From a virus (taxonomy: Duplodnaviria > Caudoviricetes): 59,134 nt of DNA. Shown here one piece after another: positions 1 to 59,134 of this stretch. Positions within the stretch are counted from its first letter, which is position 1. Each line of letters begins with the position of its first letter. The DNA lies in IMG/VR virus record IMGVR_UViG_3300030060_005339, positions 1 to 59,134 of that record; one strand, 5' to 3'. A program made the translations under genes and the position numbers. The notes beneath the pieces were generated by a model. The model was not told where the DNA came from, searched no databases, and saw only the letters and a program-made list of their open reading frames with translations.

Positions 1-150
1 GTATCTGCTGAGGTGCAACGAGGTAGAGCGGCAGGTTTATATGTAGAACGTAAAGAAGTTAGAACAGGTACGTTAGATTCTTTGAGTGAAGTAGAGATAA
101 AAGAAAGAATAGAGAAGCTACTTGGAGACTATAAGCCTTTGCTCGAGGCA
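1..150. repeat. Terminal direct repeat / circular overlap, copy 1 (copy 2 at 58985-59134)
   Basis: 150 nt matching the window end, with 7 mismatches that are all synonymous in the terS frame. Confidence 0.95.
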
Positions 151-174
151 GAAGATGCCGTTATTGTTGAGTAG
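1..174 (+). CDS. terS: Terminase small subunit, C-terminal part (continues from 58658 across the circular junction)
   Basis: Frame 1 reads VSAEVQRGRAAGLYVERKEVRTG...EDAVIVE* (TAG 172-174), the same peptide as the 3' end of the ORF starting at 58658. Confidence 0.8.
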   Translation, partial: VSAEVQRGRAAGLYVERKEVRTGTLDSLSEVEIKERIEKLLGDYKPLLEAEDAVIVE

Positions 175-301
175 CTTGTTTCTTTTTTTGCTTGTAGGCC
201 GTTAGCTTCCTAATCCATTTCACGGGTCTTTTCTTCCCGTTAATCATATAACTGTCAGGATTATCTTCTTGCCACTCTTTGTATGCGTTTTTTAAGTCCA
301 T
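161..301 (-). CDS. Small basic hypothetical protein (46 aa, MDLKNAYKEWQEDNPDSY...)
   Basis: Translated by hand; ATG overlaps the TAA of the upstream gene (TAATG coupling). Confidence 0.55.
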   Translation of the reverse strand: MDLKNAYKEWQEDNPDSYMINGKKRPVKWIRKLTAYKQKKKQATQQ

Positions 302-624
302 TAGTCGTAGCTCCCCAATAAGTCTATGAAGTCCCTAAGACCGTCTTCCTCAGGCTCCATATCTTTATCGTCATAATCCTCCCATAATATAGACTCAATC
401 GCTTGCTTGTGTGTTTCTACCAATGTATCCGCTACGTCTTGAAGCTTGTTTACCAGTCGTGGGTGGGTGTCTGTTGGACAATCTAAACATAATTTGTACT
501 GTCCATTTTTGTGCTTGCTATCTACTTTTAAAAACACAGCTAAATCTCCTAACTGTCCACGTCTAAATATCTGTACCACAGCCTTAGCTTGCGGTTTATC
601 TAAGTATGCTATGCGTCTTTTCAT
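301..624 (-). CDS. Hypothetical protein with acidic C-terminus
   Basis: 107-aa ORF, translationally coupled on both sides. Confidence 0.75.
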   Translation of the reverse strand: MKRRIAYLDKPQAKAVVQIFRRGQLGDLAVFLKVDSKHKNGQYKLCLDCPTDTHPRLVNKLQDVADTLVETHKQAIESILWEDYDDKDMEPEEDGLRDFIDLLGSYD

Positions 625-875
625 AATTGTTTTATCCTCTTTGGGTTCTCCTTGGGTGGGTTTAAGTCTAGGTAAAGCTCGCTTGTTAGTTCTTTTCTTT
701 GTTCGGGCGTTACCTGGCTAGTGATCCGTATATGGTTCTTTTTTATCTTGCTTGTTTTCCAATAAATACTTTCGGGTGGATCCATTTTTAAAGTCCATTC
801 TATTGTTCCGTGGTTATCGGAATCAAATTGCATGATGGGGTGGCAATCAAACCTGTCTTTATATAGTTCAGTCAT
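621..875 (-). CDS. Hypothetical protein (probable start MTELYKDRF)
   Basis: The ATG at 875 overlaps the end of the upstream small ORF; the longer ORF-track start at 911 is probably too early. Confidence 0.7.
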   Translation of the reverse strand: MTELYKDRFDCHPIMQFDSDNHGTIEWTLKMDPPESIYWKTSKIKKNHIRITSQVTPEQRKELTSELYLDLNPPKENPKRIKQL

Positions 876-1014
876 TGAATTGCATATATGGTGTTGCTCG
901 TTTCTTCGCAACTTCTAAATCGTCCGTGCCTAATCGTATAGTCGGACGGCTAGAGTCTGAGCAAACCAATACATATTCCCCGCTTAATTTGTCTAAAATG
1001 TACTCTTTCGTCAT
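868..1014 (-). CDS. Small hypothetical protein (48 aa, MTKEYILDKLSGEYVLVCSD...)
   Basis: Translated by hand; GAGG RBS and ATGA overlap with the upstream gene. Confidence 0.6.
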   Translation of the reverse strand: MTKEYILDKLSGEYVLVCSDSSRPTIRLGTDDLEVAKKRATPYMQFND

Positions 1015-1214
1015 TTTAAATCCTCTGTAAGTTTGTTAATGATTTCACTAATCACTAATTTATGCAATTTTTTGTTTTTAAAAATCGCTTGTTGTTCTGT
1101 GTGTAAATAAACTAAAGGTAATCCCTGCGAATTTAAAACAACGTTGTATCTTACCCATTGTTCACAACAGTTTACATACTGCGTTCCTATCCCTGTAATT
1201 TCTCGTAGGTTCAT
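1011..1214 (-). CDS. Hypothetical protein
   Basis: 67-aa ORF, GGAG RBS, coupled to neighbours. Confidence 0.7.
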   Translation of the reverse strand: MNLREITGIGTQYVNCCEQWVRYNVVLNSQGLPLVYLHTEQQAIFKNKKLHKLVISEIINKLTEDLK

Positions 1215-1420
1215 TCTCCGTCCTCCCGATCAAACTCCCAACCAAGTATGAGACACAATTCTCTGTAGGTTATTTTTCCACTTGTGGACATTCTTTGATA
1301 TTCCCAACCTAAATCCTCTACCAAATCTTGTATTTCTTCCATTAGTTTTATTTGAGATACTGGATCAGAAACTTCTACTACCGCATTTAAACCTGCGTTG
1401 CCTTTTTTAATTTTAGCCAT
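1211..1420 (-). CDS. Hypothetical protein (LGWEYQRMSTSG motif)
   Basis: 69-aa ORF preceded by GGAGAAAAGCTAATG. Confidence 0.75.
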   Translation of the reverse strand: MAKIKKGNAGLNAVVEVSDPVSQIKLMEEIQDLVEDLGWEYQRMSTSGKITYRELCLILGWEFDREDGE

Positions 1421-1431
1421 TAGCTTTTCTC

Positions 1432-1632
1432 CTAAATGTAGATAATTTCAAATTTAATCTCTTGTACTGTATCTAGCCAAAAGAATACAACGTAGATAAA
1501 CAAAGATGCTATAAATAGAGCTATAGTAGTTTTAATAACTGTTCTCCATTTATATTTGATCAGGTCTATGGCTCTATCCATGAAGTTAAATATTTTGTCT
1601 CTTTTGCGTATTATTTTCTTTGGTCTTCCCAT
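1432..1632 (-). CDS. Small membrane protein with one TM helix
   Basis: Hydrophobic TIALFIASLFIYVVFFWL; GGAG RBS. Confidence 0.7.
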   Translation of the reverse strand: MGRPKKIIRKRDKIFNFMDRAIDLIKYKWRTVIKTTIALFIASLFIYVVFFWLDTVQEIKFEIIYI

Positions 1633-1644
1633 CTTTTTCTCCTG

Positions 1645-1746
1645 TTAATTAATTAATTTTAGTACTACAAAAAATACAAAGATTAAAATAGCTGATCCCA
1701 ACCACTTCATTTCTTTTTCTAGTTCTTTTTCAAATATCTTTTTCAT
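1645..1746 (-). CDS. Tiny membrane peptide (33 aa, MKKIFEKELEKEMKWLGSAILIFVFFVVLKLIN)
   Basis: Translated by hand; GGAGAAAAGCTAATG junction. Confidence 0.6.
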   Translation of the reverse strand: MKKIFEKELEKEMKWLGSAILIFVFFVVLKLIN

Positions 1747-1880
1747 TAGCTTTTCTCCCAACCTAGCCCACATTTATGACAAACTAATATGTCTGTTTCT
1801 TGTTCATCTTGATCTAATACAAACCCACATTCTAGACAATTTTCACTCATATTCGTTTCTGTTATTTTTGGTTCGTCCAT
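1746..1880 (-). CDS. Tiny zinc-ribbon protein (44 aa, CLEC...CHKC)
   Basis: Translated by hand; two CxxC motifs, GGAG RBS, TAATG coupling at both ends. Confidence 0.65.
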   Translation of the reverse strand: MDEPKITETNMSENCLECGFVLDQDEQETDILVCHKCGLGWEKS

Positions 1881-2107
1881 TACTTTTTCTCCTTTATAAA
1901 TTCGTTGTATGGTTCAATCACCATAGGTTCACTAGGTAACTCAACCAGCTCATAAGATTTGATTTCTTTTATAGTTCCGTCAATTTCTTTAGGCGGATTT
2001 ACAAGCATTTGATAATCGGCTTGAGCTATAGCTTCCTTTAAAGATTTTGTAGTTACGCTACAGTATTTAACTTGTTTTTTAGTAACTCTTAAATGATATG
2101 TTTTCAT
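1880..2107 (-). CDS. Hypothetical protein
   Basis: 75-aa coupled ORF. Confidence 0.7.
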   Translation of the reverse strand: MKTYHLRVTKKQVKYCSVTTKSLKEAIAQADYQMLVNPPKEIDGTIKEIKSYELVELPSEPMVIEPYNEFIKEKK

Positions 2108-2304
2108 TTGTTCCTCGTCTCCTTAATTAATCTGTTTAAGTACCACTCTGCTTTGAGTAAGTCCTCAAGGCCGTTCTTGTGTTTGTGTCGGGTAACATAC
2201 TTGATGATGTTACCCTCCAAGAATCCTAGCTTGTGAGACTGTATATAGTCCGTGGTCTCTATACCTTTCTTATAGTAGGAAGGATTTATCTTATCTTCTT
2301 CCAT
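2104..2304 (-). CDS. DUF3310 / T7 gp1.7-like (SaV-like) protein
   Basis: INPSYY...IETTDYI...GFLEGNIIKYVTR...KNGLEDLLKAEWYL signature; probable start MEEDK at 2304. Confidence 0.85.
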   Translation of the reverse strand: MEEDKINPSYYKKGIETTDYIQSHKLGFLEGNIIKYVTRHKHKNGLEDLLKAEWYLNRLIKETRNK

Positions 2305-2305
2305 A

Positions 2306-2440
2306 TCAGATCCAACATTTGTAGCCTGGGCAGTCCTCTTTGGTCTCACCACAATGCTCACAATATTTTTCGTCTTTTGCTTGTATCTCTTTGCGTAAGC
2401 GTTTAGCTATATAAGGCCTGATGTTTGTTACTTTACTCAT
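2306..2440 (-). CDS. Tiny Cys-rich protein (44 aa, CEHC...C...C)
   Basis: Translated by hand; AAGGAG RBS. Confidence 0.6.
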   Translation of the reverse strand: MSKVTNIRPYIAKRLRKEIQAKDEKYCEHCGETKEDCPGYKCWI

Positions 2441-2645
2441 TGTCGGACTCCTTTATTTCTAACTCTATAATCTCTTCATTTTCAAAACCATAATCCAATC
2501 CATTACCCGTCATTTTTTCATTACTAGGGTCGTAGCACCCGTCATAGTAAAGATTCTTAGCTTCATCCTCATTGTCGGCTTCTATAGTTATTTCGCTATA
2601 TCCTGTCCAAGAGGTAGTAAATTTATATATTTTTGATTTACTCAT
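2433..2645 (-). CDS. Acidic hypothetical protein (probable start MSKSKIYKF)
   Basis: AGGAG RBS before the ATG at 2645; IEADNEDEA motif. Confidence 0.7.
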   Translation of the reverse strand: MSKSKIYKFTTSWTGYSEITIEADNEDEAKNLYYDGCYDPSNEKMTGNGLDYGFENEEIIELEIKESDNE

Positions 2646-2668
2646 TGTTATTCTCCTGTTGTATGTGA

Positions 2669-2812
2669 TTAATCTGTTCGATCGCAAGCGATTAATTCAT
2701 AATCAATAAACATTTCTTTAACTTGCACTGTACTGTACGCATAAACATATATACAAATATGATCACCATTACCAACTCCGTCATTTATAAACTCAACCCA
2801 ATATTTATTCAT
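2669..2812 (-). CDS. Small hypothetical protein (47 aa, MNKYWVEFINDG...)
   Basis: Translated by hand; AAGGAG RBS. Confidence 0.6.
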   Translation of the reverse strand: MNKYWVEFINDGVGNGDHICIYVYAYSTVQVKEMFIDYELIACDRTD

Positions 2813-3230
2813 CGTCGGACTCCTTATTTTTTACATATTCTTGATATTCTTCTATAGACATATTTTCTTCTAATCCGTCTTTATAGACTTCGTATCCCCA
2901 ATTAAATTCTTCGGTTACGTCATTGGTCGGTAGGTATTTGGTTAATACTTTTGCATCTTCATTGAGTAGTTTTTTGAATTCCCACACTTCATAAAAACTT
3001 TCTCCGCAAGAATAACAATTTTCATCTTCATCATATTGTATTAAATCACCGCTACTGTAATTCCAACGTAAGACTGCCTCTTCCATTGCATCTTGTAAGG
3101 AGTTTTTATTTTCGTTATCTAGGTTTTCAAAATCTTTATCAATATCGGGAGCAGTAACACAAAATCTGCTGATACTTTCTGCCTCTCCGTATCGTCTCCA
3201 AGTCTCTACATAGTAAGTTACTTTACTCAT
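2805..3230 (-). CDS. Acidic hypothetical protein
   Basis: 141-aa ORF with RBS. Confidence 0.75.
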   Translation of the reverse strand: MSKVTYYVETWRRYGEAESISRFCVTAPDIDKDFENLDNENKNSLQDAMEEAVLRWNYSSGDLIQYDEDENCYSCGESFYEVWEFKKLLNEDAKVLTKYLPTNDVTEEFNWGYEVYKDGLEENMSIEEYQEYVKNKESDDE

Positions 3231-3436
3231 TAGCTTTTCTCCTGTATTTGCTCATACATATTTTCTATATGGAATAAGATATTTTCAATTAAATCTCCTG
3301 TGGTTTCTTCGTTGTCTGAACCGCCATGAACCCTTTTATATTTATCTAGTTTATTAGCTTCTAAGGTGCGTTTTAAATCTTGAGCATCAAAGTATGCTTG
3401 AGATATATCTTCTCTATAGATTTCTATATATCTCAT
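3230..3436 (-). CDS. Hypothetical protein
   Basis: 68-aa coupled ORF. Confidence 0.7.
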   Translation of the reverse strand: MRYIEIYREDISQAYFDAQDLKRTLEANKLDKYKRVHGGSDNEETTGDLIENILFHIENMYEQIQEKS

Positions 3437-3693
3437 TAGCTTTTCTCCGTTAGTTCAACTTCATTAAAATCTTCATCATAAGCTTGTTCATTACTTGCCC
3501 ACTTCCAATCCATATCACATTCATGGTAGTTATGTTGCTCAATAACTATTCCATTTTTTAATGCAATATAAAGTGTTGCGTACTTCACCCAATAATCTTT
3601 AACGTCCTTCCAATCAATATCTAAATCTTCCAGGTCAAATTGTAAAGTTTGTCTGTAATCAGCTTCAATGTATTTTGCTTTTTGCATAGTCAT
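3436..3693 (-). CDS. Acidic hypothetical protein
   Basis: 85-aa coupled ORF. Confidence 0.7.
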   Translation of the reverse strand: MTMQKAKYIEADYRQTLQFDLEDLDIDWKDVKDYWVKYATLYIALKNGIVIEQHNYHECDMDWKWASNEQAYDEDFNEVELTEKS

Positions 3694-3992
3694 TCGTCCT
3701 CCTCCCCGTTTTCTTCTAAAAATATCTCTCTGACTGCAGAGCCTATCGCGTCATTCAGCAAGCCTAATATGAGGTGGTATTTCTGTGGAGTATCGCTCGC
3801 GCGTTTAAGATGCATGTAAGCCAGCCAATATATCGAGTCAAATATTAATTGTGGCTCGCTATCTGTATCAATAGCGTTGTGTTGTTCTTCAAGCATTCGC
3901 AATAAATTCTTTTTAACAATTTCGTCCGAAGTCATTTTCTTAATCGGCACAACTTTTGCTTGCTTGTTTTTTCGTTTAGCTTTCATTTCCAT
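3690..3992 (-). CDS. Hypothetical protein
   Basis: 100-aa ORF, GGAGG RBS. Confidence 0.75.
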   Translation of the reverse strand: MEMKAKRKNKQAKVVPIKKMTSDEIVKKNLLRMLEEQHNAIDTDSEPQLIFDSIYWLAYMHLKRASDTPQKYHLILGLLNDAIGSAVREIFLEENGEEDE

Positions 3993-4285
3993 TACGCCAC
4001 CTCCATAGGTTTAAGTATTGAAAGAGGTGCAGTATATTTATCTTTTCCGATTTCTATATCTGCGGTCGTCCTGTTGATTTTGGTTATGGTGGCCTCGTGC
4101 ACTCCGTCTCTAGCATTACAAAGCACTCTGTCCCCTACCTCAAAACTTTTTAAAGCGTTTAAGGTAAGTTCTGCTTTTAACTCTTTTTGTTTTTTCTTGA
4201 TAGCGTTGATAACTGTTTCCATTTCATCATTGCTTGAGATTTCATCTATTGAATTAATTAACTGTTTCATTACGCTATCTCTCAT
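3992..4285 (-). CDS. Hypothetical protein with a probable C-terminal KOW/SH3-like fold
   Basis: FEVGDRV...ITKINRTT pattern; GGAGG RBS. Confidence 0.7.
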   Translation of the reverse strand: MRDSVMKQLINSIDEISSNDEMETVINAIKKKQKELKAELTLNALKSFEVGDRVLCNARDGVHEATITKINRTTADIEIGKDKYTAPLSILKPMEVA

Positions 4286-4566
4286 TACGCGACCTCCAAT
4301 TCTAAACTTAATTTACGGACGGCGGTTTCAAATTCGTCTTTTGATAATCTGATTGAATGGTCGGGATTAATCCAATTTAGATGTTTCCCTGTAGTAGTTC
4401 CCCAAACATTTTCGCGAATTATTTCTTCTCCTGTTCTAGTTACTACTGCTATTAAAGTGTTATAGCTAAAGTAATAACTATGCCCCTCGCTATCTCTAAA
4501 GGCTTGTGTATGACTTCCGTAATTATCTGAGCTATAGTTTCCATAGTTCCATTTTTTTATTTTCAT
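4285..4566 (-). CDS. Conserved phage early protein (FSYNTLIA...TTGKHLN)
   Basis: 93-aa ORF directly after a promoter; motif recalled from other phage early genes. Confidence 0.75.
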   Translation of the reverse strand: MKIKKWNYGNYSSDNYGSHTQAFRDSEGHSYYFSYNTLIAVVTRTGEEIIRENVWGTTTGKHLNWINPDHSIRLSKDEFETAVRKLSLELEVA

Positions 4567-4611
4567 TTTTCGTTCTCCGTTTGTTAGTAAAAAGGGTTTA
4601 ACCTTGTAGTT

Positions 4612-4640
4612 ATCCTATAGGATTTCTCCCATATATGCAA
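4612..4640 (-). promoter_or_regulatory. Sigma70-type early promoter TTGCAT-N17-TAGGAT containing a TATGGGA box
   Basis: Read directly; 17-nt spacer. Confidence 0.65.
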
Positions 4641-4675
4641 CTAAAATCTTTTACTTTGTTTATAATGTTTTTACT

Positions 4676-5104
4676 GTGGCTCAACCCGAAAAATTATTCT
4701 GGCAACAAGTAAGAAAAAACCTTACTGCGTTTTCTTGGATTAGGCTGGAGTCTAGGGTAAATCATGGCATCCCTGATGTTTTAGGCACTACTGAGGAGGG
4801 TATTTATTTTACTGTTGAACTCAAAGTAAGCAAAAGTAATAAAGTTAATATGTCGCCGCATCAAATCGCCTACCATGAAGAGCGAAAGAAAGCCCCCGCT
4901 TTTATCTTGGTCAAGTCCCTCTTGAAGGATAGTCCCAGAAAATATGACGTTTATCTGTATGCCCCCGAACAAGCACGGGAATTGGCAGTCCTTGGTCTGT
5001 CGTTGCCTCCTCTTTATCGGTCGTCCTCCGCCCATTGGCCTTTGGTTCAAGAACAATTAGCTTTGATCGTTCGACAAAGAACCAAAGGCCAATGGGCGGA
5101 GTAG
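4676..5104 (+). CDS. PD-(D/E)xK nuclease (VRR-NUC / Holliday junction resolvase-like)
   Basis: E...RLE...GIPD...VELKV...SPHQIAY motif; TATAAT just upstream. Confidence 0.8.
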   Translation: MAQPEKLFWQQVRKNLTAFSWIRLESRVNHGIPDVLGTTEEGIYFTVELKVSKSNKVNMSPHQIAYHEERKKAPAFILVKSLLKDSPRKYDVYLYAPEQARELAVLGLSLPPLYRSSSAHWPLVQEQLALIVRQRTKGQWAE

Positions 5105-5123
5105 CTTGCTTGCTTGCTTGCTT
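5104..5123. repeat. (GCTT)5 tandem repeat; a shorter copy at about 5796-5810
   Basis: Seen directly. Confidence 0.9.
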
Positions 5124-5169
5124 GTTCTGCCCACCCGTCCAGCCCTGGGATGGTAAATAAAGATGGGCA

Positions 5170-5202
5170 TAAAAAAAGAGAGGACATTTCTGCCCTCCCT
5201 TT
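5170..5202 (-). terminator. Probable intrinsic terminator, possibly bidirectional
   Basis: Imperfect GC stem with an A-run on the + strand (U-run on the - strand), between convergent genes. Confidence 0.5.
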
Positions 5203-5219
5203 CCACTTAGGAGAAGTGT

Positions 5220-5684
5220 TCAACAAATCTGAAAGCCACCCGAATCTTTGACAAACTTTACAAACTCCTCAACATTCTCAACTGAGAAGGGATAGTTTTT
5301 ATTAAAGTCATCTTCGGGTAACGTCTCAAGGTGAGCTTTACGCCCTTCCTCAAATTTCTTTACTCCTCCTATTTTGAGCAAGAAAGTTAAACGCTCAACA
5401 ATCTGCTCGGCAGTTTTTTCGTCTATTTCATGACCACCATTATGATGACCACGTTCAATATCTTCTTCGGTCATGAAATCACCACAAGAGATGCAAACAA
5501 AGTCCCAAAGTGGATGCCACCACCAAACATTATTTCTGAAATAGTGTCCAGGGTTTTCAAGCTCCCATTTTTCTTTGGCTTCAAAATAAGCGTCTTTTTC
5601 TTCGTCGCTTGGCTTTGATTCCCAATCTATTGTTGGGGGTTCAGATTTAAGTTTTGGGTTAATCCCATATACATCCATTCCCAT
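5220..5684 (-). CDS. Conserved phage hypothetical protein (MGMDVYG...YFRNNVWWWHPLWDF...SGGFQIC)
   Basis: 154-aa ORF, AAAGGAG RBS, with its own promoter. Confidence 0.85.
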   Translation of the reverse strand: MGMDVYGINPKLKSEPPTIDWESKPSDEEKDAYFEAKEKWELENPGHYFRNNVWWWHPLWDFVCISCGDFMTEEDIERGHHNGGHEIDEKTAEQIVERLTFLLKIGGVKKFEEGRKAHLETLPEDDFNKNYPFSVENVEEFVKFVKDSGGFQIC

Positions 5685-5713
5685 AATATTTCTCCTTTAG
5701 TTAATAAACCTAT

Positions 5714-5742
5714 ATTCTATACAATTTATCCCATACAAGCAA
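5714..5742 (-). promoter_or_regulatory. Early promoter TTGCTT-N17-TAGAAT containing a TATGGGA box
   Basis: Read directly; same architecture as 4612-4640. Confidence 0.65.
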
Positions 5743-5865
5743 GCACAACGACTCACCAATTTTAAAGGCCAATAAACAAATTGGTGAGTCGTTGTGCTTG
5801 CTTGCTTGTTTGTTCTGACTGACTGCCGACGGCTGCCAGCCTGGACGGATCTGATGTGAGCAAAT

Positions 5866-5891
5866 AAAAAAAGGGCGACTGATGTCGCCCT
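5866..5891 (-). terminator. Intrinsic terminator
   Basis: AGGGCGAC-tgat-GTCGCCCT stem with an A7 run on the + strand (U7 on the - strand), downstream of 5908-6105. Confidence 0.75.
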
Positions 5892-5907
5892 CTCTTGTTT
5901 CGGTTGA

Positions 5908-6105
5908 TTACTCCTCACGATGCTTGTAGTAACTGTTTAAACTGTAATCGCTCCAAAGCTGTTCGACCACAGAACCAACGAGGACTTCGCCATACTGACT
6001 GACTGCTGTCTGCATCACTCTGTCGAAAACCTCTTCGATTGTTTCACATTGCAGGTGGCACTCGACCTCCTGCTCTATTTCCATTAGCACATCTTTCATG
6101 CTCAT
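5908..6105 (-). CDS. Hypothetical protein
   Basis: 65-aa ORF, AGGAG RBS. Confidence 0.7.
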   Translation of the reverse strand: MSMKDVLMEIEQEVECHLQCETIEEVFDRVMQTAVSQYGEVLVGSVVEQLWSDYSLNSYYKHREE

Positions 6106-6290
6106 GATCTTCTCCTATAGTTTCTAAAATTAGCGGCAATCTCTATGAGAGCAGCCGAACACATACCAAACAAAACACCGAGTAAAAATACCAAAGTGAA
6201 TTGAATGAAATATCCGTAAGTATCTGCGTAAAAGAACGCAAGACCTAATGACGAGGGCAAAGCCATACTAAACATAACTATGCGACTCAT
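6102..6290 (-). CDS. Small membrane protein with two TM helices
   Basis: Two hydrophobic segments; ATGA coupling. Confidence 0.65.
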   Translation of the reverse strand: MSRIVMFSMALPSSLGLAFFYADTYGYFIQFTLVFLLGVLFGMCSAALIEIAANFRNYRRRS

Positions 6291-6484
6291 GATAATAACC
6301 CCTGTTCTTGCATCACGATTGCCCCATGCTCTGCCTCATGATCTTCTAGTAGAGGTGTGTCTTCTTGTATCTGCCCATTGGCAACCACAACAACACCATT
6401 GATGACAAGGCTCGTGCAGTTAGGCTCTATCGCCTTTGCTACTTCGAACCCATTATTATTAAACATACTTATTTTTAATTTCAT
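6287..6484 (-). CDS. Hypothetical protein (probable start MKLKISMF)
   Basis: AAAGGAG RBS before the ATG at 6484. Confidence 0.7.
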   Translation of the reverse strand: MKLKISMFNNNGFEVAKAIEPNCTSLVINGVVVVANGQIQEDTPLLEDHEAEHGAIVMQEQGLLS

Positions 6485-6617
6485 ATCTTCTCCTTTGTGA
6501 TTATTAAATAAGTAAATACATATTAAACAATCGCATGTAATAAGTCTATAAGATACATGCACAAATATCCCATATAGTCAACCCTTTGCGCGTGTGTGTC
6601 CGCCTTGGCTCGCTCCG

Positions 6618-6746
6618 CTCGCCTTCGCTCGTTGGGGGGGATAGGGTATAGAATGAATCTAATAGCATATTAATGAACAACAGGCGAAGCCCATAATATC
6701 TATTAGAATGAATCTATACCCTATCCCCCCCAACGAGCGAAGCGAG
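6618..6746. repeat. Long imperfect palindrome with perfect 30-bp arms (6623-6652 / 6713-6742)
   Basis: CTTCGCTCGTTGGGGGGGATAGGGTATAGA and its exact reverse complement. Confidence 0.95.
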
Positions 6747-6883
6747 TGGGTTGTATATAGAAGAAAAAAATAGACATGGAGAGAATATCCAGAAACTTTG
6801 ACAAATGGGGCTCCCCCCTTCATCATAGGAAACATTGAAAACGATTTGGCCACAAAAAATTTTAAAATTTCAAAATATTTGGC

Positions 6884-8374
6884 ATGGAAAATCCTGATAT
6901 AAATTTAGAAAGACTAGCAGAGCAATACCCTGAAGCCACCAGAGAACTGTTAGAATTAACTGAAGCACTAAATTCCAAGAAACTACAGCGTGAAGGACAA
7001 GAAAGTTTTTTGACCTATATCAATCACATGTGGCCAGACTTTGTAGAAGGCAGACATCACCAGATATTTGCAGAAAAACTAGAGCAAGTAGCACAAGGCA
7101 AGATAAAACGCTTGATAGTAAACATGCCACCAAGGCATACAAAGTCTGAATTTGCCTCTACATTCTTTCCATCATGGATCTTGGGCCGTAATCCTAAGTT
7201 GAAGATCATGCAGATTACGCACACCGCAGAACTTGCCTTCCGTTTTGGTAGAAAAGTTAGGGATATTATCGACTCAGACCTGTATCAAGACGTTTTTCCT
7301 GGCGTAAGTCTAAAAGCAGACAGCAAATCAGCAGGGAGATGGGAAACCAATAAAGGGGGCGAGGCGTTTTATTCAGGTATTGGTGGTGCGGTAACGGGTC
7401 GTGGTGCAGATCTGCTAGTTTTGGACGATATTCACTCGGAACAAGACGCACTTTCTCCTACAGCTTTGGACAATGCTTGGGAATACTACAGTTCTGGACC
7501 CCGACAAAGGCTACAGCCAGGCGGAGCTATCGTTATTGTCATGACACGTTGGAGTATTAAAGACCTGACAGGTAGATTATTGAACAAACAGGCAGAAGAC
7601 CACGCCGATCAGTGGGAAGTGGTAGAGTTTCCTGCAATATTCCCTGAAACCAACAAACCGTTATGGCCAGAATATTGGCAATTAACAGAATTAGAGGGTG
7701 TAAAAGCCTCTTTGCCAGTAAGCAAGTGGGAAGCACAGTGGATGCAAAACCCTACGTCCGAAGAAGGGGCAATTTTGAAGCGAGAATGGTGGCAATTGTG
7801 GGAAGACGACGAAGTTCCAGAAATGCAGTACGTAATACAGTCGTACGACACGGCATATACCAAGAAAGAAACGTCTGACTTCTCTGCTATTACGACATGG
7901 TGCGTTTTCTACCCTGATCCTCACTCTATGCGGCCAGCTTTGCTATTGCTTGATGTCAAAAAAGGTAGGTGGGACTTTCCTACACTCAAGAGAGAGGCAT
8001 ATAAGCAGTTTGAATACTGGGATCCAGATACAGTTATTGTAGAAGCCAAGGCCAGTGGTCTACCGCTCACGGACGAATTACGTCATGCGGGTATTCCCGT
8101 GGTCAACTATTCACCTGGCAAAGGACAAGACAAGATTGCAAGAGTAAATGCGGTCGCACCCATGTTGGAATCGGGCATGGTGTACGTACCCGACACGCGT
8201 TGGGCGGAAGAATTAGTAGAAGAATGTGCAGCGTTTCCATTTGGAGATCATGACGACTTAGTGGACTCGACAACGCAAGCGTTAATGCGTTATCGACAGG
8301 GCGGATTTATTGGTTTAGAATCGGACGATGATCTGCAGGAAAACGAACCCAGACGGATCAGAGAATATTATTAG
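6884..8374 (+). CDS. terL: Terminase large subunit
   Basis: Walker A variant MPPRHTKSE, Walker B LLVLDD, VMTRW motif, nuclease motifs SYDTA and HDDLVDS. Confidence 0.97.
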   Translation: MENPDINLERLAEQYPEATRELLELTEALNSKKLQREGQESFLTYINHMWPDFVEGRHHQIFAEKLEQVAQGKIKRLIVNMPPRHTKSEFASTFFPSWILGRNPKLKIMQITHTAELAFRFGRKVRDIIDSDLYQDVFPGVSLKADSKSAGRWETNKGGEAFYSGIGGAVTGRGADLLVLDDIHSEQDALSPTALDNAWEYYSSGPRQRLQPGGAIVIVMTRWSIKDLTGRLLNKQAEDHADQWEVVEFPAIFPETNKPLWPEYWQLTELEGVKASLPVSKWEAQWMQNPTSEEGAILKREWWQLWEDDEVPEMQYVIQSYDTAYTKKETSDFSAITTWCVFYPDPHSMRPALLLLDVKKGRWDFPTLKREAYKQFEYWDPDTVIVEAKASGLPLTDELRHAGIPVVNYSPGKGQDKIARVNAVAPMLESGMVYVPDTRWAEELVEECAAFPFGDHDDLVDSTTQALMRYRQGGFIGLESDDDLQENEPRRIREYY

Positions 8375-8383
8375 GAGAGAGCA

Positions 8384-8542
8384 ATGGCTGATAAAGGCGA
8401 AAAGATAAAGGACCAAGGATTTGTTCCTTATGCAAAACAAACTGATATGAAAGCACCCATGACCAAACCTGGAGACGGGAAAGGCAAAAGCCGTGGTGGT
8501 GGAGACGCAATGAGAGGAACAAAGTTTACGGGCGTTTACTAA
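8384..8542 (+). CDS. Small protein (52 aa, ...KGKSRGGGDAMRGTKFTGVY)
   Basis: Translated by hand; AGGAG RBS; lies between terL and portal. Confidence 0.7.
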   Translation: MADKGEKIKDQGFVPYAKQTDMKAPMTKPGDGKGKSRGGGDAMRGTKFTGVY

Positions 8543-8549
8543 ACTGTAG

Positions 8550-10952
8550 ATGGCAGAGAACAGTAAACCAACCAACATAGAAAGGTTGTCAGATCTTATT
8601 GATCTGGAAGTACAAGACGGAGAGGAAGTTCAAATTGAAGAGCCCATGCAAATGGGTGAAGGCGATATTGCCGTTGAACTATCCGAAGAAGGCGCACAGA
8701 TAGATTTCTTTCCTGATGAAGAAGTTATCGATACCACGCCCTTCGACGCAAACTTAGCGGAGTACGTTGACGAAGGCGAGCTAGGACGAATTGCTTATCA
8801 ACTGATTACTGACTATGAAGAAGACAAAGGAAGTCGTCACGATTGGGAAGATGCTTACGTAAGAGGGTTAGACCTACTTGGATTCAAGTACGAAGACAGA
8901 GACAGACCTTTTCCAGGAGCATCAGGCGTAACCCATCCTATGCTCGCCGAATCCGTAACCCAGTTCCAAGCGCAGGCATTTAAGGAACTATTGCCAAGTA
9001 AAGGCCCTGTGAAAACAAGAGTTATGGGCAACGAAACTCCTGACGTAGAAGATCAAGCACGTAGGGTAGAAGAGTTCATGAACTACCAGATTACTACGGT
9101 AATGGAAGAATATACTCCTGAAATGGATCAATTATTGTTCTATTTGCCACTAGCAGGGACAGCATTTAAGAAAGTTTATTACGACCCAAGCAAACAAAGA
9201 GCAGTCAGCACCTTTGTACCCGTAGAAGATTTAGTCGTTCCATACACAGCCAGTGACCTAGAAACGTGTGAAAGAGTTACACATGTAGTCAAAATGAGCT
9301 ACAACGAAATCAGAACACAACAACTTGCAGGATTCTACAGAGACATACCATTACAGCCTGCTGAAACAAACATAGGCAGCGAAACCACAGACAAAGAAGA
9401 CGAGCTAGAAGGACTTAGTGCTAACACCAATGACATGATGTATGAACTGTTGGAGTGTCACGTATCTATAGACATACCAGGTTTTGAAGATCCAGACGGA
9501 TACCACTTGCCTTACATTATTACGATAGACAGAGCGTCAAACGCAGTCTTATCTATTAGAAGGAACTACCGTCAGGACGATCCACTAAGAACAAAAATAC
9601 AATACTTTGTACACTACAAGTTTCTCCCTGGTCTTGGATTCTATGGGTTCGGCTTAATACACATGATTGGCGGACTGTCTCGAACCGCTACTGGAGCCCT
9701 ACGACAATTGATCGATGCAGGTACGCTGGCAAATCTACCTGCTGGATTTAAGGCCAGGGGACTTAGAATCAGGGACGATGAAACTCCACTAGAACCAGGA
9801 GAGTTTAGAGACGTAGATGCACCAGGCGGAGCGTTAAGAGATTCATTAATACCGCTACCGTACAAAGAACCATCTGGTACGTTACTGTCCCTATTAGGAT
9901 TTTGTGTAGAAGCGGGACAACGATTTGCATCAATTACGAATTTACAAATAGGCGAAGGCAACCAAGAACTTCCTGTTGGAACAACCATGGCTTTACTAGA
10001 GCAAGGCACAAGAGTCATGTCTGCAGTTCACAAAAGACTACACTATGCACAAAAAACAGAATTTAAGATACTAACCAGATTGTTTGCAGAGTATCTGCCT
10101 CCTGTATATCCATACCAAGTTATAGGCGGAGACCAACAAATCAAACAAGCCGACTTTGATAACAGAGTAGATGTGATACCTGTGAGTGATCCTAACTTCT
10201 TCTCAATGAGCCAACGTATTACATTGGCACAACAAGAGCTCCAGTTAGTACAAAGCAATCCTGAGATACACAACATCAAAGAATCGTACAGAAGAATGTA
10301 CCAAGCCTTAGGCACTGAAAATATTGAAGCGTTGTTCGCACCTGATCCGCCCCCACCCGTTCCGATGGATCCAGCAAGTGAGAATAGCGCAGCATTAATG
10401 GGTGCACCTCTTATGGCATTCCCTGATCAGGCGCATCAGATTCACATAGAGGTGCATCTTTCTTTCTTAGAGTCTGGAGCAGGTATGACAAACCCTGCAG
10501 CGGTGCCTATGATGGTGTCGCACATATTCCAACACATATCATTAGAAGCACAGAACCAAGCTAATGAACAGATGCCAGATCAACCACAACCGACGCAACA
10601 ACAGATACCAGCCATGCAGCAAGGAGGAATGATGATGCCGCCCCCACCTAACCCTGCAAAAGAAGCTTTGAAGGCACAACTAGAACTAGAGATCATGGAA
10701 TCGATCATGCCTAGAATAGAGAAGATACTATCTACTGACGATGGCGTAGTGGCACTGAAACAGCAAGAGCTTGCAATTCGTGCAAAAGAGAACGAAGATG
10801 ATAAAATGATTGCAGAGGAAAGAATCAAACTGGATAAAGCGAAGCTTAAACAGAAAGATCAATCCGAAGAAGAGAAACTAAGATCTCAAGAAGATATAGC
10901 AGCAATGAAAGTTGGTGCAGAAAGAGAAAGGACAAGAAAAGATGGTAATTAA
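8550..10952 (+). CDS. Portal protein
   Basis: 800 aa after terL; PFPGASGVTHP, LPLAGTAFKKVY and LRQLIDAGTLANLP motifs typical of marine podovirus portals. Confidence 0.92.
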   Translation: MAENSKPTNIERLSDLIDLEVQDGEEVQIEEPMQMGEGDIAVELSEEGAQIDFFPDEEVIDTTPFDANLAEYVDEGELGRIAYQLITDYEEDKGSRHDWEDAYVRGLDLLGFKYEDRDRPFPGASGVTHPMLAESVTQFQAQAFKELLPSKGPVKTRVMGNETPDVEDQARRVEEFMNYQITTVMEEYTPEMDQLLFYLPLAGTAFKKVYYDPSKQRAVSTFVPVEDLVVPYTASDLETCERVTHVVKMSYNEIRTQQLAGFYRDIPLQPAETNIGSETTDKEDELEGLSANTNDMMYELLECHVSIDIPGFEDPDGYHLPYIITIDRASNAVLSIRRNYRQDDPLRTKIQYFVHYKFLPGLGFYGFGLIHMIGGLSRTATGALRQLIDAGTLANLPAGFKARGLRIRDDETPLEPGEFRDVDAPGGALRDSLIPLPYKEPSGTLLSLLGFCVEAGQRFASITNLQIGEGNQELPVGTTMALLEQGTRVMSAVHKRLHYAQKTEFKILTRLFAEYLPPVYPYQVIGGDQQIKQADFDNRVDVIPVSDPNFFSMSQRITLAQQELQLVQSNPEIHNIKESYRRMYQALGTENIEALFAPDPPPPVPMDPASENSAALMGAPLMAFPDQAHQIHIEVHLSFLESGAGMTNPAAVPMMVSHIFQHISLEAQNQANEQMPDQPQPTQQQIPAMQQGGMMMPPPPNPAKEALKAQLELEIMESIMPRIEKILSTDDGVVALKQQELAIRAKENEDDKMIAEERIKLDKAKLKQKDQSEEEKLRSQEDIAAMKVGAERERTRKDGN

Positions 10953-11907
10953 AATTCCAGGCCTAGAAAACATTGACATGGAAGCTATAAACTCAGCTGT
11001 TGAACAAGCTGTGGCTTCTGCTGGCGTAGGTCAATTAGACTTAGGGTCTTTAGGAACAAGCGGACAGTCTGTTATGGAAGGTGAGCCAGTAACTTTAGCT
11101 GCTGACCCTGTAGCTCCAGTTTTTGACACAAACGATGTAGCGGGTTCATTAGCTGCTGGTTTAGTTCCAACACAAGCAGACATTGTAAACATGTATGCAC
11201 CCTATGTTTTTGGTTCTAAAGTTCCAGAAAAAACTTTTAATGAGATAAGAGCTTTAGAAGAAGCTGGTTATCCTTTAATAATTGATGGCAAACAGTATGC
11301 ACCAACCAGCACTATTTCTCATATACAAGATGGTAAGTTTATACCCAAGACTGTAGGCACTGACTACACTTATCCAAGCGTAGCAGACACTGTTATTACG
11401 GGTGAGCCAGAGGTCACCCCCATGGATAGCGATATAGACAGAGCTGTTGCTACAGCCGTAGCGTCTGCTATGGCATCTGGTGGAGACATGCTAGTACAAG
11501 CTGCTGACGATCCTATAATGACTGCGGTTGAAACAGCCGTGGGCAGTGGTCAACCGACCACGGACGATACTATACTTACAGAACAAGCAATGACTTCTGT
11601 TCCTACAGAAACAACACAAGTAGCACAAGAAGCACAACCCGATTTCATGACTCAGATAAACGAACTTATTGCACAAATGCAAGCTGAACAAACTGCCGCA
11701 GCCGCTGCCCAGCAACAACAAGCAGCTGAAATGGCACAGAATTACATGGTTGGACAACCAGCCGTAGGTTATAACCCGTACGAAAGCGGACAGTATCAGA
11801 ACAATCCGTATGGAGCCGCTGGAGTACCAGACATGGGAGGTATAACATCTATACCTGTACCTGCAGCCTATACCCCTAACCCTTACTTAATCGGAGGAAC
11901 AACATAG
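10942..11907 (+). CDS. Low-complexity hypothetical protein, possibly internal virion
   Basis: Long A/Q/T-rich ORF; probable ATG at 10942. Confidence 0.7.
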   Translation: MVIKIPGLENIDMEAINSAVEQAVASAGVGQLDLGSLGTSGQSVMEGEPVTLAADPVAPVFDTNDVAGSLAAGLVPTQADIVNMYAPYVFGSKVPEKTFNEIRALEEAGYPLIIDGKQYAPTSTISHIQDGKFIPKTVGTDYTYPSVADTVITGEPEVTPMDSDIDRAVATAVASAMASGGDMLVQAADDPIMTAVETAVGSGQPTTDDTILTEQAMTSVPTETTQVAQEAQPDFMTQINELIAQMQAEQTAAAAAQQQQAAEMAQNYMVGQPAVGYNPYESGQYQNNPYGAAGVPDMGGITSIPVPAAYTPNPYLIGGTT

Positions 11908-12092
11908 ATTTACTACAATTCGCGACAGCTGTATTGCGCGCCATAGATGAAAAAGAACAGCAACTTCAAGAAATACTCTCCAACGGCGAAGTCCGAGATT
12001 GGGAGCATTACAAGAATCTGACTGGTCAAGTCGAGGCGTTAAATTACACACGAGAAGAAATTCGACAACTAATGAAAAACCAGGAGATATAA
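11904..12092 (+). CDS. Small helical protein upstream of groES, apparent ATA start
   Basis: GGAGG plus 6 nt plus ATA; 62 codons (IDLLQFATAVLRAIDEKEQQLQEILSNGEVRDWEHYKNLTGQVEAL...) exactly fill the gap. Confidence 0.65.
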   Translation: MDLLQFATAVLRAIDEKEQQLQEILSNGEVRDWEHYKNLTGQVEALNYTREEIRQLMKNQEI

Positions 12093-12569
12093 ATGCCAAC
12101 CCCAAGCACGTTAGCAATGGAAGAAGAATGGAAAAAGAAAGAAGCAGATAAGTCTGTTTTAGAAAAAGCTTATCAATCAGGTAAGAAAAAAGGAGACGCG
12201 ACCACGCTCGATCCTGATAAATTAGATTCAAAACTACTAGATCAACTACCTTCACCTACAGGGTGGAGAGTTATGATCTTGCCGTACAAAGGCCAAGGAC
12301 AAACCGAAGGTGGTATTGTCCTGACAAGCGAAACTCGTGAAAGACAGCAGATAGGAACGCTGCTTGGCTACGTACTAAAAGTCGGACCACAAGCGTACGA
12401 CGGAGAAAGATTTTCTACTGGCCCTTGGTGCAAACCAGGAGACTGGGTATTGATTGGAAGATACTCAGGATCAAGGATACAAATCGAAGGCGGAGAAATA
12501 AAACTGTTGAATGATGATGAAATCATTGCAACGGTTCCAGACCCAGAAGCAATTCTGCATCAATTTTAA
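12093..12569 (+). CDS. groES: Co-chaperonin GroES-like protein
   Basis: PTGWRVMI...TEGGIVL...VLKVGP...KPGDWVLIGRYSG...LLNDDEIIA. Confidence 0.92.
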   Translation: MPTPSTLAMEEEWKKKEADKSVLEKAYQSGKKKGDATTLDPDKLDSKLLDQLPSPTGWRVMILPYKGQGQTEGGIVLTSETRERQQIGTLLGYVLKVGPQAYDGERFSTGPWCKPGDWVLIGRYSGSRIQIEGGEIKLLNDDEIIATVPDPEAILHQF

Positions 12570-12587
12570 TAACCATGGAGAACGACC

Positions 12588-13535
12588 ATGCCTGAGCATA
12601 AACTAAATATGAATGCCGCTGAGGAAACAGTACAGTTAGATGATACTGGTCCTGAGGTGGATGTTGATATAGACGAAGGTGGAGCTTTACCTATAGATCC
12701 CCAGCAACCTACTAAACCTGTACTAGGTGACGAGGGAGCTGCGGAAGTAGTACCAGAGCCCCAACCCGAAGAAGCAAAAGCTGACGATCACGAAGAATAC
12801 AGTAAAAGTGTAAAGAAACGTATTGACAAGCTAACTGCTAAACTAAGGGAAGCCGAACGAAGAGAGCAAGCAGCAACGCAATTTGCAGAAAACGTAAAGA
12901 AAGAAAACGAAACATTAACACAACAAAAAACGAATTTAGATAGTAACTACATCGTAGCTGAGGCCAATAGGATTTCAGCTGAAACCGAAGCAACGAAAAA
13001 TATTTTAAGAAAAGCAAACGAAGAAGCAGATATTGAAGCACAAACAAACGCACAACAAAAACTAGCAGCTCTTGCCGTTGAAGCTCAACGTGTACAAGCT
13101 TTGAACCAAGAGCGCACTGCACAAGCAGCGCAATACCAACAAGTAACACAGGATATTCCGAAAGGGCCACAGCCACAGCCTCAAGAGTATTCTGAACCAG
13201 ATCCCAAAGCTCAAGCATGGGCAGAAGAGAATCCTTGGTTCGGAAACGACAAAGCTATGACTATGACCTCGTTTGCTTTTCATGAAGATTTGTTGTCAGA
13301 AGGGTTTGACCCCGCAAGCAATGAATACTATGATGAGATAAATAACAGGATTCGAAACGAGTTCCCTCATAAATTTAATGATGAAACTCAGCCGAACCAA
13401 CCCGCTCAGACGGTAGCACCAGCGAAGCGAAGTGCAAAATCAGGGCGCAAAACTGTGAGACTCACACCTTCACAGGTTGCAATAGCAAATAAATTGGGTG
13501 TGCCTTTAGAAGAGTACGCGAAATATGTTGAATAA
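12588..13535 (+). CDS. Putative capsid scaffolding protein
   Basis: Acidic N-terminus, coiled coil, C-terminal LTPSQVAIANKLGVPLEEYAKY; located upstream of the capsid gene. Confidence 0.7.
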   Translation: MPEHKLNMNAAEETVQLDDTGPEVDVDIDEGGALPIDPQQPTKPVLGDEGAAEVVPEPQPEEAKADDHEEYSKSVKKRIDKLTAKLREAERREQAATQFAENVKKENETLTQQKTNLDSNYIVAEANRISAETEATKNILRKANEEADIEAQTNAQQKLAALAVEAQRVQALNQERTAQAAQYQQVTQDIPKGPQPQPQEYSEPDPKAQAWAEENPWFGNDKAMTMTSFAFHEDLLSEGFDPASNEYYDEINNRIRNEFPHKFNDETQPNQPAQTVAPAKRSAKSGRKTVRLTPSQVAIANKLGVPLEEYAKYVE

Positions 13536-13550
13536 CGTGGAGCAACGTAA

Positions 13551-14042
13551 ATGACTGAAAATAATAAAAAGATTGACGAGAATCGTCAACCACGCGAAGC
13601 CCAGACTCGCGAAAAGCAAGTAGCGAGAAAACCATGGGCTCCCCCATCTGCTTTGGACGCACCTACACCTCCCGAAGGTTATGTTCATCGTTGGGTGAGA
13701 TTAGAAATCAGAGGACAAGATGATCGTAAGAATGTCATGTCTAAGATGAGGGAAGGATGGGAACCTGTGAGAGCAGATGAATATCCTGACTTTGAATCTC
13801 CGACAATCGATGATGGTAAGTTTGAGGGTGTTATAGGCGTTGGTGGTTTAATACTATGTAGGATTCCTATTGAAACTGTACAGGAAAGATCTGAATACTT
13901 TGCAAATAAAACGCAAAGCCAGATGGATGCTGTAGATAACGATATGATGAAAGATGGTACGCACCCCAGTATGTCCATAAACAGACCAGAGAGGCAGTCG
14001 CGCGTAACAATTGGTGGAACTCAAGGTTCGTCAAACAACTAA
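13551..14042 (+). CDS. Conserved head-module hypothetical protein
   Basis: WAPPSALDAP...HRWVR...REGWEPVR; position in the head operon. Confidence 0.8.
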   Translation: MTENNKKIDENRQPREAQTREKQVARKPWAPPSALDAPTPPEGYVHRWVRLEIRGQDDRKNVMSKMREGWEPVRADEYPDFESPTIDDGKFEGVIGVGGLILCRIPIETVQERSEYFANKTQSQMDAVDNDMMKDGTHPSMSINRPERQSRVTIGGTQGSSNN

Positions 14043-14082
14043 GAGTTCTTTATATTAATTCTTGTAAATTAGAGAAAAGAAT

Positions 14083-14664
14083 ATGGCAAATGTAGATAAA
14101 GCCTTTGGGTTAAAACCTTATAAAGGTCTCAATGTCGGTTCAGCCGTTCAAGAAGCTAATAAATATAACATTAATCCATCAGGATACGGTACAAGCATCT
14201 TCCAAGGTGACTTAACTATATTCAACGGAGGATACATCGAAAGATCAGCAGCTAGTTCTGCTAATAACGTAGGTGTTTTATCTCATGTTTTTTATACAGC
14301 TACTGACGGAACTCCCACTTTTAAGAATTACTATCCAGCATCTACAACGGCACTTGGAAGCGGAGACATAGAAGCTTACATCTATGACGACCCTAATCAA
14401 TTGTTTGTTGTTCAAGCGGATGGTGCTTCTACTATCGCAGCTGTTGGCAGAAATGCTGACACTGATGGTATTGGTGGTAGTACAACAACTGGCGTAGCTA
14501 CTCGCGAGCTCGACTCTAGTACACTAGCAACAACCCAAGCACTTCAGCTTAAAGTTGTGGGCGTAGTTCAAGATGATAAAAACGGAGACCTTTCAAGCAA
14601 TAATGCGAACTTAGTTGTTCTCATTAATGAACATGCTTATAGAGGTCCTGTCGCTGGAACATAA
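14083..14664 (+). CDS. Putative capsid decoration / minor capsid protein
   Basis: MANVDKAFGLKP...IFQGD...DDPNQLF; immediately upstream of the major capsid gene. Confidence 0.65.
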   Translation: MANVDKAFGLKPYKGLNVGSAVQEANKYNINPSGYGTSIFQGDLTIFNGGYIERSAASSANNVGVLSHVFYTATDGTPTFKNYYPASTTALGSGDIEAYIYDDPNQLFVVQADGASTIAAVGRNADTDGIGGSTTTGVATRELDSSTLATTQALQLKVVGVVQDDKNGDLSSNNANLVVLINEHAYRGPVAGT

Positions 14665-14676
14665 GGAGTAAATTAG

Positions 14677-15585
14677 ATGGCAATTTCTAGAGGACAATTA
14701 GTCAAAGAGTTACTTCCAGGTCTAAACGCGTTATTTGGTCTTGAGTACGATAGATATGAAAACGAACATGAAGAAATTTTTGACGTTGAAAATTCTGATC
14801 GTGCTTTTGAAGAAGAAGTAATGCTAACAGGCTTTGACCAGGCACCCGTTAAATCAGAAGGAGCAGGCGTAGCGTTTGATTCAGCCCAAGAGGCGTTCAC
14901 GTCACGTTATACCCACGAAACCATAGCTTTAGCGTTTAGCATCACAGAAGAAGCGGTAGAGGATAACCTATACGACAGATTGTCGGCTAGGTACACTCGT
15001 GCGCTTGCAAGAAGTATGTCAAACACTAAGCAAGTCAAGGCGGCAGCTGTATTGAATAATGCTTTCAATTCAAGTTTCCCTGGCGGCGATGGGAAAGAAC
15101 TTTGCGCAACAGATCACCCAACTGTGGGGGGTCCTAATTTGAGCAATGAGCTTTCAACATCTGCTGACCTAAGTGAAACTTCACTTGAACAAGCATTGAT
15201 TGATATTGCAGCCTTCACTGACGAACGTGGTTTGAAAGTAGCTCTTCAAGGAACTAAGTTAATTATTCCTAAAGAACTACAATTCGTAGCTGATAGAATA
15301 TTGGAAACTCCAGGCAGAGTTGCCACGTCTGATAATGATATTAACGCCATGAGAAACATGGGTATGATCCCTGAGGGATATACAGTTAATCACTATCTGA
15401 CTGACACTGATGCTTTTTTCATTAAAACTGATGCACCGAACGGTTTCAAAATGTTTAATCGTTCACCAATCAGAACTTCAATGGAAGCGGATTTCGATAC
15501 GGGTAATGTTAGGTACAAAGCTAGAGAAAGATACAGCTTTGGATTCTCGGATCCACGTTGCGTCTTCGGTAGCCCAGGAGCATAA
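14677..15585 (+). CDS. Major capsid protein (Mu gpT-like, HK97 fold)
   Basis: MAISRGQLVKELLPGLNALFGLEY...DFDTGNVRYKARERYSFG; strong RBS. Confidence 0.92.
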   Translation: MAISRGQLVKELLPGLNALFGLEYDRYENEHEEIFDVENSDRAFEEEVMLTGFDQAPVKSEGAGVAFDSAQEAFTSRYTHETIALAFSITEEAVEDNLYDRLSARYTRALARSMSNTKQVKAAAVLNNAFNSSFPGGDGKELCATDHPTVGGPNLSNELSTSADLSETSLEQALIDIAAFTDERGLKVALQGTKLIIPKELQFVADRILETPGRVATSDNDINAMRNMGMIPEGYTVNHYLTDTDAFFIKTDAPNGFKMFNRSPIRTSMEADFDTGNVRYKARERYSFGFSDPRCVFGSPGA

Positions 15586-15685
15586 CACTCGATTAGTTTA
15601 ATGGAACCCAGCTGGGGGTTTCTTACTCAACCCAGCAACCTTATCTTTTCTACACATTTCCATTTTTTTCTGATACGATAATCTC

Positions 15686-15746
15686 ATACCGAGATAATTT
15701 GTTATACCAACTGACTCGGCAGACTCACTCCAAGATGGTGTAACAC
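15686..15746 (+). ncRNA. Structured RNA downstream of the capsid gene, probably the Mu-gpT-DE motif
   Basis: Stem 15700-15709/15736-15745; CCGAG (15689) can pair with loop CTCGG (15715) as a pseudoknot; CTGAC-CAGAC-CCAAGA core; downstream of a gpT-like gene. The motif name is from recall. Confidence 0.55.
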
Positions 15747-15765
15747 ATTTAGTTAGGAGAAAAAT

Positions 15766-16272
15766 ATGGCTAAATCAACATTTTCAGGACCAGTCAAGTC
15801 TTTGGCTGGATTTATATCAGCAGGTAGTTCAGCTTTTGTTAGCTTAACAGCCGATACTTCACTTACAGTAGCAGCACACGCAGGTAAGGTTCTTACTTGT
15901 AACGATGCAGATGGTAAATTTACTTTACCTTCAATCGTAGCAACTACTCCAAGTGACTCTACTGATCCAAACCAACTTAATAACATAGGTGCAACTTTCT
16001 ACTTTGTTGTCGAAACAGCTGCTACTGATATGGATATTAAAACAGATGGAACAGATAAGTTTGTAGGTGCACTTTACACTGGTAAAGATGATGCTACAGG
16101 TAAGACTTTTATATCTGGTGCGTCTAATGATGTTATCACTATGAATGGATCAACTAAAGGTGGGCTTGCTGGTAGTATCGTAAAAGTAACTGCAATGGCT
16201 TCTGCAAAGTATGCTGTTGAAGGACTTATTTTAGGTTCAGGAACTATAGTTACACCATTTGCTGACGCTTAA
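15766..16272 (+). CDS. Virion structural protein (MAKSTFSGPV...)
   Basis: Ala/Thr/Gly-rich, strong RBS, follows the capsid gene. Confidence 0.8.
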   Translation: MAKSTFSGPVKSLAGFISAGSSAFVSLTADTSLTVAAHAGKVLTCNDADGKFTLPSIVATTPSDSTDPNQLNNIGATFYFVVETAATDMDIKTDGTDKFVGALYTGKDDATGKTFISGASNDVITMNGSTKGGLAGSIVKVTAMASAKYAVEGLILGSGTIVTPFADA

Positions 16273-16284
16273 TAGGAGACTAAT

Positions 16285-16611
16285 ATGAGTTCAGATGTAA
16301 AAGCATCCGTTCCTTTAACTAGCTCAGGGAGGCTTCAAGGTTTTATTGGAGCATCAGGAGCTGGAACTGCTACTAATTTAGGCTCACTAAGGATACAGTC
16401 TGTACAAGCTCAATCTAGCGATGCTGACGCACAGATCATCATATACGATGGTTCTAGCGCAAGTGGCACTAGAATAATAGCTCAGTTTAAGTTTGGTTCT
16501 GCAGCGAACGAATCTTTCGATCACTACATACCAGGCATGGGCTGTCGTTTTACAGAAGGAGCTTATGTAGCTTTGACTAACTGCGACTTTTTCGTTGCAT
16601 ATTACAATTAA
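16285..16611 (+). CDS. Putative structural protein
   Basis: 108-aa ORF, AGGAG RBS. Confidence 0.75.
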   Translation: MSSDVKASVPLTSSGRLQGFIGASGAGTATNLGSLRIQSVQAQSSDADAQIIIYDGSSASGTRIIAQFKFGSAANESFDHYIPGMGCRFTEGAYVALTNCDFFVAYYN

Positions 16612-16620
16612 GGATTAGAT

Positions 16621-16818
16621 ATGTTTAAAAAGACTAAAGGTTACGCTCAAGGCGGTAAAATGAAGTCCAAAGGTATGAAAACTGGCGGAGTTACAAAAAC
16701 CAAAGGTTATAGAAGAGGCGGTGTAACCATGAGCACTAAAGGCTATAGAATGGGCGGTGTAATCGCTATGAATACCAAAGGTAATAAAAAAGGCGGGAAG
16801 AAAGGCGGAAAGCCCTAA
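16621..16818 (+). CDS. Small basic protein built from KGYxxGG repeats
   Basis: KGYAQGG, KGMKTGG, KGYRRGG, KGYRMGG, KGNKKGG. Confidence 0.75.
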   Translation: MFKKTKGYAQGGKMKSKGMKTGGVTKTKGYRRGGVTMSTKGYRMGGVIAMNTKGNKKGGKKGGKP

Positions 16819-17508
16819 GTGGCCTATCTACATAGCAACATACCCCACTTTAAGTGTTGGGTAAGGAAAGAGTACACCCACAACCACGAACGGTTTCATG
16901 GCGAGTTTTTACACGCCATGGCTGTGGGTGTCACAACAATGCCTTGTAGATGTCTTAGTTTTCAAATTATTTTTACAGGTGTTCCTTCCGAAGAACAGGA
17001 AGAACAAGGAATGGAAAACGTGTACGGTGGTGCAATGTGGGCAAGAATGCCTATTACTGCCTTAGTAGGAGACACGCCATTTACCGAATGGCCAGAACCT
17101 ATGGCTGTACATGATGCTCAGCCTTGGGATTGTTCTTCTCACAATCATGCAGTCTACGTTATAGACAGGGCAACACCATGTCCTTGGTTAGCAAAGATAG
17201 GTGGACAAATGTATCCAGCTAAATACTTGTTTACAGTAGATTACGCAGAGAACGAAATTGCAGACGATCCTGCACAGCACAAACAAAGTCATGTTATGGA
17301 ATTATTAGATGCGGGGCCGTGGACAGGTAACATAGTTGCCTTACCAAACAACCGTGTCAGAGTTACACATCCAGCTTGGTTTGAAACGGGACAAGGAGCA
17401 CCTGATTTCAAACCGTCAGCTCACATACATTATTCTAAATCTGATTTAGATTATACGTTGGATGTTAATAGAATATTTGATAATCTATACGCAGAGGAAG
17501 AAGAATAA
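16819..17508 (+). CDS. Conserved phage hypothetical protein (GGAMWARMPI...QPWDC...ALPNNRVR)
   Basis: 229-aa coupled ORF; function not recognised. Confidence 0.85.
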   Translation: MAYLHSNIPHFKCWVRKEYTHNHERFHGEFLHAMAVGVTTMPCRCLSFQIIFTGVPSEEQEEQGMENVYGGAMWARMPITALVGDTPFTEWPEPMAVHDAQPWDCSSHNHAVYVIDRATPCPWLAKIGGQMYPAKYLFTVDYAENEIADDPAQHKQSHVMELLDAGPWTGNIVALPNNRVRVTHPAWFETGQGAPDFKPSAHIHYSKSDLDYTLDVNRIFDNLYAEEEE

Positions 17509-18167
17509 TGGCAACATCAGGAACAACTTCATTTGATTTAAGCGTAGATGAAATTATAGAAGAGGCATACGAAAGATGCGGTCTTGAGTTACGCACTGGC
17601 TATGACTTAGAAACAGCGAGACGCTCATTAAACATAATGATTGCTGAATGGGCAAACAGAGGCTTAAACCAATGGCTAATAACAGAGAACACTTTTACTG
17701 TTACAAAAGGAACTGACGAATACAGTTTAGGAACAGATATAGTAGATATTACTTCTGCTGTTATTACGCGTGATGGCACAGATTTTCAAATGTCTAGATT
17801 GAGTAGGTCTGATTATCTCTATACCCCTAACAAAACGGATCAGGCAAAGCCTACTCAATTCTTTTTAGAAAGACACATAACACCAAAAGTTTATTTATAC
17901 CCCACTCCAGAAAATTCTACAGATGTAATCAAATACTACGCTTTAACAAGAATACAAGATGCAGGGGACTACACGAACACGATGGAAATAACATTTAGGT
18001 TCTTGCCTTGCTTAACAGCAGGTCTTGCCTATTATATTGCTATGAAAAGAGCTCCAGATAGGTTACAGTTATTAAAAACAGTTTATGACGAGGAATGGGA
18101 TAGAGCAGCAAGTGAAGATATAGATTCTGTAAGCTCTAAATTCTTACCTCCAAGAATGATAATATAA
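17508..18167 (+). CDS. Head-tail adaptor / connector protein
   Basis: MATSGTTSFDL...EEAYERCG...ARRSLN...WANRG...LAYYIAMK. Confidence 0.7.
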   Translation: MATSGTTSFDLSVDEIIEEAYERCGLELRTGYDLETARRSLNIMIAEWANRGLNQWLITENTFTVTKGTDEYSLGTDIVDITSAVITRDGTDFQMSRLSRSDYLYTPNKTDQAKPTQFFLERHITPKVYLYPTPENSTDVIKYYALTRIQDAGDYTNTMEITFRFLPCLTAGLAYYIAMKRAPDRLQLLKTVYDEEWDRAASEDIDSVSSKFLPPRMII

Positions 18168-18178
18168 AGGAAAATAAT

Positions 18179-18649
18179 ATGAGTATTTTTAAAACATTAG
18201 GAGGTATACGACAACCAACGTTTACAACACCTACATTACCTATGACTGGACCTGCGGCTCCTTCACAAATGCCAGTAATGCCAGTTGTTTCACCCCCTGC
18301 ACCAATGCCTATTCGAGGACCTGGTGAGATTGGTATTGGTGGCACTACTGCTCCCATCATGCCTCCTTCTAATCCTGGCCCTGGCCCTAGTCCTATGCCT
18401 GGCCCTAGTCCTATGCCTATGCCTATGCCTGTGCCACCAGAAGGTGCTATGCCTGTGCCTGTGCGAGGCGGAACTTTAAAAAAACTAATGTTTGAAAGGG
18501 ATAGACTACAAGCTAGATTAGATCAGATTAATGCAAGGATACAAGAATTAATGCAAGGTCAAGGTTCTGGAAAATCACAAGAAGGAATTGGAAATCTTTT
18601 AGAACAACTATTAAGGAATCAGAGCGAAAGAGGCGATTTCGGCGATTAA
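18179..18649 (+). CDS. Proline-rich protein with a C-terminal coiled coil
   Basis: (PGPSPM) and (PM) repeats; AAGGA RBS. Confidence 0.7.
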   Translation: MSIFKTLGGIRQPTFTTPTLPMTGPAAPSQMPVMPVVSPPAPMPIRGPGEIGIGGTTAPIMPPSNPGPGPSPMPGPSPMPMPMPVPPEGAMPVPVRGGTLKKLMFERDRLQARLDQINARIQELMQGQGSGKSQEGIGNLLEQLLRNQSERGDFGD

Positions 18650-18655
18650 AACAAA

Positions 18656-19444
18656 ATGGCTTTTGCTTCTGGTAAACGAGCTTATGGAATTTGTGACACT
18701 TGTGGACAAAGATACCGTTTACATCAGTTGCAAGAACAATGGGACGGTTTCAAAACTTGCCCAGAATGTTTCGATCCTAAACAACCTCAACTAGAAGCTC
18801 CCCCTGTTGGAGCTGATCCAGAAGCTTTACTGAACCCACGACCAGACAGAACAGAGCCTTCTGCTCAAAGTCTTCTTGTAAATAATCCATTTCTTACTAC
18901 ACAAGGTAGTGCAGTGATAACTGTCTTTGAAGATAATCATGGCAGAAGCACAGGAGATAAAGTTAGATTTAGAAACGTAGATTCTTTTGATGGTTTTACA
19001 AGCAGTGTCATAGAAGATCCTGATGGATATGCAATCACAGTAACTGCTAATACAACTACTGACATACTTAATTACAACAACAATACATATACTTTTACAG
19101 CTACGTCTGGAACAGGCACAGCAGGAGCTAGAGGAGGCGGAATAGATTGTACAGTTGGACCTGCACAAACGCTTTTGCCTTTAAATCCATTTAAAACAGG
19201 TAGCTCAGGAGCAAGTACAGTTATATTTGTTACAGAATTTAAACATGGTAGAACTACTGGAGATACAGTAAGATTCAGAGACACAGAGGCTGTTGATGGT
19301 GTGACGACCACTGTACTTGAAGCAGCAAGTGGATATACAATAACAGTGGTAGATACAAACGAGTATAAGTTTACATCTACAGGAACAGCCACCACAGGTG
19401 ATGTTACAGGTGGTGGAGATAGCGTAACAGCAGGACCAGTATAA
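18656..19444 (+). CDS. Putative structural protein: N-terminal CxxC...CxxC plus two tandem beta-rich repeats
   Basis: CDTC...CPEC; duplicated NPFxT...HGRxTGDxVRFR...GYxITV...FT unit. Confidence 0.75.
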   Translation: MAFASGKRAYGICDTCGQRYRLHQLQEQWDGFKTCPECFDPKQPQLEAPPVGADPEALLNPRPDRTEPSAQSLLVNNPFLTTQGSAVITVFEDNHGRSTGDKVRFRNVDSFDGFTSSVIEDPDGYAITVTANTTTDILNYNNNTYTFTATSGTGTAGARGGGIDCTVGPAQTLLPLNPFKTGSSGASTVIFVTEFKHGRTTGDTVRFRDTEAVDGVTTTVLEAASGYTITVVDTNEYKFTSTGTATTGDVTGGGDSVTAGPV

Positions 19445-20100
19445 TGGCAGGATTTACATATAGCTCACTAAAAACAACAATACAAAACTATGTAGATAGT
19501 TCTGAAACAACTTTTGTTGATACGTTGAATACTATTATTGAACAAGCCGAAGAACGTATTTTAAAAGGCGTTTGGTTAGATAATTTTAAAAAGAACGTCA
19601 CAGGAACAGCTACAGCAGACAGTCCTTACTTAGGAATGCCTACAGATTTCTTAGCTCCTTTTAGTTTAGCTGTGATAGATAGTGACACATATCATTATCT
19701 TAATTTAAAACAAGTTAGTTTTATGAGGGCCTACAAACCAACTACGACTGGTTCTGTAACAGGAAGACCAAAATATTATGGCGAATTTGATAGCGACACT
19801 TTTATCCTTGCACCTACCCCTAGTAGTAACTTTACATTTGAACTTCACTATTTTTACAGGCCATCTTCTTTGACCGCAGCTGGGGATAGCGGACAAACTT
19901 GGCTTTCTGAAAACGCACCTATAGCTTTGCTGTACGCATGTTTAACAGAAGCAGCCATATTTTTAAAAATGGATCCAACAGAAATAACAACATACAACCA
20001 AAGGTTTGAGGACGCTTTGGCTAGATTAAAAAACACTGCAGAGGGAGCAGGAACACAAAGTCAGTACAGATACGACCAAGTTCGTATTCCTACCACCTAA
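19444..20100 (+). CDS. Adaptor / tail tubular protein A-like
   Basis: TYSSLKTTIQNY...AEERI...GRPKYY...APTP...LLYACL. Confidence 0.65.
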   Translation: MAGFTYSSLKTTIQNYVDSSETTFVDTLNTIIEQAEERILKGVWLDNFKKNVTGTATADSPYLGMPTDFLAPFSLAVIDSDTYHYLNLKQVSFMRAYKPTTTGSVTGRPKYYGEFDSDTFILAPTPSSNFTFELHYFYRPSSLTAAGDSGQTWLSENAPIALLYACLTEAAIFLKMDPTEITTYNQRFEDALARLKNTAEGAGTQSQYRYDQVRIPTT

Positions 20101-20828
20101 TGCTACAAAAACCTCTTCCAGAGTTGGAAGGTAAAAACATCGCGCTTGTAGCTATGGGGCAAAGTCAATTAGATTATCATTTGTCCAGGACACACAGTCT
20201 GACGTTTGATGAAGTGTGGGCCGTAAACGCTATGATAAGTGTTTTACCAGAAGTAGACAGAGCGTTTATTTTAGATCCTATGTCTAGGTTTTTTGATACA
20301 GAGGATGCAGGCACCATGACCCAAGTTATGAGAAAGTATTTGCCTGAAATTGAATACCCCATATATACGTGCGAGCTTGACGAACGTGTACCAGCTGCAG
20401 AAGAATTTCCATTAGGACCTTTGGTAGGTGATTTAACATGTGCTTACCTCAACAACACTGTAGCCTACGCTATAGCTTTTGCTCTATGGAACAAGGTAAG
20501 TCATTTAACAGTTTTTGGCGTAGACTTTACTTATAAAACTAACATGCACTTTGCAGAGTCAGGTAAAGCTTGTTGTGAGTTTTGGTTAGCTAAATGTATG
20601 GAAAATAATATACAGGTGTCTGTAGCACCTAGATCTAATTTACTTGAAACAGATGTTCCTACAAAAGAAAAGTTGTACGGCTATCATAGACTAGAAGACC
20701 CTGTTGTTACTTACATGGATAAAGGTAAGATGGGCGTTTGTAAATGGTCTGATATAATAAAACAACAACAACAATTTATTGGAATGATAGATAGAAATGA
20801 TTTACCACCAGAACCAGAGGAATATTAA
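20100..20828 (+). CDS. Rossmann-like enzyme, weakly sialyltransferase/DUF115-like
   Basis: IALVAMG...VWAVN...NNTVAYAIAFAL...VFGVDF; the ORF is clear, the function is tentative. Confidence 0.5.
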   Translation: MLQKPLPELEGKNIALVAMGQSQLDYHLSRTHSLTFDEVWAVNAMISVLPEVDRAFILDPMSRFFDTEDAGTMTQVMRKYLPEIEYPIYTCELDERVPAAEEFPLGPLVGDLTCAYLNNTVAYAIAFALWNKVSHLTVFGVDFTYKTNMHFAESGKACCEFWLAKCMENNIQVSVAPRSNLLETDVPTKEKLYGYHRLEDPVVTYMDKGKMGVCKWSDIIKQQQQFIGMIDRNDLPPEPEEY

Positions 20829-21118
20829 TGTTTTCACTTGATTCAGAAACAGAAGTTGGTAATCTTAACGTTACTACAACGAATAACAGAGGGCACACTG
20901 TAGAAGAAGTTGCAGAAATGGCTACTAATAGATTAGTTTCCATTAGCGACACGGCCCCTGCACCCATTAGGGCACAAGCACATGCTTTTAAAGAAGCATG
21001 CAAACACATTATTACTTATTATATGCGCGAGGCCGTAAAGAACCACGTTTGTACAATATGTAATGAATTAGAAAAACAAGGTCAAAAAGACCTAGCTAAT
21101 ATTATTAGGAGACTATAA
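20828..21118 (+). CDS. Hypothetical protein
   Basis: 96-aa coupled ORF. Confidence 0.8.
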   Translation: MFSLDSETEVGNLNVTTTNNRGHTVEEVAEMATNRLVSISDTAPAPIRAQAHAFKEACKHIITYYMREAVKNHVCTICNELEKQGQKDLANIIRRL

Positions 21119-21549
21119 TGGCTATAACACAAGCAATGTGCACTTCTTTTAAAAAAGAACTTTTAGAGGGCGTTCACAATTTTAAAGCTTCGGGTGGCAA
21201 CACTTTTAAGCTGGCGTTATACACAAGCTCTGCAACTATGACTGCAGCCACTACAGCGTTTACTACAACTAACCAAGCTAGTGGAACAAACTACACATCA
21301 GGCGGAGCAGCGTTAACAAATGTCAATCCAACATCTTCTGGAACCACTGCGTTTACAGATTTCAACGATCTTACATTTGGAACAGCAACAATCACAGCAA
21401 GAGGTTGTATGATTTACAACGACTCTGCGTCAGGTGATCCAGCTGTTGCGGTGTTTGATTTTGGTGGAGACAAGACATCAACTGCGGGAAGCTTTACTAT
21501 TCAATTCCCAGCAGCAGACGCAAGTAACGCAGTAATAAGAATAGCGTAA
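21118..21549 (+). CDS. Putative tail structural protein
   Basis: MAITQAMCTSFKKELL...FKLALYT...DFGGDKTST. Confidence 0.7.
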   Translation: MAITQAMCTSFKKELLEGVHNFKASGGNTFKLALYTSSATMTAATTAFTTTNQASGTNYTSGGAALTNVNPTSSGTTAFTDFNDLTFGTATITARGCMIYNDSASGDPAVAVFDFGGDKTSTAGSFTIQFPAADASNAVIRIA

Positions 21550-21555
21550 CCCTAG

Positions 21556-22353
21556 ATGTCAGGTTGGGGTCGAGCTGGCTGGGGCGAAGGGCCCTGGGGT
21601 CAGCCCGCAATAGTTAATGTAGCTGTAAACCTTACAGGTGTTGCAGGAACTTCTGCGTTAGGTACAGAAACAGTATCTTGTGACGCAAACGTAGCTGAAA
21701 CAGGTGTTACTTGTACAGGTTCGGTTGGATCTCTCACAGCTACAGGACAAGCTAATGTTACAGAAACAGGTCTAGCAGGAACTTCTGCGCTAGGATCGGT
21801 CAGCGTTTCTGCAGGAGCAGTTGTAACAGAAACAGGTGTAACAGCCACTAGCGGTATAGGTTCTCTTGTTGCTACAGGTACAGCAAACGTAACTGAAACA
21901 GGTCTAGCGGGAACAGGTGGTTTAGGTTCCCTTACAGCCACAGGTGCAGCGAATCAAGCTGTAACAGGATTAGCAGGGACAACAGCACTAGGAAATGTTT
22001 TAACTGCAGGTGCTGCAATAACAGGTGTTTCAGGCACCGCTTCTACAATTTCAGTAGGAGACGAAACTGTAATATGTGACGCTAACGTAGCTTGTACAGG
22101 AGTATCAGCAACTGGTGCGCTAGGAAGCGTAACTACATTTACAGAAAATATTGTATCTATAACAGGTGTTGGAGCAACATCAGCAATAGGTAATTTAACT
22201 GTAAACGCTCAAGCTATTGTGGTTCCAACAGGAGTAGAAGCAATAGGGGCTGTCAGTCAAATATTAGTTTGGGGTCCTATTATTCCTGGACAAGATCCAA
22301 GTTGGACAAATGTTACAGATACACAAAATCCAGGGTGGGAAGAAGTTGCTTAA
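21556..22353 (+). CDS. Putative tail spike / beta-helical structural protein
   Basis: GWG repeats, then about 21-aa VTETGxxGTxxLGS repeats. Confidence 0.65.
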   Translation: MSGWGRAGWGEGPWGQPAIVNVAVNLTGVAGTSALGTETVSCDANVAETGVTCTGSVGSLTATGQANVTETGLAGTSALGSVSVSAGAVVTETGVTATSGIGSLVATGTANVTETGLAGTGGLGSLTATGAANQAVTGLAGTTALGNVLTAGAAITGVSGTASTISVGDETVICDANVACTGVSATGALGSVTTFTENIVSITGVGATSAIGNLTVNAQAIVVPTGVEAIGAVSQILVWGPIIPGQDPSWTNVTDTQNPGWEEVA

Positions 22354-22395
22354 CTATCCAATAAAAAGTAATATTATCAAAGCGGAGACAAATAT

Positions 22396-25047
22396 ATGGC
22401 AAGCTCATACGTAAATGATTTAAGACTCAATGAAATGGCGACAGGTGATGCGTCAGGAACATGGGGCGATGTGACGAATACGAACCTCGAATTGATTGGA
22501 GAGGCTCTTAGTTTCGGCACAGAGGCTATAACAACCAATGCTGACACGCATACCACCACAGTAGCCGACGGTGCTGCTGATCCTGGTAGAGCTATGTACC
22601 TCAAATATACGGGAACATTAGATTCAGCCTGTACGATTACGATTGGACCGAACACTATAAGCAGAATGCAGTTTATTGAGAATGGCACAAGTGGTTCTCA
22701 AAACATAATAATTTCACAGGGTTCTGGAGCTAACGTAACTATACCTCCAGGAGACACAAAAGCAGTTTACCTAGATGGTGCTGGAAGTGGCGCAGCAGTA
22801 GTAGACGCTTTTGCTAGTCTTTCCACAGTAGACCTAAAAGTACAAGACGATTTAACAGTTACAGATGATGTAAGTGTGGGCGGAGATTTAGCTACAACAG
22901 GTGCTTCTACAGCAGCCAGTTATAATGGAATTACAAGTAAGACCTTTGGTACTGGCTCCATAATGATTGGAGATAATGCTACAGGTACTATAGATGCTGC
23001 TAATTATAATACTGGTTTAGGTGTAGATATTTACGCTGCATTAACGACAGGTGATGAAAATACAGCTATTGGTGCATTTAGTTTAGGTGCAGTTACAACA
23101 GGTAGATACAATACTGGTTTAGGTAAAGGCACTCTGGAAGCAACAACAACCGCAGATAGTAATACGGCTGTTGGAACAAATGCTATGCAGAGCAACACTA
23201 CAGGAACACAAAATGTTGCGGTAGGTTCGTCATCATTAGACGCTAATACTACAGGAGACAATCTTGTTGCTCTCGGTCATGCTGCTTTAGGGGCTAATAC
23301 AACTGCTGACGATAATACGGCAATAGGAGCATTTTCATTAGATGCTAATACAACTGGTACTGGAAACACTGCTGTCGGTAAAAGTTCTTTAGGTGCTAAC
23401 ACTACAGGTACTGCAAACACAGCAGTCGGTAAAAATGCTTTAGAAGTAAATACCACAGGTTCAGAAAACACAGCAGTTGGTACAGCAGCGTTAGACGCTA
23501 ATACTACAGGTTCTTCCAGCACAGCAATGGGTACTTATGCTTTAGGAGCAAACACCACAGGAGAATCAAATACAGCCTTTGGTCATAATGTTTTAAATGA
23601 CAACACTACAGGTTCGTATAACGTAGCCGTTGGTGCAGGGTCTTTACAATTAAATACAACAGGTACAAGAAACACAGCAGTTGGACAAAATGCTTTAGAC
23701 ACTAACACTGAAGGAAATGACAACGTAGCAATCGGACTTAATTCTTTAGACGATAACACGACAGGTGATAACAACACAGCAGTTGGTAGAAGTTCTTTAG
23801 CTAATAATACAACCGCAGACGGCAATACAGCAGTTGGTTACTATGCTTTAGAGGCAAACACTACAGGTACAGGAAATGTTGGTATAGGTTATCAAGCTTT
23901 AGATGCAAATACGACTGCATCTAATAATAACGCTCTTGGCTATGGTGCTTTAGGTGCTAATACCACAGGAGCACATAATAATGCTTTTGGAACTTTAGCA
24001 TTAGATGCAAACACGACAGGTCAACAAAACACAGGTATAGGCACTAATGCTTTAGGAGCAAATACAACTGCAAGTTACAGCACAGGAGTTGGCTATCAGG
24101 CTCTAGCAGCAAATACAACTGGTCAAGAAAATGCTGCATTTGGAACAGATTCCTTATTAGCAAATACTACAGGTGGCAGAAATACTGGAATTGGTGCTTA
24201 CGCTTTAAACGCAAACACTACTGCGTCTAATAATACAGGCGTAGGTTATTCAGCTTTAATTGCAAACACTACAGGAGCTCAAAACGTAGCAGTTGGAACA
24301 CAATCATTAGACGCTTGCACAACAGGAAGTAATAACACCGCACTAGGATATGAAGCACTTGGTAAACATACTACTGGTACAGATTGCGTAGCAGTAGGCA
24401 GAGCAGCAGCACTTGATAACACAACAGGTAGTGGAGCTGTTGCATTAGGTGTGGAAGCATTAGAAAACGCTACTACTGGCAGCAATAATGTAGGATTAGG
24501 AAAACAAGCTGGTAGGTCAGTTTCTACTGGTGGTAATAATATGTTACTTGGTCCTTTTGCTGGTAACTCAGGCTCACCAGGAGGAGAAATAACAAGTGGT
24601 AATAACGAAGTTACTTTAGGTAATGGCGACCATTCTAAAATAAATGCACAAGTATCAATCACAGTAGCTTCTGATGAGAGAGACAAAACAGATTTTCAAC
24701 CTTTATCTGCTGGATTAGATTTTGTAAATCAATTAAGACCATATACTTATTACTGGGATAAAAGACATAAGTATGTAGATTGGGCAGAAAATCCTGATGT
24801 GGATTTGAATACTATTACACATGATGGCACACACAAAGAAGATTGGATGGATGTTGGCTTTAAAGCACAAGATGTTGTTGCTTTAGAAGAATCAATAAAT
24901 CATAGCTTATCTGATAAAACTAATTTGGTTAGTAACTTGTCAGGTGATGGTAAACAATATTCTTTGCAATATGAAAAGTTTGTACCAATATTAGTAAAAG
25001 CAGTGCAAGAACTTTCGGCTAAAGTTGAAGAATTAGAAAAACATTAA
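22396..25047 (+). CDS. Tail fibre with about 14-aa NTAVG repeats and a C-terminal S74 intramolecular chaperone
   Basis: Dozens of NTAVGxxALxxNTTG repeats; SDERDK...GFKAQDV...LVKAVQEL. Confidence 0.9.
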   Translation: MASSYVNDLRLNEMATGDASGTWGDVTNTNLELIGEALSFGTEAITTNADTHTTTVADGAADPGRAMYLKYTGTLDSACTITIGPNTISRMQFIENGTSGSQNIIISQGSGANVTIPPGDTKAVYLDGAGSGAAVVDAFASLSTVDLKVQDDLTVTDDVSVGGDLATTGASTAASYNGITSKTFGTGSIMIGDNATGTIDAANYNTGLGVDIYAALTTGDENTAIGAFSLGAVTTGRYNTGLGKGTLEATTTADSNTAVGTNAMQSNTTGTQNVAVGSSSLDANTTGDNLVALGHAALGANTTADDNTAIGAFSLDANTTGTGNTAVGKSSLGANTTGTANTAVGKNALEVNTTGSENTAVGTAALDANTTGSSSTAMGTYALGANTTGESNTAFGHNVLNDNTTGSYNVAVGAGSLQLNTTGTRNTAVGQNALDTNTEGNDNVAIGLNSLDDNTTGDNNTAVGRSSLANNTTADGNTAVGYYALEANTTGTGNVGIGYQALDANTTASNNNALGYGALGANTTGAHNNAFGTLALDANTTGQQNTGIGTNALGANTTASYSTGVGYQALAANTTGQENAAFGTDSLLANTTGGRNTGIGAYALNANTTASNNTGVGYSALIANTTGAQNVAVGTQSLDACTTGSNNTALGYEALGKHTTGTDCVAVGRAAALDNTTGSGAVALGVEALENATTGSNNVGLGKQAGRSVSTGGNNMLLGPFAGNSGSPGGEITSGNNEVTLGNGDHSKINAQVSITVASDERDKTDFQPLSAGLDFVNQLRPYTYYWDKRHKYVDWAENPDVDLNTITHDGTHKEDWMDVGFKAQDVVALEESINHSLSDKTNLVSNLSGDGKQYSLQYEKFVPILVKAVQELSAKVEELEKH

Positions 25048-25059
25048 AAGGAGAATAAT

Positions 25060-25356
25060 ATGCATCAAACAGTAGCAGAATGCTTAACAGCAGCAACAGA
25101 TAGTGCCACAGTTATTAATGACGTTAATACTAATGGCAAAAGGTCAACGCACATTGGCGGTACAGCAGATACAGATACAGATATGTCGCAAGCAGATATA
25201 AATATATTAATACAACAAAATGTTGACCATTTAGAAGTAATTTTGGCTTACGATGGCACTGGTCTTACACCTAACGTGGTAGGTTCATCTTCAAGTAAAA
25301 AGACTACTTGTAGTGACGCTATTACTACAGGTAAAGCGTACATTGCAGCGAATTAA
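25060..25356 (+). CDS. Hypothetical protein, possible tail fibre assembly factor
   Basis: 98 aa, AAGGAG RBS. Confidence 0.75.
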   Translation: MHQTVAECLTAATDSATVINDVNTNGKRSTHIGGTADTDTDMSQADINILIQQNVDHLEVILAYDGTGLTPNVVGSSSSKKTTCSDAITTGKAYIAAN

Positions 25357-25374
25357 TAATAAAGGAGAAAATAA

Positions 25375-25539
25375 ATGTTATATCTTAATATTTTTGCTTG
25401 GGTTACAGCCATAATAGCAATAGCTTCATTAGTAGCTGCTATTACACCCACCCCAAAAGGAGATAAATTTTTGGCTAAACTATATAAAGTCATAGACTTT
25501 TTAGCTCTTAATATTGGTAAAGCCAAGGATAGATCATGA
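25375..25539 (+). CDS. Small membrane protein, putative holin (54 aa)
   Basis: Translated by hand: MLYLNIFAWVTAIIAIASLVAAITPTPKGD...LALNIGKAK. Confidence 0.65.
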   Translation: MLYLNIFAWVTAIIAIASLVAAITPTPKGDKFLAKLYKVIDFLALNIGKAKDRS

Positions 25540-25697
25540 GTTGGTGGAACAAAGTAGTTGGTTTTTGGACGAACACTGAGGAAGTAAAAGTTCGTGCTAG
25601 AACCGAAGAAGGTAAATTTGTTGCTGACGACAAATCTACTCCAGATGTTAATGAAGCTTACACAACTAAACGGGTAAAGAAAAAGTCTAAGAAGTAA
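25536..25697 (+). CDS. Small protein (53 aa, RARTEEGKFVADDKSTPDVNEAY)
   Basis: Translated by hand; coupled on both sides. Confidence 0.65.
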   Translation: MSWWNKVVGFWTNTEEVKVRARTEEGKFVADDKSTPDVNEAYTTKRVKKKSKK

Positions 25698-25879
25698 TGG
25701 CTACTGCTAAAGAAGCGTTACTCAAAGTAGAGGCACATGAAAGAGAGTGTGCAATTCGTTATGAAAATATAGAAAAACGATTGGACGAAGGCTCTGCTAA
25801 ATTTAGAAGATTAGAGTATATTATGTGGGGCCTTTACGGTTTGACTGCTGCTTCTTTAGGTATAGATAAATTAATATAA
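25697..25879 (+). CDS. Coiled-coil plus TM protein (XhlA/holin-like)
   Basis: HERECAIRYENIEKRL followed by a hydrophobic C-terminus. Confidence 0.6.
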   Translation: MATAKEALLKVEAHERECAIRYENIEKRLDEGSAKFRRLEYIMWGLYGLTAASLGIDKLI

Positions 25880-25886
25880 ATGCGAA

Positions 25887-27764
25887 ATGGCACTAGAAAA
25901 ATTTATACTTCGACCAGGAATCAATCGAGAAGGAACCGACTATTCCAATGACGGAGGATGGTTTGACGCTAATCTTGTAAGATTTCGTAAAGGACTACCA
26001 GAAAAAATTGGAGGCTGGGCTAAAGCTACGACCAATACTTTTTTAGGAACCGCCAGAGGTTTACACGCTTGGGTAGATTTATCTCTTAGTAAATTTTTAG
26101 GAGTCGGAACTACTTTTAAATACTACATAAGAGAGGGACAAAACTTTTATGACATTACACCATTAAGAGTTACTACTACTGCAGGGGACGTTACTTTTTC
26201 AGCTACAAATGGCAGCTCTACCATTACTGTAACTGACACAAGCCACGGAGCAGCAACTAACGACTTTGTTACATTTAGCGGTGCCTCTAGTTTAGGTGGC
26301 AATATAACCGCTGCTGTTTTAAATCAAGAACATCAAATTACTTCAGTTCCTTCTGCTAATACTTACACATTTGAAGCAAAAGACACATCAGGAGCTACCG
26401 TTACAGCAAACTCCAGCGATAGCGGTAATGGTGGTAGCTCTGTAGTTGGAGCATATCAAATAAACGTAGGCTTAGATGTCTATGTGCAATCTACTGGTTG
26501 GGGAGCAGGTCTTTGGGGAGCAGGCACTTGGGGATCTTCTACGGCAATTACAGCTAGTAACCAATTAAGATTATGGTCACACGATAATTTTGGAGAAGAT
26601 CTAGTAATAAATCCTAGAGCAGGAGGCGTATTTTATTACGACACCAGTGCTGGAACTTTAGGCACAACGAGAGCTACAGCATTAAGTGATTTAGCAGGAG
26701 CAAACTTAGCACCTACAGTAGCGTTACAAGTCTTAGTTAGTGACATAGACAGACACGTTATTTGTTTTGGAGCTGATCCAATATCAGGTAGCTCGCGCAC
26801 AGGCACGTTAGATCCAATGTTAATAGCCTTTAGTGATCAAGAAAATGTAACAGAGTGGGAACCGTTGTCTACAAACACTGCAGGGTCTTTAAGATTATCT
26901 GCAGGATCATCGATTGTAGGAGCTATTAGAGCAAGACAAGAAACTTTAGTCTGGACGGATACTTCTCTTTATTCTATGACATTTGTAGGCCAACCATTTA
27001 CTTTTGGTGTTAACCTAGTGAATGAAGGTGTTGGTTTGATTTCTCCCAACGCAGCTATTAATTCTCCTAAAGGTATTTTTTGGATGGATAAAAAAGGTTT
27101 TTATAATTATAACGGACAAGTACAAGACGTTCCTTGTAGTGTACAAAACTATGTGTTCAGCGATTTTAATGAAGGACAGTCCTTTCAAACGTTTGGATTT
27201 TTAAATAAACAGTTTGATGAAGTAGGATGGTTTTACTGTTCTGGTGACACCACTACCATAGATAGATATGTTGTCTACAACTATGAAGAACAAGTCTGGA
27301 GCATAGGACAACTTAATAGAAGTGCATGGGTAGATGAAGGCATATTTGATAATCCAATGGCTACTTCATCAGGGTATCTGTATAACCATGAAACAGGTAA
27401 CGATGATGACGGTTCGCCAATGGACAATGTGTTTATAGAGTCTAGTGACTTTGCATTAGGTAACGGAGATCAGTTTCAATCAATAAACAGGATTATACCT
27501 GATGTTAAATTTACAGGAGACGGAGGCACAGGGCAGACAATAAATTTTGTTTTGAAACAAAGAGACTTTCCAGGAGACAGTCTTGTTACTGAAACTACAA
27601 GCACTTGCACTTCTTCCACAACTAAAATAGATACAAGACTTAGAGCAAGACAGGCCGTGCTTAGAATAGAATCAGACGATGATAATAGTGAAGGAGCTCG
27701 TCTTGGTGTGGGTTTTAGGGTGGGTGCTACACGCATGGATTTAAAACCAAATGGCAGAAGATAG
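25887..27764 (+). CDS. Tail nozzle / DNA stabilisation protein (tubular B-like)
   Basis: PGINRE...VRFRKGLPEKIGGW...FSDQE...NTAGSLRL; beta-rich; position before ejection proteins. Confidence 0.7.
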   Translation: MALEKFILRPGINREGTDYSNDGGWFDANLVRFRKGLPEKIGGWAKATTNTFLGTARGLHAWVDLSLSKFLGVGTTFKYYIREGQNFYDITPLRVTTTAGDVTFSATNGSSTITVTDTSHGAATNDFVTFSGASSLGGNITAAVLNQEHQITSVPSANTYTFEAKDTSGATVTANSSDSGNGGSSVVGAYQINVGLDVYVQSTGWGAGLWGAGTWGSSTAITASNQLRLWSHDNFGEDLVINPRAGGVFYYDTSAGTLGTTRATALSDLAGANLAPTVALQVLVSDIDRHVICFGADPISGSSRTGTLDPMLIAFSDQENVTEWEPLSTNTAGSLRLSAGSSIVGAIRARQETLVWTDTSLYSMTFVGQPFTFGVNLVNEGVGLISPNAAINSPKGIFWMDKKGFYNYNGQVQDVPCSVQNYVFSDFNEGQSFQTFGFLNKQFDEVGWFYCSGDTTTIDRYVVYNYEEQVWSIGQLNRSAWVDEGIFDNPMATSSGYLYNHETGNDDDGSPMDNVFIESSDFALGNGDQFQSINRIIPDVKFTGDGGTGQTINFVLKQRDFPGDSLVTETTSTCTSSTTKIDTRLRARQAVLRIESDDDNSEGARLGVGFRVGATRMDLKPNGRR

Positions 27765-28087
27765 TGGCTAAACTGTTAGAAACAAAATTACCCATAGCCA
27801 TAGGAGACATATCTCCTGAAACTTTTAACAGGCTTGTAAGAGTCCTGGAGCTTTCTTTAAATAAAGTAGACATCGACTCTACTTTGTCTGTAAATGAAAC
27901 TCAACGTAACGCAAATAAATTTCAACAAGGCGATATTATTTGGAACTTGACTGCACAAGAACTGCAACTATGGAATGGTGAACAATGGATAAGTTTATAC
28001 GAGCGAAGAGAATTTGGCGTAGAGGCTGTAACTTCCTTGGGCAAAGTTACGGTATCTACGAACGGAGCGACCTCAATACAAATATAA
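27764..28087 (+). CDS. Putative tail accessory protein
   Basis: 107-aa coupled ORF, GDIIWN motif. Confidence 0.7.
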   Translation: MAKLLETKLPIAIGDISPETFNRLVRVLELSLNKVDIDSTLSVNETQRNANKFQQGDIIWNLTAQELQLWNGEQWISLYERREFGVEAVTSLGKVTVSTNGATSIQI

Positions 28088-28527
28088 TGGACAGAGAACA
28101 ATTATTAAAGGAACTTATGTTAGACGAAGGTGTTATTCATGAGATTTATAGGGATCATCTTGGATACCCTACTTTTGGTGTAGGGCATTTGATAACAGAA
28201 AAAGACAAAGAATGGGGCCTCAAGATGGGTACGCCTATATCAAAAGAAAGAGTTAAAGAATGTTTAGAGCAAGATGTAGAAATAGTTTGCTCGGAGCTAG
28301 ACAAGAATATGAAATGGTGGAGAGAGCTTAGCGATGCGAGACAACGTGTCATGGCTAATATGTGTTTTAATCTAGGTTATCCTAGACTTAGTAAATTTAA
28401 AAACTATCTTGCAGCTGTACAAGAACAAGATTGGGAAACAGCAGCCAAAGAAATGTTGGATAGTAAGTGGGCTAGACAAGTAGGAGATCGAGCAGTAAGA
28501 CTACAAACGATGATGTTAGATGGTTAA
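28087..28527 (+). CDS. T4-like lysozyme (GH24)
   Basis: DEG...YRDHLGYPTFGVGHL...NMCFNLG...EMLDSKWARQVGDRA; probable ATG at 28087. Confidence 0.92.
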   Translation: MDREQLLKELMLDEGVIHEIYRDHLGYPTFGVGHLITEKDKEWGLKMGTPISKERVKECLEQDVEIVCSELDKNMKWWRELSDARQRVMANMCFNLGYPRLSKFKNYLAAVQEQDWETAAKEMLDSKWARQVGDRAVRLQTMMLDG

Positions 28528-28587
28528 AAGAACTAAAAAGAAAAAGAAAAATGTGTCAAACTATAAGAAAAGATTAAGGAGACCATA

Positions 28588-28809
28588 ATGAGTCTTTACG
28601 AAAATATACATAAGAAAAGAAAGTCAGGACGAAAAATGAGAAAGAAAGGTGCTAAAGGCGCGCCAAGTGCTCAAGATTTTGCCAATGCAGCAAAGACAGC
28701 CACAAAAATGCAAAGTGGCGGTGTGTTTATGCCAGGCAAGACAATGGTACAAAGTAAAGGTTGCGGTGCAGTATCAAACGGTCGCAGGAAAAAAACTAAA
28801 TTATCATAG
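28588..28809 (+). CDS. Small basic protein
   Basis: LYENIHKKRK...KGAPSAQDF...MQSGG...KGCGAV. Confidence 0.75.
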   Translation: MSLYENIHKKRKSGRKMRKKGAKGAPSAQDFANAAKTATKMQSGGVFMPGKTMVQSKGCGAVSNGRRKKTKLS

Positions 28810-28818
28810 GAGAAAATA

Positions 28819-28932
28819 ATGGCAAAAAGAAGATTGTCCCCTAAGCAAAAAAAGATAGCTAAAGTAGCTAAGCCTCGTAATAGAATTACAGGAGCAGATT
28901 TTCAAAAACTAAAAAGAAGAAAGAAAAAATAA
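28819..28932 (+). CDS. Tiny K/R-rich peptide (37 aa, MAKRRLSPKQKKIAK...ITGADF)
   Basis: Translated by hand; AGGAG RBS; TAATG coupling. Confidence 0.7.
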   Translation: MAKRRLSPKQKKIAKVAKPRNRITGADFQKLKRRKKK

Positions 28933-29120
28933 TGGCTACAAGAACTTCAAAAAAGAAATCCGCTAGAAAATCAAAGAAGAGCGGTGCTAAACCTACTAAT
29001 CCAGCTTTATACTCAAGAGTAAAAGCTGAGGCTAAAAAGAAGTTTAAGGTCTATCCTTCTGCGTATGCTAATGGCTGGTTAGTGCGTACGTATAAGAAAC
29101 GCGGAGGTAAGTACGCATAA
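28932..29120 (+). CDS. Small basic protein (KVYPSAYANGWLV)
   Basis: 62-aa coupled ORF. Confidence 0.8.
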   Translation: MATRTSKKKSARKSKKSGAKPTNPALYSRVKAEAKKKFKVYPSAYANGWLVRTYKKRGGKYA

Positions 29121-29455
29121 TGGCTAAGCCTAAAGGCGGACTAACCGCATGGTTTGGAAAGGGACCTAAAGGCGATTGGGTGGACATAGGTGCGCCCAAG
29201 AAAAAAGGTAAGTTCCAAGCATGTGGTAGGAAGTCTGCTAAAGGCAGTAAACGTAAGTACCCTAAATGTGTACCGAGATCTAAAGCTAAAAGCATGACAG
29301 CAGCGCAAAGAAAAAGCGCAGTAAAAAGAAAGAGAGCAGCGGGCAATCCAGGAGGAAAACCTACTAATGTTCGCACCATAGTAAAGAAGAAAAAACCTGT
29401 AACTAAAAGAAGAACAGCAACTAGGAAAAGAAGACGTGGCACGAAAAAAAGCTAA
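29120..29455 (+). CDS. Small basic protein (GLTAWF...WVDI...CGR...YPKCVP)
   Basis: 111-aa coupled ORF. Confidence 0.8.
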   Translation: MAKPKGGLTAWFGKGPKGDWVDIGAPKKKGKFQACGRKSAKGSKRKYPKCVPRSKAKSMTAAQRKSAVKRKRAAGNPGGKPTNVRTIVKKKKPVTKRRTATRKRRRGTKKS

Positions 29456-29732
29456 ACCAATACGCAGAACCACTGGTAAAGGCGGTAACTACCGTCCTAC
29501 CAAGAAAGGTGCAGGCATGACTAAGAAAGGTGTAAGAGCCTATAGGAAAGCCAACCCTGGATCAAAGTTAAAAACTGCTGTAACAGGTAAAGTTAAAAAA
29601 GGTAGCAAGGCAGCTAAAAGACGTAAATCTTATTGCGCAAGATCATTAGGTCAATTAAAGAGAAGCTCTGCTAAAACTAGAAATAACCCTAATTCAAGAA
29701 TTAGGCAAGCGCGCAGAAGGTGGAAGTGTTAA
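29436..29732 (+). CDS. Small basic protein (RRKSYCAR...RRRWKC)
   Basis: 98-aa ORF, very K/R-rich. Confidence 0.8.
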   Translation: MARKKAKPIRRTTGKGGNYRPTKKGAGMTKKGVRAYRKANPGSKLKTAVTGKVKKGSKAAKRRKSYCARSLGQLKRSSAKTRNNPNSRIRQARRRWKC

Positions 29733-30211
29733 TGAAACTAGGTATATTAAAAAATCTTGTAGGAACAGTAGCACCAACCATAGGAACAGCACTAGGCGGT
29801 CCTATGGGTGGTATGGCTGCAAACATGATTTCAGAAGTATTAGGATGTGATCCTGAGCCAAAGAAAATACAAAAGGCCATGGAAACAGCTAGTCCTGAGC
29901 AACTGGCACAATTAAAGAAAGTAGAAGCTGACTTTGAAGTGCAAATGAAAAAACTGGACATAGACTTGTTTGCATTGGAAACAGCAGATGTACAAGACGC
30001 TAGAGGAAAGTTTAGCAAAGATTGGACAGCTAGAATTATAGGAATACTGGTTGTTGGTGGGTTTATGGGGTACATATTCCTAGTAACTTTACAGCCTCCA
30101 GAACAAAACTCAGAAGCATTGATAAACCTTGTATTAGGCTACCTTGGTGGCTTAGCAAGTGCTATTATATCTTTTTACTTTGGGGCATCGAACAAACAAG
30201 ACAACGAATAG
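29732..30211 (+). CDS. Putative holin / membrane protein
   Basis: APTIGTALGGP N-terminus and two C-terminal TM helices ending ISFYFG; probable ATG at 29732. Confidence 0.65.
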   Translation: MKLGILKNLVGTVAPTIGTALGGPMGGMAANMISEVLGCDPEPKKIQKAMETASPEQLAQLKKVEADFEVQMKKLDIDLFALETADVQDARGKFSKDWTARIIGILVVGGFMGYIFLVTLQPPEQNSEALINLVLGYLGGLASAIISFYFGASNKQDNE

Positions 30212-30236
30212 AAAAAACGATAATATAGAGGGCATT

Positions 30237-31130
30237 ATGGCAGTAGATTTTAGTTTTTTAGATAATCTTTTTACAGACGAAGATACGACTGATTATACAC
30301 CTGTAGACTTGTTTGATGAAGCTGGCAACTATAATCCTGCTATCGAGGATTATTTAGATAACATTTCAACAGGCTATGATCTAGACTATTCCTATGATCC
30401 TAGTAACTATGGCATAGGTTCTTTTGACATTGGTGATTTTCTAGACATAGATTCTTATATTGACAACAACCCTGTTTTTGATGATGCAGGGAATTATACG
30501 GGTCTTTTCCAGGAATACACAGGTCCAGGCACTGTTGAAGAACAAGTAGCTAATTTTACAGATAATTTTATAAGTAACATGGATCCTTCAGCCTATGATG
30601 AAACTTTACAAGAGCTTTATCCTGGTTTGTATCCAACAGTTGATTTAACTCCTACTGCGCAAGAACCTGGCCTTCTGGATACTCTTTTAGGTTTTTTTGG
30701 TGCGGACAGAAAAGGAGGTAAAAGCAGAGCTCAAGGAATTATGCAAGGAGTTACAGGAGGAATCACAGACTTTGCTAACTCCCCTATAGGACAATTACTT
30801 TTATATAACTACTTAAAAGAACAAAGAAAAGATGATATAAGAGTTCCGATTGGAGCAGAAGCTTATGGCGATCAAGGACTAGGCAGTATGCCTGACTACA
30901 GGGTATTTAATATACAACCCGCACTAATGCCAGGTGTAGGCTACGCTAACGCTCCTCCACCAGAAATGAAACACGGTGGTATGCACGGTGCTGGCAAAGA
31001 CGATGGTCCTGGAGACATTACTCTAGCAAGATTAGAACCAGGTGAATTTGTCATGACAAGAAAAGCTACTGATAACATTGGTGCTAAAAATCTATACAAT
31101 TTAATGAAACAAGCAGAGAGGATGGGATAA
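30237..31130 (+). CDS. Putative internal virion / ejection protein
   Basis: Acidic N-terminus; C-terminal MKHGG...GPGDITLARLEPGEFVMT; probable ATG at 30237. Confidence 0.65.
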   Translation: MAVDFSFLDNLFTDEDTTDYTPVDLFDEAGNYNPAIEDYLDNISTGYDLDYSYDPSNYGIGSFDIGDFLDIDSYIDNNPVFDDAGNYTGLFQEYTGPGTVEEQVANFTDNFISNMDPSAYDETLQELYPGLYPTVDLTPTAQEPGLLDTLLGFFGADRKGGKSRAQGIMQGVTGGITDFANSPIGQLLLYNYLKEQRKDDIRVPIGAEAYGDQGLGSMPDYRVFNIQPALMPGVGYANAPPPEMKHGGMHGAGKDDGPGDITLARLEPGEFVMTRKATDNIGAKNLYNLMKQAERMG

Positions 31131-32335
31131 TGTCAGTTAATCCAAGTTTTTTTAGTGGAACAGCAGTAGGAGGTGGACCTACAACTACTGGTAGATATGA
31201 AGAGCCGTATGCTCAGGCCATGCGTCGTGGATTTTTGGAATCCTCATTCGGTTTAGCACAAACACCAACACCAGTTCCTGTTAAACAAGTAGCAGGACTT
31301 GATCCGTACGAGAGGCAGGCCAGAGCATTAGCTGGCGGCCTTGGTGGGTTTACACCATACATACAACAAGGCGGACAGATGATGCAAGAAGGCTTAGGCG
31401 TTGCACGTCAAGGACAAGGAGCTTTGGCTGGAGCACAAGACATGTATGGTCAAGGCACAGAATTAGTAGGACAAGGCACAGGACTATACGGATTAGGCAC
31501 ACAGTTAACTGGGCAAGCTTCTGATTACTTTAGGCCAGGAGCTGCTAGTGCTTTTTACAATCCTTACGAACAAGATGTTGTACAACAAACATTAAGAGAC
31601 CTACAAGAACAAAGCGCAAAACAAGGCATTGCTGATAGAACACAAGCTGTAAGCAGAGGAGCGTTTGGAGGTTCTCGTGGCAGATTGATGGAACAAGAAA
31701 GAGAAAGAGCATTTGGCAGAGGCGCAGCGGAAGCTATTGGAGACATTAGAAGAAAAGGTTTTGAAGGTGCAAGAAGTGCTGCAATGACAGCAGGTCAAGG
31801 ACTAGGACGACTAGGCGGCCAACTTGGAACATTTGGTTCAGGGCTAGGAAACTTAGGCGGACAACTTGGGCAGTTTGGTTCTGGTCTATCCAACGTAGCT
31901 GGGCAATATGGTAATTTAGGAAGAGACATTGGACAATTTGGAACTGGTTTTGCTGGTCTTGGAACTACTGGTCAAAGTAATCTGCTAAGACAAATTAACG
32001 CTCTTGAAGGATTAGGCAGAACAGGCAGAGGCATACAAGATCAAATGTACGGAGCTCAGTTTGATGCAGCTGATAGACTAGCCTTAGAACCCAGACAACG
32101 TTTAGCTGGCTTACAAAGTGCATTATCATTATTGCCAAAAACTTATGCTACCACTACGTTTAATCCTATAGCCAATACTTATGATCCTATGAGAGGTATT
32201 ATGGATCTTCTTGGCGGAGGCAACATAAACCTACCAGGCGTAGATCAAACACCTGTTTCTACACAACCTGCTAGACAACCTAATCAACTTGAACAGTTAG
32301 CGCAAATTCTTCAATTATTCGGAGGCTTAGGTTAA
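31130..32335 (+). CDS. Putative internal virion / DNA ejection protein
   Basis: G/Q-rich; NPYEQDVVQ...GAFGGSR motif typical of podovirus ejection proteins. Confidence 0.7.
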   Translation: MSVNPSFFSGTAVGGGPTTTGRYEEPYAQAMRRGFLESSFGLAQTPTPVPVKQVAGLDPYERQARALAGGLGGFTPYIQQGGQMMQEGLGVARQGQGALAGAQDMYGQGTELVGQGTGLYGLGTQLTGQASDYFRPGAASAFYNPYEQDVVQQTLRDLQEQSAKQGIADRTQAVSRGAFGGSRGRLMEQERERAFGRGAAEAIGDIRRKGFEGARSAAMTAGQGLGRLGGQLGTFGSGLGNLGGQLGQFGSGLSNVAGQYGNLGRDIGQFGTGFAGLGTTGQSNLLRQINALEGLGRTGRGIQDQMYGAQFDAADRLALEPRQRLAGLQSALSLLPKTYATTTFNPIANTYDPMRGIMDLLGGGNINLPGVDQTPVSTQPARQPNQLEQLAQILQLFGGLG

Positions 32336-33753
32336 TGCACGAGCAGTGGAAAAAAAGAAAGATGTTCTCTAATAGAGAGCAAGGTATTATGTCTGGCCTT
32401 GATCCTGTACCCATGGTACAAGGTGGCTACGTGCCTTACCCTGGTATCGACTTTGGTATCGAAGTGCCTTACCCTGGTATCGACATGGGAGGCATAGTAC
32501 CTCCACATACACATCCAGAATATGTAAGGCGCGCAGAAGGTAAAGATCTGGGTCCAAACGCTCTTTTGCTCGGCGGTCCTAAAATGCAAACAGGCGGTGT
32601 CGTCCCTCAACCACAGTTATTCGAAGAAGGTGATGCCGAAGTTAACGATGCACTAAATAGTCTGGCCAGCATTACTAAACCAGATGTCCCTGATATGCCA
32701 ATACCTATGATGGACGAGAAGGTAGAGGTCAAAGAAGAAGTAACGGAGGACCAAGGACCTGATGGTTACAGAAAAGCTGTGGACGAATTAAAAGTTAATT
32801 TTAGAGAAGAAATAAAAAGTTATGTAGCCAAAAGTGGCGGAGAAGATTTAGAAACCTATTTAAAAAATATGGGAAGACTTTACCGAAGTAAACTTGCGGA
32901 GCTTAAAGAAAAATACAGAGTTACAGAATATTCACCAGACGAAGAGTTAATATCGAAAGATTTTTTAGAAGAGATTATTCCAGGAATGACGACTGGAACC
33001 TTGGTTTATTCACCAGAAGAAATAGCGAAAGCTAAAGAGATAGTGGATTCTTTAGGAATTAATTTAACACCACAAGAATTTTTAAGTTTACCTGCGGACC
33101 AACAAGAAGATTTTAAAAATGTTTTTCTTGTCCAGAAAGCGCAAATGACTGGAACACCTACAAGTGCAACACTTGATACTACTAATCTAACAAATCTTTT
33201 AAAAGAAAGAAGAGCGTTAGCAGGAGAGGCAGGAAGAGCAGCTCGCGCAAACGTAGCTACAGTTGGATCTCCTTCTGGCAGATACCTTGCTGGACTAGCT
33301 GCAGGAAGAGCAGCAGAAACAGCAGCGTTGGACAAAGCCTTGGCAGGAGAAATAGATTTAGAAACAGCATTGATTAACGCACAAGCAAGAGCAGGCAGCG
33401 GAACAAATATGCCCAAACTAACTGAATATCAAAGAAATCTTTTGACGGGAAGAGACGATGATGTAAGCGGGTTGGATGATGAATTTTACGAAAAAGCCTA
33501 CACAGATTTATTAAAACCAGATACTTATGGGAAAGTTCGTTCGGCTTCAGATGCTCTGGCTATTTTTGTTTCTTTATACAGAAAAGTACCACCTAGTAGA
33601 GCTGCAGAGTTTCTAGGGAAAAAAGATATTGGTGGTGTACCTGTAAGTTTTGAAAACTTTTTAAGTAGTTTGTATCGAACTAAACCTGAACTAACTAGAG
33701 ACGAATTACAACAACAAATTTTAACTTGGTTAAAAGCACCACCAGCTACTTAA
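32335..33753 (+). CDS. Putative internal virion protein
   Basis: RKMF N-terminus, several MxxGG motifs; position among ejection genes. Confidence 0.65.
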   Translation: MHEQWKKRKMFSNREQGIMSGLDPVPMVQGGYVPYPGIDFGIEVPYPGIDMGGIVPPHTHPEYVRRAEGKDLGPNALLLGGPKMQTGGVVPQPQLFEEGDAEVNDALNSLASITKPDVPDMPIPMMDEKVEVKEEVTEDQGPDGYRKAVDELKVNFREEIKSYVAKSGGEDLETYLKNMGRLYRSKLAELKEKYRVTEYSPDEELISKDFLEEIIPGMTTGTLVYSPEEIAKAKEIVDSLGINLTPQEFLSLPADQQEDFKNVFLVQKAQMTGTPTSATLDTTNLTNLLKERRALAGEAGRAARANVATVGSPSGRYLAGLAAGRAAETAALDKALAGEIDLETALINAQARAGSGTNMPKLTEYQRNLLTGRDDDVSGLDDEFYEKAYTDLLKPDTYGKVRSASDALAIFVSLYRKVPPSRAAEFLGKKDIGGVPVSFENFLSSLYRTKPELTRDELQQQILTWLKAPPAT

Positions 33754-33768
33754 ACTTAGGAGAAAATT

Positions 33769-36700
33769 ATGTCCGTTTCTCCAGAAGAATTAACAAAAGA
33801 AGAAGAAGAAAAACTACAAAATTTTTTTAAAAATAGTCTTAATTTATCCGAAGAAGAAGAAACTATTGAACAAACTTCTGTTGAAGAATCGGAACAAAGT
33901 AACTACCCTATTTTAGACGCATTAGAGCAAACGCCAGTAACGTATTCTCCAGCTGGACAAATAGCATTAGGAGCAGCTCGTCTTGGTAAACGTTTGTATG
34001 GAGGCTTTCAAGGCCTTGCAGGATCTTTTCAAAGAACTGGAGCAGTTACTGCAGAGAAGTTAGGGTTTCAAGAACAAGCAAAAAATTTACGTGAAGCATC
34101 AGACTTGAACCGAGAACAAGCAGCTGAGACTGTGTATAAAAATAAATATGGAGACACAGGGCTTGAACAATTTAAAAATCTGGAAGATGAAAATTGGTGG
34201 ATCGATACTATAGGTGCTGTGATACCAGGGTCTATTCCTTTTTTAACAGGAGCAGCAACTGGAGGGTATTCTACATTAAAAATGACAAGAAATCCTTATG
34301 CAGCGTTAGTGGGTGCTATGGGAGGCGGGGCATTAGCTGTATATGCTCAATCTTATGGAGACGCGTATGACGAGTATTTAGAAAAATTTCCTAATGATAT
34401 TGAAGGAGCTTCCGACTATGCTTTTAATGTTTCTGGACTATCTTCTCTTATAAATGCAGCAAGCATACCGCTTAGTTTTATTGGTCTTGGTACAGCTCCC
34501 TTAAAACATTATTTAATACAAGCCATGCTACAAGGAAGTATTGGAAGCACAGATACAACAACACAAAACTATCAAGCTAAAAGTTATGGTGTAGATCCAG
34601 ACAGAGATTTAAGTACAGGACTTGCACCTAGTTTTGTAGGAGAAGCAATAGCCGAAGCACCTATTTTAACAAGCACTGTGCGTAAAGCATCCGAAATAGT
34701 TGAAAGATCACCAGAAGAACAAGCTCAAGAAATTCAAGAACAAGCTGAGGCTGAAAGAGACAATATTGAAGATCAAGCAGAACGAGCAGTTAAATTTAGA
34801 TTAAAAAATATTGCTGAAAAATATGCTGAAAGAAAAGGTTTACCTTACGACAAAGACATAAAAGATCTAGAACGAAATGAACTGTTAGAAATAATAGAAG
34901 AAGAAAAATTAGAAATAAGAACTGTTCCTGAAGAATCATCTGAGTCTCTCTATAATAAAATAGTTGAAAGTATAGAAACTCAAGCTATGCAAGAACGAAT
35001 AAAACATCGTCAAAGAGGTTTAGTAGGTTCTAAACAAACGTTAGATGATTTAGAAAAAGAACAAAAAATGATTTTAGACGAAATGTCTCCTGAACAATTA
35101 GCAGATGAAATAGAAAAAGATTTTGGTTCTCCTGAGGTGTATAGAAGTTGGGCTTTGGACCAAGGAGCTTTAGCTTTTGATCCCGAAGAAAGTTCTTCAA
35201 ATTATGAACAAGACAAAGCTGCTTTAGCAAGAGCCAAAGCTACTGTTTTGTTTGATCGAAGAAGAAAACCTTTATGGGTTGTAGGAAGAGACAAAATTGA
35301 CACTTTAGTTGAAGAGTATAAAAACCAACATACGGTTGAAGAGTTAAGAGAAATGGTATATGAATTTTATACACCAGAAGAACTAACGCTTAGACAAGGA
35401 ACCGATACTCAACGAGCAGGAACGCAATTTGAAGACGCTCCTGCTTTAACTAAAGGAGAGCTTACTGCAGACGAAGCAGCTCTTTTACTAGCTGAACTAC
35501 AAGGAATTATTGATAATCAAAATGAAAAATTAAACTTAACTACGGGAACATCTTTTTTAGGCAAACGAAAAAGTTTTCTTAAAAGAGTGCAGTTCAGCCC
35601 CCAAGAACAAACAGAAAAAGAATTAATATTTAAAGAACATATAGCACCAAATGGAAATGCTTTAACAGCTAAAATTGAAGTGCCTGTTCCAGAAGGAAGT
35701 CAAGAAAAACCCATTGTTATATCTTTTAGACGAAGAGGATTAGATGTAGAAGGAACGTTAGCAGAACAAATGGCCTCTGGAGGAGCTAACTTAGTAGCCG
35801 TAAGAGCAGAAGGAGTTCCAGAAGAAGGTGTTATAGGAAAAACTATTCAAGAACTAAGAGATAGTTTTCCTGAATCCTACATAAAAGAATTTGAAATTCC
35901 TATTAATAGATCTCCTCACGTCAGACAAAACGGAACAGTAGATCGAATACTTGGCATGTATAACCGTATGGCTAGACCTTTAATGTCTACAGGAGCCATG
36001 GTCGGAGGTCGTTACAAACAACTACAAGGCAGACTAAAATCCATGGATCAATTTGCTCAATATATAGGATTAGAAGTGGAAAGAGCTATATTAAAAGCTA
36101 TAGATAAAGGAGAAGTAACTAACAAAGAGGAAGCCGATAAACTATTAATGGCGTTTCTTAGAAAGACAGGAGCTAGAGTTACGCTTACAGAAGAGGATAA
36201 AAGTAAATACAAAAAAGAAATTGAACGTTTAGAAAGAAGTAGATACGACAGCGACAACAGAGGCAACACAGCACGACAAAATCAAATAGAAGACGAAATA
36301 TCTCGTTTAGAAATAGCGCAAGAAGGCATTCAAGAAGAATCTGTTGTTCTTCAGCAATTACCAGAAAGCTTACGTAAAGTAGCTGCAGAAGTTCGCACAG
36401 GAATAGATTCATTGTCACAAAGATTATTAGACGAATTGCCTAGAGGGTTTTTAGACGCAGAACAAAGACAAGTTATTGAAGAAAATTTAAACAGATACGT
36501 CACTAGATCATTTGCTATTTTTGAACCTAAGTTAGGATTTAATCCAGCTTTTATGAAAAAATTTGGCACTTTTTTTGAAAATTCTAAGAAAGCACAAGAA
36601 CTTTATGAACGAGGTGTAGTAGCAATGGAAAGCGAACTTAAAGATAATCTTCCTGATTATGAAGCTCGTGTTATAAGAGAAAATAGAACTGCTACTCCAG

Positions 36701-39258
36701 AAGAAGTGCAACAAGAAGCAAGAAAAATTTTACGAGAAGAAGCAGAAGCAAAAGTAGATGAAATTATTAATACAGCTATGTATCAAAATGCGTATGATGT
36801 AATGCACTTAGCTGGTTTAAAAAAACCTCACAATGCAAAAACAGGGTTTTTAAAAGCAGAAGGATTATTATCAGAAAAAGGTTTTATTCCTTATGCAATT
36901 AGACAGTTGATGGGCGAAATAAATGAAGCTAATTTAGTAGCAGCTACGTCTTTTGCTAGAATTGCAAAATTAATTGAAACACAAAATTTTTATTCAGAGT
37001 TAATTAGAATAAATGATATGCCTGGAGAAATGTGGTTTTCTCCCCAACTCATACCAGGTAGTTATGAAGTAAAAATAGAAACAGAAGATTCTTTAAATCC
37101 TTTAAATGGTTACTACACGACTCAAGATATGTATGAAGCTGTGGTGGACAGATACAACCCAGCGGACCACCAAAACATAGTTTGGAATACATACGTTGCA
37201 TTGTTTGGAGGAGCACAAGCTTTAACTCAATATGGAATGATTGTTATAAGTCCAGGAACACAAATGAGAAACATTTATGGCGCAGCCATGATGTTATTAT
37301 TTAATGGCCACGTAGGAGCAGATTATAGTGAAGCTACCCGTGTAATTATGCAGGATATTTTTGGAAACAGTGAAGTTAAAGAAGGAGATCCCGAAGCTTT
37401 AGCTGCTAAACGTAAAATGGACGAGTTAGGTGTAACTACTACAGCTGCTCAACTTGGCGATACTCTTGGTGTATTAAGTCAAATTAGAGATGGAGGTATA
37501 AAAAGCGTAGGGCAATTTGTCGATATAATGTATGCTCTTAGAGAAACACCTGTTGGACAAGGTATTGACAAAACTCTTGGCGCAGCCAACAGACTAGCTA
37601 GAAAAACTTATGCAGCCACAGACGATTATTTTAAAATTCTTGCTTTTGGAAGCGAAAGATTAAAATTAAAAACACTTTTAAATAATCTACAAGATCAAAA
37701 TGGTAATGTTTTACCTGACGAAATAAAATTAAACATATTAAGAGAATTTGCTGAATCCATGACTTCTAAAAGCGACTTTGGAGGCATGGCGTACAGTCAA
37801 AATTTAAGAAATATTTTACGAAACGTAACTACTTTAGAAGATTACATAGACAATCTTGCAGCTTATTTAGTAAGAAATACAATGCCTAACTATGATTATG
37901 TAGGGCGATTTGCTGAGTATATAAGGCTTTTACCTTACGGTAATTTTATTGCGTTTCCTACAGAAATACTTAGAACGTCAGCTAACTCTGCTCTTTTTAC
38001 AAAACGTTTAGCAAGTTACAGAATATCTGATGAATTAATGCAGCAAGGAAACATAGCTAAAGAAACCATTTTGTTGTCTAGAAAAGAAGATCAAGCACTT
38101 TTTAAAGTAAATCCTAGACCATTTAAAAGTATGGCAATGAAAAGATTAATTGGAGGAGCGTTTGCTGGAGGGGGAGCAGTCGCATTAACGCAAACAATGG
38201 GTCAACTTTTATTTAATGTAGATGATGATGAACTAGACGCATTATCTGTTGTAGGAGCTGAGTATTCTAGAAACCAAAATATAATTCCAATGGGATCAAT
38301 TAGATCTAAAGAAGAAGGTGGAGGCACAGTTGGAACAAGTGCTGCATATATAGCTCCTTATGAAAGTTTACACGAACTTTTAAATGTAATTACCAGACAG
38401 TCTTTAAAGGGAGAATACACAGCTGACCCTGTAACACTGGATAATGCTGTAGTTACTTTTGCAATAGAGTTAGCATCTCCTTATACAGACAGATCAATTA
38501 GTCAAAGAGTTATAGACCAACTTAGGATTAATATGGATTTAGATACTTATAAGCCAGTATATCTTGAAGGAGACGACATGGGAGTTCGAGTTATAAAAAT
38601 GGTTAAATTTGCTTTAGATGAAACTCAACCAGGTCTAACACGACAGTTAAGCGATTTAATTTGGTCTTTAGAAGAAGGAGACGCAAGGTTTAACGAATAC
38701 GGTGAAGAAATGTCTGTTATGAGAGCGTTAGCAAAACTAATGGGATTGTCAACAACAAACGTAAACCCAGACAAAAGTTTTCCTTTTGTTCTTAATAACA
38801 GCATTGGAAGATTTAGAAGAGAAGTACCCACAAGTTTTAGGCGAGCGCGAGGCTCAGGAGAAGTTACAGAAGAGATGATTTTAGACATGTTTTATCAATC
38901 TAATTACTACTTTTTTAAAATTCAACAAGAGCTGTATTTTGTTTCTGAACAGTTTAAAAAAGTTAATCTTTCTGATGAACAATATAACAAACAAATGAAA
39001 AGATACGCAGATCAAGCTGGTGTGCCAAAACTTTTTCTCAGTAACATACAACAAGGTGTTTTTACACCTTACATGCCTACTCCAGGAATTGTAAAAAGTT
39101 TTTTTGAAGAAACTGAAAAGAATCAACTTAATCGAACTTGGCCGTTTGACGAAATTAATGATCGACACAAATTTATGATCGACAATAAAATTTCTTTAAC
39201 GGCTAATCCTGATCTGAATCGAGAACTTCGTCTGAATGCTCTAAAGAAGGAAGACTAA
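33769..39258 (+). CDS. Large internal virion / DNA ejection protein (1829 aa)
   Basis: Last and largest gene of the structural operon; VRNTMPNY...GNFIAFPTEILR motif. Confidence 0.75.
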   Translation: MSVSPEELTKEEEEKLQNFFKNSLNLSEEEETIEQTSVEESEQSNYPILDALEQTPVTYSPAGQIALGAARLGKRLYGGFQGLAGSFQRTGAVTAEKLGFQEQAKNLREASDLNREQAAETVYKNKYGDTGLEQFKNLEDENWWIDTIGAVIPGSIPFLTGAATGGYSTLKMTRNPYAALVGAMGGGALAVYAQSYGDAYDEYLEKFPNDIEGASDYAFNVSGLSSLINAASIPLSFIGLGTAPLKHYLIQAMLQGSIGSTDTTTQNYQAKSYGVDPDRDLSTGLAPSFVGEAIAEAPILTSTVRKASEIVERSPEEQAQEIQEQAEAERDNIEDQAERAVKFRLKNIAEKYAERKGLPYDKDIKDLERNELLEIIEEEKLEIRTVPEESSESLYNKIVESIETQAMQERIKHRQRGLVGSKQTLDDLEKEQKMILDEMSPEQLADEIEKDFGSPEVYRSWALDQGALAFDPEESSSNYEQDKAALARAKATVLFDRRRKPLWVVGRDKIDTLVEEYKNQHTVEELREMVYEFYTPEELTLRQGTDTQRAGTQFEDAPALTKGELTADEAALLLAELQGIIDNQNEKLNLTTGTSFLGKRKSFLKRVQFSPQEQTEKELIFKEHIAPNGNALTAKIEVPVPEGSQEKPIVISFRRRGLDVEGTLAEQMASGGANLVAVRAEGVPEEGVIGKTIQELRDSFPESYIKEFEIPINRSPHVRQNGTVDRILGMYNRMARPLMSTGAMVGGRYKQLQGRLKSMDQFAQYIGLEVERAILKAIDKGEVTNKEEADKLLMAFLRKTGARVTLTEEDKSKYKKEIERLERSRYDSDNRGNTARQNQIEDEISRLEIAQEGIQEESVVLQQLPESLRKVAAEVRTGIDSLSQRLLDELPRGFLDAEQRQVIEENLNRYVTRSFAIFEPKLGFNPAFMKKFGTFFENSKKAQELYERGVVAMESELKDNLPDYEARVIRENRTATPEEVQQEARKILREEAEAKVDEIINTAMYQNAYDVMHLAGLKKPHNAKTGFLKAEGLLSEKGFIPYAIRQLMGEINEANLVAATSFARIAKLIETQNFYSELIRINDMPGEMWFSPQLIPGSYEVKIETEDSLNPLNGYYTTQDMYEAVVDRYNPADHQNIVWNTYVALFGGAQALTQYGMIVISPGTQMRNIYGAAMMLLFNGHVGADYSEATRVIMQDIFGNSEVKEGDPEALAAKRKMDELGVTTTAAQLGDTLGVLSQIRDGGIKSVGQFVDIMYALRETPVGQGIDKTLGAANRLARKTYAATDDYFKILAFGSERLKLKTLLNNLQDQNGNVLPDEIKLNILREFAESMTSKSDFGGMAYSQNLRNILRNVTTLEDYIDNLAAYLVRNTMPNYDYVGRFAEYIRLLPYGNFIAFPTEILRTSANSALFTKRLASYRISDELMQQGNIAKETILLSRKEDQALFKVNPRPFKSMAMKRLIGGAFAGGGAVALTQTMGQLLFNVDDDELDALSVVGAEYSRNQNIIPMGSIRSKEEGGGTVGTSAAYIAPYESLHELLNVITRQSLKGEYTADPVTLDNAVVTFAIELASPYTDRSISQRVIDQLRINMDLDTYKPVYLEGDDMGVRVIKMVKFALDETQPGLTRQLSDLIWSLEEGDARFNEYGEEMSVMRALAKLMGLSTTNVNPDKSFPFVLNNSIGRFRREVPTSFRRARGSGEVTEEMILDMFYQSNYYFFKIQQELYFVSEQFKKVNLSDEQYNKQMKRYADQAGVPKLFLSNIQQGVFTPYMPTPGIVKSFFEETEKNQLNRTWPFDEINDRHKFMIDNKISLTANPDLNRELRLNALKKED

Positions 39259-39928
39259 ACTTTTCTACACGCTCCATCCAAGCTTCGGCAGCTCTTTTAA
39301 ACTCGTCACCTTCAAGAATAAATTCTTGATATAAACAATCTACAGAACACATCATAACAACACCTTTCTGTATGTCAGTGCCGTACAGTTCGTTGTGTGC
39401 AAGTGCGTAGGCAGCTAACTGTTGAAAGTAGTCCCACACCCACTGTCTGCGTTTAGGTTTATTGGTCTGTTTGAAGTCCATGATAGACAGATCGTCATTG
39501 TGCACACCGATCACGTCAGCTTTACCTGCATACTTGTCAGGGTAGTACAAAGATATTTCACAACCGTACACCTGTGATACGTTAGGCAAACCTTGATCCA
39601 TAATTGTACAGGCCATCTTGTAGGCACGTTTCTCTTCTGCGTTTCTAGGTTTGAAGTCCCAGATGTCACCGTTGACCAGCTGCTTCTCTAGGATGTCGTG
39701 CATGTACGATCCCCTAGTTGCAGCTTCTGTTCTGATACGCTCCGCTTCTTCCTCACCTACTTTGTCTATCCACTTTTTCAAGAAGTCCCCTTCTTTAGTG
39801 CCTGACAATATGGTGGTAACAGACGGAAGTTTTACACCGTTGCAGTCGTAGAACCGACCGCTGCGCCTGTCTTCGCTGGAGAACACACCGTACTCGTACG
39901 GAGACTCGTACAGTATTTTATGTTTCAT
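39203..39928 (-). CDS. PD-(D/E)xK exonuclease (MGME1/Cas4-like)
   Basis: PSVTTIL...RGSYMH...YAGKAD...MDFKQ...QLAAYA. Confidence 0.88.
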   Translation of the reverse strand: MKHKILYESPYEYGVFSSEDRRSGRFYDCNGVKLPSVTTILSGTKEGDFLKKWIDKVGEEEAERIRTEAATRGSYMHDILEKQLVNGDIWDFKPRNAEEKRAYKMACTIMDQGLPNVSQVYGCEISLYYPDKYAGKADVIGVHNDDLSIMDFKQTNKPKRRQWVWDYFQQLAAYALAHNELYGTDIQKGVVMMCSVDCLYQEFILEGDEFKRAAEAWMERVEKFSLPSLEHSDEVLDSDQD

Positions 39929-39930
39929 AA

Positions 39931-40122
39931 TTAGCTCTTAGGTACGTCATTCAAGCGTCCGCTTTCAAGATCATCTTGTAATCTTTTAACTGCATACGCA
40001 AACACATTGCTAGTAGGCCTTTCAGTTTTTTCACCGATGTCGGCTGCTACTTCAACAATTTCTTTACGTATAGCTACGCTTTTCCATTTAGTTGTATCCA
40101 TTTTTACTCCTGTAGATAACAT
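39931..40122 (-). CDS. Small DNA-binding protein, ribbon-helix-helix-like
   Basis: MDTTKWKSVAI beta-strand followed by helices; the real start may be 40101. Confidence 0.6.
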   Translation of the reverse strand: MLSTGVKMDTTKWKSVAIRKEIVEVAADIGEKTERPTSNVFAYAVKRLQDDLESGRLNDVPKS

Positions 40123-40147
40123 TATACATTACAATCTAAGATATATC

Positions 40148-42016
40148 TTAACTATTCTTAGGTTCCATTGAGTCGCCCCAATTATCTCCAATCTCGGCAT
40201 CTACCTTGTTTGGAACATCCAAAGGCACAGCTTCTTCCATCAAGCGACATATATTCTCTACGTCTTCATCTGATTTGATAGAGAACACTAGCTCGTCATG
40301 GACTTGTAAGAGCGGTAGATAACCCGCTTCATAACAATGGACCATGGCCTGTTTGGTCATATCTGCTGCTGACCCTTGAATTAGTTTATTTAAAGCTTTG
40401 TAAACAAATGCTCTTTTAATTTCACCGTTGTATTCATGCACGGCTTCTTTGTGCTTCATAGGTCTACCCGTTCCATACTTCAAAGGTTCCCACATATCAA
40501 AGTGACAACGCCTTCCTAGTATGGTTTTGATGTAGCCTTTTGAGTTTGCACTACGCATAACAGAATCTGCTAACTGTCTGACAAACGGTGCATACGTATT
40601 GAACTTAGCTAATATCTCTGACGCTTCGTCTACAGTAACACCCAGCTGATCTGCCAGCTTACCTTTGCCCATGCCATACATAATCCCAAGTCCTATTGTC
40701 TTTGCAGTCTTTCTATCGATATCCACAAGGTTAGCAACCTCCTGGTGGAAGTCTGCATCGCCAGCATGGTAAGCATCTGCAATTGCATCTGCACCATCAT
40801 ACTTAGAACGACTGGCATAGTGTGTCAGTATTCTAGGCTCTTGTTGTGAGAAGTCAGCAGAACACCACAGCTCTCCCTCTTCTGGTAAGAACAAAGATCT
40901 AATCAAAGGGCCAATCTCTTTATTACGTGCAGGCACTTGTTGTAAGTTTGGATTGCTCATGGACAACCGACCTGTGACTGTGCCGCCTGACTCACCTTTT
41001 AGCTGACGTATTTCTGCATGTATTCTACCGTTGTGTTCATGCTTCAATATAGAATCAATAAACGTGCTATGTGTTTTGTTTACTTCTCTAGCTTCACGTA
41101 TCAGTTTAGCTATGGGGTGAGAGTGGTTCTCTAGGAACGCTTTCGTAAAGCTGGGCATCCCTGTTGGTGTCCTCAGGTACGTAAGGTTCATTGCATCAAA
41201 TACTTTTGCTAATGAGTTGGCTGCCCACAGTTGTAGTTCCGCAACACCTGATTCTTTTTTTATCTGCTGGACAATATCCTTCTCTCTCTTAATAAGTTGC
41301 TTCTTTAGTGTTTCAGCTCTCTCTAAATCTACACGAACACCCTTTTGTTTCATTGCAAGAATGACAGGAAGCACTCGCATTTCTAAATCAAACACGTTCC
41401 AGAGGTTTTGTTCTTCTAATAAAATCTTGAAGTGATTCCATAATTTAAGCGTGAGGGCTGCGTCCTGTGTTGCATAAGTACCCACATAAGCTGATGGTAA
41501 CCGCCACATCTCAGCCTTAGGATCCAATCCCCACTCCTCCGCAGCAGCATTTAGTTCTGCCTCAGTCTTACCTTCATTTATGTATTCGCGACCCAAAGCA
41601 TTCAACGAATACCAGTATTGATTCTCGTCAATCAAAGGAGCGACTATCATTGTGTCGATAATACGACCGTTTATGGTCACGCCTTCTTTAGTCAACCATC
41701 CAACATCGTAGGTTGAGTTGTGAAATATCTTGTCACTGTTTGTAGCGCAAATCTTTTTAGTAAACTCTAGAACTTTCTTTTTAGAAAAGTTAAATCCTTG
41801 CTCATGTGCAAACGGGAAGTAGTCTTCGTATCCGTCTATTGCAAAAGAGATACCAACAACTTCACCATCGCCTCTAATGTATCCTGGTCCTAGCTCTTTC
41901 AAACCTGGATCTTTAGTCTCAAGGTCAATAGCAATCTCTGTTGCCTGACATAATTTCTCTGTTGGAAAACTATCGGGTGGTATCCACTCCGTTGGGGGCT
42001 TGTAAACAAAACTCAT
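40148..42016 (-). CDS. polA: DNA polymerase family A with a 3'-5' exonuclease domain
   Basis: IDLET (ExoI), TGRLSMSNPNLQQVP, ADFSQQEPR (motif A), AKTIGLGIMYG (motif B), QVHDEL (motif C). Confidence 0.97.
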   Translation of the reverse strand: MSFVYKPPTEWIPPDSFPTEKLCQATEIAIDLETKDPGLKELGPGYIRGDGEVVGISFAIDGYEDYFPFAHEQGFNFSKKKVLEFTKKICATNSDKIFHNSTYDVGWLTKEGVTINGRIIDTMIVAPLIDENQYWYSLNALGREYINEGKTEAELNAAAEEWGLDPKAEMWRLPSAYVGTYATQDAALTLKLWNHFKILLEEQNLWNVFDLEMRVLPVILAMKQKGVRVDLERAETLKKQLIKREKDIVQQIKKESGVAELQLWAANSLAKVFDAMNLTYLRTPTGMPSFTKAFLENHSHPIAKLIREAREVNKTHSTFIDSILKHEHNGRIHAEIRQLKGESGGTVTGRLSMSNPNLQQVPARNKEIGPLIRSLFLPEEGELWCSADFSQQEPRILTHYASRSKYDGADAIADAYHAGDADFHQEVANLVDIDRKTAKTIGLGIMYGMGKGKLADQLGVTVDEASEILAKFNTYAPFVRQLADSVMRSANSKGYIKTILGRRCHFDMWEPLKYGTGRPMKHKEAVHEYNGEIKRAFVYKALNKLIQGSAADMTKQAMVHCYEAGYLPLLQVHDELVFSIKSDEDVENICRLMEEAVPLDVPNKVDAEIGDNWGDSMEPKNS

Positions 42017-43560
42017 ATAACGTACCTGTAATAATCATCTTGGGCTTGTATCAGATATAGGTTTTCTATTGTGCGTGTAACCGCAACATAGAACTGTCTG
42101 TGCAGCCCATCGGGTTGTAACATAGAGGTTCGCTTTTGTGATTTAGATAAATCTAGATACACAGCAACGTTCTCCGCTTCTCCACCTTTTGCCTGATGTA
42201 TAGTTGAAATGACAATTCGTGGTTCTCCTAATAAATCTTCTTCGTTCTTTAATGCTTTCTCTATAAAACTTCTTCTTTCTACGTCTATCGTTTTATCAAA
42301 CACAGTTTGCCATTCTTGACCAAGGCATTCTGTTTTGAGTCCATAGTTATCTATAATCTGTTGCAGTGATAACGACTGCCCTTGGTTTGGAGCCTGAGAA
42401 ACCTGTGTAATAAACCCTCTCTTTACCCCTGTCTTGCCTAAATAACTGTAGAGATCATCTAGCTCTGCTAAAGTAATGTCTTCTTTATTATTTAGTCTTT
42501 CCCAAATCTGTATGGCCGCAACCATCTTTCTAGGTATGTACCGAAAGTTGTTGTGAGCAAAAGCAAAGCCATTGTCTATCAAATACTTTCTAACGTTGTA
42601 CCCTTTAGATGCGTCGGTAAGCATGTAGTCGCAAGACGCAAGCACTAGCCAGTTCCCCTCCCTCAAAGGCAATAAATCTACCGAACTAACTTTACTGACT
42701 GTGCCTGGTTCTTCTCTAGGCCTATACGTTTTAGGTTCTCTAGAAACTATGCGCTTAGATATGCGCTCAGCTATTGGATGTACTTTTCCAGGTATACGGT
42801 AAGACTGGTCTAACACAATGCTTTCACCTGTGTAGTTTACAAAACGCTGTGGCTTTGCTCCGTTCCATTCGTATATAGCCTGATCGTCGTCCCCAGCTAT
42901 GTATGTCTTTTTAGAGTTCAAAGCCAACTTTTCTACTAGCCTCCAGTTGAGCTCTGCCAAATCCTGCGCTTCATCGACAATCAGTAGGTCTAGTTCAGGA
43001 GCCTCACCATCGTCTAAAAATTTGTTTATCATGTCAGCGAACGAGTAGACCACAGGGACTCTAGAAAGCCTGAACGACTCCCAAGCTTCTGCTATGGGCT
43101 CCAACATGTGTGTGACAACACCCTTGCGTTGTTCTTTTTCCAAAGACAAACGTTCTTCTTTTAATGTACGACAGTTTGCTTTTGCACGTTCTATGATATC
43201 GAAATAGGGATCTTGGACCACGGACCTAAGGCCTCTTGCATTAGTGCCATACTTCTTTGTTAAGTTAAACTCATAATCTTCTAAGAAATCAAACACGTCT
43301 CTGCCACCCATCACTTGGGATATACCCATGATGCGTTTGCAGAAAGCATGGCTTGTACAGAAGTAAGGCATTTCATCAAAGCCAAGACCGAATCTTAAAT
43401 GAGCTCTGTTTTTTCCTTCATCAGCTGCTTTTACGGAGAAAGATATAAACGCTATCTTTTCAGGGGCAACACCTTCATCAAGGCTCTTCTCTATGATGTT
43501 CATAAGAGTTGTAGTCTTGCCTGTTCCAGGAGGCCCAAAGTATTTAGTTACTCTTCCCAT
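42013..43560 (-). CDS. UvrD/Rep superfamily 1 helicase
   Basis: GPPGTGKT, VDEAQD, GDDDQAIY, QSYR, STIHQAKGGE, YVAVTR. Confidence 0.95.
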   Translation of the reverse strand: MGRVTKYFGPPGTGKTTTLMNIIEKSLDEGVAPEKIAFISFSVKAADEGKNRAHLRFGLGFDEMPYFCTSHAFCKRIMGISQVMGGRDVFDFLEDYEFNLTKKYGTNARGLRSVVQDPYFDIIERAKANCRTLKEERLSLEKEQRKGVVTHMLEPIAEAWESFRLSRVPVVYSFADMINKFLDDGEAPELDLLIVDEAQDLAELNWRLVEKLALNSKKTYIAGDDDQAIYEWNGAKPQRFVNYTGESIVLDQSYRIPGKVHPIAERISKRIVSREPKTYRPREEPGTVSKVSSVDLLPLREGNWLVLASCDYMLTDASKGYNVRKYLIDNGFAFAHNNFRYIPRKMVAAIQIWERLNNKEDITLAELDDLYSYLGKTGVKRGFITQVSQAPNQGQSLSLQQIIDNYGLKTECLGQEWQTVFDKTIDVERRSFIEKALKNEEDLLGEPRIVISTIHQAKGGEAENVAVYLDLSKSQKRTSMLQPDGLHRQFYVAVTRTIENLYLIQAQDDYYRYVI

Positions 43561-45140
43561 GGTAAAGGTGTTTTCTGTGTTTTAAATTCGTTAGAGTCAA
43601 CGTTGTTTTCGTCTATCTCGTATATGTCTAACATCCAAATCTTTTTGTTACCAACTGTTCTGTCGATGTACTTAGCCATGTTTGTGGCTCCCATGTTTTT
43701 AAGTTCTGTAAACACTTCGGCTTCTTTAATGTGACGCATCTTCTTAAACTCTTGGATAAAAATTACTGCGTCTCTACCTGTAAACCACCACTGTTTAGTC
43801 TTTTCCTCTTCGTATCTAAACACACCGTTAGATGCGATAGACAATCTTGATGAAGACTCAGACAGTCTGCAGAATTCATAAATGGCTTCTTGTAGTAGTC
43901 CTTGTTTTGTCATGTCAGCAGGAACTTCAACTTCTTGCACGTCCTGTAACAGAGCGTTTAGCTTAGCCACCCAATCTGTTTTCTTTACATCAGGAGGACA
44001 TATATTAAGAACCTCCATACATCTTTGTTGATACATAGAGAAGTTGTGCAGTTGTTTTGTGTCTAGCACGATTGTTCTACCATCTACGTCTAAATGCCAA
44101 AGCGGTGGATCAGTTAGATACTTACGCAAACCACCAAAGTTAGGATCACGTTCAGACGCATCGATACCATATCTTCTAGTTACGCAGATACCACTTTGAC
44201 AAAAATCAACCAAAGGTTGTTTACTGCATTGGTATCTGTATTCTGATTTCTCTAGACTTTGTATGATTGTATTAAGCTCACTATGAGACAGAGCTTTTGT
44301 GCAAACTGTTTTGTTTATCTCCTGTAGTTTGTCTTTCCATTCTTCTCCCTCAGGATGCACTTTGCGTAAGAACACACCATAGTTAAGTAGTGCATTGTTG
44401 CGCATACCCTCAGGTATCCCATTTAGTTTCATGTGTATCAAACAAGGAGGAGCTTCGTCCCACATACTGCCTTGCTTAGTAATTTGTTTTTTCCTGCTTT
44501 TCTTTACAGCTATAAATTCGTCTAATTGTTTTTCTGTTACAGATATGTTGTCTACTAGATCAAAAAATTCTTTTATGTCCGCAGCTTCGCCATCAGGTTT
44601 TAGTGCGTATCTTGTTGTGTCTTCTCCTGCAAAGTAAGGCATGTTTAGCCAATTGCCTGTTTGATTTTCTTTTGGTAGTTGTTTAGACCATTCGTATTGT
44701 TTGGGAAAGATTTCGTCTCCTGTTCTCCCCATGGCCGCTGCTATCTCCTCTAGCTTAGCTTGGAACTTGAACGCTGGTATCGGTTCCTTAGTGAATAAAA
44801 ACAAATGTACGCCGCCTGATTTAGTCATACACGGCAACAAAGGCAGACTCATTTCTTCTATCCTTTGTAGTATTTCATTTGTATCGATGGGGTATTCGTC
44901 AACGTCTATACAACCCCATTTGCAAGTTTCATCATCAGTCAATGGTATTACACCAATAGACAGGTCACCTTTTAAATGTTTCTCCCAAAGATCTAATGTA
45001 AGAGGCTCTTGTAGTGTCCGTCCTCTGCCATCTTTCTTAACACCCTTTGCAGTGTTCTTTTGTCCTGTAATTTCATATATACCGTGAGCTCTCTCTAGTC
45101 CTGAGAATACTTGCTTAAATTTGTTTGCAATTTCTTCCAT
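43548..45140 (-). CDS. Primase-polymerase (AEP-like) with a PriCT-like domain
   Basis: WGCIDVD, TKSGGVHLF, WLNMPY, PPC...EGMRNNALL; Cys cluster. Confidence 0.8.
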   Translation of the reverse strand: MEEIANKFKQVFSGLERAHGIYEITGQKNTAKGVKKDGRGRTLQEPLTLDLWEKHLKGDLSIGVIPLTDDETCKWGCIDVDEYPIDTNEILQRIEEMSLPLLPCMTKSGGVHLFLFTKEPIPAFKFQAKLEEIAAAMGRTGDEIFPKQYEWSKQLPKENQTGNWLNMPYFAGEDTTRYALKPDGEAADIKEFFDLVDNISVTEKQLDEFIAVKKSRKKQITKQGSMWDEAPPCLIHMKLNGIPEGMRNNALLNYGVFLRKVHPEGEEWKDKLQEINKTVCTKALSHSELNTIIQSLEKSEYRYQCSKQPLVDFCQSGICVTRRYGIDASERDPNFGGLRKYLTDPPLWHLDVDGRTIVLDTKQLHNFSMYQQRCMEVLNICPPDVKKTDWVAKLNALLQDVQEVEVPADMTKQGLLQEAIYEFCRLSESSSRLSIASNGVFRYEEEKTKQWWFTGRDAVIFIQEFKKMRHIKEAEVFTELKNMGATNMAKYIDRTVGNKKIWMLDIYEIDENNVDSNEFKTQKTPLPWEE

Positions 45141-45155
45141 ACGTACTTAGTAAGA

Positions 45156-45190
45156 AGGCTCCAGCATTGAGTGAGGGAATGCTGGAGCCT
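45156..45190. terminator. 13-bp perfect hairpin between the SSB-like gene and primase (attenuator or processing site)
   Basis: AGGCTCCAGCATT-N9-AATGCTGGAGCCT; only a weak U tail. Confidence 0.5.
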
Positions 45191-45197
45191 AATGAAG

Positions 45198-45986
45198 TTA
45201 GTCTTCCCAATCCTTATTGGACTCAGACTTATCTTCGATTGCGGAGGTCTGCTGACCAGGTAGCTGATCCATTCCTCCATCGGAACAAAACTTAGAGAAT
45301 TCTTCGGCCTCTTTAAAGAGATCAATTTCTTTCTCCTCCAATACCCGTTCCTGCGTAATACTATAGCTATACCACGATCCACGATCATTGGATTCCACTT
45401 GCGTCTTTAGCTTGTACCAATGCGAGTATGCAGGTGGAGTGTAAGCTCCTTTTGCACCTTGCAGTTTGGTTCCCTGTATCAGGGTATTCCAACTACGCGA
45501 GTGTTTAAGTTGTGATCCAGTCATATTGATAACACACCTTTGGGGCGTATCATCAATGAGCGCGTAACCATAATGATTAGCAGTAGTCGTCAACTGAGTT
45601 TCCCCACTTGGCGTAACTAATCTACCTTGGCTATCACGTTGGCATCGATTCAACAGATCAGAGTCTGCAGGATGCACAGTAACAAGTCCTCCACCTTTCT
45701 CACGTAAACGCCACTCGACTAAAGTTTTGTTGTAGTAGACAGGTAGAAATGACAGACCTTCGTCTCCACTTATACAAGTGCTGTTGCCTGAATAGAAGAT
45801 GTCTCCTTCCTCTGCGTCTGCAACATAATCTGCGCTGGCTTTTTGTCTTTGCGGAGACATTGCTTGCACTATGCTGATACGCGGAGTCTTGAGGTCTTCC
45901 GCACCTACATCGCCGAAACCTTTTTCTTCGATGTTTTCAAATAGGGACGTTAAGGATGTCCCCTCTCCATTTTTCTTCGTTGCCAT
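45198..45986 (-). CDS. Putative single-stranded DNA-binding protein
   Basis: DLKTPRISIVQAMSP...MTGSQLKHSRSWN; acidic C-terminal tail; replication module context. Confidence 0.6.
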   Translation of the reverse strand: MATKKNGEGTSLTSLFENIEEKGFGDVGAEDLKTPRISIVQAMSPQRQKASADYVADAEEGDIFYSGNSTCISGDEGLSFLPVYYNKTLVEWRLREKGGGLVTVHPADSDLLNRCQRDSQGRLVTPSGETQLTTTANHYGYALIDDTPQRCVINMTGSQLKHSRSWNTLIQGTKLQGAKGAYTPPAYSHWYKLKTQVESNDRGSWYSYSITQERVLEEKEIDLFKEAEEFSKFCSDGGMDQLPGQQTSAIEDKSESNKDWED

Positions 45987-46008
45987 TTTTTACTCCTTCT
46001 TTCTTCGT

Positions 46009-46581
46009 TCAACGATTAATTTTAGTGCGCTTGCCTTGATACACAGAAAACTTCTTCTGTATGTCTTGGTCAAACTCACCGTTACCTGATTCTATTTGTT
46101 CTTTAACAAATGCTTTCAGGGTGCTTGGATGCACTGCTTCCTTTTCCTCAGGTATAAACCCTTGTTTGGAAAGCGATGCCACCAATTCTTTTGCGAGATT
46201 ATCCTCACCCTGACCAAACGAAAGTGTCATGGTGTTCTTGATAATATCTCCGTGTCCGTTTTCTCTGAGCCAGTTGTGCGCATCTTCTAAATTAGCTGCG
46301 GATATTCTGGCACTGTAGAATGGTTCAGCTGATATACGTGAACCATCATTTAGTCTAAGGTCTGACACACCAAGTTGTGTAAGTCTGTCAGGTATAAGTT
46401 GTTCTGAAAGTTCTCTCTGCTGATCTTTCAGTCGTTTTAATCTTTCTTCTGTGTTGCCTACCTCAGCTTCTACTCGTAAAAGTTTTTGACATAAATCACT
46501 GAGGTCCTTAATAGAGTCTTCTGATATTTCCTCTACTGCTTTTGTTGTGCTCTCTTCAAAGAGATCTTTGATGTTTGACAT
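46009..46581 (-). CDS. Conserved replication-module protein (WLRENGHGDIIKN...VHPSTLKAFVKE)
   Basis: 190-aa ORF with RBS. Confidence 0.85.
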   Translation of the reverse strand: MSNIKDLFEESTTKAVEEISEDSIKDLSDLCQKLLRVEAEVGNTEERLKRLKDQQRELSEQLIPDRLTQLGVSDLRLNDGSRISAEPFYSARISAANLEDAHNWLRENGHGDIIKNTMTLSFGQGEDNLAKELVASLSKQGFIPEEKEAVHPSTLKAFVKEQIESGNGEFDQDIQKKFSVYQGKRTKINR

Positions 46582-46617
46582 TTCTCACTCCTTCTTTTTT
46601 TCGTTATCAACTTAAAG

Positions 46618-46655
46618 TTGCCAAGGCATAATACCATCTATATAATATATTGCAA
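46618..46655. promoter_or_regulatory. Overlapping divergent sigma70 promoters
   Basis: + strand TTGCCA-N17-TATAAT (46618-46646); - strand TTGCAA-N16-TATTAT. Confidence 0.6.
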
Positions 46656-46704
46656 CACTTTAAGACGTGTTCAAATATATAACGAAGAATAAAGGACGGA
46701 ACTT

Positions 46705-48153
46705 ATGGAACTTAACAATTACGAATTCAAGAGCGAGCCCTACCAGCATCAATTAGAAACTCTCCAAGAAAGTTACCATCGTAACCTATTTGCATTGTTT
46801 TTGGAAATGGGACTGGGTAAATCTAAAATTCTCCTGGACAACGCAGGTATTTTATTTGAAGAAGGTAAAATATCTGGACTGCTTATCGTGTCACCGAAAG
46901 GTAACCTACGAAACTGGGACATCAATGAAGTAAACAAACATCTGCCTGACCGTATAGAACGTAACGTATTAGTATGGCAACCAAACCACACACAGAAATG
47001 GTTGCATGACTTTAAGAAGATGGTCAACGAACCAAGCGACGGCACATTAAATATCTTTCTAGTTAATGTAGAAGCTTTTGCTACAGTCAAGGCATGTAAA
47101 TTTGTAGAAGAGTTTATGGTTACACACGATGTAATGATGGCTGTAGATGAATCTACCACGATCAAGAATCCAAAAGCCAAACGCACACAACATCTTATTA
47201 AGTTGGCACCACTAGCAGACTACAGAAGAATACTTACAGGCTTTCCAATAACTAAGGCCCCACTTGATCTGTACTCACAATGTTATTTCTTATCTCCTAA
47301 CCTGCTGGGATTCAGCAGTTTCTACGCTTTTCAAGCTAGGTACGCAATCACACAACGCAGACAAATGGGCAAACATGCTTTTCAACAGATAGTTGGATTT
47401 CAGAAACTAGAGGAGCTGCAACAATCGATCAAGGACTTTTCTATACGTAAGATAAAAGATGAGTGTTTAGACTTGCCTGAGAAAGTTTATGTAAGACGAC
47501 ACGTAGAACTAACTGACGAACAAAACAAAGCATACGGCACAATGAAACGTGAAGCACTTATGGTATTAGAAGATGAATTGTTTTCTACTATGAACGTACT
47601 GACTCAGCTGATGCGCTTACAACAAGTGGTGGCAGGTAGTTTACGTAACGAAGAAGGTGAAACAATTATATTAAAGAACAACAGAGTGCAGACGGTATTG
47701 GACTTATTAGAAGAAACATCTGGCAAAGTTGTGATCTTTGCAGTTTTTCAAACAGATATACAAGAACTAGAACGAGCCATCACTGAGAAGTTCGGTCAAG
47801 GTTCTGTTGCATCTTACTATGGCCATACACCGCAGGACGAACGACAAAACATTATTGAGAAGTTTCAGGATCCTGACAGTGAGTTAAGATACTTTGTGTC
47901 AAACCCACAGACAGGTGGCAGAGGTATTACGCTTACGGAAGCCAGCACAATGATATTTTATTCTAACTCCTACGACCTAGAACTTAGAGTACAAGCCGAA
48001 GATCGCATACATAGGATCGGACAGGAACGCAGTTGTACTTATATAGACCTAGTGTCACAAGGCACAGTTGATGAACAAATACTTAAAAATTTGTTGAGCA
48101 AGGTTAAGATCAGTAACGAAGTTCTTGGGGAGGTTCGCAGTTGGTTCCAATAA
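46705..48153 (+). CDS. SNF2-family (SF2) helicase
   Basis: EMGLGKS, VDEST, LTGFP, GITLT, QAEDRIHRIGQ. Confidence 0.95.
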   Translation: MELNNYEFKSEPYQHQLETLQESYHRNLFALFLEMGLGKSKILLDNAGILFEEGKISGLLIVSPKGNLRNWDINEVNKHLPDRIERNVLVWQPNHTQKWLHDFKKMVNEPSDGTLNIFLVNVEAFATVKACKFVEEFMVTHDVMMAVDESTTIKNPKAKRTQHLIKLAPLADYRRILTGFPITKAPLDLYSQCYFLSPNLLGFSSFYAFQARYAITQRRQMGKHAFQQIVGFQKLEELQQSIKDFSIRKIKDECLDLPEKVYVRRHVELTDEQNKAYGTMKREALMVLEDELFSTMNVLTQLMRLQQVVAGSLRNEEGETIILKNNRVQTVLDLLEETSGKVVIFAVFQTDIQELERAITEKFGQGSVASYYGHTPQDERQNIIEKFQDPDSELRYFVSNPQTGGRGITLTEASTMIFYSNSYDLELRVQAEDRIHRIGQERSCTYIDLVSQGTVDEQILKNLLSKVKISNEVLGEVRSWFQ

Positions 48154-48174
48154 AGGCTATAATTTATAGTCTAT

Positions 48175-48525
48175 ATGGAAGAAGCAATAAAATTTATTAA
48201 TGAAGTAGGCTTTCCTATTGCTGCTGCACTAGGTTTAGGTTTCTTTATATGGAAACTTATCAATAGAATTATTGATGGTATGGAAACTAAGTTAGATGTC
48301 TTAGATGATAAAGTAGCTGATCAGATAGAACAAATGGAACTACGTCTCGGCACAAAACTAGACTCTCAACATGGTATCTTAGTGGCTCTTATAGATCGTG
48401 TAAGAAGTTTAGATAATGAGATAATTAGACAGGATACTCTTATAAAAACAATACTTGGTGTGCCACAACTGATAGATAGCAACAAGATTGCGAAAGCAGA
48501 TAGAGACGACCAGAGGAAAGATTGA
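48175..48525 (+). CDS. Membrane-anchored coiled-coil protein, first gene of the curli-like operon
   Basis: VGFPIAAALGLGFFIW TM segment; TATAAT upstream; coupled to csgF. Confidence 0.75.
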   Translation: MEEAIKFINEVGFPIAAALGLGFFIWKLINRIIDGMETKLDVLDDKVADQIEQMELRLGTKLDSQHGILVALIDRVRSLDNEIIRQDTLIKTILGVPQLIDSNKIAKADRDDQRKD

Positions 48526-48992
48526 TGGCTCCTAAACGCCCTGATGAAATATTACTCTTAGCTTCTATGATAATAGTAATGTTTGTTGGTTTAGCTGTGC
48601 AAGCAGATGAAATGACCCACAAGTTTAAAAATCCTAGCTTTTCAGGGATAGGCACTTCTAGTCATTATTTAACTATAGAAAATCAAGAGTTCAATAGAAA
48701 AGAAGCTATACGTGAAGAGATCAAAGCCTACGTAGAAGATTTAGAAAGAGAAGCTGAGAACACAACCTTAGCTAGATTCATACGTAACTTAGAGAGTAGA
48801 ATATACGCACAACTTTCAAGACAGCTAGTAGATAGTTTGTTTGGTGAAACTGCATCTGATTTTGGTGTTCTAGAATTAGAAGGCAATACTATAGAATATC
48901 GGGTAGAAGACGACAAAGTAACATTAATAATAACAGATGAAGAAGGCGATACAACAGAGATTACTGTACCTCTCGGTTCTTTTACTTTCTAG
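48522..48992 (+). CDS. csgF: Curli assembly protein CsgF-like
   Basis: Signal peptide ending AVQA, then mature N-terminus DEMTHKFKNPSFSG (compare CsgF FRNPNFGG); C-terminal GDTTEITVP. Confidence 0.85.
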   Translation: MMAPKRPDEILLLASMIIVMFVGLAVQADEMTHKFKNPSFSGIGTSSHYLTIENQEFNRKEAIREEIKAYVEDLEREAENTTLARFIRNLESRIYAQLSRQLVDSLFGETASDFGVLELEGNTIEYRVEDDKVTLIITDEEGDTTEITVPLGSFTF

Positions 48993-49749
48993 TTGTGCAT
49001 TACTTGTAGACCCCTTAAACAATGGTGTACCACCACTACGAGATGTTGAACCTGCAAAAGTAAATTCTCTTCTTGTTACAGCACTTAAAGAACTAGACCC
49101 CCCTGTTAAAAAACCTATTGTTGCAGTTTACTCAACAAGTTTTCAAGATGATACAGGCCAACGTAGATCCAACAGTCAATACGCTAGTTTCAGTACAGCC
49201 ATCACTTCTTCTCCTGATGCCTATTTAATCCGAGCTCTTAAACACTCTAATTTTTTTGACGTGGTAGAACGCAAAGGACTAGATCATCTTACAAAAGAAA
49301 GACAAATAATTCGTTCTGCTAGAGAAAAGTTTGATGAAAAACAACAACTTAAACCTTTGCTTTTTGCTGGGCTACTTATGGAAGGGGGAGTCATAGGGTA
49401 TGAAACAAACGTAAAGTCTGGTGGAGCTGGAGCTAGGTATCTTGGAATTGGAGCATCCAAAGAATACAGACAAGACAGTATTACTGTGTCATTGCGAACA
49501 ATCTCTGTTCTTACAGGTAAAGTTTTAATAGAAATTTTAGTTACCAAAAGTGTTTTGAGTGCTTCTGTATCACAAGACGTTTTTAAGTTCTATAGTAATA
49601 ACACTGAATTAGTTGAAATTGAGAGCGGTATAGTAGAAAATGAATCTGTAAATATAGCATTACAGACAGCTGTGGAAACAGCAGTCTTACAAACGATACT
49701 CGAAGGCTTAGAACTAGGGTATTGGGAGCAAAGAAGTGAGAATGAATAA
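48937..49749 (+). CDS. csgG: Curli secretion pore lipoprotein CsgG-like
   Basis: Lipobox LLLSS-C; FQDDTGQR, FSTAIT, VVERKGLDHLTKERQIIR, EGGVIGYETNVKSGGAGARYLGIG. Confidence 0.93.
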   Translation: MKKAIQQRLLYLSVLLLSSCALLVDPLNNGVPPLRDVEPAKVNSLLVTALKELDPPVKKPIVAVYSTSFQDDTGQRRSNSQYASFSTAITSSPDAYLIRALKHSNFFDVVERKGLDHLTKERQIIRSAREKFDEKQQLKPLLFAGLLMEGGVIGYETNVKSGGAGARYLGIGASKEYRQDSITVSLRTISVLTGKVLIEILVTKSVLSASVSQDVFKFYSNNTELVEIESGIVENESVNIALQTAVETAVLQTILEGLELGYWEQRSENE

Positions 49750-50458
49750 ACTACTTATATCGTTGTTTTTAATAGCAACACCCCTCTATGCAGCCGACAA
49801 CGAAGTGTATATAGACCAATCTGGTGCTACGTCTAACTTAGACATAGAACAAGTTGGCGGTGGCGGTAATATTATCGGAGGTTCAGATGCTACAGCTGGT
49901 GCCTCTAATATGACTCCGTTAGATTTAGATGGCGCAACTATGACTTTGGACGTATTGCAAAAAGGATCTACTAACAAATTCCTTGGTGATATATGGGCAG
50001 ATAACTACACAGGTTACTTTTCATTTATAGGTGACAGTAATACATTTAATATGTCTACAGATGAAACAAACGCCACAGGAGCAGATGGTTCTAATGTAAA
50101 CGTACAGGTTACGGGTAACACAAACACCATGACACTTAATCACGGCATGACTGCACTAGCAGCTAATCTAGACTTAGATTGGATCGTACAGGGTGGAGGT
50201 AACAGTATTACAGCAGCCATAGATGTAGATGGAGCTACTAACTACATGGATATTGATGGTGATGATAATACAGTTACTTATGATGGTGACGGTTACGCAG
50301 GTGGCTACTTTTATCTAGATCATACAGGCAGCACAAGAACATTTAATATAGACCAGGAATCTACATCAGATAATGATTGGCTCAAGATTACCTCTGTTGG
50401 CTCTAATGGCACAGTCTGTGTTACTCAGTCAGACGCAGGAAATTCATTCGTCTGTTGA
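49736..50458 (+). CDS. Secreted curlin-like / beta-solenoid protein
   Basis: Signal peptide LYA; repeated IxQxGxxN and GxxN strands (IDQSGATSN, IEQVGGGGN, VLQKGSTN, VQVTGNTN, IVQGGGN). Confidence 0.65.
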   Translation: MRMNKLLISLFLIATPLYAADNEVYIDQSGATSNLDIEQVGGGGNIIGGSDATAGASNMTPLDLDGATMTLDVLQKGSTNKFLGDIWADNYTGYFSFIGDSNTFNMSTDETNATGADGSNVNVQVTGNTNTMTLNHGMTALAANLDLDWIVQGGGNSITAAIDVDGATNYMDIDGDDNTVTYDGDGYAGGYFYLDHTGSTRTFNIDQESTSDNDWLKITSVGSNGTVCVTQSDAGNSFVC

Positions 50459-51488
50459 TATAGGTTCTATATCTGAACTTAGAGGTAACGCACAAGTTCT
50501 AAGAGACAAAGCGTACGGAGCTGAGTTGCAGTTCGACATACAACAAATGGATGATGTCCGCACAGAAGCGGGCAGAGTTGCTATAACATTTGAGGACAGC
50601 TCTACAGTCAAACTAACAGAGCACTCTAAGTTAGTTATAGACGAATACATTTATGACCCTGACCCGTCAAAATCTAAAATGGCCTTAAAGTTTGCCAGTG
50701 GCACAGCACGATTTATCACAGGTAAGTTTAATAACAAAAGTAACATATCTATTAAAACTCCTACGGCAGACATAGCAATACGTGGTACCGACTTTACTTG
50801 CACCGTAGACGAGTTAGGTAGGTCTCTTGTCATACTGTTACCAGACGAGAACGGTATATCCAGCGGAGAAATATTAGTAACAACCGCAGCGGGTAGCGTA
50901 ACCTTAAATAAACCATACCAGGCAACGACTGTATCTGTGTATGAAAACAGCCCTACGAAACCAGTTACATTAGATATATCGTTAGACTTGATAGATAACA
51001 TGCTTATTGTTAATCCGCCTGAACAAACGCAAGAAGATTTAGAGCAGACACGAACGCAAACTTCAGCCGACTATTTAGATTTTAACGACCTAGATATAGA
51101 TTTTTTAAATGAAGACTTTCTTGATGCAGAACAGAATCTAGAATTTACAGAGTTAGACATTAACTATTTAGACGTAAACTTCCTAGAAGACTTGCTCAAC
51201 GTACTAGACGCATTAGCAATATCTAAAGAAGAAGACCAATTAAAACAAGGCGGTGTAGGCATTCGTATAGTTGGTACAGAAATAGGACAAGATAAAGATA
51301 CACAAATAACAACGATCATTGCAGGGCAAAAAATTAGTTTAATCAGAGCAGTTAATCAAAGTGCTAGACTGGACTTAGATGGATCACAAAGCTATACGGT
51401 CATATTGATACAGGATGGTGTAACAAATACAGTTAAAGTTAACGGTGGGTCTTCTACAACGATTACAATAAAACAAGGAACAGAATGA
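50373..51488 (+). CDS. FecR-domain periplasmic protein
   Basis: DDVRTEAGRVAITFEDSSTVKLTEHSKLVIDEY...TPTADIAIRGTDF FecR signature; acidic middle; beta-rich C-terminus. Confidence 0.85.
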   Translation: MIGSRLPLLALMAQSVLLSQTQEIHSSVDIGSISELRGNAQVLRDKAYGAELQFDIQQMDDVRTEAGRVAITFEDSSTVKLTEHSKLVIDEYIYDPDPSKSKMALKFASGTARFITGKFNNKSNISIKTPTADIAIRGTDFTCTVDELGRSLVILLPDENGISSGEILVTTAAGSVTLNKPYQATTVSVYENSPTKPVTLDISLDLIDNMLIVNPPEQTQEDLEQTRTQTSADYLDFNDLDIDFLNEDFLDAEQNLEFTELDINYLDVNFLEDLLNVLDALAISKEEDQLKQGGVGIRIVGTEIGQDKDTQITTIIAGQKISLIRAVNQSARLDLDGSQSYTVILIQDGVTNTVKVNGGSSTTITIKQGTE

Positions 51489-53227
51489 AAAAACTCCGAC
51501 TACCAGGTTTGATAGCTTTACTTGGACTACCTTTAGTCTTACAGCTTACTCCTTTAGAGATACTAAAGCTCAAGGTGTTTGATGCGTGGACGAAGGACCA
51601 AGAACCTTCTGGGTACTTTACGGTGCTGAACATTACCGAAGAGGATATTGCAAATGAAGGAGGATACCCTTTATCTAGGCAGACACTAGCACAAATTCAA
51701 ATTAACCTTTTACGTAAAGGGGCAACTGGAGTGGGATGGGTAATAGCTTTTCCACAGCCTGATAGATTTGGTGGCGACTTTGAGTTTGCAGAAGCTTTAT
51801 CTTTTTCTCCCAGTGTACTAGCCATGTTTGAAGGAGAAGGTGACTATCCTCCAACCACAGGGACAGTTATTTTGGGAGAAGACACGGGTGGCATTTTAGC
51901 TACGGGAGCTATACAAAACATTAAAGTGTTACAGAAAAGTGCAACACAGGGTCTAGCTGTAGCCAGGACAGATGTAGATAATTTAGTTCGCAGATTACCT
52001 TTGTTGATGCGCACACCTGATGGGTGGGTATCTGCATACGGTACAGAAGTATTGAAAGTTTTAGCGGGAGCAGACACTTACGTTATAAAGACGAATGATA
52101 ATGGTATAGAAGAAATCAGGGTAAAAGGGCTCCCACCAGTAAAAACAGACAGTTTAGGGCGCAAGTGGATAAGTTTCGTGAATACCCCGCAAACAAATTT
52201 AAAAGAAATGGATGTAGAAAATAAATTTGTTTTTGTGGGATTTACTGCAAAAGGTATTATGCCTCAACTCGCTACACCTGTAGGTCTGCTAGAACCACAT
52301 AAAATACAAGCAGCTTTAGCTGAATCTATACTTATACAAGATAGTCCTTACATACCAGATTACGCATTGGCTGTAGAAATGGCAGCCTTATTATTAGGCA
52401 TAGCTATGATGTGGTCACTGATTAATTTCTTGGGGATAACGTTGGGGATAAGTTTAGCTGTGTCTACCATGGCCTTAACTTTATTCGCAGGTTATAGCGT
52501 GGCACAACAAGGAGTATTGATAGATGTAACGTGGACTTTGATAGCAGAGTTTATAACGGCCACTGTAGCTTTCTACACACGATTCAGAGAACAGTACAAA
52601 CTACGACAACAAATCAAGAAACAGTTTGAACATTACCTCGATCCTAGACAGGTCAAGGCTTTACAAAAAGATCCTAGTTTACTGAAGTTGGGCGGAGAAC
52701 GAAGGAACTGTACGTTTTTGTTTACAGATGTACGTGGCTTCACTGCAATGAGTGAGCGCATGGATCCTGAGTTAGTGACTGTAATTATGAATGAAGCACT
52801 AACGATACAATCTGATACAGTTAAAAAATATGGTGGAATGATAGACAAGTATATTGGCGATGCGATGTTTGCCATATTTAATGCGCCCATAGATATGGTT
52901 AATCACGAAGAAGCTGCTGTGTTATGTGCACAAGAAATACAAAAACAGTTTAAAGAATCTTCTATTGGAGTTGAGATAGGCGTAGGAGTTAATACTGGCG
53001 AGGCAATTATTGGGAATATGGGAAGTGCAACACGGTTTGATTACACAGCTATTGGGGATGCAGTAAACCTTGCAGCCAGGCTAGAGTCAAGCACCAAAGA
53101 AGTAGGTAAAGACATAGTAATAGGAGAGTCTACAGCACAAGCATGTTCTTTCCCTTTAGCGGTGCTGCCTTCGATTACTGTTAAGGGTAAACAGGATAGA
53201 ATAAACATATTCACCTTGATGCCCTAA
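51485..53227 (+). CDS. CHASE2-domain membrane class III adenylate cyclase
   Basis: N-terminal TM, CHASE2-like region (DVDNLVRRLPL), 3 TMs, then FTDVRGFT, DKYIGDA and DYTAIGDAVNLAARLES. Confidence 0.93.
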   Translation: MKKLRLPGLIALLGLPLVLQLTPLEILKLKVFDAWTKDQEPSGYFTVLNITEEDIANEGGYPLSRQTLAQIQINLLRKGATGVGWVIAFPQPDRFGGDFEFAEALSFSPSVLAMFEGEGDYPPTTGTVILGEDTGGILATGAIQNIKVLQKSATQGLAVARTDVDNLVRRLPLLMRTPDGWVSAYGTEVLKVLAGADTYVIKTNDNGIEEIRVKGLPPVKTDSLGRKWISFVNTPQTNLKEMDVENKFVFVGFTAKGIMPQLATPVGLLEPHKIQAALAESILIQDSPYIPDYALAVEMAALLLGIAMMWSLINFLGITLGISLAVSTMALTLFAGYSVAQQGVLIDVTWTLIAEFITATVAFYTRFREQYKLRQQIKKQFEHYLDPRQVKALQKDPSLLKLGGERRNCTFLFTDVRGFTAMSERMDPELVTVIMNEALTIQSDTVKKYGGMIDKYIGDAMFAIFNAPIDMVNHEEAAVLCAQEIQKQFKESSIGVEIGVGVNTGEAIIGNMGSATRFDYTAIGDAVNLAARLESSTKEVGKDIVIGESTAQACSFPLAVLPSITVKGKQDRINIFTLMP

Positions 53228-53244
53228 TCATATAAACTAAGTTT

Positions 53245-56200
53245 ATGTCCATATTTTTTGGTAAAGACATTACAGCAGAGGATTTAGCTGCGGGTAGGTT
53301 ACAAGGTTCTGAAAAAGAAAAATCAGCTGTTAGTAAAGCTTTGCGATTTGGCTTAGACCAGCCAACAGAGAATGTTGCAACAACATTACGAGCACTAGGA
53401 TTTGACACACAAGCAGATACTTTAAGTGGCTTAATAGATGCCCCTGAAAATTATGACTCAAAAGCTGCTCAGTTTGTAGGAGAGGAGGGAATGTACGACT
53501 TTAGTGCTCTGCCTCTAGCCGTAGTAGAACAAGCGGGGCAGCTAGGCGGATCTTTATTATCTAGGAGTATTGGTGCAGGAGCAGGACTAGCAGTTGGTGG
53601 TCTTCCTGGAGCATTTATCGGCGGTTTACTTGGACCAGGGTTATTCGAAGCTGTGCAGATAGCAGGGCCAGTAGCCTTAGAAAGAGCTAGAAATGCTAAT
53701 CCTCCTAGAGAAGAGCCAGATATTTCTGATTGGGCAGCTGCTTTAGGCACTGCAACTTTTTCTGGAGTCTTAAATGCTATCGGTGCTAAAAACATTGGTA
53801 AATTAAACACTACATTAGTTGGTACAGGAGTGCGAGAAGGGAGCACAGAGTTCTTACAAGGACTCACCGAACAGTTTGGTAGCACAGCTGGTACAGACAA
53901 GGGACTAGAGTTAGATTTGAGACAAGCAGGTGGTGAAGGATTGATAGGTGGTTTTGCTGGAACATCTGCACAAATTCCTTCTTCTACATTAAACACAGCT
54001 CAATCATTGGAAGATCTTAGGCAAGACATAATCGGAGACAGCATAACAAATGCAATGTTTGACCAAACTACACCTGACCAGGCTGTAGAAGAAATGGGAG
54101 AGCAATTAATGTTAACGGAGCAAACTGTACAAAATATAGAGCAGTTTGAACAAGAAGCCGATCAATATGACCCTGATGACCCAGGAGCTTTTACTGATGA
54201 AGACATTATTCAAGAATTCTTAACAACTAACGATCAGTATTTAGAAAATTTAATTGAAACTGAATTTGGAAATCAATTAACTAGAGATCAACAATTTCAA
54301 TTGTTTGTAAATGTACAAGACTACATAAGAAATCATTTTGAATTTTTCGATCCTCGAACAACTGTTTCGCCACGAGAAGCATTAGCTCAAATGGCTCAAA
54401 CTGTTCAACAAGAATCGACAGCATTTTTAGACAGGGCCAACTTAGAACAAGTTGAATCAGGGACAGACCCGCGTTATGTTGGACCACAGTCTATGAATGT
54501 AAATCTTAACGCTAAGGAAGAATTATATAATCAAGGTGGAGCAGGCATAACGTCTATAGAATCAGGCATCGATCCTAATTTCTTAACGCAATCAATTTTA
54601 ATAGAAGATGGAATATTAGACCAACGTTTACCTAAGGATCCTAACAAACTTGTAAATCCTCAAGGGCTACTGCAAGAATTAGGCGTAAAAGAAACTGACA
54701 AAAATTGGTTCGAAACATCAAAAAGAGGTAGCAAAAAAGTTGTTAGTGAAGTTGTGAACACAGAGATAGCTCCTTTCTTAAAAGCTAAAAAAGACGCAGG
54801 AGAAAAAGTTACCCGTGCAGAAATAGAAAACATACTTTACGATTCTTTAAGTCGTCATAATTCTTTTTACCGAGAAGGTATGGAAACTGAGCATCGAGGC
54901 GGGCATACTTTTGCAGGCGAGGGACTAGGAGATTTATTCCCTGAAGTAGTCGACGTAGATAATTATTTTGAATTGTGGAATCATTATATTCCATTAATAC
55001 CTGGCAATTCTGCACTAGAAAATAGTCCTTATTTTAATCGTGATGGCAACGATAATTTGCATAATCCTCATGGAGATGGAGCAAACATGTGGACAAGAGG
55101 GTTTAAGGTAAGCCACCCACAAGGACTAGGAACAGGAAAATTAATTGCGGAAAATCAATCTAAACTTCACGGGCACTCACAAGACCCAAATAAAACTAGA
55201 GAAATGTATCTCTCTTCAGTAAACGTTGTTGAAGATACAACAGAAATAGACAATATTAGAAACAGAAGAGCAGATTATGACAGGGCTTACAATAATTTTG
55301 CGGAAGAGGTAGCTAATAAAAATACGACTGATGATACCTCGGTGTCACGAGCCATGGATACAGTTGCAACTTTGCTTTTAGAAGAGCCAAGCCAGTACGA
55401 CAATTACAGAGATGAAGCACTGTTAAATATAGATAAAGAGTTAAGTTCAATATCAAACGAATATGCAAACGAAGTAAAAAAACTAAGAACAAAACAAGCT
55501 AAAGAAAATAACGATGCTTTTGTAGATATAATTAATATAACGCAGCCTCTTGGCTCGATAGGTATATTGATAGATCAAGATAGTTTTCAAAACTTTATGG
55601 ACCAACCTGCACAAGCTTTAGATGTTTTTGAAAGTGCTGGAAGACAAAGAAGAAATAAATTTATTGAGTACGTCCTTGCTAACCACGGAGTCAATTTAAA
55701 TCTTGGAAGGATAGAAGATCCAGACACTTTTAGACCTATAGATCAAGAAATTTTAAATTTAGCCGATAGACCTAATTTAACAATAAACGAAAAACACGCT
55801 AAAGAAAAAGTAGAGTTGATATTGGACTATAGTCCTAAACTGGCTGATAAATACAACACGTTTAACAATTTAATAATAGCATCCGATAATTATCCTTCTA
55901 TGGCAGAGTCAAGACAGTTGGAAGAATTTGAAGGCAGAAGCAGAGAAGATAGAATACTGTACCCAGACTATCCGTTTAAAAACAATTACTCTGTAATGAA
56001 TTTAAGACGCGTGGTGACTAAGAGCATAAAAGACGGAGACGATTTTGTGTTTATAGGCAGCGGCGGAAAAGGAGGAGCTCCTGAGTCTGTGTATAAAGCT
56101 CAGAAAAAAGAAGCTGGAAACATTGCAGAAGTCATAGCCAGTTACCAAGATGCTTTGAAAGCGGAAGATTTATTTAAAGTGTTGCCAGATTCAGCAGACG

Positions 56201-56340
56201 TGCCAGGAGGCCCGTACTACGCATTGGACATAAGGCCGTTGAAACAGTTGATAGAAGCCAAAGTATTTAAAGGTTTCAAGGGCTATAAAGAAGGTGGTTT
56301 GGTTATGAACTATGGTGATTATGGAAGGAGTTATATTTAA
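53245..56340 (+). CDS. Large protein (1031 aa), polyvalent or ejection-protein-like
   Basis: G/A-rich N-terminus like 33769; LIAENQSKLH...YPFKN region; ends YKEGGLV. Confidence 0.7.
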   Translation: MSIFFGKDITAEDLAAGRLQGSEKEKSAVSKALRFGLDQPTENVATTLRALGFDTQADTLSGLIDAPENYDSKAAQFVGEEGMYDFSALPLAVVEQAGQLGGSLLSRSIGAGAGLAVGGLPGAFIGGLLGPGLFEAVQIAGPVALERARNANPPREEPDISDWAAALGTATFSGVLNAIGAKNIGKLNTTLVGTGVREGSTEFLQGLTEQFGSTAGTDKGLELDLRQAGGEGLIGGFAGTSAQIPSSTLNTAQSLEDLRQDIIGDSITNAMFDQTTPDQAVEEMGEQLMLTEQTVQNIEQFEQEADQYDPDDPGAFTDEDIIQEFLTTNDQYLENLIETEFGNQLTRDQQFQLFVNVQDYIRNHFEFFDPRTTVSPREALAQMAQTVQQESTAFLDRANLEQVESGTDPRYVGPQSMNVNLNAKEELYNQGGAGITSIESGIDPNFLTQSILIEDGILDQRLPKDPNKLVNPQGLLQELGVKETDKNWFETSKRGSKKVVSEVVNTEIAPFLKAKKDAGEKVTRAEIENILYDSLSRHNSFYREGMETEHRGGHTFAGEGLGDLFPEVVDVDNYFELWNHYIPLIPGNSALENSPYFNRDGNDNLHNPHGDGANMWTRGFKVSHPQGLGTGKLIAENQSKLHGHSQDPNKTREMYLSSVNVVEDTTEIDNIRNRRADYDRAYNNFAEEVANKNTTDDTSVSRAMDTVATLLLEEPSQYDNYRDEALLNIDKELSSISNEYANEVKKLRTKQAKENNDAFVDIINITQPLGSIGILIDQDSFQNFMDQPAQALDVFESAGRQRRNKFIEYVLANHGVNLNLGRIEDPDTFRPIDQEILNLADRPNLTINEKHAKEKVELILDYSPKLADKYNTFNNLIIASDNYPSMAESRQLEEFEGRSREDRILYPDYPFKNNYSVMNLRRVVTKSIKDGDDFVFIGSGGKGGAPESVYKAQKKEAGNIAEVIASYQDALKAEDLFKVLPDSADVPGGPYYALDIRPLKQLIEAKVFKGFKGYKEGGLVMNYGDYGRSYI

Positions 56341-56759
56341 TGTATGAATACGCTTGCACGGTGGAAAGGGTTGTCGATGGAGATACTATCGACGTTACTT
56401 TGGATCTCGGCTTTGACATTCTTCATAAGTGTCGTGTTCGCCTATATGGTATTGATACTCCCGAGTCACGTACTCGTAACCTGGACGAGAAGGCTAGAGG
56501 AAAAATGGCTGGGGCTTTCTTGAAGGAAGCGATTGAGGACGGGGAGAAAGTAGTTATACAAACAAAGCTCAAGGACTCCAAAGGTAAGTATGGCAGAGTA
56601 TTAGGTGATGTAGTTGTCGATGGCAAAAACATTAATCAGACGATGGTTCAATGCCACCTGGCGGTAGCCTACCATGGCCAATCAAAAGATGACGTAGAAG
56701 CTGAGCACATGCGTAACAGAGACATCCTGATCGAGAACGGTTTACACACACCAGTATAA
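56340..56759 (+). CDS. Thermonuclease (SNase-like)
   Basis: RVVDGDT, RLYGIDTPE, KYGRVL. Confidence 0.92.
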   Translation: MYEYACTVERVVDGDTIDVTLDLGFDILHKCRVRLYGIDTPESRTRNLDEKARGKMAGAFLKEAIEDGEKVVIQTKLKDSKGKYGRVLGDVVVDGKNINQTMVQCHLAVAYHGQSKDDVEAEHMRNRDILIENGLHTPV

Positions 56760-56799
56760 ATCCCTATACATATCCCATAGCCTGAAGTAGAATACATCC

Positions 56800-56939
56800 A
56801 CGCTGTAGATTTTTAGTCCAGCTGGATGGGGGGCAGCGTAAGGTCTTCAAAAACCTTGAAATCCAGAGAGTGCCAGCAGACGGTGTGCTCCATAAAGATA
56901 ACATCTGCAGGGGGAGCTGTTCGAGCCAAAACGCCTTAC
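56800..56939 (+). ncRNA. Candidate structured non-coding RNA
   Basis: GC-rich intergenic segment after a TAGAAT -10 box, with several stems and a possible pseudoknot. Confidence 0.4.
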
Positions 56940-56992
56940 TTTTACATAATTTAAGTAAAGCCTCCAGCCCAGTGATCCCCCACTTATTTATT

Positions 56993-57283
56993 ATGAAAAA
57001 ACAAAAACATTCAATACTAGAAGCACTAAAGAATAGTGTTTACGAAGATTTGCCACCGCAGATAAAGGACTTCTTTGACAACATAACTCCACAAGATTAT
57101 GTGCAGATGTTAGATGCCTTGAGGGATTACGGTGTGTTCAGCCCCGAAATTTTTGATTTGCTCAAGACTGTTATCTTGGAGCAAGACGGACAAATGACTC
57201 AAGAACAATACAGAGACTTTGTAGAACTGTGGTACGAACCTTCTCAGCTACAGAATTTCGGCAAAAAATTTACTTTGCACTAA
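56993..57283 (+). CDS. Hypothetical protein (probable start MKKQKH)
   Basis: The ORF-track start at 56870 runs through the putative RNA; the ATG at 56993 is more plausible. Confidence 0.65.
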   Translation: MKKQKHSILEALKNSVYEDLPPQIKDFFDNITPQDYVQMLDALRDYGVFSPEIFDLLKTVILEQDGQMTQEQYRDFVELWYEPSQLQNFGKKFTLH

Positions 57284-57312
57284 ACCCTACATTTCTTTAT
57301 TATTAGCCTATC

Positions 57313-57975
57313 ATGATAGGCGATAGCGGCGGAGTAGGCGGAGGATCTACAGGCATAGACAGAATAGACGTGCTTGGTTCAATACCAGGCGGTACTATGG
57401 GATTACCTTCCTCTGCTATGACATACATGGGCCCTTTTAGTGGTGGCATAGGAGCTTATGCTTCACCGTTTGGAATAGGAGACTTCACACCTAGCATACC
57501 TACGCCTGTTATGCCTCAGGTCCAACCAGAAAAAACCTTTGGACAGAAGGCTGGTGAAAGTATCAAAAATTTTTTAAAGCGTCTGGCTAGAGTACATCCA
57601 GCCACGCGTAATATAATGTTTATCCGTGACTTTATAAAAGGATTGCAAAACTCAGAAAACCCACAAGACTTTGTTAAAGGTATGATAAGCAATCTTGCTA
57701 TGCAGAAGGTAGGAAGCAATCTAGGCATTTCTCCTATGGGTCGTGCTGGCATAAGAACATTACGAAATGTCAGTCAAGGCAGGATCACACCAGGACAAGG
57801 ATTAGGTAGTCTTGCAACCTCTGCTGCTTTCCAAAAGGCAGGACCGTCTTTGTTTAGATCAGCCTACGACAAAGGCGGAATGAACGCTGTGTACGGTGTT
57901 GCTACGCTATTAGGTATGGCACAAAACGCTGCTCAGCGAAATATTTTACAGCCAGGGCCAGGTGGCGATGGGTAA
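57313..57975 (+). CDS. Gly-rich hypothetical protein
   Basis: 220-aa ORF. Confidence 0.75.
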   Translation: MIGDSGGVGGGSTGIDRIDVLGSIPGGTMGLPSSAMTYMGPFSGGIGAYASPFGIGDFTPSIPTPVMPQVQPEKTFGQKAGESIKNFLKRLARVHPATRNIMFIRDFIKGLQNSENPQDFVKGMISNLAMQKVGSNLGISPMGRAGIRTLRNVSQGRITPGQGLGSLATSAAFQKAGPSLFRSAYDKGGMNAVYGVATLLGMAQNAAQRNILQPGPGGDG

Positions 57976-58099
57976 AGGATCTAAGCAAAGACCAGCTTCT
58001 ATCTCTGTTGAAGAGTTTAGTAAGAACTGGGATAAGATTTTTAAGAATGCGCAGAAAAAACATTTAAGCGGTAGCCTGTCGGGTAAGGATACTGTATAA
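57968..58099 (+). CDS. Small protein (43 aa, MGKGSKQRP...NWDKIF)
   Basis: Translated by hand; the GKGSxxRP...NWDxIF motif is recalled from marine phages. Confidence 0.7.
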   Translation: MGKGSKQRPASISVEEFSKNWDKIFKNAQKKHLSGSLSGKDTV

Positions 58100-58200
58100 T
58101 ACATCTTATATAAATAACCTCCTTGGTATTTATATGTTAAAAGTTACACACTGTTTGCCTAGTGTGGTCCTTGAAAGGCTTAGTTTCACAAAACTAGAAG

Positions 58201-58232
58201 AAGGGAAGAACCCGTAATTCTTCCCTTTTTTT
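58201..58232 (+). terminator. Intrinsic terminator
   Basis: AAGGGAAGAA-N7-TTCTTCCCTT followed by a T-run. Confidence 0.85.
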
Positions 58233-58257
58233 GTGGACGAGGGACCAAGGACTACGG

Positions 58258-58593
58258 ACTTTCTAACCTGAGCCTCACTTTAGAAGTTAGATGCAAGTTA
58301 TTGATTCTGTTGATAATAAAAATCTTCTAACTTTGGTAAGGTTAGATCGTAAGCTATTGATTTTATTAGCAATGTTTCTATTCCTATATAACAAAACCTA
58401 ACCTAACCTGAAATATTTCAAAAAGATTTTTCAAATACGTTAAAAATACAGAATTTTTATTTTCTAGGTTAGAAGTGATGAAAATATAGCCCTTATAAGG
58501 GTTTCCGTCTAACCTGACAGAAGTTAGCTCAGGTTAGAAAGTGCCAAGAATGTTGAAAGAATGCGGGTTTAGAGCTAACTTGACAGAAGTTAT
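58258..58593. repeat. Iteron-like cluster (CTAACYT in both orientations), putative replication origin
   Basis: About 13 copies around an AT-rich core; perfect 16-bp inverted repeat at 58258-58273 / 58527-58542. Confidence 0.75.
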
Positions 58594-58657
58594 GTATTAT
58601 CTGTCCCATATATAATAAAACTTGTTACTTTTTATTACCTTGGTATATACTTCGCGA

Positions 58658-59134
58658 ATGCCAAAAGGAACATCAGGAAACATATCAGGTAAGAACGACA
58701 AGCATCTAACACCTAAACAAATGCTTTTCGCTAAGGAATACGTGTACAACGACGGATCTAAAACACAAACAGAGTGCGCGCTTGCTGCTGGCTATGCTGA
58801 TACATCTGCAGCCGTCAGGGCTTCGGAACTTTTGAATCCACAGAAGTACCCGCTTGTGGTTAGATACATACAAGGTCTCCAGGCAGAGCTGGACAAGAAG
58901 TACGAGGTTACTTTTAGTCGTCATGTCAGAGAGTTAGCCAAGATTAGAGATCAAGCCATAGACAAAGGCAATCTTACTGCGGCAGTATCTGCTGAGGTGC
59001 AACGAGGTAGAGCGGCAGGTTTATATGTAGAACGTAAAGAAGTTAGAACAGGTACGTTAGACTCCTTGAGTGAAGTAGAGATAAAAGAAAGAATAGAGAA
59101 GCTACTTGGAGACTATAAACCCCTGCTTGAAGCA
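58658..59134 (+). CDS. terS: Terminase small subunit (about 166 aa once circularised)
   Basis: Translated by hand: LTPKQMLFAKEY...CALAAGY...RASELL, the HTH-type TerS signature; runs off the window end into position 151 onward. Confidence 0.82.
   Translation, partial: MPKGTSGNISGKNDKHLTPKQMLFAKEYVYNDGSKTQTECALAAGYADTSAAVRASELLNPQKYPLVVRYIQGLQAELDKKYEVTFSRHVRELAKIRDQAIDKGNLTAAVSAEVQRGRAAGLYVERKEVRTGTLDSLSEVEIKERIEKLLGDYKPLLEA
58985..59134. repeat. Terminal direct repeat / circular overlap, copy 2
   Basis: Matches 1-150. Confidence 0.95.

Follow-up and report, generated by a model that had tools for sequence, protein, structure and literature searches.

The closest described relatives of the locus analyzed here are found in marine phages. 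A purely bioinformatic study (PMC9599517, mSystems 2022) described a cluster that includes FecR and an adenylate cyclase in HTVC023P-like podoviruses and in pelagimyophages, gave its arrangement as HK-CsgF-CsgG-CsgA/B-FecR-(CsgA/B)-AC for nine podoviruses of this kind and for myoviruses, and proposed an alphaproteobacterial origin for it. According to the parts of that article available to us, CsgC and CsgD are absent from the viral region, as is CsgE; FecR is read as an iron regulator, and the main text contains no mention of CHASE2. Pairs of FecR-domain genes and CHASE2 sensors appear, as far as the accessible literature goes, in Burkholderia, Sinorhizobium meliloti and Campylobacterota. We found no experimental test of the function of the phage block in the literature.

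The window, i.e. the whole stretch of DNA analyzed (59134 bases), is an entire virus record and 98% complete. It encodes terminase, portal, DNA polymerase, primase and helicases (PHROG profile matches), which indicates a real phage context, and the nearest DNA polymerases are those of the phages 023Pt_psg01 (54.6%) and HTVC023P (53.5%). This is a near-complete genome of an HTVC023P-type podovirus, a marine phage, and positions 48175-53227 hold the viral type VIII secretion (curli) region that has been published for pelagiphages, FecR and adenylate cyclase included. The first-pass annotation knew of no phage circuit of this kind that had been characterized, but the accessible text of PMC9599517 documents the gene set, FecR and cyclase included, since 2022, if only bioinformatically. 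New here are the tracking of FecR alleles with the cyclase, the mosaic loci, the FecR-CHASE2 neighborhoods of Alphaproteobacteria and the Henriciella module, all described below.

Gene content of the region

The six overlapping genes of the first-pass annotation were all confirmed as ORFs on the + strand within 48175-53227, successive genes overlapping by 4, 56, 14, 86, and 4 nt. The features are:

48134..48163, + strand: promoter-like motif TTCGCA-18-TATAAT preceding gene 1 (10/12 matches; weak)
48175..48525, + strand: gene 1, membrane coiled-coil protein, 116 aa (ORF, phrog_18771)
48522..48992, + strand: CsgF homologue, 156 aa (PF10614, phrog_35372)
48937..49749, + strand: CsgG lipoprotein, curli-type outer-membrane channel subunit, 270 aa (PF03783, 3X2R)
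49736..50458, + strand: gene 4, secreted beta-solenoid (curlin-like), 240 aa (signal peptide, composition, AF2 model)
50373..51488, + strand: exported FecR-fold protein, 371 aa (PF04773, PupR fold)
51485..53227, + strand: TM-CHASE2-TM block-class III adenylate cyclase, 580 aa (PF05226, PF00211)

The TATAAT box invoked as a promoter does exist, with TTCGCA 18 nt upstream, but it carries no evidential value because promoter-like sites are no more common around the block than in shuffled sequence (30 matches in 46400-57000 vs. 26.9 +/- 4.4). The block is not the chimera that the first-pass annotation had considered: it shows no anomaly in GC content, and many independent contigs have it between the same flanks. 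Among related genomes the block occupies at least two different places.

Gene 1 codes for a protein with a single hydrophobic segment (residues 11-29) that matches phrog_18771 at 2.6e-15 and no Pfam family at E<=0.01. In the atlas its neighbors are clusters made up of viral proteins only, none of them assigned to a Pfam family. The label "HK" (histidine kinase) given to this gene in the available text of PMC9599517 was not reproduced, neither HisKA nor HATPase matching in Pfam even at E<=10. Gene 1 lies upstream of CsgF in all 59 viral loci with room for it.

The curli components are clearer. CsgF was recognized by PF10614 (8.3e-18) and phrog_35372 (3.1e-43), starts probably at the ATG at 48525 and has a signal-peptide-like hydrophobic N terminus (residues 10-28); no solved structure matched its sequence at E<=0.01. 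CsgG matches PF03783 at 1.7e-49 and the E. coli CsgG (3X2R) at 8.9e-47 across residues 7-267, with a lipobox that ends at C20, a cysteine invariant in six aligned sequences. CsgE (PF10627) had no match in the 59-kb genome, the E. coli control being positive.

The fourth gene had been annotated as curlin-like, and here the answer is mixed. The protein is rich in Gly, Thr, Asp, and Asn, has a signal-peptide-like N terminus and repeats Q-x-G-x-x-N motifs, whose Q, G, and N columns are invariant in 11 relatives. The AF2 model (pLDDT 76.9) is an all-beta structure, a beta-solenoid, for which the solved CsgA 8C50_A (Z 16.8, 193 aligned, 21% identity, rmsd 8.8, VIA wide) ties with the top match, the SufB-like 9H78_B (Z 16.9). 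The repeat signature remains below threshold: Curlin_rpt gave E 0.15 in one search and 16 bits (cut-off 20.7) in another, where nothing else in the phage matched it, and reached E 0.0055 in one of the 11 relatives. No Pfam family was found at E<=0.01, and CsgA was not among the matches of the PDB profile search.

The FecR protein (PF04773, 3.7e-13, residues 60-152) consists of a signal peptide, which every listed viral copy retains, an N-terminal beta domain (~30-200), an acidic linker of low model confidence (~205-290) and a C-terminal beta-sandwich (~298-368); the AF2 model has a pLDDT of 84. Its N-domain superimposes on the PupR CCSSD 6OVK_R (Z 15.5, rmsd 2.6, 134 aligned) and on 4M0N (Z 14.0). 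Before the beta domain there is only the cleavable-type signal peptide, with no other Pfam family or hydrophobic segment, and Pfam, hydropathy and the AF2 model revealed neither a cytoplasmic anti-sigma domain nor a membrane anchor. A TP motif is conserved in the FecR family, P130 being invariant and T129 nearly so in 73 aligned sequences.

The cyclase combines CHASE2 (PF05226, 8.4e-25, residues 13-304) with a Guanylate_cyc domain (PF00211, 3.1e-17; output domain at residues 407-577), and its hydrophobic segments (4-27 and ~290-362, simple hydropathy scan) fit a TM-CHASE2-3TM topology. All catalytic residues were located: D415 and D459, which we take to be the metal-binding aspartates, K455 and T521, presumably specifying the substrate, and N528 and R532, presumably acting on the transition state. 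Across 41 relatives D415, K455, D459, and R532 never vary and N528 hardly does, and the protein has Lys where the guanylate cyclase Cya2 (2W01) has Glu. The ATP-type catalytic site is intact. A domain search of the phage proteins found no cNMP-binding domain, and no Sigma70_r2 or STN domain, in the phage genome.

Viral loci and FecR alleles

Among viruses, the FecR and cyclase genes do travel with csgFG, the co-occurrence that the first-pass annotation had asked to be checked. CsgF, CsgG, and the fiber-like secreted protein were present in every viral locus surveyed, all 59 loci with room have FecR after the curlin-like gene, and 44 of 53 have the cyclase after FecR. HTVC008M and Melnitz are annotated with the same order. 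The remaining nine of the 53 have no cyclase, i.e. the cyclase is dispensable, and FecR must therefore have a cyclase-independent role too.

A way to look into the relationship between both genes is to compare FecR in loci with the cyclase (41) and without it (8), plus the divergent pair L084/L085. Two alleles of the FecR N-domain, set sharply apart from each other, go with the presence or absence of the cyclase. For residues 26-205 the mean distance was 0.064 within the cyclase-bearing loci, 0.040 within the cyclase-less ones and 0.326 from one group to the other; over residues 61-100 it was 0.023, 0.042, and 0.50, respectively. CsgF, CsgG, and the curlin-like gene did not separate by cyclase presence (between/within ratio 0.9-1.1). 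In the cyclase-less type the conserved TP motif (T129, P130) is replaced. The divergent pair, L084 with and L085 without cyclase, shows the same FecR split.

Two cyclase-less mosaics, L019 and L027, retain a 3' remnant of the cyclase. Residues 26-205 of their FecR are of the cyclase-less type (87-100% to L032, L048, or L080, depending on the segment), while residues 251-370 are window-like (82-91%), and therefore simple linkage to the cyclase gene does not account for the allele. The replication proteins of L019 are 100% identical to those of the window, and its cyclase has been cleanly deleted. The viral loci are not independent, and the allele association is seen on perhaps three backgrounds (L019/L027, the L032/L048/L080 types and L085).

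Bacterial counterparts

A five-gene module, CsgF-CsgG-curlin-like-FecR-CHASE2 cyclase, without gene 1, was found in the chromosome of a Henriciella MAG (397-kb contig), flanked by TonB-dependent receptors, FAA hydrolase and similar genes. In the gene-neighborhood survey proposed by the first-pass annotation, viral loci and Henriciella combine csgFG, FecR, and CHASE2. Of the 80 csgG loci from bacteria (together 1.14 Mb), 74 lack FecR and CHASE2, and no FecR-domain gene was found in any of these 74. Conversely, a FecR-domain gene was adjacent or one gene away in 9 of the 20 closest alphaproteobacterial CHASE2-cyclase loci (279 kb). These neighbors are mostly giant RTX/cadherin proteins, and type I secretion genes (ABC, HlyD, or OEP) adjoin the cyclase in 6 of the 20. 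The viral HMM set, run on ORF calls that left out genes at some loci, found CsgG in none of the 20. At the bacterial locus L205 the CHASE2 cyclase has a Crp-family regulator as its neighbor.

Possible roles of the block

With confidence a little above even, we favor a reading in which this known pelagiphage region derives from an alphaproteobacterial module and the FecR protein is the partner that sets the activity of the CHASE2 cyclase. The five genes would have been acquired from Alphaproteobacteria, the phage version carrying the small membrane coiled-coil protein ahead of them. CsgG and CsgF would form an outer-membrane channel in the infected cell, with the beta-solenoid protein as its likely cargo; the exported FecR-fold protein would partner the CHASE2 domain in the periplasm, and the cyclase would produce cAMP in the cytoplasm. 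The link between FecR and CHASE2 drawn in the first-pass annotation has gained ground from the allele tracking, the bacterial neighborhoods and the PupR-type fold (Z 15.5), which suggest that both proteins work as a pair. A physical contact between them is presumed, and so are any contact that FecR may make with the pore or with the cargo and a relay from pore to FecR; equally conjectural are the signaling direction, the stimulus, for which the first-pass annotation proposed a surface event such as superinfection, the action of cAMP in the infected cell and the reader of the cAMP. The pore-to-FecR link is the weakest step, because FecR and CHASE2 are missing from most bacterial csgG loci and the bacterial FecR-CHASE2 pairs lie beside type I, not type VIII, secretion genes.

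The interpretation published in PMC9599517, as available, is that auxiliary curli fibers make infected cells aggregate or adhere, FecR being iron-responsive and cAMP regulating the secretion genes. The constant presence of CsgF, CsgG, and a fiber-like secreted protein agrees with it, and so do the Crp-family regulator of L205 and the finding reported in PMC9599517 that the genes occur at each of the 65 GOV2.0 stations and are also seen in metatranscriptomes. However, the FecR protein is a signal peptide plus a periplasmic FecR domain only, with no anti-sigma N-domain or anchor found, the phage lacks Sigma70_r2, STN, and cNMP-binding domains, the viral region is without CsgE and, in the account of PMC9599517, CsgD, and the authors of the Melnitz paper, in the text accessible (PMC9004378), observed no clumping. 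We regard this interpretation as unlikely. Quite unlikely, in our opinion, is that a CsgFG-fiber module and a FecR-CHASE2 sensor module, functionally unconnected, were co-transferred from one bacterial donor. Both are mostly apart in bacteria, by the csgG loci and, within the limits of that search, the CHASE2-cyclase loci described above; but FecR stays with CsgFG despite the loss of the cyclase in nine loci, the genes overlap by 4 to 86 nt throughout the block, and podoviruses, myoviruses and Henriciella have a common gene order.

The Melnitz paper (PMC9004378), in its accessible part, sees CsgG/CsgF as an ungated pore put to a new use, akin to a pinholin or secretin, that would set the timing of lysis or let molecules pass, which would leave FecR and the cyclase as unrelated passengers. 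The missing CsgE gate would fit such a pore. In the cyclase-less loci of the L032 and L080 types, moreover, a Gly-rich membrane protein comes after the block, together with an ORF that has, judged by eye, a lysozyme-like N terminus. In the window, however, the Gly-rich homologue is at 29744-30193, ~18 kb from the block, the block is not fixed in one place among related genomes, and the beta-solenoid and FecR, superfluous for a bare pore, are kept in 59 of 59 loci. We consider the pore reading highly improbable.

Comparison with known systems

The phages HTVC008M (KC465899) and Melnitz (MZ577097) have the same gene set and order as the window, with two curlin-like genes in the region instead of one. 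The region of PMC9599517, as far as described there, shares with the window the HTVC023P-like phage type, the preceding small membrane protein and the optional cyclase. With the curli system of E. coli (CsgBAC-CsgDEFG) the phage has CsgG and CsgF in common and a secreted beta-solenoid as candidate cargo; unlike it, the phage lacks CsgE, has a sub-threshold curlin repeat and adds FecR and the cyclase.

In S. meliloti the activation of the CHASE2 adenylate cyclases of the NsrA - CyaK/CyaD1/CyaD2 - Clr pathway requires an outer-membrane protein and, in the literature accessible to us, a FecR-domain gene (SMc02177) is discussed alongside the Clr targets SMc02178 and SMb20495, although in that work signal perception did not depend on it. 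No Clr-like receptor is encoded by the phage, and CsgG would be a candidate for the outer-membrane protein of such a pathway. The FecR/PupR anti-sigma factors of cell-surface signaling share the fold of their periplasmic domain with the phage FecR (6OVK_R, 4M0N), which comes without the anti-sigma domain, the membrane anchor, the ECF sigma factor and the STN-bearing transducer. Finally, alphaproteobacterial CHASE2 cyclases, 30-34% identical to that of the phage, likewise lie beside a FecR-domain protein, but their loci have type I secretion genes where the phage has CsgG/CsgF, and their FecR domain is located near the N terminus of proteins of 929 to >2100 residues, whereas in the phage it is a stand-alone protein of 371 aa.

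The gene block and its phage

The virus record (59134 bases) has an estimated completeness of 98% and encodes terminase, portal, head and tail genes, together with a family A DNA polymerase, a primase and helicases. The closest relatives of its DNA polymerase are those of phage 023Pt_psg01 (54.6%), Pelagibacter phage HTVC023P (53.5%) and HTVC027P (50.3%), and the window is therefore an HTVC023P-type podovirus; we infer its host from these relatives. The six-gene block described in the first-pass annotation is borne out by ORF calls, Pfam matches and gene overlaps (successively 4, 56, 14, 86 and 4 nt), and it takes up 8.5% of the genome (5053 of 59134 bases). The block and the two features that follow it are:

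48175-53227, + strand: six ORFs, namely gene 1, CsgF, CsgG, gene 4, the FecR protein and the CHASE2 cyclase
53245-56340: 1031-aa ORF directly 3' of the cyclase, with a Gly-rich hydrophobic N-terminal part
56340-56759: staphylococcal-nuclease homologue (PF00565, 2.8e-15)

The TATAAT box that had been placed ahead of the block is present (48134-48163), but such matches occur at chance level in this region. No terminator-like site was found 3' of the cyclase gene, where another gene begins 18 nt downstream. Five of the six genes belong to PHROG families of 'unknown function'; the PHROG library thus already contained phages carrying them. Elsewhere in the window, a 1829-aa ORF (33769-39258) had no PHROG family at E<=1e-5.

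Pfam identified CsgF (8.3e-18), CsgG (1.7e-49), FecR (3.7e-13) and, in the cyclase, CHASE2 (8.4e-25) and Guanylate_cyc (3.1e-17), and returned no family for gene 1 or gene 4. CsgG aligns over residues 7-267 with that of Escherichia coli (8.9e-47) and has the lipobox cysteine; a sequence comparison of CsgF with solved structures gave no match at E<=0.01. Gene 1 codes for a one-pass membrane coiled-coil protein in which no kinase signature was found. The product of gene 4 is a secreted protein rich in Gly, Thr, Asp and Asn, with invariant Q-x-G-x-x-N columns and a predicted all-beta structure. Its model aligns with CsgA (8C50_A; VIA-align Z 16.8, 193 aligned residues, 21% identity, rmsd 8.8) at the same level as with a SufB-like beta-helix (Z 16.9), many other solenoids scoring lower. 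Curlin sequence models scored below threshold, sequence and profile searches against solved structures gave only chance-level matches, and Foldseek against 'pdb' returned nothing at E<=0.001. The name 'curlin-like' is reasonable for this protein without being established.

Occurrence of the block in viral and bacterial contigs

A CsgG-based scan of viral contigs yielded 215 stretches, 210 of them with a relative; the 80 best were retained, each at least 74% identical. Among these best 80 of 210, gene 1 preceded CsgF in all 59 loci with room for it, and FecR followed the curlin-like gene in 59 of the 59 that leave space for it (at least 1850 nt). The cyclase came 3' of FecR in 44 of the 53 loci of this set having at least 1000 nt after FecR, and is clearly optional in nature.

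In window-like genomes the block is flanked by an SNF2 helicase and the 1031-aa gene, and elsewhere it lies directly 3' of a nuclease gene. The nuclease is downstream of the block in window-like phages, with or without the 1031-aa gene in between, and directly upstream in most other loci (L028-L082); the block is thus found at two or more sites. The idea that the nuclease beside the block acts as a homing enzyme that moves it was rejected, the protein being a staphylococcal-nuclease homologue. The 1031-aa ORF belongs to no Pfam or PHROG family and is 34% to 91% identical to its relatives, with neighbouring genes above 85%; it sits directly 3' of FecR in the viral contigs L019 and L027. In other phages devoid of cyclase (L032, L048-L051, L080-L082) a Gly-rich membrane protein and a possibly lysozyme-like ORF, as judged by eye, are encoded 3' of the block. 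The window homologue of this Gly-rich protein (29744-30193, 79% identical) is found within the structural region.

A CsgG-profile scan of a genome collection gave at least 601 stretches, at least 522 with a relative; the top 80 were retained. One of them, L086, is a 397-kb contig of a Henriciella MAG carrying CsgF, CsgG, a 504-aa curlin-like protein, FecR and a CHASE2 cyclase, flanked by genes for a TonB-dependent receptor, an FAA hydrolase and an oxidase. Apart from it, FecR or cyclase genes appeared within these best 80 only on the short contigs L084, L085, L089, L091 and L101, while no FecR domain was present in the other 74 csgG loci, which have CsgF and CsgG. Two further short contigs (L087 and L147) end before FecR. 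All seven (4.7-11.8 kb) have the cassette in its phage-type form, and gene 1, which is phage-specific, is present on several. They are filed under MAGs of Maricaulis, Rhodobacteraceae, Flavobacteriaceae, Polynucleobacter and Pirellulales, and are probably phage sequences that were binned with bacterial genomes.

FecR alleles track the presence of the cyclase

The N-terminal signal peptide of FecR retains its hydrophobic character across all the viral copies listed; those of HTVC008M, Melnitz and Henriciella have ends of the Ala-x-Ala type. In the AF2 model (pLDDT 84) a beta domain (~30-200) is joined to a small C-terminal beta-sandwich (~298-368) by an acidic linker of low confidence (~205-290). 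The N-domain shares its fold with the periplasmic domain of PupR that serves in cell-surface signalling (6OVK_R; Z 15.5, rmsd 2.6, 134 aligned) and also with a putative anti-sigma factor (4M0N; Z 14.0). A middling match (Z 7.4, 72 aligned, 25% identity) of residues 27-120 was to the 'cell surface anchoring domain' 5IX9, which we take to be the N-terminal domain of an RTX adhesin; we draw no claim from it. Among the matches listed in a literature search on RTX adhesins and retention modules, 'FecR' was not mentioned. For the C-terminal domain (290-371), phmmer gave no match with giant bacterial FecR proteins, and a limited structural comparison reached at best Z 3.5.

FecR is 67-76% identical to that of the window in the nine loci without cyclase versus at least 82% in the 44 with it. 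To locate the difference we have compared the loci complete for CsgF, CsgG, gene 4 and FecR (41 with cyclase, including the window, and 8 without). This left out L081 among the incomplete loci; near-identical contigs were retained.

Mean distances between FecR proteins of loci with and without cyclase
FecR region; within, with cyclase; within, without cyclase; between
26-205; 0.064; 0.040; 0.326
61-100; 0.023; 0.042; 0.50

For the other genes the ratio of between to within distances was 1.07 (CsgF), 1.08 (CsgG) and 0.89 (gene 4). Correlating pairwise distances among the genes of the block was set aside, being confounded by linkage. A Thr-Pro motif, invariant or nearly so in an alignment of 73 sequences of the FecR family, is replaced in all copies without cyclase. 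It is intact in each of the cyclase-bearing copies shown, those of HTVC008M, Melnitz and Henriciella among them. The two alleles are also discernible in a divergent pair from the genome collection. Over FecR 61-150, L084 (with cyclase) is 74% identical to the cyclase-bearing type versus 61% to the other, and L085 (without) 56% versus 82%.

L019 and L027 are mosaic phages. L019 has replication proteins 100% identical to those of the window and has lost precisely the cyclase gene (window 51489 to 53189), which in the window is flanked by an imperfect direct repeat of 16-18 nt. In both contigs the last ~45 nt of the cyclase gene remain after the FecR stop codon; the gene has been deleted. Their FecR is of the cyclase-less type over residues 26-205 (87-100% by segment to L032, L048 or L080) and window-like over 251-370 (82-91%), so that cyclase presence is tracked by a part of FecR other than the one adjoining the cyclase. 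L019 indicates a recent mosaic recombination inside one phage lineage. Across window 41937-58258, L019 is 87% identical in CsgG, 75% in FecR and 75% in the 1031-aa gene.

The cyclase and its bacterial neighbourhoods

The cyclase aligns with Cya2-type catalytic domains, and D415, K455, D459, T521, N528 and R532 are all present (D415, K455, D459 and R532 are invariant among 41 relatives). Catalytic roles are assigned to these six residues, and with them the enzyme should make cAMP, its predicted product. In it a Lys takes the place of the Glu of the guanylate cyclase Cya2 (2W01), as is also the case in the engineered adenylate-cyclase form 6FHT. A complex prediction of CHASE2 (24-292) with FecR (24-215), using custom alignments, scored 0.04 against a mark of 0.32 and weighs neither way. 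In the available portions of the literature on cAMP receptors in SAR11, nothing on cAMP was found.

We have searched 401 alphaproteobacterial genomes with the cyclase (235 matched at E<=1e-10) and taken the 20 top-ranked distinct places, from 20 different genomes and excluding Henriciella. ORF calling was incomplete at high GC (the cyclase ORF was missed in L203, L204, L207 and L214, and L210 has long ORFs without family), so FecR was counted by a six-frame HMM search and the count of type I secretion genes is a lower bound. A FecR-domain gene was adjacent or one gene away in 9 of the 20. Seven of these nine proteins are large (929 to >2100 residues, some cut by contig ends), with a conserved N-terminal stretch, FecR and then Ig, cadherin or RTX repeats (L196, L198, L199, L202, L204, L207, L208). 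ABC, HlyD or OEP genes appear in at least 6 of the 20 loci, and in L196, L199 and L202 these type I secretion genes stand beside the giant FecR protein and the cyclase. It is probable that in the bacterial loci the FecR domain belongs to the cargo of another secretion system. In L205, a Crp-family regulator (5932-6642; cNMP_binding and HTH_Crp_2) adjoins the cyclase and type I secretion genes.

Biological meaning and comparison with known systems

The first-pass annotation had proposed a relay from the pore through FecR to CHASE2. Its FecR-cyclase link is supported by the allele tracking, the mosaic phages, the pair L084/L085, the 9 of 20 bacterial neighbourhoods and published pairings, so that as a functional association the pairing is well supported; we infer that the two proteins are in direct contact. 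The weak part of the relay is the link between pore and FecR, which is suggested by the conserved order, the retention of FecR with CsgF and CsgG upon loss of the cyclase and the analogy with bacterial loci.

A reading of the whole, which we hold to be doubtful as it stands, is that the FecR fold would be a general periplasmic adaptor through which CHASE2 receptors sense the state of a secretion machine in the outer membrane, or of cargo tethered to that machine. In these phages and in Henriciella this role would fall to CsgG/CsgF; other Alphaproteobacteria would instead use type I systems with giant RTX adhesins. Phages like this one might have borrowed a trans-envelope sensor that converts a surface or envelope event of the infected cell into cAMP, and the two FecR alleles might mark a signalling and a non-signalling form. 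CHASE2 is a widespread sensor domain for which we know of no ligand. If the FecR-cyclase pairing is true, CHASE2 could gain its first defined periplasmic partner, and cAMP signalling would be tied to secretion machines in bacteria. The allele tracking makes the pairing cheaply testable, by combining the cyclase with its cognate FecR or with that of the cyclase-less type.

The gene cluster itself is already known. The available parts of PMC9599517 describe a conserved region of 'HK', CsgF, CsgG, CsgA/B and FecR in nine HTVC023P-type podoviruses and in pelagimyophages; a second CsgA/B and an adenylate cyclase often come next. The viral CsgG, CsgF, FecR and cyclase group there with alphaproteobacterial versions, and the region, found at all 65 GOV2.0 stations and with metatranscriptome matches, is said to give SAR11-type hosts functions that they otherwise lack. 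The available main text makes no mention of CHASE2. The annotations of HTVC008M and Melnitz show this gene order too; the Melnitz paper (PMC9004378), in its available parts, discusses the pore alone, with 0 occurrences of 'cyclase' and 'FecR'. Our literature search found no experimental study of the block. The allele tracking and the theme of type I secretion, FecR and CHASE2 appear to go beyond what is available of PMC9599517, whose supplements may cover the presence of the cyclase per genome.

Compared with an anti-sigma factor, the phage FecR protein is without the cytoplasmic and membrane parts, and a search of the phage genome found no Sigma70_r2, STN or cNMP-binding domain. FecR-domain genes have been described with CHASE2 sensors in Burkholderia, Sinorhizobium meliloti and Campylobacterota, according to the accessible parts of these reports. 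In S. meliloti, CHASE2 cyclases need the outer-membrane protein NsrA in order to become active, a precedent by which wiring from the outer membrane to a CHASE2 cyclase exists.
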